The notes beneath the pieces were generated by a model that had not been told where the DNA came from, made no database searches, and saw only the letters and a program-made list of their open reading frames with translations. The position numbers and the translations under genes are program-made. A DNA stretch of 64,000 bases, taken from NCBI GenBank assembly GCA_044222185.1, contig JBGANV010000008.1:241875-305874 (forward strand). Direction: 5' to 3'. This document shows, one piece after another, positions 1 to 64,000 of this stretch (its first letter is position 1; every line of letters starts with the position of its first letter). The DNA is from Planctomycetota bacterium (GTDB lineage: Bacteria > Planctomycetota > GCA-002687715 > CAIWVZ01).

Positions 1-2
1 GC

Positions 3-3000
3 AGCGGGAGTGGCCAGAGGCTTTCCGATCGGAGTCGCATACGGGATGCGCTCTCGCCCGTTCACGTCGAGCACGCAGACGCGATACCGCTTGCCAGCAC
101 CGAGACCAGCCATCACGAACGTGCCGTCCGACGACAGACGCACGTACTCGCCGACGCTGACTCCCACCTCGTAGAACGCCACCACGGCCGAGTGGAACGG
201 GACTGCCGTATCGACGGTGACCGTCCCATGAAGCGTCACTCCGCGTCGAGCGAGGATCCGGCGCGTCACGACCTTCCCAGCGAGAACCTCGATCGACATC
301 GGAGGCGGCGGCGTGTAGCCGGCAATCTGGATCCGCACGGTGTAGGTGCCGGCCGTCAGGTCCGCGAGGTGATACACCCCGAGACTCCGAGACGTCGGCT
401 CGACCCCGTCGCCATCGCCGGCCACCGCGACGAACGCATTCGACACGGGGCGACCCGAGTCGGCGTCGGTGATGACGAGTTGCAGCGCGCCGAGCGACGG
501 CGCCGCGCGGGGTCGCGGCACGGTGATCGTGACCTCGCCCCCGTCGGTCTGGACGCCGCGAACGTCGGCGGCGCCCCACCGGAACCCGTCCACGGGTCGG
601 GCACCGACGTAGTACGGCCCTGGCGGCAGTCCGCCGATTCGAAACCGCCCGTCCGGCGCCGTGCCGATTCCCCAATATTGCGGCGGGGGATTCGAGTGAT
701 CTCCGCCGCGCTCCCAGACCGCGTCGAAGGCGGAGGCCTCGGGCAGGCGTCCGTCGACGACGAGCACGCGGGCGTCAGGTACGAGCGCCCCGTCCTCGTC
801 CACCACGCGCCCGAAGACCGCGTGCGCGCGCGCAAGCTTGACGACGACTTCCGCCTGAGGTTCCTCGTCCGTCATGATCGGCTCGGACTCACCGAGCGCG
901 AAGCCCGGAGCATCCGCATAGATCGTCGCGGGACTCGGCGTTCGGTCAGGCCAACCATACGCGTAGCCCAGCCGCGCGCACCCGTCCATCCCCGTGTGCG
1001 TGAGTGAGTCCGCAACCGCGCCAGCCAAGATGAAGCGGTTGAACGAGACGGTCGCCCCGGCGATCGGCCGACCCTGCTCGTCCACGACGCGCACGGGCAC
1101 CGGCATGACCGGGAACAGCCGGATGTCGGGCGCCTGGGTCGTCGTGCCACGCCTCACCGCGACGGTGACCGTCGATTGGACGCCGGCCATCAGCCCACTG
1201 GAGAATCCGCCCACCGCCACGTCGACGGAATCGGCGGAGCCCACCCGGACGCCGTCGAACACGTAGCGGCCGTCGCGATCGGACGTCACGCGGCCGTGGT
1301 TTTCGGCAAATGCTGGGGGAAGTTGCGAGTTGCGGTCGATCCCGTCGCTGCGTGAGACGCGCGCGAAGCGTGCCGGCGACCCGTCAGCCTCGAGCACGCG
1401 CCCCTCGATGCGCGCGCAGCGGAAGAGCTGTATGTCGAGCGTGGCCGTGGACTCGTTGCCCGCCAACTCCGGCAGCCGGAGCTCGGTCGAGTATCCCGGA
1501 GCCGACGCAGCGAGAGCGGGCGCTCCCGAACCAACCGGACCACGAGGCCTGATCGAGGAGAACGTGTCGTCGCACGAAATCCCCGAGAGCACGAACGTGC
1601 CGTCGTTCCCCGCATCCGTTTCGATGAGGCCACGGATGGGGAGCGCGTCTTGGATCCAGTTGTGGCGCGTGCCCGCATGACCGAACCGCACCGTCTCGGA
1701 CCAGCACGCGACGTGCGCGGAAGGTATCGGCTTGCCCGTCTCGCCGTCGACGACACGCCCGCGGACCGTGGCACCACGCCCCAGAGTGATCGGCAGCTGC
1801 ACCTCTCGCGTGGGTGAGGGAAACGGGCTGCGCAGCGTCGTGGTCGCGAAGCCCTCCGCGCGCACCTCGACGCCGTCGAACGGAGGCTCCCACACCATCA
1901 CGCGCAGGTCGTCGTCGATGATGTCGGTCACGACGTAGCTTCCGTCGGGGGCCGATCGGCCGTCGCGCTCGACGATCACCCCCGAAAGGACGCACTGCCA
2001 ACGGACCAGGGCCCCGCCGATCGCATGTCCTTCGGCATCGCGCACCGTCCCCCGGATGGTGGCGGGCCTTCCGAGGGTGACGGTCACGTCATCGCCGAGG
2101 TGATGTGTTTCACCGACGACCGGGCCGAAGCCTTGTGCCTCCGCGAAGACGTAGAGCGACGGACTCGCCTGCCCGGGTTGGAGCCGGAAGCGGCCCTGGG
2201 CGTCCGTGACGCAGACGCGAACGCGGCCCTTGGGGTCGTCCACCGTACGCGCCGTCACCAGCGTCCTCGTGTCGCTCCCGTACATGACGACGCGTGCACC
2301 GGGCACGGGCTTGCCGTCGGGGTCGACCACGCGCCCGGAGAGCGACGTCGGATCTGGATCGGGCACCAGTGGAACGGCTGCGATGCGTCCGCCAGCGGAC
2401 GTCGGGTCGGCCGCGACCTCGCCCACGCGCGAGTCCTCCTCGCCGGCGGGCCGCGCCCCGGGGGGCCCGGACGTTGTCTCGATCGTCGGGTTTCGCAGAT
2501 GCCAGAGCGCGACCCCACCGAGGATGAGCAGGACCAGCCCCGTCAGCGCGGCCTTCGTCCCCGCGGCGCCCGCCGCGCCACCGGTCAGCGTGTGCCCCGC
2601 AGTCCCCCGAGGTCCCATGAGCGTCACGAGGGGGCCGAGCGTCGCCTTCCACGCAGCGCCACGATCACGCTCGAGGCGCTCACGGAGTCTGTCCAACCCG
2701 CGAGCGAGGCGACTGCGAATGGTCGCGGGCGGCTCGCCCAGGTGTTCCCCGATCTGCATGGGAGTCAGTTCGCCGAAGAACCGCAGGAGGATCGTCGACC
2801 GATAGGGCTCCTCGAGCTCGAGGACGAGGCTCGTGAGCCGGCGATGCTGGTCCGCGCGCTCGGCGAGTTCCGCGGTCGACGGAACGATGTCAGCGCGCCG
2901 GGCAGCGTCCTCGCGGCGGTCCCGTCGGACTCGGGTGCGATGGGCCATGCGGGCCAGATTCCGGATCACCGCGGCGAACCAGGATCGGAACGCCAGTCCC

Positions 3001-3155
3001 TGAGGTGGAGCACCCCCGAGGGTCGCCAGCGCAGCCGTCTGGACGATGTCCTCAGCCAGTTGCTCGTCACCGACGAGGCTTCGCGCCAGGGCATAGGCCC
3101 ACGATCCATTGGACAAGAGAGCTTGCAGGTCAGGTGTGCGAGGTGCGCCGCCCAT
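3..3155 (-). CDS. ECF sigma factor fused via a TM helix to multiple carboxypeptidase-regulatory-like beta-sandwich domains (3' end runs off the window)
   Basis: Absent from the ORF track, as expected for a frame that runs off the window end; translated by hand from ATG 3155 and spot-checked to the window start. Sigma2 (YALARSLVGDEQLAEDIVQ...FRSWFAAVIRNLA), sigma4 (LEEPYRSTILLRFFGELTPMQIGEHLGEPPATIRSRLARG), TM (LTGLVLLILGGVALWHL), then repeated GRVVDPDGKPVPGARV / TDAQGRF motifs. Confidence 0.85.
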   Translation of the reverse strand, partial: MGGAPRTPDLQALLSNGSWAYALARSLVGDEQLAEDIVQTAALATLGGAPPQGLAFRSWFAAVIRNLARMAHRTRVRRDRREDAARRADIVPSTAELAERADQHRRLTSLVLELEEPYRSTILLRFFGELTPMQIGEHLGEPPATIRSRLARGLDRLRERLERDRGAAWKATLGPLVTLMGPRGTAGHTLTGGAAGAAGTKAALTGLVLLILGGVALWHLRNPTIETTSGPPGARPAGEEDSRVGEVAADPTSAGGRIAAVPLVPDPDPTSLSGRVVDPDGKPVPGARVVMYGSDTRTLVTARTVDDPKGRVRVCVTDAQGRFRLQPGQASPSLYVFAEAQGFGPVVGETHHLGDDVTVTLGRPATIRGTVRDAEGHAIGGALVRWQCVLSGVIVERDGRSAPDGSYVVTDIIDDDLRVMVWEPPFDGVEVRAEGFATTTLRSPFPSPTREVQLPITLGRGATVRGRVVDGETGKPIPSAHVACWSETVRFGHAGTRHNWIQDALPIRGLIETDAGNDGTFVLSGISCDDTFSSIRPRGPVGSGAPALAASAPGYSTELRLPELAGNESTATLDIQLFRCARIEGRVLEADGSPARFARVSRSDGIDRNSQLPPAFAENHGRVTSDRDGRYVFDGVRVGSADSVDVAVGGFSSGLMAGVQSTVTVAVRRGTTTQAPDIRLFPVMPVPVRVVDEQGRPIAGATVSFNRFILAGAVADSLTHTGMDGCARLGYAYGWPDRTPSPATIYADAPGFALGESEPIMTDEEPQAEVVVKLARAHAVFGRVVDEDGALVPDARVLVVDGRLPEASAFDAVWERGGDHSNPPPQYWGIGTAPDGRFRIGGLPPGPYYVGARPVDGFRWGAADVRGVQTDGGEVTITVPRPRAAPSLGALQLVITDADSGRPVSNAFVAVAGDGDGVEPTSRSLGVYHLADLTAGTYTVRIQIAGYTPPPPMSIEVLAGKVVTRRILARRGVTLHGTVTVDTAVPFHSAVVAFYEVGVSVGEYVRLSSDGTFVMAGLGAGKRYRVCVLDVNGRERIPYATPIGKPLATPA

Positions 3156-3298
3156 GGTTGGCCCTAGGGTTGCCGTCCGTGACCTGAACGTTGCAGGGTT
3201 TCCCCCGATGTCCGCCGTGACGCACCGGACCTCGGACGACGCCCCTGAGCCGCGATCCTCCGCGTGGGGAGGGCGGGCTCGCGTCGTAGGCTGCGCGC

Positions 3299-5902
3299 AT
3301 GGTGATCAAACACTCCATCGGCTTGACGGCAGCGAGTTTACTCATCCTCGTGGTCGCTTGTTCGGTGTCGGCGTCGCATGAACCGGCGGCCCCGGCGGAC
3401 GACGCGTCAGAGACGTCGTTCGCGGCACCCGACGGCCCGCTGGGCTCACAGGCGCACCTCGATCGCGTGATGACGAGTGCCTGGTGCGGCAAGTGCCACC
3501 CGACGTTCGAGGCGGAGAACGCCCAGAACACGCATGGCCGCGCCTTTTTCGACCCCGAGGCACGCGCGGCGACGCATGGCTTCCGTCGCGAGGATTGCCT
3601 CCGCTGTCACACGCCGCGTCCCGTGTTCGAGACGGGCATCGGCCTGACGCCCATGCAGCGCTGGACCGACCTCGAGGAGGGCAACAACTGCATGTCTTGC
3701 CACTGGAAACCGGACTACGACTACTCCCGGTTTGCCGGCGGCGCGCAATGCAAGACGGCATTCGATCCGCGCGTCGGCACCGTCCAGGCGTGCGCATCGT
3801 GCCACCGGATCGGCGGGACGCCCGATCAATGGTCCCGCGCCGAGCATGGCCAGGTCGCAGGCAACCTGTGCATCGATTGTCACATGCCGCTCGTCGATCG
3901 CCCCGTCGCCGTCGGCGAGCCGGCGCGCCCCGTCCGTGCGCACGTCTTCCCCGCATCCCATTCCGATGCGCAGCTCCACCGAGCCGCCGGCTACTCGGCG
4001 ACGATCGAGGGGAACGAGGTCGTGGTCCGCGTCACCAATCGAGGCGCGGGGCACAACTTTCCCACGGCATCGCGGCAGCGGGCCGTGGAGTCGGTCGTCA
4101 CGGTCCGTGACCTGGACGGCAAGGTGATCGGCACGTCACGCCTCGTCTCCCGCTACCCATACGCGCAGGAGCTGGAACCGGGGCAGATGACCATGCCCGT
4201 CTCCACGCAGATCCCGTCGGGGAAATCCCGTGAACAACGCGTCCCCCTCACGGTCGCGCGAGGCACGATCGAATGCGAGTTGTTCTTCAAGCTCTATCGA
4301 CCCGTCGACGATCACCATCCAACCCTCTCGCGCCGGCTGGAGACCATCAGACTCCCGTTTTCCATCGAGAACCCGTCGAACGAGCAGATCAAGGACGCGC
4401 CGAACACCGGGTTCCCGGCGCCGGCAGCCAGCCTCGAGGACTATTTCAGCCCCACGGGCTTCGCGAACGTCGCCCGTCCGGCGCCGGGCAGCCGACCGGT
4501 CGTGATCCCCGAGGGGCGCACGCCAGCCGACCTCGCGCGCCTCGTCTCGCTGCTCGAGTTCCACATGCCAGAGGCCCGCGCTCGGGCACGCGAGCAGCTC
4601 GAACGCCTGGGGCCGACGGCGTACCCCGCCCTCATCTCGGCCATGGGCGACTGGAGCAACGAGACCTACAACCAGGCCATGGAGCTGCTGGTCAAAGCCG
4701 GCGAGCCGGCCGTCCCGGCGCTGCGCGAGGCCTTGGCGAGCCCAGAGCTCTACATCCGCTGCCACGCCCGTTTCGTGCTCGCGCGAATCCTCCGAACGGG
4801 TGATCGTGCGGGGATCCGACCCAGGCTCGAGGCGGATCTGTCGGCACGCGAGCCTCTCGATCGGCGGTCTGCAGCCGAAGCCCTCACCATGCTCGGCGAC
4901 CCGGCGTGCGCTCCCTCGCTGCGGCCGCTCCTGGGCGACCGCGATTGGGACGTGGTCAGCGCGGCTGCCACGGCCCTCGCGCGCTTCGACGATCGGGCAT
5001 CGGTCGCGGCGATCCGCGCCGCGCTCGATCGCGCGAGCTACCCGGAATCGCGCCGCGACCTCGCCCGCGCGCTTTGCGAGCTGGGTGATCCCACGGGCGC
5101 ACCGGTCCTCCTCGACGGACTCAGCGGCGCCGATGACCTCACGCGCTCGCTCTCGTTCGACGCGTTCTTCGCCGTGACGGGGATGCACGAATCGTTCGAT
5201 CCGGGTCTCCCCGATCCCGTGCGGCTCGAATCGCTCGCGCACCTGCGCGGCACGTGGGAGGAGCTGGGCGGCGCGGCCATGCTCCGCCGACCGCACCGGC
5301 CCGACCCCATCGCCCACACCCATGCGGACGAACTCGTCGCACATCTGGGCGGTGGCTCCGACACCGAACCCGGCGGCGATGACGAGCGAATCATGAACGA
5401 ACTCGTTCAGATGGGAGCCGACGCGGTGCCCGCACTCGTCGACGGTCTCGCGTATCCGACGGGTTGGGCGGAGAAGCGGGCCCGCATTTGCGAGGTGCTC
5501 GGACGGATCGGTTCCAAGGACGCCGCCCCCGGGTTGATCGCGGTGCTCCGAGATCCCGTGCTGCCGGTCGCCGACTGGGCGTGTTGGGCCCTGGAGCAAT
5601 GTGGAGATCCCGCCGCCATGCCCGCGCTCTCACGGTTCCAGGCGCGGGTCGTCGGCCTGAAGTCCGACGAGGAACATGCCGCCGCCTCGGACCGCATGCT
5701 CGCGCGGCTCGCTCGGGCCCGGCTCGCGCTGGGTGATGCCTCCGCACGGTCCACTCTCGTGAATCTGCTGCTCTCGGACAGTGAACCCGCGCGCGAGATC
5801 GCCATCCGGGCGCTCTCGGATCGCGAGGGCGATTCGCGCGGTTACGACCCGGCGGCCAGCGCCTCCAATCGTCTGGAGGCGGTGCAGCGCTGGATGAAGT
5901 GA
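3299..5902 (+). CDS. Multiheme (5x CxxCH) cytochrome c lipoprotein with C-terminal HEAT/PBS-lyase repeats
   Basis: Signal/lipobox-like LILVVAC; heme motifs CGKCH, CLRCH, CMSCH, CASCH, CIDCH; GAGHNFPT motif; HEAT repeats such as LGDRDWDVVSAAATALARF. Confidence 0.85.
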   Translation: MVIKHSIGLTAASLLILVVACSVSASHEPAAPADDASETSFAAPDGPLGSQAHLDRVMTSAWCGKCHPTFEAENAQNTHGRAFFDPEARAATHGFRREDCLRCHTPRPVFETGIGLTPMQRWTDLEEGNNCMSCHWKPDYDYSRFAGGAQCKTAFDPRVGTVQACASCHRIGGTPDQWSRAEHGQVAGNLCIDCHMPLVDRPVAVGEPARPVRAHVFPASHSDAQLHRAAGYSATIEGNEVVVRVTNRGAGHNFPTASRQRAVESVVTVRDLDGKVIGTSRLVSRYPYAQELEPGQMTMPVSTQIPSGKSREQRVPLTVARGTIECELFFKLYRPVDDHHPTLSRRLETIRLPFSIENPSNEQIKDAPNTGFPAPAASLEDYFSPTGFANVARPAPGSRPVVIPEGRTPADLARLVSLLEFHMPEARARAREQLERLGPTAYPALISAMGDWSNETYNQAMELLVKAGEPAVPALREALASPELYIRCHARFVLARILRTGDRAGIRPRLEADLSAREPLDRRSAAEALTMLGDPACAPSLRPLLGDRDWDVVSAAATALARFDDRASVAAIRAALDRASYPESRRDLARALCELGDPTGAPVLLDGLSGADDLTRSLSFDAFFAVTGMHESFDPGLPDPVRLESLAHLRGTWEELGGAAMLRRPHRPDPIAHTHADELVAHLGGGSDTEPGGDDERIMNELVQMGADAVPALVDGLAYPTGWAEKRARICEVLGRIGSKDAAPGLIAVLRDPVLPVADWACWALEQCGDPAAMPALSRFQARVVGLKSDEEHAAASDRMLARLARARLALGDASARSTLVNLLLSDSEPAREIAIRALSDREGDSRGYDPAASASNRLEAVQRWMK

Positions 5903-5994
5903 GGCGATCGGACCCCGAACCGATCGTCGGCATCACACGGTCGCCGGCTGGGGATTGCGACGATCAGGCGACCGTTCCGCACCTCGCGGCCCGC

Positions 5995-6136
5995 TGGTAT
6001 CTTCGCGGCCACGGCGCTCGGGGCGCCTGCAATCCGCGCAAAGGGCCAAGCCCACCCGAAGTGCTCTCGTCTGGCGACTCGTTCCTCCTTTCGGCCGGTG
6101 ATGCGGATGCCGGACCCAGTCCGAGAGGAGTCCCTC
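5995..6136 (+). promoter_or_regulatory. Extended -10 promoter and structured 5' leader of the ankyrin gene
   Basis: TGgTATCTT at 5995-6003; nested pairings ATCCGC/GCGGAT, CACC/GGTG, CCGAA/TTCGG; hairpin CGGAC-CCA-GTCCG directly before SD GAGGAG. Confidence 0.45.
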
Positions 6137-7642
6137 ATGCCCGTTCGAAAGCTCCCGTCCGCACCCAGCCTCGAGCACCTCAAGAACCAGGCAAAGGATC
6201 TGCAGCGCCGAGTGGAGGCCGCCGATCCAGACGCCCTTGCCGACGCGCGAGAGTTCGACCCGCGGTTCGCTTCCGCGACCGCCACCACGACCTTCACCCG
6301 CACGCGGGCACAGCTCGTCGTCGCGCGCCGCTTCGGCTTTGCGAGCTGGAACGCGCTGCGGCGCCACGTGGAGTTCGTCAGGGAGAACACCCGCACCCCG
6401 CACGTCGAGCCGCAAACGCCTGACCGGGATCCAGCGGATCGATTCCTTCGCCTCGCATGCCTGCGTTACGGCGGCGATCGACCCGAACGCAGGAACGAGG
6501 CGAGGCTCATGTTGGATCGCACGCCGTCGCTCGCGGCCGCATCGATCCACGCGAGTGCGGCGGCGGGGGACGTCGCAGCCTCGCGCGCGATCCTCGGCGC
6601 CGACCCGTCGCTGGCGAATCGACAGGGCGGCCCTTTCGGTTGGCCCCCGATTCTCTACCTGGCGTACTCGCGCCTGCCGTCCGAGGACGGCGGCCGATCG
6701 ACGCTCGATGTGGCGCGACTCCTGCTGGATCACGGTGCGGATCCAAACGCGGGGTTCCTCTGGGACGGGCTCCCTTCGCCTTTCACCGCGCTTGCCGGTG
6801 TCTTGGGCGGCGGCGAACGGGATGAACCACCCCATCCGCAGGCGCAGGCCCTCGCCCGAATGCTGCTCTCGGCGGGCGCGGACCCGAACGACGGCCAGGC
6901 TCTCTACAATCGCCAGTTCGGCGCGGCGAACGATCATCTCGAGCTGCTGTTCGAATTCGGGCTGGGCGGCAAGCCCAAGGGACGCTGGCACGCCCAGCTC
7001 GGACCGGCGCTCGCGTCGCCGCAGCAGATGCTCGAGGATCAGATGCTCTGGGCCGCGTCACGAAACATGCCGGCAAGGGTGGGACTTCTCCTGCGGCAGG
7101 GTGTGAGTCCTGACGGCCTCGGAACGAGCCACCCGGTGCATCACGGGCGCACCGCGCGGCAACTCGCCGTGCTCAACGGCCACACGCAGATCGCCGTGAT
7201 GTTCGCCGAGGCAAGGCCCGCGGCACCCATGGATCCGCTGATCGTTTTCACGGGCGCGTGCATGCAGGCCGATGCGACGCAGGTCGACGCCCTGCTGCAC
7301 GACGATCCGACGCTGCTGGATCGTCTCCGGTCCGTCGCGCCTCACCTCGTGATCCGCGCGGCGGAGGCCGGACGGCCCGCCGTGGTCCGCTTCCTCGTGG
7401 GTCTGGGATTCGACGTGAATGCGTTCGTCGGGCAGACGGCGCTGCACGCCGCGGCTGGTTCGGGTCATCTCGAGACCGTTCGAACGCTGGTCGAGCTCGG
7501 GGGCGATCCCAACCGCCGTGACGTGCGCTTCCACGCGACGCCGCTGGGATGGGCGCAGCACCTCGGTCGCGCCGACGTCGCCGCGTGGCTCGCCGGCCGG
7601 ACGAAGGACGACCTCGATCCCAACCGCGGAACGCCCGACTGA
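6137..7642 (+). CDS. Ankyrin repeat protein with N-terminal LPxxPSLEHLKxQAK helical domain
   Basis: SD GAGGAG before ATG 6137; ankyrin motifs LLLDHGADPN, TALHAAAGSGHLETVRTLVELGGDPN, TPLGWA. Confidence 0.9.
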   Translation: MPVRKLPSAPSLEHLKNQAKDLQRRVEAADPDALADAREFDPRFASATATTTFTRTRAQLVVARRFGFASWNALRRHVEFVRENTRTPHVEPQTPDRDPADRFLRLACLRYGGDRPERRNEARLMLDRTPSLAAASIHASAAAGDVAASRAILGADPSLANRQGGPFGWPPILYLAYSRLPSEDGGRSTLDVARLLLDHGADPNAGFLWDGLPSPFTALAGVLGGGERDEPPHPQAQALARMLLSAGADPNDGQALYNRQFGAANDHLELLFEFGLGGKPKGRWHAQLGPALASPQQMLEDQMLWAASRNMPARVGLLLRQGVSPDGLGTSHPVHHGRTARQLAVLNGHTQIAVMFAEARPAAPMDPLIVFTGACMQADATQVDALLHDDPTLLDRLRSVAPHLVIRAAEAGRPAVVRFLVGLGFDVNAFVGQTALHAAAGSGHLETVRTLVELGGDPNRRDVRFHATPLGWAQHLGRADVAAWLAGRTKDDLDPNRGTPD

Positions 7643-7644
7643 AA

Positions 7645-8115
7645 TCAGCCGCCCGATGACGCGCCCTGTTGGCGGCGCCACGTGAGCGCCACGAGCCAGA
7701 ACGCGAAGAGCTGGATCAGCTCCGGCACCTCGGGCGCGCAGTCGACCATCGCGCGCCGGGTGAACGCGTGCGCAGGTCGGATCACCCCGAGCTGCCGCCC
7801 GTTCGAGTGGAGCCGGTAGGAGCGCGTGAACGCGCTCTCGGCATCGAGGTCCAACGCGATCCCGGACGCCTGGATCTCGAACTTCCGGTAGAACGCGCTC
7901 GGCTTCACGGCCTCCGCATAGCGCTCGCCATTCCGTTCGACGGCCCACCGCGCGGTGAACAGGCCCGCCTTGCGCACGTCGAACTCGGCCCCGGCGCAAC
8001 TGAGGCTCCCCTGCTCGCTGACCCATCGATACCGGAGATAAGCGGGACCGGACGTGGCGCCATCCGCGCGGAAGTCCCAACTGCAGACGGATACCGGGAT
8101 CAAGGTCAGAGTCAT
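7645..8115 (-). CDS. Hypothetical protein, possibly LURP-one/tubby C-terminal-like beta fold
   Basis: 156 aa beta-rich ORF ending in a hydrophobic helix (LIQLFAFWLVALTW); ATGA overlap with the upstream gene. Confidence 0.6.
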   Translation of the reverse strand: MTLTLIPVSVCSWDFRADGATSGPAYLRYRWVSEQGSLSCAGAEFDVRKAGLFTARWAVERNGERYAEAVKPSAFYRKFEIQASGIALDLDAESAFTRSYRLHSNGRQLGVIRPAHAFTRRAMVDCAPEVPELIQLFAFWLVALTWRRQQGASSGG

Positions 8116-8897
8116 GATCTTCGGGACGAGCGCAAGAGGTGGAGCTTGTTTCCCTGCCGTGTGTCGAGCGGACGCTTCAAACCGGTCGCGAACATCTCCA
8201 TCGAGCGCGGAAGCTCGGGAACACGCAGGCCCGCGGAGGCCAGGTAGGTTGCCGTCATGTTGTTGCAGTTGCAGCGCGCGACACCGATCGAGAGGTCGAT
8301 GGTCCCACTTCCGAAGAGCGCGCGCTCCGCGCCTCCGGCGTCCATGATCTCATTCCAGAAGTCGAAGGCGGCAGCAATCGCTTCGGCGGCCGAGAGCGCG
8401 TCGTCCGCCGGTACCGGCAGGTAGGCAAACGGAGGATCGGGCGCGGCGGCATCCATGAGATTCACCATGCGGGCCCAGGTGCGGAACGCGGTTGCGGGCT
8501 CCATCGGTCTGCCGTCGGATGTGACGAAGGCGCCGAAGCGGCTCACGGCCCCATCGGCCGGACGAAACGCGTCGAGGGAAATCCAAGCGAGCCCGTTCCC
8601 GAACGTGATCGCGACGGACGTGTGGACGGCGATCTTGCCGAACATCTGGTACGTCGCCGCGCGCCCCGTCTCGTCGAGTCCGCCGAACAGCCGATCCCAG
8701 TCGCTCTTCTTGAAGACGAGTTGCGTCGCGCCGACGTAGATCGTCGACGGCGGCCCGAACTGCTTCGTGAGGTCGCGTACGGCATCCGCTGCCGTGCGTG
8801 GAGGAACGGCGGCGACCGGCCGCTCGGGAACCAAGTCCCCGCCGGCCCCGAAACAGGCGAGCAGGAGAACGCAGATCGAGCCGGTCGCGTATGCCAT
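8112..8897 (-). CDS. Exported protein with PPPDE/permuted papain-like peptidase motifs
   Basis: GAGG SD before ATG 8897; signal ICVLLLAC; His motif AVHTSVAI upstream of Cys motif CNCNNMT. Confidence 0.55.
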   Translation of the reverse strand: MAYATGSICVLLLACFGAGGDLVPERPVAAVPPRTAADAVRDLTKQFGPPSTIYVGATQLVFKKSDWDRLFGGLDETGRAATYQMFGKIAVHTSVAITFGNGLAWISLDAFRPADGAVSRFGAFVTSDGRPMEPATAFRTWARMVNLMDAAAPDPPFAYLPVPADDALSAAEAIAAAFDFWNEIMDAGGAERALFGSGTIDLSIGVARCNCNNMTATYLASAGLRVPELPRSMEMFATGLKRPLDTRQGNKLHLLRSSRRS

Positions 8898-8950
8898 CGA
8901 TGCCTCGTGAACGGGGGTGATCATACGCGCAACCGGAGATCCCGCCCGGT

Positions 8951-9895
8951 TCAACCGGCCTGTTTGAAGAGATCGAGGAAGCGATCCTCGTACGTGCGGA
9001 ACAGGTCGTGGCGATCGAGCTCGGCCTTCAGCTCCAGTGCCTTCGCGCGGTCCGTTCTGGCCGCTTCGAACAGGACCTCGATTCGATCGAGGACTGCCTT
9101 CGGAACGCGCGGGCGCGTTGCCGTCTTGTCCGCGGGCCGCACCACCTGCTGCTCGGCCGTCTCGGGCGCAGGTCGCGTCGCCGCGTCGCTCGCCGTCTCG
9201 AGACTCTCGAGATGACTCACGAGCTGCCCCTCGATCCGCGAGGCGTCGCCGCGCAGGCTCTCCAAGTCGATCGGAGTCCCGAGCATCCGACCGAAGACCT
9301 CCAGCACGGCGGCCGATGCCTTCGGGTTCGGGAGCTGCGCTGCGAAGAACGGGAACTCGCCCAAGAGGCAGCATCCCGGAAGTCCACGGGCCGCGGCGGC
9401 GGCGATCAGGAAACCGTTCAGCCCATTGATCTCCCCATCCTCCAGCGGCGTCACGCCATGCTGGCGCAACTCGTCGAGCAACGCGGGCTGCGTCGCGATC
9501 CCAAAGACGTGTGGCTGCGCCGTCGGATGCGTGGGGGTCGCCATGGCGGCGAACGTGACGACGCGTTCGATCCCGAAGCGGGCGGCCATTTCGAGGAGCG
9601 CGGCCGCGTATTGCGACGTCGCCGTCGCGGGCTGGCGATCCGCGACGAAGATCACCAGATCGTGGCCGCCAGCGGGGTTGCGCCAGCCGAAAAGCGGTGT
9701 GCTCGGCGGCGGTGCGGCCTGAACGAGGCCGTCGCGAACGAGCACGGATTGGGGCTCGACGAACGGTGACGCGTCAAAGACCCCGAGTGGCGTCGCGCCG
9801 AGTTGATTCACGAGGACCGCACCGGCGATGTGGGCCACGCCCCCCATCCCGGGCCAGGTGGCCACGAGCCACGGTGACTTCAGCTCATTTCCCAT
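8951..9895 (-). CDS. PAC2 family (proteasome assembly chaperone-like) protein
   Basis: PWLVATWPGMGGVA, DLVIFVADRQP, RVVTFAAMA, GEINGLNGFL, CLLGE, PNPKAS, IDLESL; C-terminal EDRFLDLFK. Confidence 0.85.
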   Translation of the reverse strand: MGNELKSPWLVATWPGMGGVAHIAGAVLVNQLGATPLGVFDASPFVEPQSVLVRDGLVQAAPPPSTPLFGWRNPAGGHDLVIFVADRQPATATSQYAAALLEMAARFGIERVVTFAAMATPTHPTAQPHVFGIATQPALLDELRQHGVTPLEDGEINGLNGFLIAAAAARGLPGCCLLGEFPFFAAQLPNPKASAAVLEVFGRMLGTPIDLESLRGDASRIEGQLVSHLESLETASDAATRPAPETAEQQVVRPADKTATRPRVPKAVLDRIEVLFEAARTDRAKALELKAELDRHDLFRTYEDRFLDLFKQAG

Positions 9896-10213
9896 TTGCA
9901 ACTTCCATCATCGCCCGGATGTCGCTGGCGAGCACCCTGGCGACCACGTCCCACGCACCCATTTCGACGACGAATCGCAGTCAGTCGCCGGAAGCAGCCT
10001 CACTCATGATTCATCTACGTGGCACGGACGCTGGACGTCGATTCCGGAGCGGGATCGCGGGGAGGCCCGGTCCACCAATCAGCCAGTGCCGGCTGCAACG
10101 CAGGCTCACCCGCATTCCAAACCAACACGCGGGCGCCGGCTCGTGTATGCTCCGCCCCCGACGGCGCGCAGGCGGCGGCGATCCGTCGAGGCGAATAGGA
10201 CGATGGTTCACCG

Positions 10214-11458
10214 ATGACCCCGAACAGGTGCGATTCTCTTTCCCTCGTCCGGCTGGTGCTCGACAAGGCCCAAATCGGCGGAGCAATCCTCGACGTCGAG
10301 GCTCTCGACCGCGCGCTCGCCGGCCGCAACGACGGACTGCAGATCCATCACATCTACCTGACCATCGACGGCCGAGACGAACCCGTCGAGAGGATCGGGC
10401 GAAGCCGGATCATCCGCCACCCAATCCCCTACCGCGAAGACCGACTGATGGCCGACGGCCCCGTCCTCATCGCCACGTTGCGTCGCACGTTCCTCGACGT
10501 GGTCCAGGACCACCGGCCGTCGCTGTTCGTGAACCACGTCCCCGAGCTTCCGAGCGGCGTCTTCTTGAGCCAGCTCGCGAAGAGCCTCTCCATGCCCGTC
10601 GTGGCGCTCTACCATGGCGGCAGTCGCCCCGCGGTGATGTTGGATCAGGAACACGTCCGGTCCGCGGACGTCGCCATCGCCAACGTCCGCGCCACGGCTG
10701 GTCTCGCCGACGTCATGGCCGCGGTGTCCGATTCGGCCGCTGCCCTGCTACCGATGAAGCGCGTGCTGAACGTCTGGACTGGCGCCGATGCCGCGTTCTT
10801 CGATCCGGCACGGGTGCTCGGCGCCGCGTCGGTCGACGCGCGACCGCGGGTCCCGACGTTCCTCCTCGCGGCGCGGATCGTTCCCGAGAAGGGCCACAAG
10901 CTCCTGCTCGACGCGTCGCAGATCCTCTTCGAGCGGCGCGTCGACCACCGGATCCTCTTCGTCGGATCGGGCCGGACTCCCGTCTGCGCCGCGTTCGAGC
11001 GGTACCTCGTCGACAACGGCTTCCGCGAGCTCGCCCGGGTCGTCTACGACGCCACGCAGGAACAGATGGTTGGGCTCTACGCCGCGTGTGACGTTGCGGT
11101 CTTGCCGGGGTACCACCTGGAAGGCTGCCCGCGATGTCTCATCGAGGCCGCCCTCATGGAACGACCGGTGATCGCGACGGATTCAGGCGGGACGCGCGAA
11201 GCGTTCATTCCCGGAACGACCGGTTTGCTGGTTCCTCCGGGCGATGCCGTGGCCCTCGCCGACGCCATGCATGCGCTCGCGACCGACCCGGAACGCCGGG
11301 CAGCCATGGGACGCGCAGGACGGCAGTTTGCGGCGGCCCGGTTCGATCTCGATGCGCTCGCCGCGCGCCACGAGGCGATCTACGCTCAGTTCCAGCGCCA
11401 TTCGCCGGCGACGTCACCGAAACACCAGGACGAGGAACAGCACGCCCATGCCGGCTGA
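10214..11458 (+). CDS. Glycosyltransferase family 4
   Basis: ARIVPEKGH, EGCPRCLIEAA, PVIATDSGG, TGLLVPPGDAVALADA. Confidence 0.9.
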   Translation: MTPNRCDSLSLVRLVLDKAQIGGAILDVEALDRALAGRNDGLQIHHIYLTIDGRDEPVERIGRSRIIRHPIPYREDRLMADGPVLIATLRRTFLDVVQDHRPSLFVNHVPELPSGVFLSQLAKSLSMPVVALYHGGSRPAVMLDQEHVRSADVAIANVRATAGLADVMAAVSDSAAALLPMKRVLNVWTGADAAFFDPARVLGAASVDARPRVPTFLLAARIVPEKGHKLLLDASQILFERRVDHRILFVGSGRTPVCAAFERYLVDNGFRELARVVYDATQEQMVGLYAACDVAVLPGYHLEGCPRCLIEAALMERPVIATDSGGTREAFIPGTTGLLVPPGDAVALADAMHALATDPERRAAMGRAGRQFAAARFDLDALAARHEAIYAQFQRHSPATSPKHQDEEQHAHAG

Positions 11459-13346
11459 CCGGTTCGAGTCCACGACGCCTGATGCCGAGATCGAGCGCCT
11501 CCGGATCGCGCTCGGTCAAGCTGACCTTGAGCTCGCGCTGCGCTCCGCGCGCATCGATGGTCTCGAGCGTCTTGTCGCACAAGGCGAGCAGGTCGGGAAC
11601 GACGCTGTCTCGCGGATCGTCACACTCCTCCGCGAGCTCGGATTCGACGCACCATCGGAGATCCCAGGATGGCAGTTGCCCGACCTCGTCACGCAACTCA
11701 GCAACCACCTCGTCGCGGCGCGCAACCAGTTCGGCGAGCTGGTGAAGGAAGTGCACCGGCTGGCAGGGTCGACCCACTCGCTCGAGACCGAGCGCGATGA
11801 CCTGCTGGAGCGCGTCCGGCAACTGAACGCCGACGCGGCGCGTGTACGCGGCTCGGCGGCGGGGCCGACCGACCCCGAGCTGTCGGCGCGGCGCCCCCTG
11901 CGAATTCTGATGGTCGTGCACGACTTCCTGCCGCGTCACGCGGCGGGTGCGGAGATCTGCGCGTGGCGCCTCGCGAAGGCGCTCCGCGAACATCATCGCG
12001 TCCACCTGCTCTTCACGGAGGCCCACCCCGGCGTTCACTCCTATCGACTCCGCGAGGGTGAGTACGACGGCCTGCCGTTCACCGAGATCTCGCACCAACA
12101 CGTCGCGCGGTCGCTCGAGCAGTCGTATTCGGACGAACGGATCGACGCGTTGTTTCGCCAGACCCTCGGGAAGGTGCAGCCCGATGTGGTGCACATCCAG
12201 CACCTCCATCATCTGTCGCTGGGCGTCGTCCCCGTGGCGAAGCAGGCGGGCATCCCCATCGTCTACACGCTTCACGACTACGCGCTGGTGTGTCCCAACG
12301 GTGGACGCATGCTGCGCGCAAACCACGAGCGCTGCACGGCGCCCGATCCCGTGACCTGTGCCGGATGCATCGAGGGCATCGAGTTGCGCGAGGTGACGAG
12401 CGACGACAGCCCCATCGAGCGAACGCTGCGCCGGCTGCTGCCGGACGGCGTGCGCGAGCTGATCGAGGGGTTCGCGCCGCGCGCGGCCACGCCGTCGAAG
12501 CCCCAGATCACGATCGCGGATCGCGAGGATGCGATCCGCCGGCGCCTCGAAGTCGTCCGCGCCGCGGCCGCTGACGTGGACCGGTTCCTCGCAACGAGCC
12601 GGTTCGTCCAGGACACGCTCGTCAACAGCGGGATCGTCTCCGGGGATCGCATCGCGGTCTCGGAGAATGGCCAGGACCCCTCGTCGTTCCGCGGGTTCAT
12701 CCGTCGCGCGTCGAGCGACCTCCGCGTCGGTTACATCGGGACGCTCGTCCCTCACAAGGGAGTTCACGTCCTCGTCGAGGCGCTGAACGAACTCGCGGAC
12801 CTCTCCGACCTGACGGGTGCGATCCATGGTGGGCTCGACGTCGATCCGACGTATGCACGGCGCCTCGTCGAGGCGAACCGGAACTCGCGCGTCGCGTTCG
12901 GAGGCCGATACGATCCGCATCAGGTCCGCGACGTGCTCGCGAACCTGGACGTCATCGTCGTTCCGAGCCTGTGGTGGGAGTGCGCGCCGCTCACGATCCA
13001 GGAGGCTTTCCTCGGGGGCGTCGTCCCCATCGTCTCAGGCATCGGAGGCATGGCGGAGTTCGTGAAAGACGAGGTGGACGGCCTCCACGTCCCACCGGGC
13101 GACGCGAAGGCGATCGCACGGCAGATCCGTCGGCTTCATGCGGATCGCGCGCTCCTGACCCGTCTCGCCGCAGCGCGCCCGCTGGTGCGGTCGATCCAGG
13201 ATGCAGCCGCCGACGTCGAGGCCGTCTATCGCACGGTGATCGCGGCGCGGGCGCGGCCGCTCGCATCGACGCCGCTCGCGGACCCCGCCGGCCCGCGCGT
13301 ACGCACCTCGCCTCAAGAGCCTCGACGAATGCGGAGGAAGTCATGA
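11448..13346 (+). CDS. Glycosyltransferase family 4 with N-terminal coiled coil
   Basis: GAGGA SD before ATG 11448, overlapping the upstream stop; LRILMVVHDFLP, PDVVHIQH, YTLHDY, GTLVPHKGVH, PSLWWECAPLTIQEA. Confidence 0.9.
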   Translation: MPADRFESTTPDAEIERLRIALGQADLELALRSARIDGLERLVAQGEQVGNDAVSRIVTLLRELGFDAPSEIPGWQLPDLVTQLSNHLVAARNQFGELVKEVHRLAGSTHSLETERDDLLERVRQLNADAARVRGSAAGPTDPELSARRPLRILMVVHDFLPRHAAGAEICAWRLAKALREHHRVHLLFTEAHPGVHSYRLREGEYDGLPFTEISHQHVARSLEQSYSDERIDALFRQTLGKVQPDVVHIQHLHHLSLGVVPVAKQAGIPIVYTLHDYALVCPNGGRMLRANHERCTAPDPVTCAGCIEGIELREVTSDDSPIERTLRRLLPDGVRELIEGFAPRAATPSKPQITIADREDAIRRRLEVVRAAAADVDRFLATSRFVQDTLVNSGIVSGDRIAVSENGQDPSSFRGFIRRASSDLRVGYIGTLVPHKGVHVLVEALNELADLSDLTGAIHGGLDVDPTYARRLVEANRNSRVAFGGRYDPHQVRDVLANLDVIVVPSLWWECAPLTIQEAFLGGVVPIVSGIGGMAEFVKDEVDGLHVPPGDAKAIARQIRRLHADRALLTRLAAARPLVRSIQDAAADVEAVYRTVIAARARPLASTPLADPAGPRVRTSPQEPRRMRRKS

Positions 13347-13482
13347 CCATGGACGGATCGCTCGGGCTCGACGCGTTCGTGATGGTGGGTGCGGAGACTC
13401 GCGCCGACGCAGTCGATCTCGCGACGAGCGGGCCCTCTGAGCGTGGCGTTCGGGCGTAACGACGATCCAGTGCGCGAGTCGT

Positions 13483-14112
13483 TCAGGATCCGGCCCATGG
13501 CGGGTCGAGGGCAGGCTGGAGCCTGCCCATCCGGCCAGGCAGAAGCCTGGCGCTCCGCGCTCCGTTGATGGGCCCGGCCGTCACTCCGAATCCGACCACG
13601 ATCCATGATGCCGCCTCGCCGCGCTCGAGTCCGTTGGTGGACGGCGGGAGACATAGCGCTTTCGCCAACGCCGCGATGGCGTCGTCCGTGAACCCGATCA
13701 GAGGAAGCGTCGTCGGTCGCCCGAAGATGCGGAGCATGCAAAGGTCGCCGTCCCTTCGCAGGAACCGGACTTGCGACCACGGAGTCACGGATGACGCGCC
13801 CAACGCCTGAAGCGTCAGCGCCTCCGGCGTGAGCTGGATCACGGAGTGACGATCGGGGTCCGGCCCCCAGGACTCGAGCGTGCGACGCCAGGCCCCGAGC
13901 CCGTTCGAGATCAGGAGTGCAAGAAAGCTCAACACCACTCCGAAGAGGAAGCCGAAGAACGCCGAGCCGCGGTCAACGGAACTCGTCGCGATCGGCGTGG
14001 CGATCAGCAGGCACCCCAGCACGATCGCCGCCGGGCCGGCCGAGGCCCACCACACCTGCCATGCCATCCGCTTCGCCTGCCCCATCGTGATGCGCTGCTC
14101 GATCCGGATCAT
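13483..14112 (-). CDS. YcxB-like membrane protein
   Basis: Strong SD (GAGGAGAAGGAG) before ATG 14112; two TM helices followed by IQLTPEALTL...VTPWSQVRFL. Confidence 0.55.
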   Translation of the reverse strand: MIRIEQRITMGQAKRMAWQVWWASAGPAAIVLGCLLIATPIATSSVDRGSAFFGFLFGVVLSFLALLISNGLGAWRRTLESWGPDPDRHSVIQLTPEALTLQALGASSVTPWSQVRFLRRDGDLCMLRIFGRPTTLPLIGFTDDAIAALAKALCLPPSTNGLERGEAASWIVVGFGVTAGPINGARSARLLPGRMGRLQPALDPPWAGS

Positions 14113-14408
14113 CGCGAGACCACTCCTTCTCCTCGGTGGGAGCGCCGATCCTATGGCCGATCGCCGTCCAGGTCTACCGACGCACGGACCGCGCGCGTCG
14201 AGTCGCATCGGTCGGCGATTCCGACACCCAATCGCTGACATGCGCCCAAGGGCCCTTCGCACTTCCACAAATGGCCAGTCGATCCGCCTCCGTGCACTAT
14301 TGACTTGAAAAAAGGGCCTCTCGCCATGAGACGGCCCCCGAATCGCAGCCGGGTCGCGCAGTCGCGCGACCGAGGCGCGTATTGGTCACCACTGCCGGAG
14401 TCCGATCC

Positions 14409-17400
14409 ATGTCACGCTCAACCACCGTGCTGTTCGTGGCTTTCGTTCTGGCGGCCCTGACCATGGGCCAAGGCGATCCGCTTCCCATGACGCGCGTTCC
14501 CGTGGAACTGGCCAGCGGCCAGTTGACCAACGGGACGACGGACGCGCGGACGGTCTGGGCCGAAGTCCTCACCATTCCCACGGCGAGCTCCGTCCAACTC
14601 GTGTTCGAGGTCGCCGACCTCGGCAACGACGATGACGTCCTCATCGTGCGCGGTGCCGAGAACGACGAGATGCAGCGACTCACGCGTCTCGTCCTCAAGC
14701 AATGGCGCAACCACTCGGCCTGGTTCAACGGATCGACGGTGACGCTGGAACTCCAACTCAGTCCGGGGTCATCGGCCCAGGTCGCGGTCGGTGCGGCCTT
14801 CGCCTTCCTCGCGCCCATGGCGCCCCCGGCTGGCCTGGACTCCCTCTGCGGCGCCGATGACCGCGTGCTCAGTACCGATGCGAGGGTGAACCGACTCGTC
14901 ATCACGTCGACGCAGACCGGTGGCGGATGCACGGGGTGGCTCATCAACAGCCGCAACGTCATCCTCAGCGCCGGTCACTGCGCGAGCCCGCTCCCCGACT
15001 ACTTCGTGATCGCCGAGTTCAACTACCCGCTGTCGAATGCGCTGGGTGAGATCCAGCATCCGGGTGTCGCCGATCAGTTCCCCGTGGACCAGACCACGAT
15101 CCAGGCCAACAACGGCGGAGTCGGAAACGACTGGGCCGTGGCGCGGCTCCACCCGAACTCATCGGGAGAAACGGCCTCACAGCGCCAGGGTGGTTGGTTC
15201 ACGCTCGTGACGACGCTTCCGATCTATGCTCCTCCGCTCCTCATTCCCACGTTCCGTGTCACGGGTAACGGATCGGACAGCACGCCGAACTACACCTACA
15301 ACTACGTGCAGCAGACGTCCACGGGTCCGTCGCACGGCTACAGCGGCGACGTCGTCCAACATCGCGTGGACACGACGGATGGTGGATCGGGCAGTCCGAT
15401 CATCGACGTGGCGTCAGGTGCCGTCGTGGGCATCCACACCAACGCGGGATGCGATGCCACCCCGACCAGCTACAACACCGGCACGAGCGTATTGAACGCC
15501 GGATTGCAGGCCGCGATTGCCAACGCGTCGGGCTGCGCCAGTCTCACGCTCACGAACGACGCTCCGGCCTCGGTGACCTGCACGCCGGTCATCTTCAACA
15601 CGTCGGCGCCGACCTTCGACTGGGCCGTCGTCGGCGTGTCGAGCACGAACGATTGGGACATCCAGATCGAGAGCACGGGATCGACGTACGGCGGTTCCGC
15701 GTGCGACTACTTGATCGCCAACGGGAACCTCGGCGGTGTCGCGCCCGTCAGCGGCAGCCTGTTTCGCTTCGCGGGTCTCGCCACCGCGACGGCCGAGTTC
15801 CAGATCGCGACGACCATCACCGTCGGCCAGCAGAACTTCGGCTCGTTGGCGTCGACGGAGATCGTGGACTTGTTCCAGTTCCTCATCCCGAGTGCGGGGA
15901 GCTACGACATCACCGTGAACGGCGATCCGGCCTTCGGCTTCGATCTCTACGCCCCCGGAGTGAACGACGCGTGGCGGCCGCGCGGTGGCGCGGGAATCCT
16001 CGCCTCCGGCACCGTCGGTGGCCAGCCGCACGCGGCATTCGTCCTCAGCCCGGGTTGGCACGCACTCCTCGTCGGTCGCAACGGCGGTCCCGGCGTGGTC
16101 GATCCGACGGCGCTGACCGTGACCGTGTGCACGAGCCTGCCGACGCTCGCTCTCTCTCAGGACGCGGCCGTGGCCGTCGCCTCTGACTGCCGCCGCTTCG
16201 CCGTCGTGCCCGAGGCCGGTTGGTGGAACGTCGTCGGCATCACCTCCGCCAGTGACTGGGACATCGACCTGGGGCCGGCGCAGTCGCAGAACGGAGGAGC
16301 GATCTGCGACTTCGTCGTCGCCAACGGAACCCTGGGTGGCATTGGCCCGTCGCTCGGAGTCGTGGCGCGCTACAACGGCACCGAAGGGGCGACCGTCGAG
16401 CACGGCTCGCGAGCGACCGGCGCCCTTGGAGTTCCCCACGACACGGTGCTCGCGGCCGGTGACGTCGTCGACATCGTCCAATACACGATCGCCGCCAGCG
16501 GAAACTACGACCTGACGGTGACGGGCGACGGGTCGCTGTCGTTCTCGTTGTTCGTGCCGGGCACGAGCGCTGAATGGAGGCCGCGCAACGCGCGACTCTG
16601 GGGCGGGACGGTGGGCGATGCGTCGCAGACATTCGCGCTCGGCACCGGGTCCCATGCCGTCGTCATCTCGCGCAATGGCGGGACGTCGGCTGCCGCACTC
16701 CCCTATACGATTCACTTCGCGCCCACCGTGGCGCCGCTGACACTGGCGCCGTCGACGATCTCGACGACCGTGACCACGATCTCGCAGCCGTTCACGATCT
16801 CGCCCTCGGCAGGTTCGTGGAACGCCGTCGGTGTCACGAGCACCTCCGACTGGGACATCGCCATCGGAACGGCGGAGTCTCAACTCGGCCTATCGTTCTG
16901 TGACTTCCTCGTCGCCAACGGCAACCTGGGATCCATCGCGCCGACGGCCGGGATCATCACGCGCTTCAGCGGGGCGTCGACCGCAAGCGCCAACCAGGCG
17001 ACGCGTGTCACTGTCACCCCGGGCACGACCTACGGCGCGGCCTGGGGTGCCTCGCAGGCGTTGCGCGTCTTCGAGTTCACGATTCCGACGGCCAACGATT
17101 ACGACATCGGACTCACGGGGCTGTCGGGTCTCGACTGGTTCCTGTTCGAACCCGGTCCCGACTCCGCGTGGCGAAGGCGTGGCGACGCCGACTTCGTGGG
17201 AACCGTGGGCGGTGCTGGAATCACTCGCGCACTCGGCGCAGGTGTTCATGCCATCGTCGTGTGTGTGGACGGTGGCGTGGGCATCTCGGGCTCGTTCACC
17301 GTGGACGTGCACCAGACGCCGTACCCGGTTCCCGTGTTGACGTCGATGACACCGACGGTCGCCACGGCGGGAGCGGGCGCGGTTTCGCTCGCATGCAGCG

Positions 17401-19103
17401 GCTCCGCATTCGTGCCGGCGAGCGTCGTCCGGTGGGACGGCACCAGTTTGCCGACGACGTACCTGAACTCCGGATCGCTCTCCGCGACTCTCGCCGCTGG
17501 CTTCTTGACCAGCGCAGGCACGCACTCGATCACGGTGTTCACACCGACGCCCGGAGGCGGCACGAGCGCCGGGCTGACGTTCACGATCAACAACCCGGTG
17601 CCGACACTCGCGTCCATGAGTCCCACGTCCGCCACGGCGGGCGGGGCCGCGTTCACGCTCACGGTGAACGGGACGAACTACAACACGCAGAGCCGCGTCC
17701 AGTGGAACGGCGTCAACCTGACGACGACGCTCGTCAGCGCCACGCAGCTCACGGTCGCGGTTCCTGCCGCGAACATCGCGACGGCGGGAACGGCCACCGT
17801 TCGCATCAACAACCCGGCGCCCGGTGGAGGCGTCAGCTCGAGCCTCACGTTCACGATCAACAACCCGGTGCCGACGCTCGCCTCGCTCAGTCCGGCGTCA
17901 GCCATCGCGGGCGGCGCGGCCTTCACGCTCACGGCCAACGGCACGAACTGCAACACGCAGACCCGCGTGATGTGGAACGGCGTCGCGCTCACGACGACGT
18001 TCGTGTCGACGACCCAGGTCACGGCCGCCGTGCCGGCCGCGAACATCGCGACGGCGGGTTCGATCATCGTGAGACTCAACAACCCGACGCCGGGTGGTGG
18101 AAGCAGTGGGAGCCTCACGTTCACGGTCAACAATCCGGTGCCCACGCTCGCGTCGCTGTCGCCGACCTCCCAGTTCGCGGGCGGGGCAGCGTTCACGCTC
18201 ACCGTCAATGGGACTAACTTCAACGCTCAGAGCCAGGTGCGATGGAACTCGGCCGCGCTCACGACGACGCTCGTGAGTGGGACGCAGCTCACGGCGGCCG
18301 TGCCCGCCGCGAACATCGCCTTCTCGGGCACGGCGAGCGTGGACGTTCGCAACCCGACGCCGGGTGGCGGTGTGACCGCAGCGCTCACCTTCACGATCGT
18401 GGGACCGGCGGTGACGTCCATCTCGCCGGCCGCGATCGCCGTGATGACGCCGGTCTCGCCGCCGGTCGTCGTCACCGTGAACGGCAGCGGGTTCATGTCG
18501 ACGTCGAAGGTGTTCGCCAACGGGATCCAGCTCACGACGACGTACATCAGCGGGACGCAGCTCACGGCTCAGCTCCCGCCGGCGGTTCCGCAAACGCAGT
18601 TTGCGGGCGGCCTCGCCGTCGCCGTGCAGAACTTCCCGACGGTGGCGTCGAACCTCGCGGAGATCGTAGTGGGCACGGGTTCCAACCACGGCGTCATCGG
18701 GCATGTGCCACTCGTCGAACCGATCGTCGCCGGCAGCACGTTCTCGCTGAACATGGAAGGGTGCACGCCCAGTGCGCCGTTCCTACTCGTCGGCGACCTG
18801 GGGATGCCTCCGCCGGTCACCAACTGGCCGACGCCGGCCGCCAACTTCGTGCTGTCGGTCGGAACGCCGGGGTTGTTCGTCGTGCTGGATGGCATCGGCG
18901 TCTTCGGTCCGCCGCAAGCCGGTGTCGTGATGAGCCCGAACCAGCCGGGGAACACGCCGCCGGGTGGTGAGTTCATCCTGTCGGGTCTGGTGGCGCCGCT
19001 GCCATCGCTCGGTGCGAGTTTCACGCTCCAGGTCGCGTACCTGGATGCGGCGAGCCCCACCGGGTTCCGTCTGACGTGGGCGCTCGTCGACACGGGAATC
19101 TGA
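14409..19103 (+). CDS. Large secreted trypsin-like serine protease with three ~200-aa repeat modules, IPT/TIG repeats and a C-terminal domain
   Basis: GGAG SD, signal peptide; triad LSAGHC / NDWAV / DGGSGSP; repeated NPVPTLASLSP...AFTLTVNGTNF...WNG..LTTT.VS.TQLTA IPT/TIG units. Confidence 0.85.
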   Translation: MSRSTTVLFVAFVLAALTMGQGDPLPMTRVPVELASGQLTNGTTDARTVWAEVLTIPTASSVQLVFEVADLGNDDDVLIVRGAENDEMQRLTRLVLKQWRNHSAWFNGSTVTLELQLSPGSSAQVAVGAAFAFLAPMAPPAGLDSLCGADDRVLSTDARVNRLVITSTQTGGGCTGWLINSRNVILSAGHCASPLPDYFVIAEFNYPLSNALGEIQHPGVADQFPVDQTTIQANNGGVGNDWAVARLHPNSSGETASQRQGGWFTLVTTLPIYAPPLLIPTFRVTGNGSDSTPNYTYNYVQQTSTGPSHGYSGDVVQHRVDTTDGGSGSPIIDVASGAVVGIHTNAGCDATPTSYNTGTSVLNAGLQAAIANASGCASLTLTNDAPASVTCTPVIFNTSAPTFDWAVVGVSSTNDWDIQIESTGSTYGGSACDYLIANGNLGGVAPVSGSLFRFAGLATATAEFQIATTITVGQQNFGSLASTEIVDLFQFLIPSAGSYDITVNGDPAFGFDLYAPGVNDAWRPRGGAGILASGTVGGQPHAAFVLSPGWHALLVGRNGGPGVVDPTALTVTVCTSLPTLALSQDAAVAVASDCRRFAVVPEAGWWNVVGITSASDWDIDLGPAQSQNGGAICDFVVANGTLGGIGPSLGVVARYNGTEGATVEHGSRATGALGVPHDTVLAAGDVVDIVQYTIAASGNYDLTVTGDGSLSFSLFVPGTSAEWRPRNARLWGGTVGDASQTFALGTGSHAVVISRNGGTSAAALPYTIHFAPTVAPLTLAPSTISTTVTTISQPFTISPSAGSWNAVGVTSTSDWDIAIGTAESQLGLSFCDFLVANGNLGSIAPTAGIITRFSGASTASANQATRVTVTPGTTYGAAWGASQALRVFEFTIPTANDYDIGLTGLSGLDWFLFEPGPDSAWRRRGDADFVGTVGGAGITRALGAGVHAIVVCVDGGVGISGSFTVDVHQTPYPVPVLTSMTPTVATAGAGAVSLACSGSAFVPASVVRWDGTSLPTTYLNSGSLSATLAAGFLTSAGTHSITVFTPTPGGGTSAGLTFTINNPVPTLASMSPTSATAGGAAFTLTVNGTNYNTQSRVQWNGVNLTTTLVSATQLTVAVPAANIATAGTATVRINNPAPGGGVSSSLTFTINNPVPTLASLSPASAIAGGAAFTLTANGTNCNTQTRVMWNGVALTTTFVSTTQVTAAVPAANIATAGSIIVRLNNPTPGGGSSGSLTFTVNNPVPTLASLSPTSQFAGGAAFTLTVNGTNFNAQSQVRWNSAALTTTLVSGTQLTAAVPAANIAFSGTASVDVRNPTPGGGVTAALTFTIVGPAVTSISPAAIAVMTPVSPPVVVTVNGSGFMSTSKVFANGIQLTTTYISGTQLTAQLPPAVPQTQFAGGLAVAVQNFPTVASNLAEIVVGTGSNHGVIGHVPLVEPIVAGSTFSLNMEGCTPSAPFLLVGDLGMPPPVTNWPTPAANFVLSVGTPGLFVVLDGIGVFGPPQAGVVMSPNQPGNTPPGGEFILSGLVAPLPSLGASFTLQVAYLDAASPTGFRLTWALVDTGI

Positions 19104-19147
19104 CGCTCACGCGTCACGCGCCGGCGAGCGTCATCCTGCGGGCCCCG

Positions 19148-19253
19148 GTGATCTCGCACCGCCCCGCATGCGACGCCCGTTGGCCCGCGCGGGACGCGCG
19201 GCGATCCTGCCAGTCCCCGCCGAGACGGCGGAGGACGTGGCGCTCCGCGGAAG
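19148..19253 (+). repeat. Dispersed ~105-bp hairpin-containing repeat, copy 1
   Basis: About 16 differences from 22301-22405 by manual alignment; hairpins CCGCGCG-GGA-CGCGCGG and CCGCCG-AGA-CGGCGG. Confidence 0.8.
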
Positions 19254-19284
19254 CCCGGCGAGAAGTCGCGTCGTGCCCGTTCGC

Positions 19285-19403
19285 CGTTCCTCGTTCCTCG
19301 TTCCTCGTTCCTCGTTCCTCGTTCCTCGTTCCTCGTTCCTCGTTCCTCGTTCCTCGTTCCTCGTTCCTCGTTCCTCGTTCGTCGTTCGTCGTTCGTCGTT
19401 CGT
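19285..19403 (+). repeat. Heptamer tandem repeat (CGTTCCT)13(CGTTCGT)4
   Basis: 17 units counted directly. Confidence 0.97.
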
Positions 19404-19672
19404 CCCCGGCCTCTCGCTTCGCGCGAACCCGAGCGCCCCGGAGCGCCGCGCGACCCGAGCGTTAGCGAGGGCGTGCGGCAGGATCGCCGGTCGACCGCAG
19501 CGTCAGCGAGGACGACCGGTCCGGCCGATATCCACGCGCTGGCGGCCTCGCGATCATCATGTATCCCTCAGTGATCCGGAGCCACGATCGATCAGTCGAC
19601 CCATCTGGGGAATACGCCCGGAAACATCGAGTCCATCCCCAAACCCCAATGTGCACGCCCAGCGTCAGAACC

Positions 19673-20812
19673 ATGGCCGCGACCGCGCCCTGGCCGCGAC
19701 TCGCCGCATTGGCGATGCTCCTCGCGATGAGTGCATCGATCGCTGCCGGCGAGGTCGCACAGAGCAAGCAAGCCGACTCGCGCGCATGGCTACCACGTCA
19801 TCAATCATCCGATGGGCGATGGCGTTCCGATGGGTTCAGCGAATGCTGCGATGCCGGCGGAAGCCGGTGCGGTGACCCGGGAATCGGCGGCATGGACGTG
19901 GCGGCCACGGGGCTCGTGCTCCTGGCTTTCATGGGATCCGGGTTCGACGATGAACGCCCGAGCCCGTACCGGGAGGTCGTCGGCAACGGCATGCGATGGC
20001 TCGCGAGCGTCCAGACCGAGGCGGGCTGGTTCGGGTCCCGCTACGCGGCACGCGCCAGGTTCTCCCACGTCGTTGCGACGCTGGCTGTCACGGAGAGCTA
20101 CGAGTCCACGAGACGACCGGTGTGGCGCGATCGCGGCCGGCGGGGCATCGCCGCGATCTTCTCGAAGAGCGTGGTTCGCTGGCCGTGGGAACGGGGTGTG
20201 GAGCGCGCGGACGATGATGCGCTCGTGACGGCATGGACGCTCCGCGCTCTCTCGGAGGCCAACTGCGAGTGGTCGGAGTCGGTCGACTTGTCGATCGTGC
20301 GCCCGATGATCGGCCTCCTCGACCGAGCCGCGATGGCCGACGGCGGAGTGTCCGTCGACTCGCGCTCGTCGGATTCGCGGCGGACTCGCGGAGGCCCACC
20401 GCGCGGCTCGAGCCTCACGACCCCCGAGTTCGCCGCCTCCGCGGCGCTGTGGGCGCGCCACCGTTTCGCCGTGATGCGCTCGCAGGAGGATGAACCCATC
20501 ATGGCTCTTCACCAGCAGCGCGTCGCGGCGCGACCGCCCGCACTCGATCCGGCGAAAGGCTCGATCGATCCGCTGGACTGGTGTTTCGAGTTCAGTGTCG
20601 TCCCGCGCGACGCCGCGGACGAATGGGCCAGTGATCTGCGGCCGTTGCTGAACGAGATGCAGCGGAAGACGGGCTGCGCCGATCTCAGTTTCGATCCACG
20701 TGGCGGGTTGTCGAGACTCGGCGGCCGCGTCATCGCGACGGCGATCGCGTATCTCGCATTGGAGGTGAGCGACCAGGAGTTCGGGACGCGCCCAACCTGG
20801 CTGTTGAGGTAG
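19673..20812 (+). CDS. Secreted prenyltransferase/squalene-oxidase-repeat (alpha-alpha toroid) protein, paralog 1
   Basis: Signal-like N terminus; WLPRHQSSDGRW, DVAATGLVLLAFMGSG, WLASVQTEAGWFG, GGRVIATA. Start uncertain (frame open from 19559). Confidence 0.7.
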   Translation: MAATAPWPRLAALAMLLAMSASIAAGEVAQSKQADSRAWLPRHQSSDGRWRSDGFSECCDAGGSRCGDPGIGGMDVAATGLVLLAFMGSGFDDERPSPYREVVGNGMRWLASVQTEAGWFGSRYAARARFSHVVATLAVTESYESTRRPVWRDRGRRGIAAIFSKSVVRWPWERGVERADDDALVTAWTLRALSEANCEWSESVDLSIVRPMIGLLDRAAMADGGVSVDSRSSDSRRTRGGPPRGSSLTTPEFAASAALWARHRFAVMRSQEDEPIMALHQQRVAARPPALDPAKGSIDPLDWCFEFSVVPRDAADEWASDLRPLLNEMQRKTGCADLSFDPRGGLSRLGGRVIATAIAYLALEVSDQEFGTRPTWLLR

Positions 20813-20914
20813 CGGGTACGGCGCGTCGAGCGTGCCCGGCGCCCGGCGAAAGCGCAACGGCGGGAGGCCTTCTTCCTGTATGCTGCCGCGCGTCCCCGCC
20901 GGACAAGGACTCGG

Positions 20915-22126
20915 GTGCACATTCAATTGCAGGAGCGGAACCACGTTCGTGTGATCGTCCGTGCGATCGCGGCGAGTGCGCGACTCGCTGGGCTTGCGTT
21001 AATCGTTGCGAGCATGGCCGCGAGTGCCGATCGCGGAATTGCACAGGACGCGCCGACGGTGTCGCAACCCGCATCCCAGCCGACCTCGCGACCGCCCGAA
21101 TCGCGCGAGTGGCTCCCCCGGCATCAGTCACCGGATGGCCGATGGAGCTCGGATGGCTTCTCCGTCCATTGCGACGCTGGCGGGCCACGATGCACAGACC
21201 CTGGAATCGGCGGCATGGACGTGGCGGCCACGGGACTCGTGCTCCTGGCCTTCATGGGCGCCGGTTACGACGAAGAGCGTCCGGGACCGTACCGGGAGGT
21301 CGTGAGCAAAGGCATGCGTTGGCTCGCGAGCGTCCAGGACGACGCCGGCTGGTTCGGATCGCGCTACGCAGCGCGGGCCAGATTCTCCCACGTGATCGCG
21401 ACGCTCGCCGTGGCAGAGAGCTTTGGTTCCACGGGACGGCGCGTATGGCGCGACCGGGCTGAGAAGGGACAGAGAGCCCTCCGCACGGATGGCCCGGTGC
21501 GCTGGCCATGGGACGTCCGCGCCGAGCCGGCGGACGACGACGCATTGGTCACGGCATGGGCGCTCCTCGCAATGTCGGAGGGGCGAGGGGAATGGTCCGC
21601 GTCGACCGACCCGGCGACAGTCCGAACGATGGTCGGGTTGCTGGACCGCGCCGCAAGGCAAGGCGATGAGCCCGCAGCCAGTTCACGATCAGTCGGATCG
21701 CGAGGTGCGACCGAAAGCCGGTCCGCTCGAACGAGCCTGACGACGCCGGAGTTCGCCGCAGCCGCGGCGTTGCTCGCGCGTCGCCGGTTCGCTCTCAGGA
21801 ACGCACCCGACGACGAAGCGATCATCGCGCACCACCAGCGGCGCCTCGCGGCGCGGCCTCCGTCGATAGACGAGGCGAGGGGTTCGGTCGATCCGCTGGA
21901 TTGGTGCTTTGGGATCCGTGCCGTCGAAGACGACAGTTGGCCAATGTGGGCCGGCCAGATTCGATTGATCGCTGTCGACTTGCAGATCAAGGACGGCTGC
22001 GCCCGAGGGAGCTTCGATCCGCACGGAGGACTTGGCCGACTCGGCGGCCGCACGATCGCGACGGCTCTGTCGTTGATCGCCATCGAGCTGCGTTATTTCC
22101 GCGGGCCCCAATGCTTCGGGCGTTGA
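20915..22126 (+). CDS. Secreted prenyltransferase/squalene-oxidase-repeat protein, paralog 2
   Basis: Tandem paralog of the previous gene (shared DPGIGGMDVAATGLVLLAFMG and GWFGSRYAARARFSHV). Start uncertain. Confidence 0.7.
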   Translation: MHIQLQERNHVRVIVRAIAASARLAGLALIVASMAASADRGIAQDAPTVSQPASQPTSRPPESREWLPRHQSPDGRWSSDGFSVHCDAGGPRCTDPGIGGMDVAATGLVLLAFMGAGYDEERPGPYREVVSKGMRWLASVQDDAGWFGSRYAARARFSHVIATLAVAESFGSTGRRVWRDRAEKGQRALRTDGPVRWPWDVRAEPADDDALVTAWALLAMSEGRGEWSASTDPATVRTMVGLLDRAARQGDEPAASSRSVGSRGATESRSARTSLTTPEFAAAAALLARRRFALRNAPDDEAIIAHHQRRLAARPPSIDEARGSVDPLDWCFGIRAVEDDSWPMWAGQIRLIAVDLQIKDGCARGSFDPHGGLGRLGGRTIATALSLIAIELRYFRGPQCFGR

Positions 22127-22300
22127 ACGCCATCAGCGATGACGTGAGCTCTTGATGAGTCCGTACGACATCTCGACCGTGCGAGTCCGACCAGCACACA
22201 GTGGGGGTCGAATTCCCATCCCGGCGATACCGGTGATCGTGATCGTCGACCTCGCTTCCGAGCTACCCCGGCTCGCTTTCGATGATCACGCGGGTCGCCA

Positions 22301-22405
22301 GTGATCTCGCACCGGGCCGCAATCCGCGCCGGTCGGTCCGCGCGGGACGCGCGGCGATCCGGCCGGTCCCGGCCGAGACGGCGGTGTACTTGGCGCCCGC
22401 GGAAG
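22301..22405 (+). repeat. Dispersed ~105-bp hairpin-containing repeat, copy 2
   Basis: Direct repeat of 19148-19253, ending just before TAGACT (22416-22421) and ATG 22431. Confidence 0.8.
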
Positions 22406-22430
22406 AGAGGCCGCGTAGACTCAGGCCCCC

Positions 22431-23108
22431 ATGAGGAGCAGTCGACGCGAGATCGCACGTGCGCTGCGAGCCTTCTTCGGAAGCCGCGTTGCGCGGCTTG
22501 CGCGCCCCCACGAATCGGGCCCTGCGATCGTGGCGGGGCGGATTGCCGCACGACTCGCGCTGTCGAGCGCTGCGCCCCGGTACTTCGACATCGCGACCTC
22601 CGCCGTCGATGCGGCCGCCGCGGCGAGCGGACTTACCTTCGATGCCTGCCCGCTCATCGACGACGAGGCCGATCCGGCTCTCGACGTGGGCGCCCAGCGC
22701 GACCGCTGGGATCGCTTCGTCGCGCACCTTCCGGCCGCGATGCCGCGCCCGCGACTCCGATTCCCACAATCGGAACTGAGGTTGAGCCGAGGGCTGGCCA
22801 CCCTCACGACCTTGAGCCTCATCTCGTTCGGAGGCTCCGGCCCCCTACGCGCGGTCGGGATCCTGGCGTGGCCGGTCGCGGCGGGCGCGTATCTCGCGCT
22901 CCGGCGTCGTCATCGCACGGCCGTCACTCCGGCGATCGGCGACGCGCGAGAACTCGCGGAGTGGATGTCGACGACCGCGATTCGGGATGCGATCGACCGA
23001 CACGAACCCATCAGTCGCGACGACGTCGAACAGGCCGTCGCGATCGCATTCGACTCGACGCCGGAAGAGACTGGGGCCGCCGCCGACGGCGATCCCATCG
23101 ACGGCTGA
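22431..23108 (+). CDS. Hypothetical membrane protein
   Basis: 225 aa, two hydrophobic segments, -10-like TAGACT upstream, convergent with the PKD gene. Confidence 0.55.
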   Translation: MRSSRREIARALRAFFGSRVARLARPHESGPAIVAGRIAARLALSSAAPRYFDIATSAVDAAAAASGLTFDACPLIDDEADPALDVGAQRDRWDRFVAHLPAAMPRPRLRFPQSELRLSRGLATLTTLSLISFGGSGPLRAVGILAWPVAAGAYLALRRRHRTAVTPAIGDARELAEWMSTTAIRDAIDRHEPISRDDVEQAVAIAFDSTPEETGAAADGDPIDG

Positions 23109-23122
23109 GCGCCCCGCAGCCA

Positions 23123-25333
23123 TCACGGCAGGAACACGATCTCCCGGCCGTCGCTCGCGGCGAACGAACCGTTGTGCGCGGTCACGGTGGTCGCGACGAC
23201 TTGGAAGCGGCCGACAAGTCCCGAGAGGCCCGGCGGAACGGGGAAATCGAGAGTGTTCGCGGGCGTGGAATTCAGGGGCACGGCCGACAGGACGATCCCA
23301 CTCGGATAGCCGACGTAGATCGGCGACAGACCCGACGGAGGCAGCACGGGGTCACTGCCACTCGGATAGGCGTCGGCGACGAGGAGCGACGGAACTCCCA
23401 CGATGCTCCCGAGCGGGCAACGCCACCGCATCGTGAGAAGCTGGCCCGGCGCGATGGACTTGCGGCCTTCGTTCCCGAAGACGCCATCGATGCCGGACTC
23501 GAGGGTGAGGTCGTCGTTCGTGCCCGTGAGCCCCACGAACGCGTCGCTCTCGCAAGCGATGGCGACGGGCGTGTACGGGAACGAATATGCCCGGATGACG
23601 GCTCGGGACTCGCCGAACACCACGTAGAGGCCCGCGTCGACCGTCGCCAGGAGGTTGTATCCGTTTGCGAACGAGAAGCCGCGCACGGTGCCGCCGAGCT
23701 CACCAGGTCGGCTGAACAGTTGGCTCGGTCCCGTCGCCAGCGTCGACGGGTCGATCTCGACCAGTTCCTTCGTCACCCCGATGAAGCCCTGCCCGAACGC
23801 AAACAGACGATCGCTGACGGGGTTTCCCGCCAGTCGCGCGCCGGTCGGCAGGCCAGCGTTGGAAATCAGCTGCGTGGCGACGCCGCCCGGAAGGGCCAAT
23901 TCGTAGATCGGGTTGAACGCGAACAGGGCCGGCGCCGTCGACGCGATCAGGCGACCGAGAGGGTCGAACGTGAGCGTGCGAAGCGCCGTCGTGTACGTCC
24001 GGATCGAGGTGCACGCGCCATTGGCCACGTTGACCGACACGAGCGCCGTCGACGAGCCCATGGTGACCAACGCGAAGTAGCTGTTGGTGCCCGGCCGGCG
24101 GACGAAGGCGTGCACGGCCGTGATTGCTGGTCCCTGCGAGGACAGCGCGACGGACGACAACGTGAAACCATCCGAAAGCCGCACGCGCCGCAACGTGTTC
24201 GATCCATCGATCGTCCAGGCACGGCCGTCGAGAGGCGGAGCCGGGTCCACGGTGACGGTCACCGATGCGGGGCTGAGGACTCCATTCGTGCAGCCGAGCG
24301 AGTCCATCACGGACGTCAGGGTGTACGTCGTCGTCGCAGCCGGAATGACATGGCGCGTCGCGAGGGTCGCGGAGGTGGTCTGCGTCACCCCGTCGGCCCA
24401 CGTGAGCGTGAACGGAGGCGTGCCTGACAAGAGGATCGTAAGCCGTTCCACGGCGCCGTAGGCCAGGCGCAACGGCCCCGAGACCGACGCGTGGGGCCGT
24501 TGGAGCACGTTGAACGGGGCCGACCCCGAGATGATGCCCGGGCACCCATGGACGTCGGTGCACGTGAGGATCTGAAGCGGCTGCGCGCCCGGCGTGGTGT
24601 GCGTTTTCTGCCGCGAGTACTGCCCCGGCGACGTGATGGTCTGGGTGAGGGCATCGCTCCAGGTGACCTGGAACGGCGGATCACCCGTGATCGTGAAGTC
24701 GATCGTCGACGTTTCGGAGACGCACACGGTGCTGCTTCCATTGATGCCGTAGTTGACCGACGCGCCGTAGGCCGCCACGTTCGTGCGCCGAGTGTTCGAG
24801 TAACCCGCCACGTCCGTGACGCGGAGGTCGAACCATTGGCCAGCGCCGGACGCGAACGTATGCGAGGCGGACGGTCCACTCGCCGTGCCGCCATCGGAGA
24901 ACGTCCACAAGTAATTCACGATGGGGCCCAACCCCGAATAGGACCCGGCGCTGTGCATGCTGACGTTCAGAGGAGCACATCCCGTCGTCGCCGACGATTG
25001 GACGACGGCGAGTGGCCCCTGCTGGACGTTGATCGTCTGAGACACGGGCGTGAAGGAACCGTTCTGGAAGATGAGCGTCAACGTGACCGTCTTCGGGCCC
25101 GCGGTGGCGAAGGTGTATGGCACGGTGACGGTGCGGCAGCCGCAGCCGCCGCCGACGTAAAGCCCATCGAGGTGCCAGAGATTCGCGACGATGCCGGGGG
25201 CCGTGGACGTGTCCGTGAACGTGACCGGCACGGACGAGTAAACGGTCGACGGCGAGTAGGTGAACGAAAGCTGGGCGAGGCCGGGTGCGACGCCGATGAA
25301 CATCACGAGAGCGAGCGAGGCCAGTATCCGCAT
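23123..25333 (-). CDS. Secreted PKD-domain protein with propeller-like region and C-terminal domain
   Basis: GGAG SD before ATG 25333; signal MRILASLALVMFIGVAPGLAQ; PKD motifs VTFTDTS, APLNVS, YLWTFSDGGTASGPSASHTF, LRVTD. Confidence 0.8.
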   Translation of the reverse strand: MRILASLALVMFIGVAPGLAQLSFTYSPSTVYSSVPVTFTDTSTAPGIVANLWHLDGLYVGGGCGCRTVTVPYTFATAGPKTVTLTLIFQNGSFTPVSQTINVQQGPLAVVQSSATTGCAPLNVSMHSAGSYSGLGPIVNYLWTFSDGGTASGPSASHTFASGAGQWFDLRVTDVAGYSNTRRTNVAAYGASVNYGINGSSTVCVSETSTIDFTITGDPPFQVTWSDALTQTITSPGQYSRQKTHTTPGAQPLQILTCTDVHGCPGIISGSAPFNVLQRPHASVSGPLRLAYGAVERLTILLSGTPPFTLTWADGVTQTTSATLATRHVIPAATTTYTLTSVMDSLGCTNGVLSPASVTVTVDPAPPLDGRAWTIDGSNTLRRVRLSDGFTLSSVALSSQGPAITAVHAFVRRPGTNSYFALVTMGSSTALVSVNVANGACTSIRTYTTALRTLTFDPLGRLIASTAPALFAFNPIYELALPGGVATQLISNAGLPTGARLAGNPVSDRLFAFGQGFIGVTKELVEIDPSTLATGPSQLFSRPGELGGTVRGFSFANGYNLLATVDAGLYVVFGESRAVIRAYSFPYTPVAIACESDAFVGLTGTNDDLTLESGIDGVFGNEGRKSIAPGQLLTMRWRCPLGSIVGVPSLLVADAYPSGSDPVLPPSGLSPIYVGYPSGIVLSAVPLNSTPANTLDFPVPPGLSGLVGRFQVVATTVTAHNGSFAASDGREIVFLP

Positions 25334-25508
25334 GAGAGTGTCTCCAATGGGCAGCGACGACTGCCGACTGAAGACGCCATGCGGGAGATCACGCCAGAAG
25401 GACAGCGACGGAGAAAAAATGTGGACCTGGCATAAATACTGATTTGTCAAGACCTTGGCGCGCCCGCCGCGACTCGGCCGCGACGGCGCCGAGGCGTGAA
25501 CGTCAGAC

Positions 25509-25596
25509 GACGGCGACCCGACCGCGGCCCGACCCTGGCGTGTCCAAGGCGTGACCGCGCTGCGACCGTAGCCCGACCGCGGCGTGACCGCGGCGC
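25509..25596 (+). repeat. Degenerate 11-bp tandem array (8 units, consensus GACCGCGGCsy)
   Basis: GACGGCGACCC GACCGCGGCCC GACCCTGGCGT GTCCAAGGCGT GACCGCGCTGC GACCGTAGCCC GACCGCGGCGT GACCGCGGCGC. Confidence 0.75.
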
Positions 25597-25690
25597 CGCC
25601 GGGCGCCGGGGCGTGCGCGCTGAAGGACTCTCGCGGAGCGAAATGGTGCCGCGGCGGCGTTCGCCCGGTCCGCATCCCAAGCGACCCGCG

Positions 25691-26293
25691 TCAATCGTCC
25701 AGGAGTTCGTCGAAGATCGAATCCGGCAGCGCGGCGCGGAGCTTCTCGAGCCCCCGTCGATAGCGGTGAGAAACGGTGTTGGGCGATTCACCAAGATCGG
25801 CCGCGATGTCCGCGTTCTCGACGCCCTCGACGGCGCGGAGCAGCACGATCGTCCGCACCGGCTCACCGAGCGACTCGAGCGCGCTTCGCACGCGATCGGA
25901 GAACTGGCGATCCTGGGGCACGCTCGCGCGGCACGTGGGCTCGGCCAACCGCTCCTCGACGGAATCGATACGGTCGACTCTGCGTTTGAGCGCATTCTCG
26001 ATGCGCCGATTGCAGAGCGCGCGGACCGTGGTCGCCAGGAAGCACAAGAGAACCGGAGTGAACCGACCCGCGCGGGGAACGATCTCGCCCAGCCTCGGGA
26101 GCATGACGAGCCACGCCTCGGCGACCACATCCTCCGCATCGCCGACCGCCACCGGGGTCCCGGAGAGACGCATCCGCGCCTGCGCCTCGAGCAGCGGCGA
26201 GAACCGCTGGACGATCCACTCGACGCTTTCACGATCGTGAGCGATTGCCGCTCGTACGTGGCGTGTCGTCAGATCGATCCGCGGTTCGACCAC
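25691..26293 (-). CDS. ECF RNA polymerase sigma factor
   Basis: AAGGA SD before GTG 26293; DAEDVVAEAW; LGEPVRTIVLLRAVEGVENADIAADLGESPNTVSHRYRRGLEKLR. Confidence 0.9.
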   Translation of the reverse strand: MVEPRIDLTTRHVRAAIAHDRESVEWIVQRFSPLLEAQARMRLSGTPVAVGDAEDVVAEAWLVMLPRLGEIVPRAGRFTPVLLCFLATTVRALCNRRIENALKRRVDRIDSVEERLAEPTCRASVPQDRQFSDRVRSALESLGEPVRTIVLLRAVEGVENADIAADLGESPNTVSHRYRRGLEKLRAALPDSIFDELLDD

Positions 26294-26408
26294 CGAGAGT
26301 CCTTTCGTGCGGCGTTCATGAGCGTCGACATTATGGCTCAACGAGCGGCGGATTGCCGGATGCACCCGTTCATCTCCTCGGCGAAACCCGTGTATCCTCC
26401 CACCGCCC

Positions 26409-29400
26409 ATGAACGAGCGGATCCTCAACGCCTTCCTGAAAGCCATCGCGCACGACCGGTCTCTCGGCATCACGCGGACGCTCGCCGAATACCAGGCCCT
26501 CTGGGCCGGTCATGAAGACGACATCGCGCGCAAGTTCCGCGAGATCTTCGGGAACGAGGAGGACGGCGCGGCCCCGCCGTCGGCGAACGCAGGGCGAATC
26601 GGGTCCTATGAACTCGTTCGGCTTCTCGGCCGCGGCGGTCAGGGCGAGGTCCACCTCGCTCGCGACCTCCGCCTGGGCCGGCAGGTCGCGCTGAAGATCC
26701 TCGACGCCGGCGTCGTCCTCTCCCCCGCCGCGCAAGTCCGGTTCAAACGCGAGGCCGAACTCGCGGCGCGCCTCGACCACCCCGGCCTGGGCACCGTGTT
26801 CGAGGCGGGGCAGGAAGGGCGTTGCTCGTTCATCGCCACGGCGTTCCACGGAGGCGGATCGCTCGCCCATGCCATCGAAGCGGCGCGTGCGGATCGGAAC
26901 GCAGCCCCGTTCGTGCCGCGCGATGGCGCGGCGCTTCGACGCCTCGCACGCGCGTTCGCCGATCTGGCTGGCGCGCTCGCGGTCGCGCACGACGCTGGCG
27001 TGCTTCACCGGGACGTCAAGCCGTCGAACATCATGCTGCGCGAGGACGGAGGCCTCGTCCTCATCGACTTCGGTCTCGCGCGCGCAATCGTCGACGACGC
27101 GACGATGGACGTCACGCAGAGCGGCGAACTCTTCGGGACGTCCGCCTACCTCGCACCCGAACTGATCTCGGGCCGCGGCCGTCCCGATCGGAGAACCGAC
27201 CTCTATGCGTTCGGAGCCACGCTGTTCGAGACGTTGACCGGCCGCCCCCCATTCGACGGACCGACGCGCGAAGCCATCCTCGACCGCGTCCTGCGCGAGG
27301 ACCCCGCGCGTCCATCGACGCGGAACCCGGTGATCCCGCGAGATCTCGACGCGATCGTCGAAACGCTGCTCGACAAGGACCCGGACCGCCGCTACGCGGA
27401 CGCCGCGGCCGTGGCCCAAGACCTCCTCGCGGTCGCGGAGGGCCGCCCCGTCTCGGTCGTCCGCCTGACGGCCGCGGGACGCGCCCGCCGCTGGCTCCGC
27501 CGGAGACCCCTCGTCGCCGGGCTCATCCTTCTCGTCGCGCTGGGCCTGGCTACCGCCAGCGTATTCCTGGGCCTTTGGATCGCCGATCGGCCGGCCGTCG
27601 CGGAAACGCTCAGGCGCGAGCGAGCCGCCGCGTGCGAGCGCCTGCTGGAGGACGCGTCGTTCCAGCTCCACCACGGAAGCCTGCCGATCGCCAGTCGCCT
27701 CGTGAACGAAGCCATCGCCGCCGACCCCGACTCCATCGACGCTCGAGCACTCGGCGCAATCATCGCCGTCGCCTCGACGAAGACGGTGGACGACGCGCTC
27801 CTCGCGCCGCTTCGCGCGAACGGTCGGGAGGATCTCGTCGCGCCCATCCGCGCCCTCGCCGCGTTCGAGGCGGGGTCGCTGGACGACGCGGATCGCAAGC
27901 TCGCCGAGGCACCACCTCCCACGTCCGCGGTGGCCCACTTCACACAGGGCATGGTCCGCCTGCGAATCGCACATCACGGCCGCCCGGCGGAATCGCGTGC
28001 CACCTCCGCAGCCGATGCGCGCCCCGACGAATCCGCGCTGCACGAGCTCGATCTCGCCGTCGCGACGGCGACGGTGGCGCGCCGTCTCTATCACATGGAA
28101 CGACTGCATGCGGCCTTCCATCTGGGTGATCGCAAGCGCTGTCTCGACGTGGTGGAGGCGGCAACCCCGATCTGCGGCAGCTCGCCCACGGGCTCGGCGT
28201 GGATCGTCGAGTGTCTCGCGGAGGCCGGGGAATCGGAACGCGCTCTGAAGCTCGCGCAGTCGATCCTCGCGGAGCACGCCGAGGCCCTACGTGAACGGCC
28301 GCACCTTCATGCACGCGTCTTCGACGACTGCCTCGTGCTCCTCGCACGGCTCGGTGACAGCCGCGCCGTCATCGAACAAGCCGACCGCTTCACGGCGCTG
28401 TTCCCCGGCCAGCCTCAAGGGATGATCCAAAAGGCACGAGCGAAGGCGAGGCTCGGCGAGCTCGAGGAGGCCGCGGCGGTGCTCGCCGAGATCGAGCGCC
28501 GCGGGCTGCTGTCGGGCGCCGATGCCGGGACGCGAATGACGTTCCTTTCCTTCGCAGCCGACCTGGCGCGCGCGGCTGGTCAGCCGACGGAGGCGATTCG
28601 CCGGTTGAAGGAAGCCGTCACGGTGTCGCCGTCGGACCCGGGAGCGAGAGTCGCGCTCGCGAGAATGCTGTTCGAGACGAACGATCCGGGCGCGCTTGCG
28701 GCCGCACGGACGGCCGTCGAGACGAGCCCAGCCGATGCCTGGAGCTGGGCACGCCTGGGCGTCCTCGCGGACGATGGCGCCGAAGCCGAACGAGCGCTGT
28801 CGCGGGCGTGCGAGCTCCCTGGCACACCGAGTTTCGCTGGCGCCGAACTTGCGCGCAGGCTCGAGGCGCGCGGGCGCTTCGACGAGGCGATCACGCTCTG
28901 TGAAAGGAGCCTTCGCGCGGGCTTCGAACCCGCGCGCGGCCAGCTCGCCGAGATCTACGTCGCGCTCGGCGAAACCGACGCACTCGAGCGACTGGCCAAA
29001 GAAGGGTTGTCGACCAACCCGGCCGATCCCTACCCGACACTCGCGGCGGCGTTTGCCGCGCGTGAACGCGGCCGTTTCGCCGAGGCGGCCAGCCTCGCCG
29101 AGCGGTCGCTCGAGCTTGCGCAATCCGCGGGGCGACCGCCGCCGGACGCGGCACACGCCCTCGCCGAGGATTCGGCGGCGCTCGCGGCCGCGCTCGAGGA
29201 CGAGGACGCGGCCGCGGATGCCGTGGCGAAAGCGCGGCTCGCGCACGCGATCGCCCTGAGTGACAAGCGTGCGCGAACGGAGGAAGCCTGGCGCGCCGCC
29301 ATGGAAGCCCTGGGACGAGCCGCCGACGAAACCCGCTCCAACCAGCTCGAATCCGCCGCACTCGACATCCTGCGGTCACGGCCTCAGGACCCGGATGCCA

Positions 29401-29663
29401 GCATGCGAACTGCGTTGGTGTTCATCGAGCGACGGCTTCGGACCTGGACGAAGGTGGCTGTGGCCGAACCCGCCGCCGCAGACTCACTTCGTGCCATGCG
29501 CCGGCTCCTCCGTCATGCGGCCTTCGCGTCGGCGACGACGACGGCCGCTCTCGACGCGCTCAGCCCCGATCAGAATCTCGCCTGGCGAAAGCTGATCGAC
29601 GGGTTGAAGCTCGCAGTCGAAAACCTGGCTGCTCAGGTCGAGACACGACCGGTCGTCAGATGA
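26409..29663 (+). CDS. Ser/Thr protein kinase with TM helix and TPR repeats
   Basis: LGRGGQGEV, VALK, HRDVKPSN, DFG, APE, DLYAFG; TM LVAGLILLVALGLA; TPR-like helices. Confidence 0.93.
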   Translation: MNERILNAFLKAIAHDRSLGITRTLAEYQALWAGHEDDIARKFREIFGNEEDGAAPPSANAGRIGSYELVRLLGRGGQGEVHLARDLRLGRQVALKILDAGVVLSPAAQVRFKREAELAARLDHPGLGTVFEAGQEGRCSFIATAFHGGGSLAHAIEAARADRNAAPFVPRDGAALRRLARAFADLAGALAVAHDAGVLHRDVKPSNIMLREDGGLVLIDFGLARAIVDDATMDVTQSGELFGTSAYLAPELISGRGRPDRRTDLYAFGATLFETLTGRPPFDGPTREAILDRVLREDPARPSTRNPVIPRDLDAIVETLLDKDPDRRYADAAAVAQDLLAVAEGRPVSVVRLTAAGRARRWLRRRPLVAGLILLVALGLATASVFLGLWIADRPAVAETLRRERAAACERLLEDASFQLHHGSLPIASRLVNEAIAADPDSIDARALGAIIAVASTKTVDDALLAPLRANGREDLVAPIRALAAFEAGSLDDADRKLAEAPPPTSAVAHFTQGMVRLRIAHHGRPAESRATSAADARPDESALHELDLAVATATVARRLYHMERLHAAFHLGDRKRCLDVVEAATPICGSSPTGSAWIVECLAEAGESERALKLAQSILAEHAEALRERPHLHARVFDDCLVLLARLGDSRAVIEQADRFTALFPGQPQGMIQKARAKARLGELEEAAAVLAEIERRGLLSGADAGTRMTFLSFAADLARAAGQPTEAIRRLKEAVTVSPSDPGARVALARMLFETNDPGALAAARTAVETSPADAWSWARLGVLADDGAEAERALSRACELPGTPSFAGAELARRLEARGRFDEAITLCERSLRAGFEPARGQLAEIYVALGETDALERLAKEGLSTNPADPYPTLAAAFAARERGRFAEAASLAERSLELAQSAGRPPPDAAHALAEDSAALAAALEDEDAAADAVAKARLAHAIALSDKRARTEEAWRAAMEALGRAADETRSNQLESAALDILRSRPQDPDASMRTALVFIERRLRTWTKVAVAEPAAADSLRAMRRLLRHAAFASATTTAALDALSPDQNLAWRKLIDGLKLAVENLAAQVETRPVVR

Positions 29664-30002
29664 CGCCGGTGCGCGGGGCCGAGCGCACGCGATTCCCCGG
29701 ACGAACCGCCCAATGCGCTTTATGACTCGAAGCGGCGCCCGAGATCCTCCCGGCGCGCGCACCTTCAACGGATCGACGGTGGGCCCCCGCACGGCGCGCG
29801 ACCGTTCCAACGGTTCCGTCGAGGGGTGGCGCCCCGCTCAAGCCAGGGCCTGAAGACTCCCGAAAAAACCACAACGGCGTATCGACGCGTCGCCAGTCCC
29901 GCGTGAGACGCGGACACCGCTCATGCCGCGGCGGCATGGACCCCGCGGTGCATCGTTCGGCGACCGTTCATCCGCAGGCATTTCCACCCGAAGGACCGGC
30001 AC

Positions 30003-30680
30003 ATGGATGCCGTCGAGGAACACATCGGCACGACCGCGAACTCATTGCCCCGCGCGACCCGTCGGCGCATCTTCGCGACGATCGCGGCGTGCAGTTGGAT
30101 GCTGATCCTCGTCTTCGGCGCGGTTCCGCTGTGGATCTACGGCGCGACGTCGGGCCCGGACGCGGAGGCGTTGCGGCGATGGCCTTCCGACAGCGGGATC
30201 GCACACCTGCCGGGCAAAGCGACGTTGCTCGTGTTCGCGCATCCCAAGTGCCCCTGCACGGCGGCCACGCTCACCGAACTTCGTGCCGTGTTGTCGCGGT
30301 TCGCCGCAGGGTTGGATGCGGTGATGGTGTTCGTACAGCCCGACGGCGTCAGCGAGGAGTGGTGTCACGACGATCTGTGGCGCAGCGCGAGCGCGATTCC
30401 CGACCTCCGCCGGGCGATCGACCCTGGCGGTCGCGAAGCCCAGCGCTTCGGCGCACGCACGTCCGGTCACGTGATGCTCTACTCGGCTGACACGGAGCTC
30501 CTCTTCTCCGGTGGCATCACGCATGCACGCGGAGACGCCGGGGATGATGCGCACGCCAAGCTGCTCATAGATGCGATCCTCACAGGACGGCCGCCCCACC
30601 CCCTCGGCAGTTCCACCGCCGACCGCGTGCCGCTGCACGCGCCCGTCTTCGGCTGCCTCCTGATGGAGGATGCACGATGA
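30003..30680 (+). CDS. RedB-like thioredoxin-fold membrane-anchored protein
   Basis: TM helix, then LLVFAHPKCPCT, FGARTSGHVMLY, FSGGIT, PVFGC; ATGA-coupled to the histidine kinase. Confidence 0.7.
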   Translation: MDAVEEHIGTTANSLPRATRRRIFATIAACSWMLILVFGAVPLWIYGATSGPDAEALRRWPSDSGIAHLPGKATLLVFAHPKCPCTAATLTELRAVLSRFAAGLDAVMVFVQPDGVSEEWCHDDLWRSASAIPDLRRAIDPGGREAQRFGARTSGHVMLYSADTELLFSGGITHARGDAGDDAHAKLLIDAILTGRPPHPLGSSTADRVPLHAPVFGCLLMEDAR

Positions 30681-32617
30681 GCCGCCGATATTCGGACATG
30701 AACGTGCCGGTCCCGTCGAATGCCGTCGCGCGTGCAGAGGAGCTCTACGAGAAGCAGCTCGACACCACGTTCCGGCAACACGATCGCCTCTTCGGGCGCC
30801 TGTTCCTGTTGCAGTGGGTGTGCGCGATCGTGATGGCGTTCACCTGGTCGCCCTATGCGTGGGAGGGCAAGACGCGATCGACGCATACACACGTCATCTA
30901 CGCGATCTTCTTCGGAGCTGCGCTCACCATTCCGGCGCTCGTGATGATCCGGCGGGCGTCGGGCACGATGTGGACGCGCCAACTGATCGCCGTCTCGCAG
31001 TCGTCCTGGTCAGCCCTGCTCATTCACCTCACCGGAGGAAGGATCGAGACGCACTTCCACATCTTCGTGTCGCTCGCGTTCCTCGCGTTCTACACGGATT
31101 GGAAGGTGATCGTCTCCGCAGCCGCGGCCGTCATCATCGATCATCTGTGCCGAGGCCTGCTCTGGGCGGAATCCGTCTACGGGATCACGAACCCCGAGTC
31201 CTGGAGGATCTTCGAACACGCTTTCTGGGTCTCATTCGAGTGCGTCGCCCTCATCCTGGGAATCCGCGAGACGCGTCGTTCGTGGCGCGAACTCGCGGTT
31301 CGCCAGGCGGCCCTCGAATCGGCGAACGAGGCCGTCGAAGCGAAGGTGGCCGAGCGCACGGAGGACCTGGCAGCCAGCCGTGAGCTCTACCGGGCCCTCC
31401 TCGAGACGACGAAGACGGTTCCCTGGGAGCTCGATCCGGCGACCCAGCGATTCACGTACGTCGGTCCCCAGATCGAGCAGCTTCTTGGATTCCCACCGGA
31501 CGAGTGCACGAGGGACGGCTTCCTCCGTGCCGTCCTCCACTCCGACGACGCGGCGCACGCGCGCAAGACGATGATGCTCGTCCGACTGGGCTCGACCTGC
31601 GACGTGGAGGTCCGAGCCCAGCGCGCCGACGGTTCGTGGTTGTGGGTGCGCATGATCGGGACGCTCGTGTCTGCGAAATTCGACGGCACCGGCCGCGATC
31701 CTGATTGGCCGGCCTCCGTCCTTCGCGGCGTCATGTTCGACACGACGGAGCGGCGGGAGATGGAGCGTCAACTGAACCAGTCGCAGAAACTGGAGTCCGT
31801 CGGGCGCCTCGCCTCCGGAATCGCTCACGAAATCAACACGCCGGTCCAATTCATCACCGACAGCATCCATTTCGTTCGCGATGCCACGGCGGATCTCGGG
31901 AAGTTGGTGAACGACTGGCAGGAGCTGACGCGAGCCGTCGTGGCGGGCCAGGACGCCACACCCGTCGCACGCCGGGCAGAGAAGCGCGAGGAGGAGATCG
32001 AGGTCGGGTACATCCTCGAGAACATCCCGAAGGCGCTGGACCGCTCGATCGATGGATTGAACCGCGTCACGACGATCGTGCAGTCGATGCGCGCATTCGC
32101 CCATCCCGACCAGCACTGCATGTCGGCCGTGGACCTGAACGACGCCATCGAGAGCACGCTCACGATCGCCCGCAACGAATACAAATACGTCGCAGACGTG
32201 CGAACGGACTACGGTGACATCCCGACGGTCATCTGCCACGTCAGCGACGTGAACCAGGCCGTCCTCAACATCATCGTGAATGCCGCACACGCCATTCAGG
32301 ACGTGGTCGAGGGCACTGAGCACCGCGGCTTGATCACCGTCCGCACGCGGTTGGACGGCGACACCGTCGTGATCACCATTGCCGACACGGGCCGGGGCAT
32401 CCCCGTGGAGATCCGCGACCGCGTCTTCGATCCGTTCTTCACGACGAAGGAGGTCGGACGCGGGACCGGACAAGGCCTGGCGATCGCACGCGCCGCGATC
32501 GTCGACAAGCACCACGGCCAACTGACGTTCACCAGCGAGCCGAACCGTGGAACGACCTTCACGATTCGTCTTCCGCTGGCGCCCGCGCCAACTCGCCTCG
32601 AAGGAGCCGTCACGTGA
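30677..32617 (+). CDS. Membrane PAS sensor histidine kinase (RedC-like membrane domain)
   Basis: GRIETHFHIFVSLAFLAFY membrane domain; PAS; H-box GIAHEINTP; N, D/F and G boxes (NAAHA, DTGRGI, FDPFFTTK, GTGQGL). Confidence 0.93.
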   Translation: MSRRYSDMNVPVPSNAVARAEELYEKQLDTTFRQHDRLFGRLFLLQWVCAIVMAFTWSPYAWEGKTRSTHTHVIYAIFFGAALTIPALVMIRRASGTMWTRQLIAVSQSSWSALLIHLTGGRIETHFHIFVSLAFLAFYTDWKVIVSAAAAVIIDHLCRGLLWAESVYGITNPESWRIFEHAFWVSFECVALILGIRETRRSWRELAVRQAALESANEAVEAKVAERTEDLAASRELYRALLETTKTVPWELDPATQRFTYVGPQIEQLLGFPPDECTRDGFLRAVLHSDDAAHARKTMMLVRLGSTCDVEVRAQRADGSWLWVRMIGTLVSAKFDGTGRDPDWPASVLRGVMFDTTERREMERQLNQSQKLESVGRLASGIAHEINTPVQFITDSIHFVRDATADLGKLVNDWQELTRAVVAGQDATPVARRAEKREEEIEVGYILENIPKALDRSIDGLNRVTTIVQSMRAFAHPDQHCMSAVDLNDAIESTLTIARNEYKYVADVRTDYGDIPTVICHVSDVNQAVLNIIVNAAHAIQDVVEGTEHRGLITVRTRLDGDTVVITIADTGRGIPVEIRDRVFDPFFTTKEVGRGTGQGLAIARAAIVDKHHGQLTFTSEPNRGTTFTIRLPLAPAPTRLEGAVT

Positions 32618-33834
32618 CGCGACCACGAGTCCTCTTCGTCGACGACGAGCCGCAGGTACTCGACGCGCTGGAGAACTGCCTGCGCAAGAAGCGGAACGAA
32701 TGGGACCTCGTCTTCGCGCTGGGCGGATCTGCCGCGGCGACGGAGCTCGGCCGTGCGCCGTTCGACGTCATCGTGTCGGACCTGCGCATGCCGGGTCTCG
32801 ACGGCGCCTCGTTCCTGCAAGTCGCACGGGAGGCGTGCCCGGGAGCAGTCCGCATCGTGTTGTCGGGACAGGCGGAGCGAGAGACGGTGCGCAGGACGCT
32901 GCCCGTCGCCCACCAGTTCCTCGCAAAGCCGTGCGAACCACAGGCGCTGCGAAACGTGATCGGCCAGGCGCTCCGTGTCTCGGCGTGCCTCGCGAATCCC
33001 ACGGTCCGCGACCTCGTCGGCAAGATGGACAAGCTGCCGTCCGTGCCCGAGATCTACACCGAACTCTCCACGGCCTCCGAGAACCCGAACGTCTCCGCGC
33101 CCGAGTTGGCCCGCATCTGCGAGAAGGACCCCGCGATCACGGCGAAAGTGCTGCAGCTCGTCAACTCTGCGTTTTTCGGGCTGAGGCAGGCGACGGCGTC
33201 GATCGAACAGGCCGTGGGCTACCTCGGATCCGAGCTGCTTCGCGGCCTCGTGTTGACGGCCCACGTGTTCACGTCCGCGGGGTCACCACCGCCCGACATC
33301 CTGTCGATCGCTCGCCTGCAAGAGCACTCGCTTCTCACGGCGCAGCTTGCGCGGCGCTTCCTCAGGGGTCGCACCGTCGCAGACGAGGCGTTCACCGCCG
33401 GACTCCTCCACGACATCGGCCGGCTCGCCCTGTCGATCGCCGTTCCCGACGAGATGCGGGCCATCCGGACGGAAATGGCCGCGACGGGCGAGCCGCTGCA
33501 CGTGATCGAGAGGCGTCGATTGAGCACCTCGCACACCGAAGTCGGGGCGTTCATCCTCGGCGGCTGGGGGCTCCCATTCTCGCTCGTGGAGGCCGTCGAG
33601 CACCACGAGACACCGGGCATGTTCCCTGACGGCGACCTCCTCGCGCTCGCCGCGGTTCACGTCGCCGATGCGCTGACCGACCACCTGACGATGGACGGCG
33701 CTCGTGCGCCAGCCCAGCCGTTGCTCGATGCGGCGTTCATCCAGCGGGCGGGGTTGGCGGATTCGGTCCCGGTATGGCTCGCGATCGCACAGCACGAGTT
33801 CCGGGCGATCCGGGGCGGCGACGCGCCGGCCTGA
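32614..33834 (+). CDS. Response regulator with HDOD domain
   Basis: VLFVDDE, SDLRMPG, FLAKP; HDOD motifs LPSVP, DPAITAKVLQLVNSAFFG, AGLLHDIG, HHE. Confidence 0.93.
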   Translation: MTRPRVLFVDDEPQVLDALENCLRKKRNEWDLVFALGGSAAATELGRAPFDVIVSDLRMPGLDGASFLQVAREACPGAVRIVLSGQAERETVRRTLPVAHQFLAKPCEPQALRNVIGQALRVSACLANPTVRDLVGKMDKLPSVPEIYTELSTASENPNVSAPELARICEKDPAITAKVLQLVNSAFFGLRQATASIEQAVGYLGSELLRGLVLTAHVFTSAGSPPPDILSIARLQEHSLLTAQLARRFLRGRTVADEAFTAGLLHDIGRLALSIAVPDEMRAIRTEMAATGEPLHVIERRRLSTSHTEVGAFILGGWGLPFSLVEAVEHHETPGMFPDGDLLALAAVHVADALTDHLTMDGARAPAQPLLDAAFIQRAGLADSVPVWLAIAQHEFRAIRGGDAPA

Positions 33835-33891
33835 CGCCGGACGCGCCGCGACGTGAGCGCGGGCGGAGCGAACCTCCCCCGCGTCACCCGC

Positions 33892-35976
33892 TCACGGAAC
33901 GATCGGGATGGTCACGGCGTTGGTCGCGCCGAGCGACACGCCGTTCCACATGGCGACATCGAGGGTGAGTTCCACTCCGATGAACGCGGGCGGCAACGAG
34001 AACCCATTGATGGCGAGCCCCATGTCCGCCGACCCCGTCGCGCCGAGCAGACCGGACGCATTGACGAACGGCGGCGTCGCCGGATTCGCGATCACGGCGT
34101 TCGTGAGGGCGTCGAAGTTCACCGGCAACGTGATGCCGAGGATTGGCGTGCCCGGCGTGGAGCCCGACAGCGATGGGAGCAACAGGTAGACGTTCCCGGC
34201 CTGAGCCGAGTTCGTGTGCACCGTGAGCCGCTGATCGACGAGCGCGGCCGCCGACTGCGACAGCGGATACGCCGCCAACACCGGTTGTGTGTACGGCAGG
34301 AACGGCAGCGTCACCGACGACTGCGTCGCTCCGCCTTCGATGACCGTCACGACCGAGCTCATGAAGACGGGCGCCACCTCGATCTCCGCGGCCGAACCGG
34401 TCGGCGGACGGTGGATGTGCATGTTCTCGACGGTGACGCGAATCCGATGCCCCTGCCGGAACGCATACGACTGGAGGTAGGGGTGGATCGTGACGGTGTT
34501 GAGGCCGAGCGCTCCACGCGTGGTGAACGAGTCACTGGTGACCCAGCGCTGCGCGCCGTTGGGCGCGACGTCGAAGATCACCGCGTGCAGCTGGTAATCG
34601 GGCGCCGTGGAGTTCACGCGAAGCTCGATGGTCGCGATGCCCTGCATCAGTCGATCGGTGGCGAGCGGCGGGGACGTCCAGGACACCGAATCAGGCGGAA
34701 TGATCGCGGCGAGCTGCGCCGCCGTCGGCAACAACCCGACGTAGGCCGGCATCGCGAACCCGGGCGGCACGGCGTGAATCAGAGGGTTCGCCGTCGGGCC
34801 GACAGCGGGCGCGGCCTGCAGGTTTCCACCGGCCGCCATGAAGAACTGCTGGCTGACCGCCGTCGGCGCGGGGATCGCGTCCTGGACGCGGAAATCCCAC
34901 AGCGAGCTCGAGTCCTGGTACGTCGTGACGTTCTCCGGGGTGACCTCCGCGAGGATGCGATTGCCCGAGGCCACGCCGTTGGGAACGCTCTTCAGGAACC
35001 GGTTGAACCAGTCTCGGCGCGTTTCTTCGAAGAGCGCACGGTCGCGTTGGTTGCTGGGCGAATCGTGCCCGCCGGTTCCGGCCTGGAACTTCTTCGGTGT
35101 CGCATTGGGCACCAGGGTCCATGCGAGAAGGCCAGACGACGGATAGACGCGCTTGTCGTCGTAGGAGACGTGCGCAAACACCGGCACGGTCATGTTCTGG
35201 AGGAGTGGCGTGGCGTCCATGCCGGGTGCGTTGACGAACGCGGCGACCGCGGCGAAGTTCTCGGCGAGGACGAGTGGCTGGAGGAAAGCCATCTCAGCCG
35301 GGCGGTACTCGAAGTTCGGGTTCGGAACGAACACCTTCTCGAGGAAGTTCGGGGAGAAGGCGTTCCCGTTCGGACCGCTCCCCAGACCGGCTTCCGAGTC
35401 CTTCGGAACGATGGCCGAGATGACCGGGAACGGCGCCACGCGCCACGGGTTCGGCGGAGGAACGCGACCGGAGTGCTGGCCGGCCCACCAGGAGTGCTGT
35501 GCACCCTGGGAGTAGCCCGTCACACCGATCCGGTTGAAATCCACGAATGGTGGGAAGAACGCCTCCGTCTGCTCCATCACCTCGAAGAGGTCGATGAGCT
35601 CGCGGACACCCTGGAATGTGTGGGCCAGCGCCAACGGGTTCAGCGTGAGGAAGTCACCCTGACCGCGGACGTCGTAGGCGCACGTGATGTACCCGTGCGA
35701 CGCGAAGTTCAGTGCCTCTCCGGCGACGACCGACCGATCACCGCCGCCCCCGTGGACGAAGACGATGAGGGGCCAGCCGCACGGTCCCGGCGCGCCCACG
35801 GGCATCCGCACGTCCATTCGCGCGCGGGCGCCGTCGCTGAAGTTCGCGACGAGATTCAGGAACTGCTGGACCGGAAATCCGCCGGGCGGCACGGCGGGGT
35901 CGGGGCACTGCGCGCGCAGGAACTGCGGCAGCGCCAAAACGATGAGCAACGCGGGAACGATGAAAAAGCGTGACAT
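33892..35976 (-). CDS. Secreted CocE/NonD (peptidase S15) family alpha/beta hydrolase with C-terminal domain
   Basis: GGAG SD, signal peptide; VHGGGG, YDVRGQG, nucleophile GYSQG, C-terminal YAFRQGHRIRV. Confidence 0.85.
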   Translation of the reverse strand: MSRFFIVPALLIVLALPQFLRAQCPDPAVPPGGFPVQQFLNLVANFSDGARARMDVRMPVGAPGPCGWPLIVFVHGGGGDRSVVAGEALNFASHGYITCAYDVRGQGDFLTLNPLALAHTFQGVRELIDLFEVMEQTEAFFPPFVDFNRIGVTGYSQGAQHSWWAGQHSGRVPPPNPWRVAPFPVISAIVPKDSEAGLGSGPNGNAFSPNFLEKVFVPNPNFEYRPAEMAFLQPLVLAENFAAVAAFVNAPGMDATPLLQNMTVPVFAHVSYDDKRVYPSSGLLAWTLVPNATPKKFQAGTGGHDSPSNQRDRALFEETRRDWFNRFLKSVPNGVASGNRILAEVTPENVTTYQDSSSLWDFRVQDAIPAPTAVSQQFFMAAGGNLQAAPAVGPTANPLIHAVPPGFAMPAYVGLLPTAAQLAAIIPPDSVSWTSPPLATDRLMQGIATIELRVNSTAPDYQLHAVIFDVAPNGAQRWVTSDSFTTRGALGLNTVTIHPYLQSYAFRQGHRIRVTVENMHIHRPPTGSAAEIEVAPVFMSSVVTVIEGGATQSSVTLPFLPYTQPVLAAYPLSQSAAALVDQRLTVHTNSAQAGNVYLLLPSLSGSTPGTPILGITLPVNFDALTNAVIANPATPPFVNASGLLGATGSADMGLAINGFSLPPAFIGVELTLDVAMWNGVSLGATNAVTIPIVP

Positions 35977-36127
35977 GAGTAGTCTCCGTTTGACGCCGAC
36001 CGCGCGCTCGGGGGGTGCGTGCGCCCGGAATGGCAGCGCGGCGGCGGGGCTTTGAAATTGCCCGGGCACCCCCCTATGCGTCACTTCGCCGTCGCGGGAG
36101 CTGAAGAAATCTCCGCGTCGTCGCAAG

Positions 36128-37231
36128 TCACTTGCTCGTGGGTGCTTGCAAGCACGCCTCCAGCAGCCGCCGCCCCAACCCGGCAATGTCCTTCGCGGCT
36201 TCGAGATTCGTGAGGCACACGACTGCGGCGCGCCGGTCGGGGCGCATGTAGAGAACGGTCGTCGTACCTTGCTGCCCTCCGGTGTGAAGAACGTCCGTGT
36301 GATCGCCGCGCTTCGCGACGGCGAAGCCCAGGCCGTAGCCGGTCGCTCGACCGTCGCGCGTCGTCTGGGGAGTCCACATCTCCTGACGGGTCGCCGCCTT
36401 CACGAGGCGGTCGTCGAAGAGCGCGATCGCGAACCGCGCGATGTCTCCCGCGGTCGAGCTGAACCCACCGCCGGCCACCTTCGCGCTGGTGTCGGCGAGG
36501 GCGCAGTTCTCGAGCGTGCCGTCACTCCGCAGGCGGTAGCCCCGGGCTCGATGCGGGATCAACCGGTGTGAATCGTCCGTCTGCGAATGGGTCATTCCGG
36601 CCCGTGCGAAGACGTTCCTCTGCATCAAATCGGGAAACGAAGCCCCGACGACCGCTTCGAGCACGCACCCGAGCACCGTGTAGCCGTAGGTCGAGTAGCC
36701 ATGTTTCGTCCCGGGCGCGAACGCGAGCGCGTCCTCTTTGAACGGATCGAGGGACTGCGTGAGGTTCGGATAATGGCGCGTGCTGTCGATCTCGCCGGGA
36801 CGATAGTGCCGGATGCCACTCTGATGAGTGAGGAGAAGGCGGGTCGTGATCGTGGCGCCCTTGTCGGGAAACGCCGTGCACCACTTGCGGCAGTCGTCGT
36901 CGATGCCGAGCTTCCCCGCCTCGACCTGTTGCATGACCGCCACGGCTGTCAGCGATTTCGAGATCGACGCAAGCCGGAAGACGGACTCGGGCGTGACCTC
37001 GACGGCGTTCTCGAGGTCGGCCTTCCCGTAGCTTCGCTCCAATCGGAGGACACCGTCCAGTACGACCGCGACTCCAGCACCCGGGATCCGCCCCTGCTCC
37101 ATGGCCGGTTTGATGACCGAGTCGACTGCGGTGGTGAGATCGGCGGGGCGAGACTCCTGGGCGACGCCTGCGGTGATGGCGACGAACGCCCAGACGACTG
37201 CGGTGCCGAGGAAGCGAAGCCGATGATTCAT
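36128..37231 (-). CDS. Serine hydrolase, beta-lactamase class C/AmpC-like family
   Basis: Signal peptide; FRLASISK (SxxK), LLTHQSG, YSTYGY, HTGG. Confidence 0.92.
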   Translation of the reverse strand: MNHRLRFLGTAVVWAFVAITAGVAQESRPADLTTAVDSVIKPAMEQGRIPGAGVAVVLDGVLRLERSYGKADLENAVEVTPESVFRLASISKSLTAVAVMQQVEAGKLGIDDDCRKWCTAFPDKGATITTRLLLTHQSGIRHYRPGEIDSTRHYPNLTQSLDPFKEDALAFAPGTKHGYSTYGYTVLGCVLEAVVGASFPDLMQRNVFARAGMTHSQTDDSHRLIPHRARGYRLRSDGTLENCALADTSAKVAGGGFSSTAGDIARFAIALFDDRLVKAATRQEMWTPQTTRDGRATGYGLGFAVAKRGDHTDVLHTGGQQGTTTVLYMRPDRRAAVVCLTNLEAAKDIAGLGRRLLEACLQAPTSK

Positions 37232-37262
37232 CGCTGAGATCTCCATCCGGCGAAGGCCGGGT

Positions 37263-37898
37263 TCATTCATGGGCGCGCAGGGCGTCGGCGAGGCGGCCGC
37301 CCTGAAGGTCACGTACCACCGCGGTCAGTCGCACCAGGGCTCGATTGAATCGCATGCGAGCGGCATCTTCGGCGATCCCGAGGCTCGTCGCGGCCTCTGC
37401 GAACGAACGCCCTTCCAGCTCACGCAGCTGGATGATGCGGCGGTCGTCGGTCGCGAGGAGCTCGAGCGCCAGCCGCACCCAGTCGCGCGTCTCGTTCCGC
37501 ATGGCCGTCTGGCTGGGCGTCGTGACCGAATCCACGGGCCGATCCAGGTCGATCACGCTGTCCCCTGGCATGGGACGCTCGCGAAGAACGTCCCGCCGCT
37601 GCGCCCGCCACCGGTCGTGCTCGTCGCGAAGGACGTTCTCGGCGATGCGCCCGAGCAGCGCCCGCAGATGCGCCGCGTCCGAGAGCAGACAACGAGGACC
37701 ATAGGCGAGGAACGCGGCGACGACTTCCTGCACGAGGTCGTCCGTCTCCGCCTTCCAATGTATGAGCGCGCCGAGTCGGCGGTGAACGTGGTCGCGGATG
37801 AACGGCAGGTGGTCGCGCAGGATCGCCGCCATGGCGGACGGCTCGCCGCGGTGAACGGCCGCAAGCAGGTCGCGCGTCGAGGTGTGAGGCAGGCTCAT
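37263..37898 (-). CDS. ECF RNA polymerase sigma factor
   Basis: ETDDLVQEV, TTPSQ, IIQLRELEGRSFAEAATSLGIAEDAARMRFNRAL; ATGA overlap with the kinase stop. Confidence 0.92.
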   Translation of the reverse strand: MSLPHTSTRDLLAAVHRGEPSAMAAILRDHLPFIRDHVHRRLGALIHWKAETDDLVQEVVAAFLAYGPRCLLSDAAHLRALLGRIAENVLRDEHDRWRAQRRDVLRERPMPGDSVIDLDRPVDSVTTPSQTAMRNETRDWVRLALELLATDDRRIIQLRELEGRSFAEAATSLGIAEDAARMRFNRALVRLTAVVRDLQGGRLADALRAHE

Positions 37899-40800
37899 TT
37901 CGGCGAACCCCCCGTCGCGACGGCAGAAACCCGCGGCTTCGGCACGCCAGCGCGAAGCGCGAGATCTCGCCACCGCTCCCAGAGCGCCTTCCACGTCGTC
38001 CGTGCGCCCTCGTCCTGAGTCGCGCCCCACTCGCTCGTCGACGTCCGCAGGAGCGGTCCCGGATCCGTCCACGACGAGAGCTTCGTGCGAATTTCTTCGT
38101 CGCTCGATGCACCGCCGTCGAGATCATCCTCCCGGGCCGACAGCTCCTGCCGGAGCCAGAGGAGGGCACGATCGCGCAGTTCCGCACGCTCTCGGGCGTC
38201 AGGTGGGGCATCGACGGCCTCGCCGGCCGCGGCCGCGAGCGCCGATCGTGCCGCGGTCACCAGCAGGGTCTTCGTGCGGTCACGCGCGATCGAGGGCTCC
38301 GCCTCGAGTGCCGCGCCGTAGAGACGCGCGGCCTCCGAGTGCCGGCGTTTCGGCCGACACACGGAGCCAGCCAGGAGGACGCGTTCGCCAGGAGTCGGCG
38401 CGGGCCCCCTGCCGGCGCGAACCTCATCAAGCCGATCTTCCAGTTCGACGAGCCGCTCCGCGTCGTCGATCCAGCTCTGCGAGGGGAACTTCCAGTCCTG
38501 CCGGCGCGACGCCAGCTCGTGGCCCGTCCGCAGTTGCACCAGCGCCTCGTGGAACCGGCCGAGACGAACGAAGGCGAGTCCCAGGTTGCAGTGTGCATTC
38601 GCGTCGTCGGCATCGAGGCGCAGCGCCTCCTCCAGGATCGGCACGGCCTCGTCGGCGCCACCGGCGTCCTTCAACTGCACGGCCAGGTTGTTCCGGATCG
38701 GCACGGACCACGGCGCGCTTGCCAAGGCCTTGCGCGAGACGTCGATCGCCGCGTTCAGCTCCCCCTTCTTTTGGAGCGTGAGCCCCAGGTTCGAGAGGGC
38801 CTCGGCGAAGTCGGGTCGCAGTTCGATGGCCTTGCGGTACGCGGCGATCGCGCCGTCCAGGTTCTGGCTCCGGCCGAGTGCCATGCCGAGATTGCACCAG
38901 CCGTCTGGGAAATCCGGCGACTGCCGCGTCAGCGTTTCGAAGGCGCCGCGCGCGGCGTCGAGGCCCTTCGTCTGCCAGAGACACATCGCGATTCCGTTCG
39001 CGTCCTCGGGTCGGCCCGGACGGAGCGCCATCGACTTGCGAAGGGCTTCCTCCGCAGCCTGGGGCTGGCCGAGTTTCATGCGGCAGAGTCCGAGCATCGA
39101 CCATCCATCGGCGCCGTCCGGCCGGAGGTTCACGACGGTCTCGGCCTCGTGAAGCGCCTCCTTCGGCAGGCCCATGCCCAGATGGATCGTGGCGAGATAG
39201 AGGTGACCGGAAGCGCTCTCGGGAAGTCGTCGAAGGCCGTCGCGAACGATGGGCAGTGCATCGCCGAGCGCGCCGGTCAGCGTCAGCGCGAACCCTGCGC
39301 GCAGGAGTGCCATCGCCGACGTCGGCCATCGCGCCACGAGCGTGCGGGCGACGCGCTCGGCCGCCGCACGATCCCCGGCATGACCCGCCGCGTACGCGAG
39401 CTGGTACAGGTAGAACGCGCGATCGGAACCGGGCATCAGCATGGCCCGCTCGAGATGATCGAGAGCACGCCGCGAGGCATCGCTGCGATCGGCGGTGGCG
39501 CGCGACATCTCCGTGCATCCGGCGAGGAACAGGTCGAGGCCCGTCGCGGGCGCGGGGATCGTACGCGCGAGTGCGTCGGCCCCGGTGGCATCGCCGGTCG
39601 CGCGGAGCGCCTCCACCTGCACTCGCAGCAGCGCGGGCGTTCGGCCGTCGAATGATCGAAGCAGGCCGAGCGAGCCTGCCGCATCGCCCGCGCGCAACTT
39701 GGTCAGAGCCAGGCCGGCGCGTGCCTCGACGGAACGGGCGTTCAGCGAGACCGCCTGCTCGAACGCCGCGGCAGCCTGATCCCACCGCTCCTCTCCCAGC
39801 TGGAAGTACCCGTCTTCCAGCATGGCCTCGACGCGATCATCGAGCTTGCGCGCCGCCGTGGCCTCCACGTCGTCTCGCGTCATCACGGAGTACGTGGCGA
39901 GCGACGCAACGAGCGGGAGGAGCGTGAGCAGAGTCACGGCGAGGGTGGCCTTCACCGGTTCTCGTCGCGCCCACCGCCAGAGCCTCGCCGCGGTGGAGAT
40001 CGGACGCACGGCGACGGGGCGGCCGGCGAGCACGGCTTCCAGGTCATCCGCGAGCGCCGTGGCGGAGACGTACCGGCTCGCCGGCTCCTTGGCCATGGCC
40101 GTCGCGATGACGGTCGCGAGATCCTGCGGCACCTCCGGGTTGCAGCGCCGCGGATCCTGCGGCTCGTCCTCGCGGATGCACCGGTAGAGCTCGAGAGTCG
40201 TCGCGGCGTCGAACGGTCTCCGACCCGCGACACACTCGTAGAGGATGACGCCGAGCGCGTAGACGTCCGTGCGCCGGTCCGTCGCGCCGCTCCCATGGGA
40301 GACCTGTTCAGGCGCCATGTACGCCGGCGTGCCGAAGATCGCGTTCGTCTGCGTCAGGGCCTCGCCCGGTTCATCGGTTCGCGCGAGCCCGAAATCGAGG
40401 ATCACGGGCTGACCATCGGGGCCGATCATGACGTTCGCAGGCTTCAGATCGCGGTGGAGCACGCCGGCCTCGTGAGCGGCCTGCAACGTCCGGGCGAGGG
40501 TCGCGACCTGGCGCACGCGCGTGAGGATGGTGCTGCGCGCAGGGACGCGACGTGCTGAGCGTTCCGAATGCAGGCCAGCGGCCAACGTTTCGCCGGCGAG
40601 GAAGCGCATGGCGATGTACGGCAGTCCGTCCTCCACACTGGCTTCGAATACCGTGCAGATGCCGGGATGATCCAATCGCGACGCGATCAAGGCCTCGCGA
40701 CGAAAGCGCTCGAGGCGCTCCGCTGCGGCGAACCACGGGGCTCGCAGGAGCTTCAACGCGACGAGGCGATCCAGACGCGTGTCGCGAGCGAGATGCACCT

Positions 40801-41065
40801 CGCTCTGTCCCCCGCGTCCCAGCTCACGAACGAGGCGATAGGGCCCGAGTCGCACCGGTTCAGCGCCCGCCGGCTGCGGAGTGGCCGATCGGTGCGTCGG
40901 GACATCCCCTGGAGGTGCGGCGGCCGTCAACAGGGGCTCGAGGAGGTCTCGCAGGTCAGGGTTGGCCGTGAGCAGATCCGGGTCGGTAGCAGAGCTCGAC
41001 CGGTTCAGCGCGATCTCGACGGCACGGGCGAGGCGGTCGAGGGGATCTCGAGAGGCGGGCGGCAC
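37895..41065 (-). CDS. Ser/Thr protein kinase with TM helix and TPR repeats
   Basis: LGRGGQSEV, VALK, HRDLKPAN, DFG, GTPAYMAPEQ, DVYALG; TPRs (AYRKAIELRPDFAEALSNLG). Start uncertain. Confidence 0.93.
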   Translation of the reverse strand: MPPASRDPLDRLARAVEIALNRSSSATDPDLLTANPDLRDLLEPLLTAAAPPGDVPTHRSATPQPAGAEPVRLGPYRLVRELGRGGQSEVHLARDTRLDRLVALKLLRAPWFAAAERLERFRREALIASRLDHPGICTVFEASVEDGLPYIAMRFLAGETLAAGLHSERSARRVPARSTILTRVRQVATLARTLQAAHEAGVLHRDLKPANVMIGPDGQPVILDFGLARTDEPGEALTQTNAIFGTPAYMAPEQVSHGSGATDRRTDVYALGVILYECVAGRRPFDAATTLELYRCIREDEPQDPRRCNPEVPQDLATVIATAMAKEPASRYVSATALADDLEAVLAGRPVAVRPISTAARLWRWARREPVKATLAVTLLTLLPLVASLATYSVMTRDDVEATAARKLDDRVEAMLEDGYFQLGEERWDQAAAAFEQAVSLNARSVEARAGLALTKLRAGDAAGSLGLLRSFDGRTPALLRVQVEALRATGDATGADALARTIPAPATGLDLFLAGCTEMSRATADRSDASRRALDHLERAMLMPGSDRAFYLYQLAYAAGHAGDRAAAERVARTLVARWPTSAMALLRAGFALTLTGALGDALPIVRDGLRRLPESASGHLYLATIHLGMGLPKEALHEAETVVNLRPDGADGWSMLGLCRMKLGQPQAAEEALRKSMALRPGRPEDANGIAMCLWQTKGLDAARGAFETLTRQSPDFPDGWCNLGMALGRSQNLDGAIAAYRKAIELRPDFAEALSNLGLTLQKKGELNAAIDVSRKALASAPWSVPIRNNLAVQLKDAGGADEAVPILEEALRLDADDANAHCNLGLAFVRLGRFHEALVQLRTGHELASRRQDWKFPSQSWIDDAERLVELEDRLDEVRAGRGPAPTPGERVLLAGSVCRPKRRHSEAARLYGAALEAEPSIARDRTKTLLVTAARSALAAAAGEAVDAPPDARERAELRDRALLWLRQELSAREDDLDGGASSDEEIRTKLSSWTDPGPLLRTSTSEWGATQDEGARTTWKALWERWRDLALRAGVPKPRVSAVATGGSPK

Positions 41066-41282
41066 AACGCGCGAGTCTAGGCCGCGTTGCGTCGGGCGGC
41101 AAGCGCGGCGAGGAGTCGCAGCCAAGCCACGTCAGTGCTCACGCCACACGACCTCGCGGGTTTTTCCCAGGGGCTGTTCGCTCTCCCCCACGACCTCCGC
41201 TGAACCCCATGAGAGCCTCCCGGCCTGGGGCGCAAATCCCCCTCCCGTCGCGGGCAGGCGCAGCAATTCCCGGAGATCAGCC

Positions 41283-44200
41283 ATGCAACGCCCATCCATA
41301 CCCATGCTCGTCGTCCTGACGGTTTGTGCGGCCGCACCCGGCCAACAGGCCCCACTTTCGGTCAATGCCTTCAACTGGCCCGTGGCAAGCGCGGTCCTTG
41401 CGAACACGGGGTCGGCGCCGGCCGCGGTCTGGTCGACGACCATCAACCTGCCCGGCGTGACGTCGATTCAGATCGCGTTCGGCGACGTGAACCTCGGATC
41501 CGAACTCGACCACGTGCTGATCCGAGATCCGCACACGAACGACTCCCAGATCCTGGATCCGCTGCGGCTGAAGCAATGGTCCAACCAGAGTGCCTGGTTC
41601 AACTCCAATCTCCTCGTCGTCGAACTGTGGGCGTCACCCGGCTCTACGGTCAGCGCAAGCATCGACCATCTGCTTTGCGGCGTCGGGCCTGTTGGGCCGG
41701 ACAGCCTGTGTGATTCGGACAACCGCGTCCCGGCAGCCACGGCGTTCGTGTGCCGATTCATCTCGTCGAGCTCGGCGACGGCCGGCGGGAGCTCGGGTTT
41801 CATGATGCACGCCCCGAACGTGGTTCAGGGTGGCATGGTCGTCTGCGGCCAGGGCGCGAGCGTCGGCGGGAGCATCGTCATCGCCGAGTTCAACGTTCCG
41901 CCGTCGAACAGCTCGGGTTCGATCGTTCACCCTCCGGTGGCCGACCAATATCCCGTCGACCAGACGTCGATCCTGTCCGCCAACACGGGTGTCGGAAACA
42001 ACTGGGCCGTGATGCGACTGCACCCGAACTCGAGCGGACAGACCGTCGATGGCCGCCAGGGCGTCGGCTTGAGTCAGGCCGCGTCCATTCCGGGGCTCAC
42101 CACGCAGCTCCAGATCAACAGCTTCGGTGCCGACACGACCGCGTCACGCAATTTCGCGGAACAGACGGACCACGGCCCGTTCACGTTCGTGCTCGGGGAC
42201 ACGATCTCGTATTGGGTCGACACGGACACGGGGAGCGCCGGCGCGCCCGTCCTCGTCGACTCGACCAATGAAGTCATTGCGATCCACACGACCGGTGGAT
42301 GCAATCCGGCTCTCGGTCAGTCCAACAACGGCACGAGCATCCTCAATGCCAACCTGCAGTCGGCCATCGCGGCGACGAAGACGTGCCAGACGATCCTCGC
42401 GGTGACGCCAGGGCAGAGCGCGGCGACCAACCTCGCCTGTTCGCCTCGTGCACTCGCGATCACTCCGTCCAATTCGAGCTGGAATGTCGTCGCCGTGATC
42501 GGTGCCTACAGTTCGGCGGGTGACGATCTGGACCTGGAAATCGATGGCGTGACGAGCAGTCAGGCGAACGGGCTCTGCGACTTCCTGATCTCGAATGGCA
42601 ACCTCAATCCGAACCTCGCGCCGGTATCCGGTTACGTGCACCGGAGTGGATCGCCGGGTGAATCCCGCGTGCAATTCGACACCGCGACGACGTTGGCGAT
42701 CGGGTCGTCGACGACGTTGGGTTGGAACATCACGAACGGAGTTCGCGCGCTCGCCCGCATCGTCGAGTTCAACGTCGCGACGGCAGGCACCTACGACGTC
42801 ACGGTCGCGGGTCCTTTCGGCCTGAAGTGGCGCCTCTATGCGCCGGGCTCGACGACCGCGTGGCGGCCGCGGAGTGAGGCCGCGCTCGCCTCCGGGACCG
42901 TCGGCGGCAACACGGTCGACTCCGTATCGCTTGGCGTCGGGTGGCACGCCATCGTGATCTTCGAAGACTTCTCGGGCTCGTTCGGACTGTCGCCCGTCTT
43001 CGGGATCTCGCATGCGTTCCCTGAAACCGTCTCGGTAGCCATTGCGGCGGCGTCGCCGGACATCGCGCTGACCGCGAACGGGGGCGCCGTCGGCGTGCCG
43101 TCATTGCCTGCGGGCCAGGACTTCTCGCTGACCCCCGCCGCGAACGTCTGGAATGCGGTTGCACTCACGACGCCGCCAAACCAGTTTCTGTTCGGCAACT
43201 GGAATCTGTTCCTGGGCCCGGCGCAGTCGCGCAACGGGACCGGCCTGCTCGACTTCGCGGTGGCGAACGGGCATCTGGGTGCCATCCCGACGAGTGAAGG
43301 TGCCGTCGCGCGCGCGTCCGGCATCCTCGGCGCGACCATGCAGCACGTGACTGAGCTGGCTTCGGGCGCAACGGAGCAGCTCGCAACGGGCCGGATGATC
43401 GCCGTGGAGCCGCTGACGCCATCGTCGGGCCTGCGGCGCGTGCTCGTCACCGGCGGTGGCGGCGCTTCGGCCATGCGGTGGTACGTGATGAATTCGCTCG
43501 AGGAGCATTGGATGGGACCCGACGAAGCCGCGGCAACGGACGTGGTCGGTGGAACCTTCCATTCAGTAACGCTCGACAGCGCAGCGCTGGTCGTCGTCAG
43601 CGATGACGGGCCGGTGTCCGCCGCCAGGCCATACACGGCGCACGTGACGACGCAGGGTGTCGCCGCGTCGTTCACGACGCTGGGTCAGAAGCTGGCGGTG
43701 ACCACCGACCGGCTGGTGTCCGTGACGCCGTCGGTGAACAACTGGAACGCCTTCGGTGTCGTGGGGCCGGCCGGAACGAACTGGGATGCGTTCATCGCCA
43801 CGGGCGAGTCTCAATCGGCTTCAGGGCTCGCGGATTTCGTGATCGCCGACGGGCACGCGGGCACCATCGCAGTGACCGACGGGATCGTCGAGCGACGCGC
43901 CGGAACGGGCACCGGCACGCTCCAGCTCGCGAGCATCGTGACGGCATCCCTGTTCACGCCGACCTCCGTGAGTTTCCAGACTGGGACGCCGGACGACATC
44001 ATCAAGATCGTGCAGTTCGACGTCACGACGCCGGGGAACCACTCGATAACCGTCAACGGCGCCGCAGCGTCATGGGCACTGTTCCGACCGCGGTCGGACT
44101 CACAGTGGGTATCGCGGGCCGATGCCGATTTCTCCGGCACGAGCGGGAGCGGCGCAGCCACGGTCGCTCTGCCGACGAGCGGAACCCACGCGCTCGTCAT

Positions 44201-46295
44201 CTTCGGCGATGCGGCCGGACCTGCCGGGTCGGTCACCGTCACGGTCGTTCCTCCGTCTCCCGTTCCATTCCTCTCGATCGTGCTCCCCAACAGCACGACG
44301 GCCGGCTCGGGCGGAGGAACCATCGCGCTGACCGGGAGCGGCTTCACGCCGACGAGCAGCGTGCACTTCGGCGCTACGGCGATCCCCACGACGTTCGTCT
44401 CGAGCATCAGCCTGCAAGCGAACATTCCGGCGGGCCTGTTGGCGACCGGCGGCATCGTGCCGGTGACCGTGGTCAACCCTGCCCCGGGGGGCGGGAGTTC
44501 GCCCGCGGTGAACTTCACGATCAACAACCCGTCGCCATCACTCGTGAGCGTGAGCCCGGCGAACGTTACGGCGCTCGGCAGTACGTTCACGCTTGCGGTC
44601 AGCGGCTCTCAATTCAATTCTCAGAGTGTCGTGCGATGGAACGGCGTCAACCTGACGACCGGGCTGGTGAACACCACGCAACTTTCGGCGACGGTTCCCG
44701 CAAGCCTCATCGCCCAACCGGGAACGGCCGCCGTCACGGTGTTCAACCCGACGCCGGCCGGTGGAAGCTCGGCGCCGCAAACCGTGACGATCTTCGCACC
44801 GGGTCCCGGGCTCGTCTCATTGTCGCCGTCGCAAATCGATGCGCTGTCTCCGGCCTTCACGATGACCGTCAATGGTCTGGCGTTCGTCAACACCAGCGTG
44901 GTGAGGTGGAATGGCGCGTCGATCCCGACGACGTTCGTATCCGCAACGCAGCTCACGGCGCAGGTATCTGCAGCCCTGTTATCGAGTGGCGGGTTCGCCA
45001 CCGTCACCGTGTTCACGCCGCCGCCGAGCGGAGGAAGCTCCAATGCACTCACCTTCCTGATCAACAACCCACTGCCGGTCGTCAATTCCGTCGCCCCATC
45101 CGTCGTCACGGCAGGCGGCGCCGCGTTCACGATCACCGTCACCGGTAGCTCTTTCGTCCCCGCGAGCGTTGCGCAGTTCAACGGGACACCGCTCACGACG
45201 ACGGTGAACACCTCCACGAGTCTCACGGCATCGGTTCCGGCGACGCTGATCGCAGCCGCCGGGCAGGCACAGGTGACCGTCACGAGCCCGGCGCCGGCTG
45301 GCGGATCGTCGGGGTCCGCGAACGTTACGGTGCAGAATCCGGCCCCGATCGCGGCAGCATCCAGCCCGGCATTCTTGCTTGCCGGGTCTGCCGGTGGATC
45401 GGTCGCGTTGAGTGGGTCGGGGTTCACGGTGCAAAGCGTCGTGAAGCTCGACGGCGTCGCGCTCGCCACGTCGTTTGCGTCGGCGACGCAGCTGAATGCA
45501 TCGATCCCGGCGAACCTCCCACTTCCCGCACGAGCCGCGACGCTCGCGGTGCTCAATCCGGGACCCGGTGGCGGGTTGTCGGCGGGTCTCGCGTTCCTGG
45601 TGAAGGCGCCACACATCGCGACGATTTCCCCGACGGTCATCAGTCCGCTGACCACGGGTGGCCCGTCGGCGACGGTGACGCTCACGGGATCGGACTTCGT
45701 GAATGGCTCGGTCGTCTACGCGAATCAAACCGCACTCGTGACGACGTTCGTGTCGGCGACGCAACTGACGGCGACGGTGCCGTCGACTCTCGCGGTGGCG
45801 CGTCAGGCGGGCGGAATCGCCATCGGGGTGGAGAGTTTCGGCACGGCGGATTCGAATACCGTGGCGCTCGAGGTCACTCACCACCAGAATCGCGGAACGC
45901 TCGATACGACGCCGCTCGGGCCGGCACCGGGTGAGGTGTTCTCGATCCTGCTGGAGGGTGGCGTCGCAAACGCGCCATTCACGCTGCTTCTCGATGGCGC
46001 CAACATCACGCCGATCGTTCCGTTCCCGGATCCGACTTCGGACTTCGTGCTCTCCGTGAATCTCGGCACCATGAGCGCGATCGTCGACGGCATCGGGCTC
46101 CTCGGCACGCCAAGCCTGATCTCGCTCGGATTCGACCCGAGCGGCACCGCGCCGGGCGGCAAGTTCATCCTCCCTGGAGTGCTGCAGCCCAATCCTCCGC
46201 TCGGGTTCCCGGTGACGCTCCAGTTCGTCTACCTGGACCCGTCGCATCCATCGGGGTTGCGCATGTCGCACGGTTTGTCGCGCTATCAGCTCTGA
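41283..46295 (+). CDS. Large secreted trypsin-like/IPT-TIG protein, paralog of 14409-19103, with degenerate catalytic triad
   Basis: GGAG SD before ATG 41283; same architecture as the paralog (AEFNVPPSNSSGSIVHPPVADQYPVDQT); triad positions read VCGQG / NNWAV / GSAGAP. Confidence 0.85.
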   Translation: MQRPSIPMLVVLTVCAAAPGQQAPLSVNAFNWPVASAVLANTGSAPAAVWSTTINLPGVTSIQIAFGDVNLGSELDHVLIRDPHTNDSQILDPLRLKQWSNQSAWFNSNLLVVELWASPGSTVSASIDHLLCGVGPVGPDSLCDSDNRVPAATAFVCRFISSSSATAGGSSGFMMHAPNVVQGGMVVCGQGASVGGSIVIAEFNVPPSNSSGSIVHPPVADQYPVDQTSILSANTGVGNNWAVMRLHPNSSGQTVDGRQGVGLSQAASIPGLTTQLQINSFGADTTASRNFAEQTDHGPFTFVLGDTISYWVDTDTGSAGAPVLVDSTNEVIAIHTTGGCNPALGQSNNGTSILNANLQSAIAATKTCQTILAVTPGQSAATNLACSPRALAITPSNSSWNVVAVIGAYSSAGDDLDLEIDGVTSSQANGLCDFLISNGNLNPNLAPVSGYVHRSGSPGESRVQFDTATTLAIGSSTTLGWNITNGVRALARIVEFNVATAGTYDVTVAGPFGLKWRLYAPGSTTAWRPRSEAALASGTVGGNTVDSVSLGVGWHAIVIFEDFSGSFGLSPVFGISHAFPETVSVAIAAASPDIALTANGGAVGVPSLPAGQDFSLTPAANVWNAVALTTPPNQFLFGNWNLFLGPAQSRNGTGLLDFAVANGHLGAIPTSEGAVARASGILGATMQHVTELASGATEQLATGRMIAVEPLTPSSGLRRVLVTGGGGASAMRWYVMNSLEEHWMGPDEAAATDVVGGTFHSVTLDSAALVVVSDDGPVSAARPYTAHVTTQGVAASFTTLGQKLAVTTDRLVSVTPSVNNWNAFGVVGPAGTNWDAFIATGESQSASGLADFVIADGHAGTIAVTDGIVERRAGTGTGTLQLASIVTASLFTPTSVSFQTGTPDDIIKIVQFDVTTPGNHSITVNGAAASWALFRPRSDSQWVSRADADFSGTSGSGAATVALPTSGTHALVIFGDAAGPAGSVTVTVVPPSPVPFLSIVLPNSTTAGSGGGTIALTGSGFTPTSSVHFGATAIPTTFVSSISLQANIPAGLLATGGIVPVTVVNPAPGGGSSPAVNFTINNPSPSLVSVSPANVTALGSTFTLAVSGSQFNSQSVVRWNGVNLTTGLVNTTQLSATVPASLIAQPGTAAVTVFNPTPAGGSSAPQTVTIFAPGPGLVSLSPSQIDALSPAFTMTVNGLAFVNTSVVRWNGASIPTTFVSATQLTAQVSAALLSSGGFATVTVFTPPPSGGSSNALTFLINNPLPVVNSVAPSVVTAGGAAFTITVTGSSFVPASVAQFNGTPLTTTVNTSTSLTASVPATLIAAAGQAQVTVTSPAPAGGSSGSANVTVQNPAPIAAASSPAFLLAGSAGGSVALSGSGFTVQSVVKLDGVALATSFASATQLNASIPANLPLPARAATLAVLNPGPGGGLSAGLAFLVKAPHIATISPTVISPLTTGGPSATVTLTGSDFVNGSVVYANQTALVTTFVSATQLTATVPSTLAVARQAGGIAIGVESFGTADSNTVALEVTHHQNRGTLDTTPLGPAPGEVFSILLEGGVANAPFTLLLDGANITPIVPFPDPTSDFVLSVNLGTMSAIVDGIGLLGTPSLISLGFDPSGTAPGGKFILPGVLQPNPPLGFPVTLQFVYLDPSHPSGLRMSHGLSRYQL

Positions 46296-46576
46296 GGCGC
46301 GACTGGACGCGGGCCGGGGCGCCTGGACCTGCAACCAGGTCGGGCGCGAACGCCGTCCGCGGATCGAGGTAGGAGGACCGACGCGCGGTGTCATCCTCCT
46401 TCGCGGGCCACCGGAACCGCCGCGTTTGACACGCCATCGGAGGACTCGCGGCGGCCCACGTGGCGCTCAGGATCCCGACGGAGCGTGGCGTACGCACCTT
46501 CGCCGATGCACGTTTCCAGGAACCTGGCAGGCGCACCCCGGGAGCACGAAGGTCGCGATCGCTTCAATGCCGACTA

Positions 46577-46605
46577 TTGGGCTCTATGAAAATGCGGCTT
46601 ATAGT
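46577..46605 (+). promoter_or_regulatory. Sigma70-type promoter for the AT-hook gene
   Basis: TTGGGC-17 bp-TATAGT in an AT-rich patch; SD GAGGA follows. Confidence 0.6.
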
Positions 46606-46645
46606 CCCGCGGCCCTATTTTCATTACTGACCGAGGAAAACACCA

Positions 46646-47023
46646 ATGGCAAAGAAGCCGGTCGAGAAATCCAAGTCGCCCGAGATGGAGTACATCCTCG
46701 AGCAGATGCGCAAGAACAAGAACGTCACGTACCGGGAAATCGCTGATGGAGCGAAGGCCAAGGGCTTGAAGAAGATCTTCCCGATCTCCTTTGGCCGCGC
46801 GCAGCTCATGCTCGGCCTTGCCAAGCGCAAGAAGGCCGGTCGCCCGGCGAAGGCCGCGGCACCCGCGGCGTCGATGCCCGCGAAGCGCGGCCCTGGCCGT
46901 CCGCGCAAGACGTCCTCCGCGGCGTCGAACGACGTGCTCGCAAACCTGAACGGCATCGTCGCGCAGCTCAACGCCATGAAGGACGCCCTCACTCAGATCG
47001 CGAGCATCGCCGGCCAGTTCTGA
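46646..47023 (+). CDS. Small basic DNA-binding protein with AT-hook (nucleoid-associated candidate)
   Basis: 125 aa, Lys-rich; KRGPGRPRK and KAGRPAK; C-terminal amphipathic helix. Confidence 0.75.
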   Translation: MAKKPVEKSKSPEMEYILEQMRKNKNVTYREIADGAKAKGLKKIFPISFGRAQLMLGLAKRKKAGRPAKAAAPAASMPAKRGPGRPRKTSSAASNDVLANLNGIVAQLNAMKDALTQIASIAGQF

Positions 47024-47342
47024 CCATCGGAGCGGTGGACCGTCGGCCTGCCGGCGGTCCGCTGGCTCGCCGCTCGATCTATTCACCCCGCGCCGCACGA
47101 CCGATCCACTCGCGACGCCGTCGATCTCTTGCAGCGCCGCCGGCGCACGGACCGGTCCGTTGGAGCCGTCGCTGAGGTCTCGCATCGTCCTCAGGTCGGG
47201 CGGATGCCGCGATCGCGTCGCGTTTCGGCGCGCACTTTGGGAATTCAAAGTCCCTGCGATCGCGGGGTTTGCGTTCCAAGCTGAGGGGACTGGTCGGCGG
47301 CCGCGTCACCCCTGACCATCTCGCGCCGCTCTGTCTGGCGTC

Positions 47343-48134
47343 ATGCAACGCCTCATCTTTCTCGCTTACGGCGTCTTCTGTCACCTCCTGTTCCTCGGTG
47401 TGTACGCCTGCCTCGGCGTCTTCGTCGGCGGCTTCGACGTCCTGGGAATCCCACAGATCGACGGCCCGCCCCGGGGATCGCTCGGCGTCTCGGTGCTCGT
47501 CGACACCCTGCTGATCGTCGCGTTCGGCCTTCAGCACTCGATCATGGCCCGTCCATGGTTCAAGGAACGTTGGACCCGCTTCATTCCGCGACCGATCGAG
47601 CGGAGCACGTATGTCCTCGCGTCCTGCGCCGTGACGATTCTCCTGATCTGGCAGTGGCGTCCGCTCGGGGGAACCGTTTGGGAGGCCCGTGGTCTCACGG
47701 CAACCTCTCTGCTGTGGGGACTGTTCGCCCTCGGATGGCTCGCGGTCCCTGCCGCGAGCATGCTCATCGACCATTTCGACCTGTTCGGCACGCGACAAGT
47801 GTGGTTGCACTTCCGCCGGCGCGCCTATGAGCCGCGGCCCTTCCGCGCTCCGTCCGCTTATGCCTACGTCCGTCACCCGCTTTACGTCGGCTGGTTCGTC
47901 GCTCTTTGGGCAACCCCGAAAATGACTTTCTCGCACCTCTGCCTCGCCGGCCTGCTCAGCGCCTACATCCTCCTTGCAATCCCCTTCGAGGAACGTGATC
48001 TGCTCCGCGTCTTCGGCAACGCCTACGCCACGTACCGGCGACGCGTGGGGGCGCTGGTCCCTCGCTTCTCGCGACGCGGCGACGCGACCCGAGACCTCGA
48101 GAGCGCCGAGATGGTGCCCGCGCGGAAATCGTAG
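47343..48134 (+). CDS. mddA: Methanethiol S-methyltransferase (MddA; ICMT/NnrU family)
   Basis: FGLQHSIMARPWFKERWTRFIPRPIERSTYVLAS, WQWRP, IDHFDLFGTRQ, YVRHPLYVGW, EERDL. Confidence 0.85.
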   Translation: MQRLIFLAYGVFCHLLFLGVYACLGVFVGGFDVLGIPQIDGPPRGSLGVSVLVDTLLIVAFGLQHSIMARPWFKERWTRFIPRPIERSTYVLASCAVTILLIWQWRPLGGTVWEARGLTATSLLWGLFALGWLAVPAASMLIDHFDLFGTRQVWLHFRRRAYEPRPFRAPSAYAYVRHPLYVGWFVALWATPKMTFSHLCLAGLLSAYILLAIPFEERDLLRVFGNAYATYRRRVGALVPRFSRRGDATRDLESAEMVPARKS

Positions 48135-48515
48135 GCCAGCGCGCGGAGCGACCCGACTGATCGGGGCGCGATACCGTCGGCATTCTCGAAGGCGCTCTCG
48201 AGGACGACGACCTTGGAGTGGACCGGACGGCGCCCGGCAACGGTCCTGACGCCGATCGCGGGCGGACCCTCCGGGTCGTCCAGGGCCGCCGCGGCAACGG
48301 CTCGAACCCGGCGGCTCACGGCATCGAGCGTTGGCGGGCGTTCCGGCGATCGACAGCCGGACGGTCGCCTCGGAACGCTACGTGCCGAAGTCGCTGCGCG
48401 CCCTGTCGGATCCGGCGCCCCGGTCGGCTGCGTCTGACGCAGCGTCCGCGTCGCATCGAGCGAACCCACCATCAGGGTTACCGATTCGAAACCGAAGTTC
48501 GCGCGGGGCGCTCGA

Positions 48516-49961
48516 GTGCGATTCCACCTGCAAGCCTCAGCGACGCTCGATTTGCCGCTGTGCCACGAACGACCCGGCCTCGGGGTACGCGGGTTGCACG
48601 TGACGGTGGCGATGATCGCCAGCACACTCACGTGCGACGCAAGCGGGCACGGATCCGCGTCCAGCCTCATCGGGCGCTGCCTGGCGTCTTTGATCATCGC
48701 AGCGTCTCTCGCAGGCCGGGCAAGCGCCCAGGAGTCCTCCGACGAGCCTGTCGAGGTCGTCGCGAGCGTTACCCGGCACCCGACTGCTGCGCCAGTGGAA
48801 AACGTGGCGGTCGCCCTGCGTTCGTTCCTCGGACCTCTGGCGTCGAGCGCGCGACGTCGCGCTGCGTTCGATCCTCCGATCGACACTGCCAGAACCGATC
48901 TCCACGGGCACGCCACTCTCACGTTGCCGTCTTGGTCGCTCGTCATCGACCGTCCGCTCGCGGTCGTATGCGGCGACGCTGGCGACCTCGTCCGGCCTTT
49001 CCAGCGTCAAACGTTCAGGCCACGCCTGCCCGTTCTTGAGTCAGGTGACAGGGTCGTCATGTTCGTGGACGAGCGAAGCGTGCCGCTCGCGAACGTGCGC
49101 GTCGCCATGCTGATCGGAGTCCACGACTCCTCTCATGTGGCTGCGATGCGCTTCGGGCCTCGATACGAGAATCTCGTCGTGGCGCGGCAAGGCGTCACCA
49201 GCGGGAACGGGTCGCTGTTGGTCCCATCGGGAGCCGTCGTCGCGATCGTCGACCGTGAACGGGATTTCGTCCCGGTCATAGTCGATGGGCGATCGATAGT
49301 CGTTCCGGGCTCGTTCGATAGGGCGACGGCGGATCCAAGGCTGGCGACCGCGCTCGATGACCGCCTGAGAGAGCCACCGGATGAGGAGTCCGTGAAACGA
49401 GCGCTGCGGCGTGTGCCGGAGGGTGGTGGCAGCATCGAAGGCGTCGTCGTCTTCGATGGTTGCAGCTCCGCCGAGGTGGTCGCAGTCAGCCCCGATGCCG
49501 TCCTGGACATCCTTGCGGTGCATCGCATCAGAGACGAGCGACCAAAACGACCGTTCGTCCAGACGAGTGGCGGTAGTGGAGAGCGTGAACACAGATTCCG
49601 GGTTTCACACCTCGCTCCGGGCCGCCACCGACTCCAGATCGCCGCGCCTCACTTCGCCCCGGCCCTCACCACGGCATTCACGATCCGAAACGGAGAGCAT
49701 CGCGCACTCGAAGCAGCGATCGAGCTGCGCCGGGGCGGCATCGTGGTAGTCGCTGGCACGATGGGAGGCGTGATCGTCGGTCCACGGAGCGCGAGCACGT
49801 CATTACGATTCGGTGGTCCGAACGGGCTGATCGACGGCCTCGGCGCGGGCACGATGACGATTCGATCGTGGAACGGCGGCTGCTGCGTCGGGCCCGACCG
49901 AGACGTGCGAGTTCCGGCCCAGGGCACGGTCGTCGTCGAATTCCTGGACGGCAGGCGCTGA
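48516..49961 (+). CDS. Hypothetical exported protein with carboxypeptidase-regulatory-like segments
   Basis: 481-aa frame, signal-like segment ending ASAQ, RTDLHGHATL and FRVSHLAPGRHRLQI; start uncertain. Confidence 0.5.
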   Translation: MRFHLQASATLDLPLCHERPGLGVRGLHVTVAMIASTLTCDASGHGSASSLIGRCLASLIIAASLAGRASAQESSDEPVEVVASVTRHPTAAPVENVAVALRSFLGPLASSARRRAAFDPPIDTARTDLHGHATLTLPSWSLVIDRPLAVVCGDAGDLVRPFQRQTFRPRLPVLESGDRVVMFVDERSVPLANVRVAMLIGVHDSSHVAAMRFGPRYENLVVARQGVTSGNGSLLVPSGAVVAIVDRERDFVPVIVDGRSIVVPGSFDRATADPRLATALDDRLREPPDEESVKRALRRVPEGGGSIEGVVVFDGCSSAEVVAVSPDAVLDILAVHRIRDERPKRPFVQTSGGSGEREHRFRVSHLAPGRHRLQIAAPHFAPALTTAFTIRNGEHRALEAAIELRRGGIVVVAGTMGGVIVGPRSASTSLRFGGPNGLIDGLGAGTMTIRSWNGGCCVGPDRDVRVPAQGTVVVEFLDGRR

Positions 49962-50230
49962 CCATTCGTCTACAGCCGGCTGATGGCCGGGTCGCCGTTT
50001 TTCCGCGTCGAAGCGACTCAGCCAAGGCGAGCGGCAGGGCGAGTGGGTCCAGGACAGGCCGACGGCGCCGGTGGACTGCGTCATCCGAGGGTTGTGAGCA
50101 CTCGTTCGCCCGAACGAGTCGGGCGCCGGTGGATCGCGGCGCACGGAGCGCGGTCGCCGCGGTACCAGACCTTGCGGTACGATGCCGGCCGCATTCCTGT
50201 CACCGCCTCCTCGTCTCGAAAGGAACCGAC

Positions 50231-52000
50231 GTGAACGTCAACACGAACCGCATCGCCATAGGTTGCGTCGTCGCCAGCCTCGTCCTCGCGGCAGCCCACG
50301 GGCAGAATCAGGCCCTCAGCGTCACCGCGGCGCCGCTCGGCGGTTACATCGAGATTCCCGCGTCGCCCCTGTTGGCGCCGCCAGCGTTCACGTTCGAGGC
50401 CTGGTTCACCTACAACGATTCGGGCCTGCCAACCGGATATGTCTATCCAACGATCGGCAGGAAGAACTTCGTGCAGGGCATCGCCGAGTGGTTCCTCCGG
50501 GTCGACGCCGGTAACAACGGAACCCGCAACCTCCGGCTTTGGATCAACGGCACGAGCGGCGTCGTGAGCGTCACGTCGCCGTTTGCCGTCGGTGCGTTCC
50601 TCAACTGGACGCATGTAGCCGCCACCTATGACGGCGCCTTTGCACGTCTGTACATCAACGGAGTTCAGGTCGCACAGGCCACCGGCACGGGCCCGCTCGT
50701 CGGACTCGGCGCTGCGACTCGGATCGGCGCTGGCGACGTCGCCGTAGGCGGTGCGAACGAGCGTTGGAACGGCCTCCTCGATGACGTGCGCATTTGGTCG
50801 ACGGCGCGCACAGCGCAGGAGATCAACGCCGGGATGTTCCAGCACATCCTTGCGGCGCCGAACCTGAACGCCTCCTATCAGCTCGACGGAAACGGCGTCG
50901 ACTCCTCGGGGAACAACAACCACGGAGCGCTCGTGGCTGGTCCTACCTTCGCGACGATTCCGTTCCCGGCGCCGCTCTACGAGACCAATTCCCCGAACTC
51001 GAGCCTGAGCTTCAATGGCGTGACGGGCACGGGACTCGCGAAGGCCGTGACGACCGTCTGCTCGACGTCAGTCGTGACCGTCAACTCGGACGGCCCCACG
51101 TCCCTTCCGTGGGACGTCGCCTTCAACACATCGCCAACCGTGCCCGCCGGTGCCCCTGGATCGTTCGTTACGGGGGCTGGCCAGGTCGTGAACATCGATC
51201 TGACGGCCGGCCTCTATTTCGTCTTCGGAGGGCTTGCTCCCGCCCTCTTGCCCTATCCCGGCACGTTCTCCGCCAGTTTCAGCGCACCCGCCGCGGGGAC
51301 GTATCTGTCGGTCCAACAGCTCAACGCCGATCCGGCCAACAGCGACGGGTTCTCGTTGAGCCAGGCGGCCCAGCTCGGCACTGCGGCGTTGGCAGTGCCT
51401 CCAACGCCCATTGCGGGCCCGACCGGGGACGACTCCCAAGTCGCCGTGAACGTGGGATGCATATCCTTCTACGGCCGGTCGTTCTCGACCCTGTTCATCC
51501 AATCGAACGGACGCATCACGTTTGGCGTCGGCAACACGGGATTCACTCCAACGGCCGCGCTGTTCGCCACGAACCCACCCAGTTTCGGATGCTGGACGGA
51601 CTTCAACCCCGCGGCCGGGGGCAGCATCACGATGACGGAGCCCGCCCCGGGCGTCATCAACGTCGCCTACAATGGCGTTGCCTATTTCGGCACGACGACA
51701 CCCAACACGTTCCAGCTCCAATTGGACACGAATACCAATTGGCTTGCGATCGCCGGCCTCACCGGGCTTGCTGCGGGTACGGGCAACATGCTCATCGGCG
51801 TCTCCGGTGGAGACGTCGTCGGCGCAACGATTCCCGCCCCAGCCAACTTCTCCCCGGGCGGGCTTCCCACCGTCGGCGCCACCGCCAACGCAACCGACAT
51901 GATCTATGCGCTCGGCGTTCGTGGATCGGTCACCTCCGGCATCACGCGCATCGACTTCTTCCCAAACTCGTACGGCAACTACGACTGGTTCAGCCAATAA
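50231..52000 (+). CDS. Secreted LamG/concanavalin A-like domain protein
   Basis: AAGGA SD before GTG 50231; signal peptide; FTFEAW, WTHVAATYDG..ARLYING, GLLDDVRIWSTARTAQEI. Confidence 0.88.
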   Translation: MNVNTNRIAIGCVVASLVLAAAHGQNQALSVTAAPLGGYIEIPASPLLAPPAFTFEAWFTYNDSGLPTGYVYPTIGRKNFVQGIAEWFLRVDAGNNGTRNLRLWINGTSGVVSVTSPFAVGAFLNWTHVAATYDGAFARLYINGVQVAQATGTGPLVGLGAATRIGAGDVAVGGANERWNGLLDDVRIWSTARTAQEINAGMFQHILAAPNLNASYQLDGNGVDSSGNNNHGALVAGPTFATIPFPAPLYETNSPNSSLSFNGVTGTGLAKAVTTVCSTSVVTVNSDGPTSLPWDVAFNTSPTVPAGAPGSFVTGAGQVVNIDLTAGLYFVFGGLAPALLPYPGTFSASFSAPAAGTYLSVQQLNADPANSDGFSLSQAAQLGTAALAVPPTPIAGPTGDDSQVAVNVGCISFYGRSFSTLFIQSNGRITFGVGNTGFTPTAALFATNPPSFGCWTDFNPAAGGSITMTEPAPGVINVAYNGVAYFGTTTPNTFQLQLDTNTNWLAIAGLTGLAAGTGNMLIGVSGGDVVGATIPAPANFSPGGLPTVGATANATDMIYALGVRGSVTSGITRIDFFPNSYGNYDWFSQ

Positions 52001-52113
52001 CCGTCAGCGTCCGGCGAACCTTTCAATTACCCACATCTCATGATGCGCTCGACCGAGCGGGCGCAACGATCGGTAATCGGACGTATGGGAGGCAGCTCCG
52101 CTGATCGTATGGC

Positions 52114-52567
52114 TGCTGCAAGCCACAGCATTCTGCATTTCTCTGTTCGACAACTCGTCACTGGCATTAGCATGGCTTTCCCGACGTTGAGTGACTCTCA
52201 TCGGTGCATCGTCGAGCGGGAAAGGCCATGGCAAGCCGCCGCCCGCAGGGACGTTACAAGACGCCCGACGAGATGTACCTCGGCACCGCGGGCGACGTCG
52301 CGAGGAGCCTGAGAACGCAGCGCGCGGTAGCTCGAACCGCGCCCCTGGCTGCGAACCGAGCCGCGCGCTGTGAGATCTGTACGAGTCCCCAGGCGGGAGC
52401 CGAGCCCGATGCGGCCTGACGGGCCAACCATTCCACGAGCGGCACGACCGAGTACCCGGCTTCGACTGGCGACGCAGCCGGGCGGCGCGAACCCGTTCCC
52501 ACGTCCCGACCACCTCGCCCCTGTCGAGTTCTCGAACAGAAAGTGCAGAATGCTGTGGCACTCAGCA
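52114..52567 (+). mobile_element. Internally deleted IS (MITE-like) related to the IS at 61640
   Basis: Inverted ends TGCTGCAAGCCACAGCATTCTGCA... (52114) and ...TGCAGAATGCTGTGGCACTCAGCA (52567); retains transposase C terminus TPDEMYLGT...CEIC. Confidence 0.75.
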
Positions 52568-52828
52568 CCGCTGAGCACCCAGCGCGCGGCTGCCCGTACC
52601 GCGCGCCTGGCCGCGAACCGGGCAGCGCGCTGTGAGAGCTGTACGAGTCCCACGCCGGAGTCTGCACCGAATGCCGCCTGACGGCCACCCGTCCCACGAG
52701 CCACGCGAACGAGGAGATGGCTTCGACCGCCGACGGTGCCGGGGTCCGCACCCGTTCCCGCGACCCGCCCCAGCGCCCGTGTTGTCAAGTTCTCGAACAA
52801 AAAGTGCAGGATGTTGTGGCACGCAGCA
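52568..52828 (+). mobile_element. Second right-end remnant of the same IS family
   Basis: Transposase tail LAANRAARCESC...AA* followed by an IR ending ...GTGCAGGATGTTGTGGCACGCAGCA at 52828. Confidence 0.75.
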
Positions 52829-53305
52829 CTGCTGGGCGCCCTCGACTCCGCCGAGACTCCATCTGATTTCCGGATGGCGGACGCTTCCCAAGTCGGTGTG
52901 GCCATCGAGCATGCGCTTGGTTGGCCAGATGGGTCCTTCGTCGAGGCCATGAAGGAGAACGCAGTCGATCAAGTCGAAGAGGCTTTGGAATCAAACCCAC
53001 TTGCCCAAGAGATCATCCAATGGACCGCTAACGGCGTTTCGTCGTGGACAGGTCCCGCCGCTGACCTCATGGATCTCCTAAATCGCCGCGTGACACCCGA
53101 CATGCGGCGCGCGAGAGGTTGGCCGGTAGATGCGGCGCGCCTAAGCGGCGCGCTCGGACGCGTTGCACCAGCTCTCCGTGCGGTCGGCATCGAAGTGATT
53201 CGAGGCGACCGCGAGTCAGGAACAGGACGAAGGCTGATCACCATCACGGCGACCAAGGCCCCGCCCCCGACATCCGACGGCGTGGAGGAGGGCGATGCCG
53301 TATGA
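52829..53305 (+). pseudogene. C-terminal fragment of a phage/island replication (primase/helicase-associated) protein truncated by the IS end
   Basis: RMAD...ALGWPDGSF, WTGPAADL, GWPVDAARLSGALGRVAPALRAVGIEV; the frame begins at the IS junction. Confidence 0.55.
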
Positions 53306-53748
53306 CTGCTGCCCAGGTCTTCGATTGCCTCGAGCGCGAGGGAATTGCCCTGTTCTTCGATGGAGATCGCCTCCGGTTCCGCGGCCCAAAGGAACGCTAC
53401 ACGCCGGAGTTGCGGGAACTCGTGCGCTCCCACGAGTCATCGATTCGATCAGCGCTGGCGCCGACATCTTGGAACGTGAGCCTGCAGGCGGTCTTCGTGG
53501 TCCGCTGGGATGATCTCGTCTCGGCGGGGTTGTCGGAGAACGACGCTCGTGCGCGCGCAGTCGCCGAGATCTCGAGCGCGGCCAACACCCCCGCGCCCGC
53601 GCTCACACTTCGGGACCGGCTCGGCATCGACCACGAGACGTTCATCACCATCTGCCGCCAGGTGATCCACCGCCCCGGCCCGTCGACGGCCGTGGAGGAC
53701 GCGACCGTCTGCCTCGAGTTGCTTCGACGGCACGGAGGTCGGCGATGA
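53302..53748 (+). CDS. Small phage-type protein with TubC N-terminal docking domain-like region
   Basis: GGAGG SD, ATGA overlap; LEREGIALFFDGDRLRFRGPKERYTPELRELVRSH. Confidence 0.65.
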   Translation: MTAAQVFDCLEREGIALFFDGDRLRFRGPKERYTPELRELVRSHESSIRSALAPTSWNVSLQAVFVVRWDDLVSAGLSENDARARAVAEISSAANTPAPALTLRDRLGIDHETFITICRQVIHRPGPSTAVEDATVCLELLRRHGGRR

Positions 53749-53864
53749 CGACCCTCCTGCTCTGCCCTGTCTGCACGGAGCCGATGCGCCTCATCGCCGA
53801 CCGCACCTGGCGTTGCGGCTGGTGCGCAACGGTCGTGATCGGCGGGTCGGAGGACGCCCAATGA
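53745..53864 (+). CDS. 39-aa zinc-ribbon peptide
   Basis: MTTLLLCPVCTEPMRLIADRTWRCGWCATVVIGGSEDAQ; GGAGG SD and ATGA overlaps at both ends. Confidence 0.55.
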   Translation: MTTLLLCPVCTEPMRLIADRTWRCGWCATVVIGGSEDAQ

Positions 53865-53991
53865 GCTGCCCAAGATGCGGCGCCCAACTCGCGATCCGCG
53901 ATATCGTCGTCGTGAAGTCGCCCCCCCACCTCTATGCGACGGGACTCGTCGCGTTCGCGCGGGTCGTCGTGGGGGGCCTCATTCTGGACGG

Positions 53992-55037
53992 TGGGGGTAT
54001 CGCCTTCATGCAGGAACCACGCTGGCCGTGCGGGCTTCGCCGGTCAGCAGATGGATTCTCGGCGCGCGTCGGAGCGCACCTTCCAGCGCGCGACGAAACA
54101 GGTGAGTCCGTGTGCATGCCGTGCGCCGATTGAAGCGGAACGTGAACTCTTCGCAGTAGAGCGCAGCCCACTTCCGGCTCCAAGACCCGTGATAGGTGCC
54201 CAGGATTAGGCGCCGGAGAAGTGAGAACACACGATGGACTCCCGGGAAGAACTTCGACGCGCGCCTGAGATCGCCGATCACGTCAACCTTGTGCTTGTAC
54301 GCGATCTTCAACCCCAATAGCCGCGCCATGCGTCCGTGCAAACCCTGGAACCCTCCTTCACCACCGTTGCCACGAATGGCTTGAGCGACTTTCCGCTCGC
54401 GTCGTCAACCGGCGCAAGCCTCGTTCGCCGGAGCCCTTCCTCGGTTTCATCTCGACGGCTCGGCAACGAGGATCGTCTTCACCGCCGCGCGCTCATCCTC
54501 TTTTGCCCGGTTCCGGCCCACCGGCAATAGGTCTCGTCGCCCTCAACCCTCCCTTTCAGCGATTCCCGCTCCGGCCGGAAAAACGAGTCACGGATCTTCT
54601 GAAGCCACGTCCACGCCGTGTCGTAGGCGAGCCCGAGGACGCGTGCGAGATGGGCTGCGCTACAACCATGCTTGGCCGAGAGGAACTCGAGGATCGCTTC
54701 AACCAGGTTCGCAACGGCGTCCGCGTGCCGTAAACATCGTTCCCGACAGCGACCGATGTTTGGTGGCCACAGCTCGCGCACTCATCGCGACCGCGCTCAA
54801 TGACGAAGTACGCACGCCGGCCGTCGCACTTCGGACAACAGGATCCCATGCGGCCACTTCATCGCTCGCAGGTAGTCCCAGCAGCACGCCGCTTCGTCGC
54901 GGAATCGATTCTCGAACTTGGAGCGTCTCGGGAAAGGCGGCATGCTTCATGGACTTGGTCCTCTGATCGGGAATGGCTCCACCGGCCGGGGGACACCGCT
55001 CACATCAGCCGACTCCTGCTCGAAGACGATACCCCCA
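53992..55037 (-). mobile_element. IS1595-family element, 1046 bp
   Basis: TIRs TGGGGGTATCG(C/T)CTTC..GCAGGA; 8-bp TSD CTGGACGG at 53984-53991 and 55038-55045. Confidence 0.9.
54006..54950 (-). pseudogene. Frameshifted IS1595 (ISXO2-like) transposase
   Basis: Fragments in different frames: CPKC...CASCGHQTS, YDTAWTWLQKIR, VEGDETY, YCEEFTFRFNRR. Confidence 0.85.
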
Positions 55038-55201
55038 CTGGACGGAATGCGCGTCCGAATCTCAGGCCGTGGCGAACCGTACGTCGGGTGGCCGTACCAC
55101 ACCGACGGCACAGGCCGTCGTCATCCGATCTCCCGGCCTGTCGACCCCGAGGTCAAACGCGCGGTCGATTCAGCCATCCTTGCCGCGTGGGAGACGACGC
55201 G

Positions 55202-55552
55202 GTGAGCACTCCTATCGCCGTTATGGACGAAAGCCTGTTGCGCGCAATTGTCGCGGAAGAACTGGCACGCCTATTGGGTCCCATCTGGGACGCGATCGCC
55301 GCCCCGGTTCGGACCGACGACGTTCTCATCGACGCCAAGGCGTTCGCCGCCATCCTCGGGACGAACCGCCGCACGCTACGCCGCCTCGTCCTTGAGCAGG
55401 CCGTCCCAGCACCCATGCGGATCGGAGGCCGAATCCCGCGCTGGCGCCGCATCGACGTGGAGCGGTGGATTCAATCTGGGTGTCAGCCACCTTTGGCCTT
55501 GAGCATGCCCCGGAGTCGAGGCTCCATCGCACGCGTGGAGGCTGGAACGTGA
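55202..55552 (+). CDS. AlpA/excisionase-like HTH protein
   Basis: LIDAKAFAAILGTNRRTLRRLV...PAPMRIGGRIPRWRRIDVERW; GTGA overlaps on both sides. Confidence 0.85.
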   Translation: MSTPIAVMDESLLRAIVAEELARLLGPIWDAIAAPVRTDDVLIDAKAFAAILGTNRRTLRRLVLEQAVPAPMRIGGRIPRWRRIDVERWIQSGCQPPLALSMPRSRGSIARVEAGT

Positions 55553-56811
55553 TGCGCAGATTCGGCATGGGATCGTTGATGAAGGTGGCGACGTCGGGCG
55601 GAGCGTTCGCCTGGGCCGCGAAGTGGACCGACGCGAAGGGCCACCGTCATCGGAAGATCCTGTCGACCGACAAGCGCGTGGCCGAGCGGGTCCTGGCGAA
55701 GACGATCCGGGACCGGGATCTCCAGGTCGGCGGGCTTGGGGACGAGGAGGCACCGGACCAGCTCTTGGCCGCGCTCATGGCCGAGTACCTCGCCGACCTC
55801 GCCACGTTCCGCCGGCCGAAGTATGTCCGGGCGGTGAGGCTTCACCTTGACGCGCTGATGGCCGACCTCGGAGCCGGTACCCGCGTCCGGGACGTGACGG
55901 TGCCACGCATGCTGCTCCGGCGGCAGAAGAGGCTCGCGGAGGAGTTGTCGCACCGATCGATCAACGCCGAGGCCGGGGCGCTCCGAACGGCGCTGCGCTG
56001 GTGCGTCTCCGCCGGACGCATCCCCGTGAACCCGATCGCGAACCTGCGCCCGTTGCCCGAGACGGCCGACACCAAGGTGAAGGTCCGCCGAGCGTTGAGT
56101 GACGACGAGATCGGCCGCCTCCTCGCCGCCGCGGACCAGGACGACGCCGACCGCGCGTCACGGTTCGCCGCCGAGAAGACGATCGCGAGTGGCGTGCTCG
56201 GGAAGGCGTACGCCGGCCGGAAGCGGATGGTGCCGATCCCGCAGGCGCCGCTGATCAAGACGCTGGTCGTCCTGGGCCTTCGCTACAACGAGGCCGCAAC
56301 GCTGACCTGGAACGACGTCGACTTGGACGGCGCGGTCGTCACGGTCCGGGCGGAGAACGCGAAGACGCATCGCAGGCGCGAGGTGCCGGTGCCGGGGTAC
56401 TTGGTCGAGGACCTGCGCGGGCTGCGCCAGTTCCACGTCCGGGCGCTCGGGCGCGCGGCGGACCGTGTTTTCCTGAGCCCGAAGCAAAAGTCGATTAACG
56501 CCCATGGGAATCCAATGCGGCTGCTGCTGGCCCGACTCCTCGAACGGGCGGGGATTGGGTTCAGAAACGAGGACGGGTCGGTCGCGGTCGACATTCATGC
56601 GCTGAGGCACACTTCGGGGTCGCGATTGGCGCGACACGGAGTGCCCATCACGGCGATCGCGGCGTGCCTTGGACATTCGAGCGTCGTGACGACGCAGAGG
56701 TACGTGTCGCTGCGCGTCGAGGACACGCGGAGGGCGGTTGAGGGGGTGCCGGAGATCCAGAACGCCAACGCTCAAGGGTCGCGAATGACCCGGCCCTATG
56801 ATGGTTCCTGA
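55549..56811 (+). CDS. Tyrosine recombinase/integrase
   Basis: Intact catalytic set: GLRYNE, AKT, HALRH, LGHSS, TTQRY. Confidence 0.95.
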   Translation: MMRRFGMGSLMKVATSGGAFAWAAKWTDAKGHRHRKILSTDKRVAERVLAKTIRDRDLQVGGLGDEEAPDQLLAALMAEYLADLATFRRPKYVRAVRLHLDALMADLGAGTRVRDVTVPRMLLRRQKRLAEELSHRSINAEAGALRTALRWCVSAGRIPVNPIANLRPLPETADTKVKVRRALSDDEIGRLLAAADQDDADRASRFAAEKTIASGVLGKAYAGRKRMVPIPQAPLIKTLVVLGLRYNEAATLTWNDVDLDGAVVTVRAENAKTHRRREVPVPGYLVEDLRGLRQFHVRALGRAADRVFLSPKQKSINAHGNPMRLLLARLLERAGIGFRNEDGSVAVDIHALRHTSGSRLARHGVPITAIAACLGHSSVVTTQRYVSLRVEDTRRAVEGVPEIQNANAQGSRMTRPYDGS

Positions 56812-57863
56812 GCATTACTCTTGGAATCAGGCGTCGGCGGCAGACGCGATTCAAGCGTCAACTGAGAAAGATCCAGCGACACGCGGTACCGGATCGGGAT
56901 CTTCGGATCGACGGCGGAAGCTTCGATCTCATCAATGACATAGAGACGCCTGTTCGTCGCGCCGTGTACCATGGCAAGGATCAAGGTCCACTCTGCGACT
57001 TCGATCAGGAACGAGACCGCCTTCACGATCTCTTCGCGAATCGGAACTGGTCGGCGCCCTTCCACGCACCACGTGGGCGGCGTAACGGACGAGGTTGGCG
57101 TGACGCCGAAGTTCTCAACCACCGTGCGAGTCGCCCCGGGATGCTCTTGAAAGTTCCTCAGGTCGATAAGGTGCTTCACACCTGGAGCCACTTGCTGCGC
57201 GAACGTCGTAATCTCCTCGGCCGATCCGACCCTCTGGCTAAGCGTCTTCGCGAGGTGTTCGAAGTTGGTGTCGGTTGTCGGAAAGTCGAGGATAATTCCG
57301 GGCAGTCGACAGATTTCGCGAATTGCGCGCTTCGAATGAATGAGAAATGTCGCTGCATCGGACTCCAAACCCGACACTTGCGGAAGCGGGTTGATCGCGC
57401 CGGTGCGGCGGTCCCGCTTGACATCTCCGCGCTCGATTTCATGTATGACACCGTCGATCCTTCCGGCCACGCTTTGCGCTACGCGCTCGCACACAACAAG
57501 CGCCTCCTTGCAACCATGCAGGGCTTGGATGACGTAGGCTTTCTGTCGTTCCGAGCGACAGCCGATTGCGTCGACGACGTCTCTGCCCTGCAGTAAGACG
57601 CGCGCCACTACTGCATTTCCGGATCCAACGTTGTCATGCGTCGTTATTACCCACGGAGCTGCTGGATTCGTTCGATCGGGATCAACGCAGTCGGGCGTCT
57701 TCACTCTGAAGGTGGCATCGACCTTGTAAACCTCCAGGAAATCGTCGAGTGTGCAGGACGCGACAGCTTCACCGGTCCCGCCCTTGAGTTCGAATGAGCC
57801 GGCTTCATCGCGGGGGAGTTTTCGCAGGGGTGGTGTTGGAGATCCCGTCATCGGCGTGAGCAT
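56796..57863 (-). CDS. Hypothetical protein with C-terminal RxxxxH (HEPN-like) domain
   Basis: Starts 1 nt after the kinase stop (TGAAATG); helical C half with LIDLRNFQEHP. Confidence 0.6.
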   Translation of the reverse strand: MLTPMTGSPTPPLRKLPRDEAGSFELKGGTGEAVASCTLDDFLEVYKVDATFRVKTPDCVDPDRTNPAAPWVITTHDNVGSGNAVVARVLLQGRDVVDAIGCRSERQKAYVIQALHGCKEALVVCERVAQSVAGRIDGVIHEIERGDVKRDRRTGAINPLPQVSGLESDAATFLIHSKRAIREICRLPGIILDFPTTDTNFEHLAKTLSQRVGSAEEITTFAQQVAPGVKHLIDLRNFQEHPGATRTVVENFGVTPTSSVTPPTWCVEGRRPVPIREEIVKAVSFLIEVAEWTLILAMVHGATNRRLYVIDEIEASAVDPKIPIRYRVSLDLSQLTLESRLPPTPDSKSNAQEPS

Positions 57864-57864
57864 T

Positions 57865-59040
57865 TCAGAGGCGAATATTGGCTCGTAACCGCTGTTGGCG
57901 ATCAAGCTCCTCTCGCTCATTGGCGAGTGCCCTTCGACGTTCCTCGGCCGCCTTCGCACGCTGAGTCGACCGATAATCCCGGAACGCGCGCGTGGCAACC
58001 GGCAACCACTCCTTGAACATGTCAATCACGCTCTGGACTTGAGAGTCAGGACAATCGACGGAAGCACGATTATCCTTCACCGTGAACCGACTCGGAGGCC
58101 TTCCAAGCGTGTAGCGGTGAGCCATTCGCAGAAAGCCGTTCCGATGCCAGTCCTCGCTCACTCGACGATCAAGCACGAGAGTAAGGCGACCGGCGCGCCA
58201 ATCGAAATCGACAACCTTCGGAGGCTCAATGGCGAGCGGGTCGTCCTCTTCGCCTTCAGGAATGGCGATATCCCCGATCTCGGAGAGGCGTTGGCGGGTC
58301 GCGAACTGCGCCTCGTGAACGGCGAGCAAATGTCTGACGGCTTCGATGTCAGGCGGCCGCTCCGATGGATCCTGGCGGATCATCCTGTCGACGATTGCGT
58401 CCATCCACCCGTACTCAGGCGCCGCGGATGCGATCGTCCTGTAACCCGTGCCTTGCGGCACGCTTGCCGTGAACAGCTCGTTCAGTATTAGACCAAGTGC
58501 AAAAATGTCGGCGCGGTGATCGACTCGCGATCCGCGAGCTTTCTGCTCCGGAGCGGCGTAATGGAAGTTCGCCAGTCGCTCCGCCGACTTCGTCTCAACC
58601 GCCGTGAACAGCTCCTCGTCGGAGAAGTGGGCAATGCCGAAGTCTGCGATGAGTAACGCAGCGGACGCGCCATCGTGGAGGATGTTCTCTGGCTTCAGGT
58701 CACGATGGACAACGCCGAGCAAGTGCGCCGCTTCTACCCCGTCGAGAATTTGTCGGAAGTAGCGGAGCCGATCCGTTGTCGGCGATTTCGATGCCATCAG
58801 ACCGCGCAACGATCCGCTGAGAATTGGCATCACGTAGAACGGCACCGTCGCCCCGGACACCACGGTTGTTCCGTGATCCGTAACGGTGACGATGCTCTTG
58901 TGCTTGTTGCGCTCGCAGAAACGGATCTCGGCATCATCGACCGCCGCCCAGACGTGACCTGCGCCACCTTCCCCGATCTGTCGGACTAACCGATAGCGGG
59001 CGAAGGCCGATTCGAGCACGCGTTCCGCTGACTTCCCCAT
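57865..59040 (-). CDS. Soluble Ser/Thr kinase-like protein lacking the VAIK segment
   Basis: IGEGGAGHV, HRDLKPEN, DFG, YAAPEQ, DIFALG; no Lys motif between the Gly loop and EIRFC. Confidence 0.85.
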   Translation of the reverse strand: MGKSAERVLESAFARYRLVRQIGEGGAGHVWAAVDDAEIRFCERNKHKSIVTVTDHGTTVVSGATVPFYVMPILSGSLRGLMASKSPTTDRLRYFRQILDGVEAAHLLGVVHRDLKPENILHDGASAALLIADFGIAHFSDEELFTAVETKSAERLANFHYAAPEQKARGSRVDHRADIFALGLILNELFTASVPQGTGYRTIASAAPEYGWMDAIVDRMIRQDPSERPPDIEAVRHLLAVHEAQFATRQRLSEIGDIAIPEGEEDDPLAIEPPKVVDFDWRAGRLTLVLDRRVSEDWHRNGFLRMAHRYTLGRPPSRFTVKDNRASVDCPDSQVQSVIDMFKEWLPVATRAFRDYRSTQRAKAAEERRRALANEREELDRQQRLRANIRL

Positions 59041-59202
59041 ACGCCCGGGACCCGCCCGTGCGCGCCATCACCCTCGATCCGCGGCGACCTCCCAACGAGT
59101 CGCGCCGTCTCCTGACCGCGAGCATCTCGCAACTCGCGAAACAATCAGGTGCTTCGGGATTTGGCGAGCCTCCGTAACTCTCGTGTTTACGGCGGGTTCC
59201 GA

Positions 59203-59245
59203 GCACGCCAGGTAGGAATCGAACCCACAACCTGCTGATTTGGAA
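59203..59245 (-). tRNA. 3' fragment of tRNA-Trp(CCA), probable att site rather than a functional gene
   Basis: Minus strand TTCCAAA-TCAGC-AGGTT-GTGGG-TTCGATT-CCTAC-CTGGCGT-G-C; no D-arm, and the 5' anticodon stem pairs only 3 of 5. Confidence 0.8.
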
Positions 59246-59281
59246 GCAGTCTACTCTCACGGCCGTTTGGCGGACAGAGAC

Positions 59282-59304
59282 GACGTGAGTTGACGTGAGT
59301 TGAC
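59282..59304 (+). repeat. 10-bp direct repeats GACGTGAGTT next to the att core (possible arm-type sites)
   Basis: GACGTGAGTT GACGTGAGTT GAC. Confidence 0.5.
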
Positions 59305-59852
59305 ACGAACTTCTGAGTTTGCGGATTTGTAAGGGGTCTCGGCGAGCCTCGACCCGGACAGAGACGACGTTTTGCGGACCGAGAGGATGCGAGGAAGTCG
59401 CCACCGGCGGGGTTTTGCGGTCGGCCTGGGCCACGGCCAGAGCGGGGTCCCATCGATGTCCGGGAATGCCAGGCCCGTCCTCTCGTTGGTCGAAGGCGGG
59501 GGCAGGACCGTCAGGCTGCGAGAGAACGGCGGTGGCCTCGCAGCACCGCGGGCGCCTGACGATGGCGCTGGTTTGGGTCGCGGTGACCTCGCAATGAGGG
59601 GGCGGAGAGAACGTGGCGCCGTCGACCCGCGTCGGTGCCGCGGCATCGCAGCGGCGCAACGATAACGTCGCGGAGTCCGCTTGCTCGTCGGCGATGATTT
59701 CCATAGGCCATTTCGGCGCCATTCTCAGCGCGATCGACGTTTGCACCACGCGCGGGTCACAGATAACGACATCTGCATTCTCGCGCCGATCCTCGCCACA
59801 TCCGAGCGCCACACGTACAGCGACGACAAGCAATAGTCGTATCGGACCAGTA

Positions 59853-61622
59853 TCACCTGTTAATGTATACTTCACCCTGCACCTCTATCGCTTCGTAGTT
59901 GACGCGCGTGCCCTTCCCAGCCGCCACGACGTAACGTAGACCTCGCCTGACAGGTATTGTCGTCTTGCCGTATTGATTCAATCGCCCCGTACCCGTAACG
60001 CGCCCATCCTCGCTTATCGCGCGTACGACCTCTCCGGTCTCCGTTACCGCGAACGGCGAACACGTCACTACTATCCCGCCATCCGGCAACGGATATGTGA
60101 TGCTATTCACGTTGGATTCAAGACCAATCTCATTTCGCTCGCTGAATGCGTCCGCAACCGCCAACGTGACGTGGAACCGGCCCGTCGGCACGCCGTCAAG
60201 CCAGCCGATACCCGCTTCGTCGAATCTATTGATCTGCCACATGAATTCATTTTGCACGGCATTCGGGTCAACCCCGTCCATGCCGACTGTAAGTCGACAG
60301 TCGCGATACCCGATCGCAAGACTCTGACTGTACTCAGTCGGTGTCACGCGCACTGTAATTGTTCGTTCCGCTACCAATACAATGGTCTGATTGCGTTCGC
60401 GGGAATACGTCACCGCGCGTCCGAATCCATGCTTGGTAGCCGTTATTGTTGTCGGTAGGCTGACTCCCTCGAATGTTGCCAAACCGGCAGCATCCGTCAC
60501 CGCCTCCTGTCGATCCCAAACGGCAGCGTCCAAGGATACCAGTGTGGTCGTTGCCCTAAGCTGCACGCTGGCAATGGGTGCCCCAGCTGCATCGATGACG
60601 CGCACTTGCAGGTCAGCTCCTCGCTTTAGTGCAATTGGAGAAGATGGCGGCCTCCCTGGGAGGAGTCTAGCCATGGCCGATACGAACCCCCTCGCACTCG
60701 CCGCCACTGTAACGGGCGCGTTTGATGGGTAGCCTTGAATAGTGAATTCGCCGTTGCGGTCGGTTACCACAGCCCGGCCGTACCCAGCCGCCTCCCTAAC
60801 CACCGCGTCTGGTATTGGCCTGCTGCTAGCCTTGTCAACCACGACGCCGTGTAGGCTCAGTCCAACGCGAGACAACTGGAGGCGAATGCGCTCGCGCTCG
60901 CGTTCCGGCGACAGTTGGCGCGTCACCTCGGCATACGCAAACTCGGGATGAGTCGCACGAATCCTGACCGTCCCGGTGGGAGCCCATGGGAAGTCACACT
61001 CGCCACGGCCGTCGCTGCGGGCCGTCCAGGCTATCACGTCCTGCTTGCCCGAGGACACAACCTGCACCTCGGCATTTGGGATCGGGTACCCTTCAACGGT
61101 TTCGACGACCACAGCCAGCTCGACGTGAATTCCCAACCGTAGCACATATGTACCGCCGCTGCGAACACCGTACTCAATCCCGTAGGACTGGTCCTTGTAC
61201 GCTATCAGGTCATAAGCCCCGTCTCTAACTATGATCGTGGCCGCGCCCATCATATCGGTACATCCACGTGCCACCGTCGGTTCATCTATCAGTCTGCGGC
61301 TCGCCACGAATCGTTCGCCGGCCGTTACGACCTGGAGCGCGACATTGGAGACTGGCTGGTCGTTGTCTCCGAGGACACGGACGCGCATTTCGCTCGTCGA
61401 AGACCGACTCTGGGGCCCCTCGTTGGAACCGGCCCGATCTGCGTGCGCGGCTGCTGTGACAGTCACTCCATTGAGCGTAGCCACAGGGCCACGCTCGTCG
61501 TTTGCTGAACCACCGCCACGACCTGGCTCTGGTCGGCGCGCACCACGCCAAAGCAGGACGGCACCTACGGATAGCGCAGCAATTGCGAGCCATGATAGGG
61601 CGACGAGCCGTTTATGGCGCAT
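59853..61622 (-). CDS. Membrane-anchored carboxypeptidase-regulatory-like domain protein (lower GC)
   Basis: N-terminal TM; repeated GYPIPNAEV, GVVVDKASSRPIPDAVV, TDRNGEFTI, VIDAAGAPIASV motifs. Confidence 0.75.
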   Translation of the reverse strand: MRHKRLVALSWLAIAALSVGAVLLWRGARRPEPGRGGGSANDERGPVATLNGVTVTAAAHADRAGSNEGPQSRSSTSEMRVRVLGDNDQPVSNVALQVVTAGERFVASRRLIDEPTVARGCTDMMGAATIIVRDGAYDLIAYKDQSYGIEYGVRSGGTYVLRLGIHVELAVVVETVEGYPIPNAEVQVVSSGKQDVIAWTARSDGRGECDFPWAPTGTVRIRATHPEFAYAEVTRQLSPERERERIRLQLSRVGLSLHGVVVDKASSRPIPDAVVREAAGYGRAVVTDRNGEFTIQGYPSNAPVTVAASARGFVSAMARLLPGRPPSSPIALKRGADLQVRVIDAAGAPIASVQLRATTTLVSLDAAVWDRQEAVTDAAGLATFEGVSLPTTITATKHGFGRAVTYSRERNQTIVLVAERTITVRVTPTEYSQSLAIGYRDCRLTVGMDGVDPNAVQNEFMWQINRFDEAGIGWLDGVPTGRFHVTLAVADAFSERNEIGLESNVNSITYPLPDGGIVVTCSPFAVTETGEVVRAISEDGRVTGTGRLNQYGKTTIPVRRGLRYVVAAGKGTRVNYEAIEVQGEVYINR

Positions 61623-61639
61623 TGCGCTGCTGCCAGCCC

Positions 61640-63083
61640 TGCTGCAAGCCACGACATTCTGCACTTCTCTGACGCAATTGCGACACGATTCTCATCCCTC
61701 CGCACCATGTGTCCGGCCGGTAGATTCTTGACATCGCGCACCCGTTCCGCGAGGCTATTCCGATGGCAACTGGCACTCCACGACGGCGTTACGACCATCG
61801 GTTCGTTGACCTCGTTCGGGAGTCGGGCGACATCAGCATCGCACTGACGCTTGGAGTTCCGCGCTCGACTGCCGCATCCTGGCTCTCCAGGCCTCCCGGT
61901 CGGTCGATGTCGCTGGTGCAGCCCGAGCCCAAGGCCGAGGCTCTCCTGCACGAGGTCGCAGACCTGCGGCGACGAGTCGTCGCGTTGTCGGCGCTTCTTC
62001 GAGTCCTGATCGCCGTGTTTCGGGGCTTTGGCCTGGGCCTCGCTCGCAGGCGCATGCCAGACGGCGACAGCAAGCTCCGCATCATCGATGCCGTTGTGAA
62101 GGCGCAGAGGATCATTCCGCTCCGGAAGATCCTACACCTGATCGGACTCTCCGCCTCTCGGTTTCATTCCTGGCGGCGAGGCATGACTGGTTGCGGCCTC
62201 GAAGATCGAACGACGTGCCCAAAGTCCTCGCCGCAACAGCTTCTCGCCGAAGAGGTCAAGGCGATCCGGGAGATGGTGCTTTCTGAGGAGTATCGCCACG
62301 TCCCGACGGGGACTCTGGCCCTGCTGGCGCAGAGGCTCGGCCGCGTCTTCGCATCGGCGACCACCTGGCATCGTCTCGTTCGAGAGAACGGTTGGCGCCG
62401 TCCGCGTACACGGGTCCATCCCGCCAAGCCGACCGTCGGCATCCGAGCCGCCGCTCCCGACGAGATCTGGCACATCGACACGACCGTGATCCGGCTCGTC
62501 AACGGGGTGCACGCCTACCTGCATGCCGTGATCGACAACTTCTCCCGCCGAATCCTCGCATGGAAGGTGGCCGAGAAGTTCGATCCCACGACCACGGTTG
62601 CCGTCCTGCTCGAGGCCGCCGGCCTGCGACGCGACGTCGCGGGAACCCCGACCGTGATGACGGATGCCGGAGTGGAGAACTGCAATCGCCACGTCGACGC
62701 GATCGTGAATCAGGGCGTCCTCCGGCGCATCATCGCCAGGACGGAGCTTCGATTCTCGAACTCGATGATCGAGGCGTTTTGGCGCACGTTGAAACATCAG
62801 TGGCTCTATCTCCACACGCTGGACAGCGTCAGGAGCATCGAACCGCTCGTCGCGTTCTATGTCAGAGAGCACAACTCGACCTTGCCGCACTCCGCGTTTC
62901 GCGGCCAGACGCCTGATGAAATGTACCTCGGGACCGGAGCGCAAGTTCCGAACGACCTCGGGGACCGTCGGCGCCTCGCTCGAAAGACACGAATCGAGCA
63001 GAACCGGGCTCGCGTGTGCCCGGTCTGCGTGACGCCGAGGCCGGCGTCCGTGGGCGCTGCGTGACCGACCGCATCCGATGAAT
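61640..63083 (+). mobile_element. DDE insertion sequence (IS3/IS481-like), right end interrupted by IS66
   Basis: Left IR TGCTGCAAGCCACGACATTCTGCAC at 61640 matches the IRs at 52114, 52567 and 52828. Confidence 0.75.
61763..63064 (+). CDS. DDE transposase (rve integrase core)
   Basis: N-terminal HTH GVPRSTA; WHIDTT, IDNFSR, MTDAG, IEAFWRTLK, PHSAFRGQTPDE. Confidence 0.92.
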   Translation: MATGTPRRRYDHRFVDLVRESGDISIALTLGVPRSTAASWLSRPPGRSMSLVQPEPKAEALLHEVADLRRRVVALSALLRVLIAVFRGFGLGLARRRMPDGDSKLRIIDAVVKAQRIIPLRKILHLIGLSASRFHSWRRGMTGCGLEDRTTCPKSSPQQLLAEEVKAIREMVLSEEYRHVPTGTLALLAQRLGRVFASATTWHRLVRENGWRRPRTRVHPAKPTVGIRAAAPDEIWHIDTTVIRLVNGVHAYLHAVIDNFSRRILAWKVAEKFDPTTTVAVLLEAAGLRRDVAGTPTVMTDAGVENCNRHVDAIVNQGVLRRIIARTELRFSNSMIEAFWRTLKHQWLYLHTLDSVRSIEPLVAFYVREHNSTLPHSAFRGQTPDEMYLGTGAQVPNDLGDRRRLARKTRIEQNRARVCPVCVTPRPASVGAA

Positions 63084-63160
63084 GTACGCGTTCGGCCAAC
63101 CGCACCTAATTCCGGGCGGTGAGGGGGCGGAGGATGCGCGCGTCAATTTGGAGGACGCGC

Positions 63161-63535
63161 ATGAAGCAAGAACGTGAACTGCCGCGGAGTCCGCGGCGAT
63201 CGGCGGCGGAGTGGTTGGAAATCGTGCGGGAACAATCAGAGAGCGGTGAGTCGGTTCGTCGATTCGCCGAGGCGCGGGATCTGAACCCGTCGACACTGAC
63301 GTGGTGGAAGTCCGAATCGCGACGAAGGACGCCGGTGCCGATGACCGGGCGCAGCGCCAGCCCCTCCAGGACAGGCAATGGAGCCTTCGTCGAACTGGTC
63401 CCACCTGGGAACGCGGCGGCGTCGGAGTGTGCGTATTCGGTGATGCTCTCCAGCGGGATCATCGTTCGGGCGACGGAGGCGATCGATGTGGAGGCGTTTG
63501 TTCGTCTCGTGGCGGAGCTCCAACGCGCATGCTGA
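63161..63535 (+). CDS. tnpA: IS66 accessory protein TnpA
   Basis: WLEIVREQSESGESVRRFAEARDLNPSTLTWW, FVELV. Confidence 0.85.
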   Translation: MKQERELPRSPRRSAAEWLEIVREQSESGESVRRFAEARDLNPSTLTWWKSESRRRTPVPMTGRSASPSRTGNGAFVELVPPGNAAASECAYSVMLSSGIIVRATEAIDVEAFVRLVAELQRAC

Positions 63536-63894
63536 CGCTCTCGCCTGCGACGCGGATCTTCGCCGCGCTCGGAGCGACGGACATGCGAAAGCAGTTCGAC
63601 GGCCTCGTGGCACTGGCGCGCGACGTCATGAAGGAGGATCCCTTCTCCGGTCACGTCTTCGCTTTTTGCAATCGCCGTCGCGATCGGATCAAACTGCTCA
63701 TCTTCGATCGCAGCGGGTTCTGGCTCTGCGCGAAGCGGCTCGAAGGGGGCACGTTCGCATGGCCGGAGACGACGAAGGGCACGGCGCGCGTCGAGTGGAG
63801 TTCAGCGGACCTCTCACTCTTGCTCTCTGGCGTGGATCCCGTGCGCGTGGTGCGTCGAAGATGGTGGTCTCGTGACGACGTAACGCGCGCGTGA
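63529..63894 (+). CDS. tnpB: IS66 accessory protein TnpB
   Basis: DMRKQFDGL, DPFSGHVFAFCNRRRDRIKLL, KRLEGGTFAWP. Confidence 0.95.
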   Translation: MLTLSPATRIFAALGATDMRKQFDGLVALARDVMKEDPFSGHVFAFCNRRRDRIKLLIFDRSGFWLCAKRLEGGTFAWPETTKGTARVEWSSADLSLLLSGVDPVRVVRRRWWSRDDVTRA

Positions 63895-63946
63895 ATATTT
63901 GCGAATAAGGCGTAACCGTCGTGAGCGCGATTCTATTGTATGCGGG

Positions 63947-64000
63947 ATGACGCTGGAGGAACTTGCGAACGAGCTTGCGCAGCTGCGCGCCGCGTTCAAC
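63947..64000 (+). CDS. tnpC: IS66 transposase TnpC, N terminus (partial)
   Basis: MTLEELANELAQLRAAFN coiled-coil start at the expected position after tnpB. Confidence 0.55.
   Translation, partial: MTLEELANELAQLRAAFN

Follow-up and report, generated by a model that had tools for sequence, protein, structure and literature searches.

Two minus-strand genes lie beside a tyrosine integrase gene on a contig of a Planctomycetota bacterium, one encoding a Hanks-type Ser/Thr kinase (P0001) and the other a protein with a candidate HEPN Rx4H motif (P0002). This arrangement raises the question of whether the pair forms one phosphorylation-controlled RNase module, as the original prediction proposed, or whether the two genes are separable. 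We considered the question within the window, by which we mean the whole 64,000-nt stretch of DNA that was analysed, and around homologs of P0002 in other genomes. The features of the locus are collected in Table 1.

Table 1. Features of the kinase/P0002 locus and its surroundings, in window coordinates.
Feature	Coordinates	Strand	Basis
Tyrosine integrase gene (context)	55465..56811	(+)	Pfam Phage_integrase 7.5e-22
P0002, HEPN-like candidate gene, 355 aa	56796..57863	(-)	ORF; unnamed family of ~330 aa
R236-N-F-Q-E-H241, candidate HEPN Rx4H catalytic motif	57141..57158	(-)	conserved in homologs
Gene junction TGAAATG	57861..57867	(-)	kinase stop, one base, ATG of P0002
Hanks-type Ser/Thr kinase gene (P0001, 391 aa)	57865..59040	(-)	ORF and Pfam Pkinase
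24-residue in-frame gap of the kinase, between A37 and E38	58927..58932	(-)	alignment with 4 full-length homologs
tRNA-Trp(CCA)-like remnant (context)	59204..59266	(-)	cmscan tRNA, 20.3 bits, D-arm missing

Both ORFs of the coupled pair are present, and the junction between them is the one originally described, reading CTC TGA A ATG in the sequence. With a spacing of 1 nt, no intergenic region is left upstream of P0002, which is therefore either co-transcribed with the kinase or driven from a promoter inside the kinase gene. Such spacing would be expected of an operon partner. An alternative start from the gene caller, an ATG at 57920, would give a 374-aa protein (P0003) whose gene shares 56 nt with that of the kinase; homologs, judging by their N-termini, favour a start at 57863 or 57851. 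At the opposite end the gene is convergent with the integrase gene, and their 3′ ends overlap by 16 nt, as read from the stop codons. Scanning 56500-59500 gave no promoter-like site and a single terminator-like one, on the wrong strand, a count below the shuffle mean; the scan is uninformative. The lower GC content ascribed to the pair is also borne out, at 0.584 for P0002 (GC3 0.657) and 0.604 for the kinase (GC3 0.686), against 0.682 for the integrase (GC3 0.864) and 0.671 for the window.

The pair had further been placed in a cargo slot between the integrase and a tRNA-Trp att site. The integrase is real by its Pfam match, but the tRNA is only a remnant, with an anticodon CCA and an E of 0.24, scoring below the gathering score of 29 in cmscan, and no att repeat is present in the window. 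ARAGORN finds no tRNA in the window, and Rfam none at gathering score. A 32-nt probe from the remnant, allowing up to 3 mismatches, matches only itself within the window, and exact repeats of at least 13 nt between 59150-59330 and the rest of it are absent. The low-GC patch, moreover, runs on beyond the remnant into 59853-61664. Because the tRNA is only a remnant, has no repeat partner and is followed by more of the low-GC patch, an integrase-att slot cannot be delimited here. A tRNA-integrated genomic island is likewise not supported, there being no intact tRNA and no direct-repeat partner within the window. The surroundings also hold a frameshifted IS1595-type transposase (54006-54781) and further IS copies (61763-63894).

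Is the motif in P0002 meaningful? The string itself is close to chance expectation: by our own estimate, a 355-aa protein contains about 0.6 Rx4H matches by chance, so the significance of the motif can come only from its conservation in homologs. We found 65 homologs besides the window's own copy, and the family comprises 450 cluster representatives of ~330 aa, spread, judging by record titles, over at least eight phyla. In an alignment of 28 homologs, L-R-N-x-x-E-H is invariant; across 75 diverse homologs, H241 never varies, and R236, N237 and E240 each show conservation of 90% or more. Similarly, RNxxEH occurs at 29 of the 30 loci covering this position, the exception (L013) reading HNFHEH. 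P0002 is full length and keeps all residues that are invariant in the family, and its C-terminal tail, which runs into the integrase 3′ end, is not conserved. None of the best 150 of the 450 representatives exceeds 359 aa, and no longer or fused form of the family was found, which is weak evidence. P0002 itself has no match in Pfam, PADLOC or NCBIfam, so that for this protein the earlier statement of no match to a named system holds, and tblastn with P0002 against plasmids and phages gave no match.

The predicted structure is consistent with the motif lying where a HEPN active site would be expected. The AF2 model of P0002 (pLDDT 95.1, pTM 0.90) combines a HEPN-like helical core with a beta-sheet subdomain, and its motif lies at the C-terminal end of a helix spanning residues 217-240, followed by a loop and hairpin and then by a helix at 275-301. 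Both the position and the helical setting of RNFQEH thus agree with what was first noted. An excerpt of PMC3710099 defines the HEPN motif as a conserved Rx4-6H with a polar N, D or H directly after the R, and P0002 family members have exactly such an Rx4H with a polar N following the R. The same excerpt locates the motif where helix-3 ends or the loop to helix-4 starts, within a four-helix up-down core (PMC3710099), a position with which the helix end in our model is consistent. The HEPN domain of ApeA has insertions between H3 and H4 as well as after H4, according to the part of an ApeA preprint that deals with them (10.64898/2026.01.26.701840). The loop and hairpin after the P0002 motif agree with these insertions as excerpted there.

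Profile and fold searches, by contrast with the motif, give no significant match. HEPN_Apea is the only Pfam family that recurs, matching 7 of 75 members at E ≤10 (best match E 0.001 and 19.9 bits); its gathering score of 24.4 is reached by no member of the P0002 family. Single weak matches to Abi_C, Ribonuc_2-5A (once, at E 0.21, among 74 members) and DUF4145 fall on the same stretch of the protein as the HEPN_Apea matches. A nearest Atlas cluster (score 0.97) carries the automatic name 'putative Apea-like HEPN domain-containing protein'. Foldseek returned 0 matches to the model at E ≤0.001 in the PDB and nothing significant in BFVD. Below threshold in the PDB are HepT chains 7ae2_A and 7ae8_D (E ~0.5, TM 0.32-0.37) and Csx1 (E 0.38). 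We treated the top Foldseek rows (MakE, NheA, cohesin and GldM, TM ≤0.2) as noise from long helices. When the PDB was searched by sequence and profile with the family, nothing meaningful emerged, the matches (a serpin, kalirin, troponin and an LRR protein) being due to chance, and no significant match to a HEPN family came from Pfam or PDB profile searches. ApeA entries of the PDB that the preprint names, such as 9HXI, came up in none of the searches, although they may be missing from the libraries searched. The proposal that P0002 is a HEPN-like RNase therefore keeps the support of motif conservation and predicted secondary structure and gains none from fold or profile comparison.

The kinase was described originally as a Hanks kinase with an extra C-terminal domain and a coiled coil. 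The analysis found a Pkinase match (6.1e-23, residues 37-197), an additional alpha/beta domain that is specific to the family, and a long terminal helix at 332-388 in the AF2 model (pLDDT 75.6). The C-terminal domain is common to only 6 other proteins, and a tblastn search of plasmids with it gave no match. Classification of the kinase domain is generic. PADLOC gives PD-T4-6 as its best match (2.9e-35, residues 45-245, kinase domain only), followed by mad6, MkoA and Stk2; NCBIfam matches all fall far below their curated cut-offs, with PknB-type and MAD6 models scoring alike; and the best Foldseek matches are PknB-type kinase domains, again only generic and leaving the C-terminal domain unassigned. 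As the PD-T4-6 match is limited to the generic kinase domain, we rejected filing the protein under that name.

Alignment with four full-length homologs (410-414 aa) shows what sets the window's copy apart. All four carry the segment ...VAVKVL...RFKN, which is missing here, and the gap takes with it the beta-3 lysine of VAVK; the G-loop, HRDLKPEN, DFG and APE are kept, and the ORF is still open over 391 codons. Because the lysine is lost, the kinase is probably inactive in this genome. The original prediction had spoken of a 'repaired kinase', a remark that this 24-aa in-frame gap relative to homologs fits.

Co-occurrence of the pair in other genomes was the test set in advance by the original prediction, and its outcome goes against the proposed module. 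We counted co-occurrence around P0002 homologs, at 32 genomic loci that again span at least eight phyla by record title, detecting kinase homologs by tblastn at E ≤1e-5. None of the 32 loci contains a kinase homolog; relaxing the cut-off to E ≤1 adds one chance match. Nor is there a Pkinase domain among the 142 neighbouring ORFs. No neighbour of any kind is conserved across the 32 loci, and no conserved same-strand adjacent ORF was found among 53 candidates. Among the literature matches listed, we found no description of a bacterial two-gene system joining a kinase to a HEPN protein. Given that homologs of the two genes are adjacent at none of these P0002-centred loci and that this kinase copy lacks its beta-3 lysine, a phosphorylation-controlled two-gene system is not supported.

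The neighbourhoods themselves are mixed. They include transposases, an integrase, a serine recombinase, and AbiH, HEPN_AbiV, Mrr, PIN_12, NACHT and Schlafen-type genes; at 3 of the 32 loci, tRNA genes are found immediately upstream of the P0002 homolog, and at least 5 of the 32 family copies are disrupted. Many loci have ordinary metabolic neighbours (for example L003, L004, L013, L015, L017 and L032). Known defence genes adjoin only a minority of the homologs, and PADLOC matches among neighbours are few and partly generic; a defence role for P0002 thus rests on analogy.

On balance, we lean towards P0002 being a stand-alone ApeA-like HEPN RNase candidate beside a decayed defence-type kinase, the two being functionally separable genes of foreign composition. 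P0002 would then be a compact HEPN-type ribonuclease working like ApeA or like an abortive-infection anticodon nuclease. In its helical core, R-N-x-x-E-H would form the active site where the third core helix ends, and the beta-sheet subdomain, made up of N-terminal, inserted and C-terminal strands, may keep activity in check until infection or stress provides a cue, whereupon RNA cleavage would halt growth. RNase activity, dimerisation, switching by a trigger and a role in defence are inferred. The upstream gene would be a rare Hanks-type kinase with a C-terminal domain of its own, similar to single-gene defence kinases. P0002 would not need it, because the kinase is probably inactive here and the P0002 family stands alone in every other genome examined. 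The patchy multi-phylum spread of the family, its frequent disruption and its tRNA and mobile-element contexts fit a conflict gene.

These same contexts speak against P0002 being something other than a defence nuclease, which we regard as unlikely. Under such an explanation the R/N/E/H cluster would serve ligand or nucleic-acid binding or some other hydrolase chemistry, or the protein would be a selfish-element maintenance toxin lacking any anti-phage function, and the resemblance to HEPN proteins would reflect convergence or a relationship too distant for function to be transferred. The shortage of significant fold and profile matches, the many loci among metabolic genes and the few, generic PADLOC neighbours are all compatible with this. 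However, in form the motif is exactly that of HEPN proteins (R, polar N, three further residues, H), and it occupies the expected helix end; moreover, the weak family matches on the motif stretch are all to RNase-type HEPN families. It is very unlikely, in turn, that an old insertion left both genes behind as decaying remnants that no longer function, their junction and the 16-nt overlap being by-products of deletion. The internal deletion of the kinase, the tRNA remnant, the frameshifted transposase and IS copies nearby and the unconserved P0002 tail in the integrase 3′ end would be expected of such decay, but a full-length P0002 that retains every invariant residue and yields a model of pLDDT 95 would not, and the kinase frame, too, has stayed open.

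Joint function of the kinase and P0002 has its own arguments. A lineage-specific system could use the kinase to sense infection or to neutralise the RNase by phosphorylation, resembling the covalent toxin modification of HEPN/MNT pairs or amounting to a trans version of kinase-KEN RNases. The genes are co-oriented and, given their junction, necessarily (nearly) co-transcribed; they have in common a low GC and GC3 unlike those of the integrase, and the kinase C-terminal domain could be a partner or sensor module. Against this stand the 32 loci without a kinase homolog, the lack of fused forms, and a kinase that has lost its beta-3 lysine segment next to a supposed toxin that is intact. Were the kinase an essential antitoxin or activator, its loss with the toxin intact would imply lethality or a dead system. 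As indirect evidence, none of the six contigs that carry the kinase homologs equals in length any longest contig of the 65 P0002 homologs. The residue that follows the motif histidine in P0002 is a proline, not a tyrosine. In HepT, the tyrosine after the motif H is the modified residue. HEPN toxins controlled by an adjacent modifying enzyme do provide a precedent, in the part of PMC7641770 that describes them; we nevertheless rate joint function as improbable. A more specific version would have a widespread stand-alone 'mini-ApeA' HEPN RNase captured in one lineage under a rare sensor kinase. The result would be a phosphorylation-gated RNase module, a bacterial two-polypeptide counterpart of kinase-KEN RNases or a HEPN/MNT system with phosphorylation in place of AMPylation, caught here after the kinase was disabled, and the P0002 family would independently constitute a new class of compact, single-protein HEPN immune effectors in at least eight phyla. 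We offer this combined picture as a long shot.

If the stand-alone ApeA-like HEPN RNase reading is right and the family is active, P0002 would represent a compact (~330 aa), confidently modelled single-gene HEPN effector found in at least eight bacterial phyla and absent from Pfam, NCBIfam and PADLOC. As a candidate for a new defence gene of abortive-infection type it would be tractable, and it would also be a candidate for the study of how a minimal HEPN enzyme is switched off and on. The locus also illustrates that tight spacing next to an integrase does not suffice to define a system: here the comparative test went against coupling to the kinase. We find the P0002 family moderately interesting in its own right.

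Among known systems, RNase L and Ire1 unite a kinase fold with a KEN-type HEPN RNase in one functional unit, according to an excerpt of PMC3710099. They are eukaryotic fusions, whereas the kinase and P0002 are separate proteins with no fusions found and only the solitary Ribonuc_2-5A match noted above. PD-T4-6, Stk2 and MAD6-type kinases resemble P0001 in their PADLOC kinase-domain match, an extra C-terminal domain and a mobile low-GC patch, and the PD-T4-6 match is not diagnostic since it covers a generic domain that PknB-type and MAD6 models score similarly. P0001 differs from them in a C-terminal domain shared with so few proteins and in its missing beta-3 lysine. The nearest precedent for a two-gene arrangement is HEPN/MNT (HepT-MntA), in which a HEPN RNase is controlled by covalent modification from a next-door enzyme, as set out in part of PMC7641770. 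There, however, a nucleotidyltransferase serves as partner in a conserved pairing, unlike that of P0002 with a kinase, and HepT is a minimal HEPN protein of ~140 aa whose structures (7ae2 and 7ae8) are not significant Foldseek matches to P0002.

The closest comparison is with ApeA, an anti-phage HEPN protein encoded by a single gene (Pfam HEPN_Apea, PF18739), as presented in excerpts of the preprint (10.64898/2026.01.26.701840). ApeA is larger (~580 aa), has N-terminal and Mid domains and forms decamers or dodecamers, by the same partial account, whereas members of the P0002 family are ~330 aa with beta strands interleaved with helices. PADLOC ApeA models do not match P0002, and a Cas13-ApeA model matches one of the 75 family members, at E 0.036. 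We rejected P0002 as ApeA proper: at 355 aa, with its best 150 relatives no longer than 359 aa, it has a domain layout unlike that of ApeA and no match above threshold. The two nevertheless share several traits. The weak Foldseek neighbours of P0002 include HepT and alpha-catenin chains, a curious parallel to the closest structural homologs named for ApeA domains in the excerpted preprint (10.64898/2026.01.26.701840), and HEPN_Apea is the one recurrent, if weak, Pfam signal in the P0002 family. Like ApeA, moreover, P0002 is a stand-alone single gene, its family having no conserved partner at the 32 loci.

The two minus-strand open reading frames (ORFs) proposed as a two-gene unit are both present, with the Hanks-type kinase gene directly upstream of the gene for P0002, the HEPN-like protein. 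Their junction reads CTC TGA A ATG, reproducing the predicted TGAAATG, and RNFQEH, the candidate RNase motif, lies exactly at 57158-57141 (P0002 residues 236-241). The gene caller also offers an upstream ATG at 57920, giving a 374-aa protein (P0003), though a start at 57863 or 57851 better fits the N-termini of aligned homologs. As had been noted, the computed GC content of both genes is below that of the integrase gene and of the window. The next gene past the supposed att is equally GC-poor, so the low-GC patch spans the tRNA remnant rather than stopping there.

Features of the window and tRNA genes upstream of P0002 homologs in other loci (the latter in the coordinates of their own locus)
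Feature	Coordinates	Strand	Basis or product	GC	GC3
Whole window				0.671	
Tandem repeats	17323-18569, 44478-45791		270-nt families, 60-78% identical, common to both distant regions		
Tandem repeat	19250-19424		7-nt unit, CGTTCCT shifting to CGTTCGT, ~170 nt long		
Repeat	52309-52841		~262-nt spacing, copies 80-86% identical		
ORF	53119-53748	+	TubC_N docking domain, 2.8e-07, residues 71-109		
ORF	54006-54341	-	C-terminal end of ISXO2-like (IS1595) transposase domain, 6.5e-08		
ORF upstream of 54006-54341	54479-54781	-	No Pfam match		
ORF	54800-55552	+	Sub-threshold HTH_17 (excisionase-type), residues 180-226, 24.2 bits vs cut-off 27		
Tyrosine integrase	55465-56811	+	Pfam Phage_integrase, 7.5e-22	0.682	0.864
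P0002 gene	56796-57863	-	ORF, 355 aa counted from ATG at 57863	0.584	0.657
Kinase gene	57865-59040	-	ORF, 391 aa	0.604	0.686
tRNA-like remnant	59204-59266	-	Permissive scan, 20.3 bits vs gathering score 29		
Next gene past supposed att	59853-61664	-	603 aa; CarboxypepD_reg-like and Ig-like (Big_1, MG) domains	0.598	0.624
IS3-type transposase	61763-63064		rve domain		
Further overlapping ORFs	63119-63894				
tRNA-Ser, locus L004	5575-5664				
tRNA-Val, locus L018	1646-1720				
tRNA-His, locus L031	5710-5785				

The integrase beside the pair is real, and its 3′ end overlaps that of P0002 convergently by 16 nt. The predicted tRNA-Trp att held only in part: there is a tRNA-like remnant whose anticodon is CCA, but although its T-arm is good, its D-arm is cut to 6 nt and its score is sub-threshold. 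ARAGORN found no tRNA gene anywhere in the 64-kb window, and an Rfam search of the window gave no tRNA match at the gathering score. Repeat searches revealed no second copy of the remnant within the window, and the island boundary therefore cannot be drawn.

Immediately left of the integrase and its excisionase-like neighbour, two consecutive ORFs (54006-54781) have the appearance of an IS1595-family transposase that is frameshifted or split. The ORF directly upstream of the integrase overlaps the integrase start; it probably represents the Xis/AlpA-like gene of the element and has its true start farther downstream. A second insertion-sequence cluster (61763-63894) lies right of the pair. The TubC_N match is unexpected in a mobile-element neighbourhood. 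The repeat at 52309-52841, flanked by a large secreted-protein gene on one side and mobile-element genes on the other, contains a 32-nt motif at 52529 and 52790 that occurs nowhere else in the window at ≤3 mismatches. Farther away, the 270-nt repeats are likely to code for Ig-like domains, repeated within two very large paralogs.

Searches of Pfam, PADLOC and NCBIfam gave no match for P0002, in keeping with the original failure to match the module to a named system. A word-indexed search nevertheless recovered 65 homologs at 38-55% identity, always called 'hypothetical protein' where named, and an exhaustive search yielded 450 cluster representatives at E ≤0.001 (69 at E ≤1e-30). The best 150 of these 450 are all ≤359 aa and align with P0002 over their full length, which makes the two-part architecture normal for the family; no fused forms were found among proteins of 623-2000 aa, which is weak evidence. 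L-R-N-x-x-E-H is invariant across 28 closer homologs. Among 75 diverse members, with identity down to 21%, every sequence has H241, and conservation reaches at least 90% at each of R236, N237 and E240. An AlphaFold model from this 75-row alignment (pLDDT 95.1, pTM 0.90) contains helices at 84-100, 105-144, 166-191, 201-211, 217-240 and 275-301 and strands at 35-55, 72-77, 247-267, 308-312 and 326-330, with the RNxxEH motif ending helix 217-240 before a loop and hairpin. P0002 represents an unnamed family that is absent from the curated libraries searched, widespread and confidently modelled.

Across the 75 members, HEPN_Apea is the sole Pfam family matched repeatedly (7 at E ≤10; 5/74 at E ≤0.3; best match E 0.001, 19.9 bits), always on the motif-bearing stretch. 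The same stretch also draws single weak matches to Abi_C, a member of the HEPN clan, and to Ribonuc_2-5A and DUF4145. The HEPN survey (PMC3710099) counts Ribonuc_2-5A and DUF4145 as HEPN families. The name 'putative Apea-like HEPN domain-containing protein' was assigned automatically to one ESM Atlas cluster among the nearest (score 0.97). In addition, the ApeA HEPN domain has insertions between and after its last two helices, as described in section 7 of the ApeA preprint (10.64898/2026.01.26.701840), paralleling those in the predicted P0002 model. No family member reaches the HEPN_Apea gathering score of 24.4 bits, however, and PDB chains, searched with the family by profile and by sequence, gave chance matches only. 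Foldseek comparison of the model with PDB and BFVD returned nothing at E ≤0.001, with HepT chains (E ~0.5, TM 0.32-0.37) and Csx1 (E 0.38) below threshold. Given the conserved motif and the recurrent weak HEPN signals, set against the lack of a significant fold or profile match, the HEPN-like RNase reading is the best-supported mechanism for P0002, a putative HEPN member; a function outside RNA cleavage or outside defence appears unlikely. The chemistry best supported for this family would then be an already-known one.

To survey genomic context, one genome per species was scanned; 110 stretches matched the pattern and 33 were confirmed, giving 32 loci. By our own assignment from organism names, these come from at least eight phyla (Nitrospirota, Pseudomonadota with many genera, Chloroflexota, Spirochaetota, Acidobacteriota, Planctomycetota, Verrucomicrobiota and Bacillota), to which Syntrophales and Longimicrobiales loci would add. 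Of the 30 loci that cover the site, 29 carry RNxxEH; the exception, L013, reads HNFHEH. What surrounds the homolog varies between loci. L008-L011, L021 and L025-L027 have mobile-element neighbours, namely transposases, an integrase, a serine recombinase or a shufflon protein. Defence-type neighbours comprise Schlafen/AlbA_2 (L002), HEPN_AbiV (L005), PDC-M14A (L007), PDC-S31 (L008), Mrr (L016), PIN_12 (L019), AbiH (L024) and NACHT (L025), and other loci are plain metabolic neighbourhoods. In 3/32 loci a tRNA gene 0.2-1.2 kb upstream of the homolog echoes the remnant in the window; these tRNA genes suggest that small islands often carry the family at their edge nearest the tRNA. At least five of the 32 homologs (L001, L025, L027, L030 and L031) are broken or truncated. 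Overall, the family has the character of a lone gene that moves horizontally and is often lost.

In three Planctomycetota loci (L021-L023; two Pirellulales, one Sedimentisphaerales) an AP2-domain protein, which in L022 and L023 carries an HNH domain as well, is encoded ~1.4-1.8 kb upstream of the P0002 homolog. No other neighbour family is common to three loci, and this one has the look of a homing-endonuclease-type gene, not of a partner.

The proposed phosphorylation-controlled module of kinase and RNase found no support in this survey. tblastn found a kinase homolog in 0/32 loci (E ≤1e-5), and separate queries with its N- and C-terminal parts at E ≤1 gave one chance match. None of the 142 non-overlapping neighbour ORFs contains Pkinase, one being an APH-type phosphotransferase 2 kb from the homolog in L008. 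All-against-all BLAST of 805 flanking ORFs detected no neighbour family common to more than three loci, apart from a group of shadow ORFs that run antisense across the P0002 homologs, and among 53 same-strand adjacent ORFs nothing recurred between loci. Indirectly, no P0002 homolog has a longest contig equal in length to any of the six contigs that carry the kinase homologs. The kinase itself has only six relatives with the same C-terminal domain (search with residues 200-391). Aligned with these, it lacks 24 residues in frame between A37 and E38, where all four full-length homologs (410-414 aa) read ...VAVKVL...RFKN; the ATP-anchoring beta-3 lysine is therefore absent. The G-loop, HRDLKPEN, DFG and APE motifs are kept. 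Judged from its sequence, the window kinase is crippled and probably inactive.

If the kinase were indispensable as antitoxin or activator, an intact P0002 beside a crippled kinase would be hard to explain. Three points still favour coupling: the genes are 1 nt apart, so that P0002 has no upstream region of its own in this window; both have low GC3; and the co-occurrence count was taken from loci of P0002 homologs rather than from kinase-homolog neighbourhoods. Weighing these points against the empty count and the damaged kinase, we consider coupling improbable and pure decay of the genes slightly more so, and somewhat favour P0002 and the kinase being independent genes.

Pfam places Pkinase at residues 37-197 of the kinase, and its structural neighbours are PknB-type kinase domains. 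In a model of moderate confidence (pLDDT 75.6, 7-row alignment), the extra C-terminal domain that had been predicted appears as a small alpha/beta domain (~276-329), and there is a terminal helix (332-388). PADLOC matches, led by PD-T4-6 models (2.9e-35) and followed by mad6, MkoA and Stk2, cover the kinase domain alone, and NCBIfam matches (PknB-type, MAD6) fall far below cut-offs. The resemblance to PD-T4-6, MAD6 and Stk2-type defence kinases thus runs through the generic kinase fold alone. For control by a neighbouring enzyme, the closest precedent is HEPN/MNT, in which, as described in PMC7641770, a HEPN toxin is controlled enzymatically by its neighbour; that pairing is conserved, whereas the kinase/P0002 pairing is not. 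In working principle, the system closest to the putative P0002 RNase is ApeA, described in its preprint (10.64898/2026.01.26.701840) as a HEPN anticodon nuclease that is encoded by one gene and has a sensor pocket. P0002 does not qualify as an ApeA on size, domain layout and model scores.
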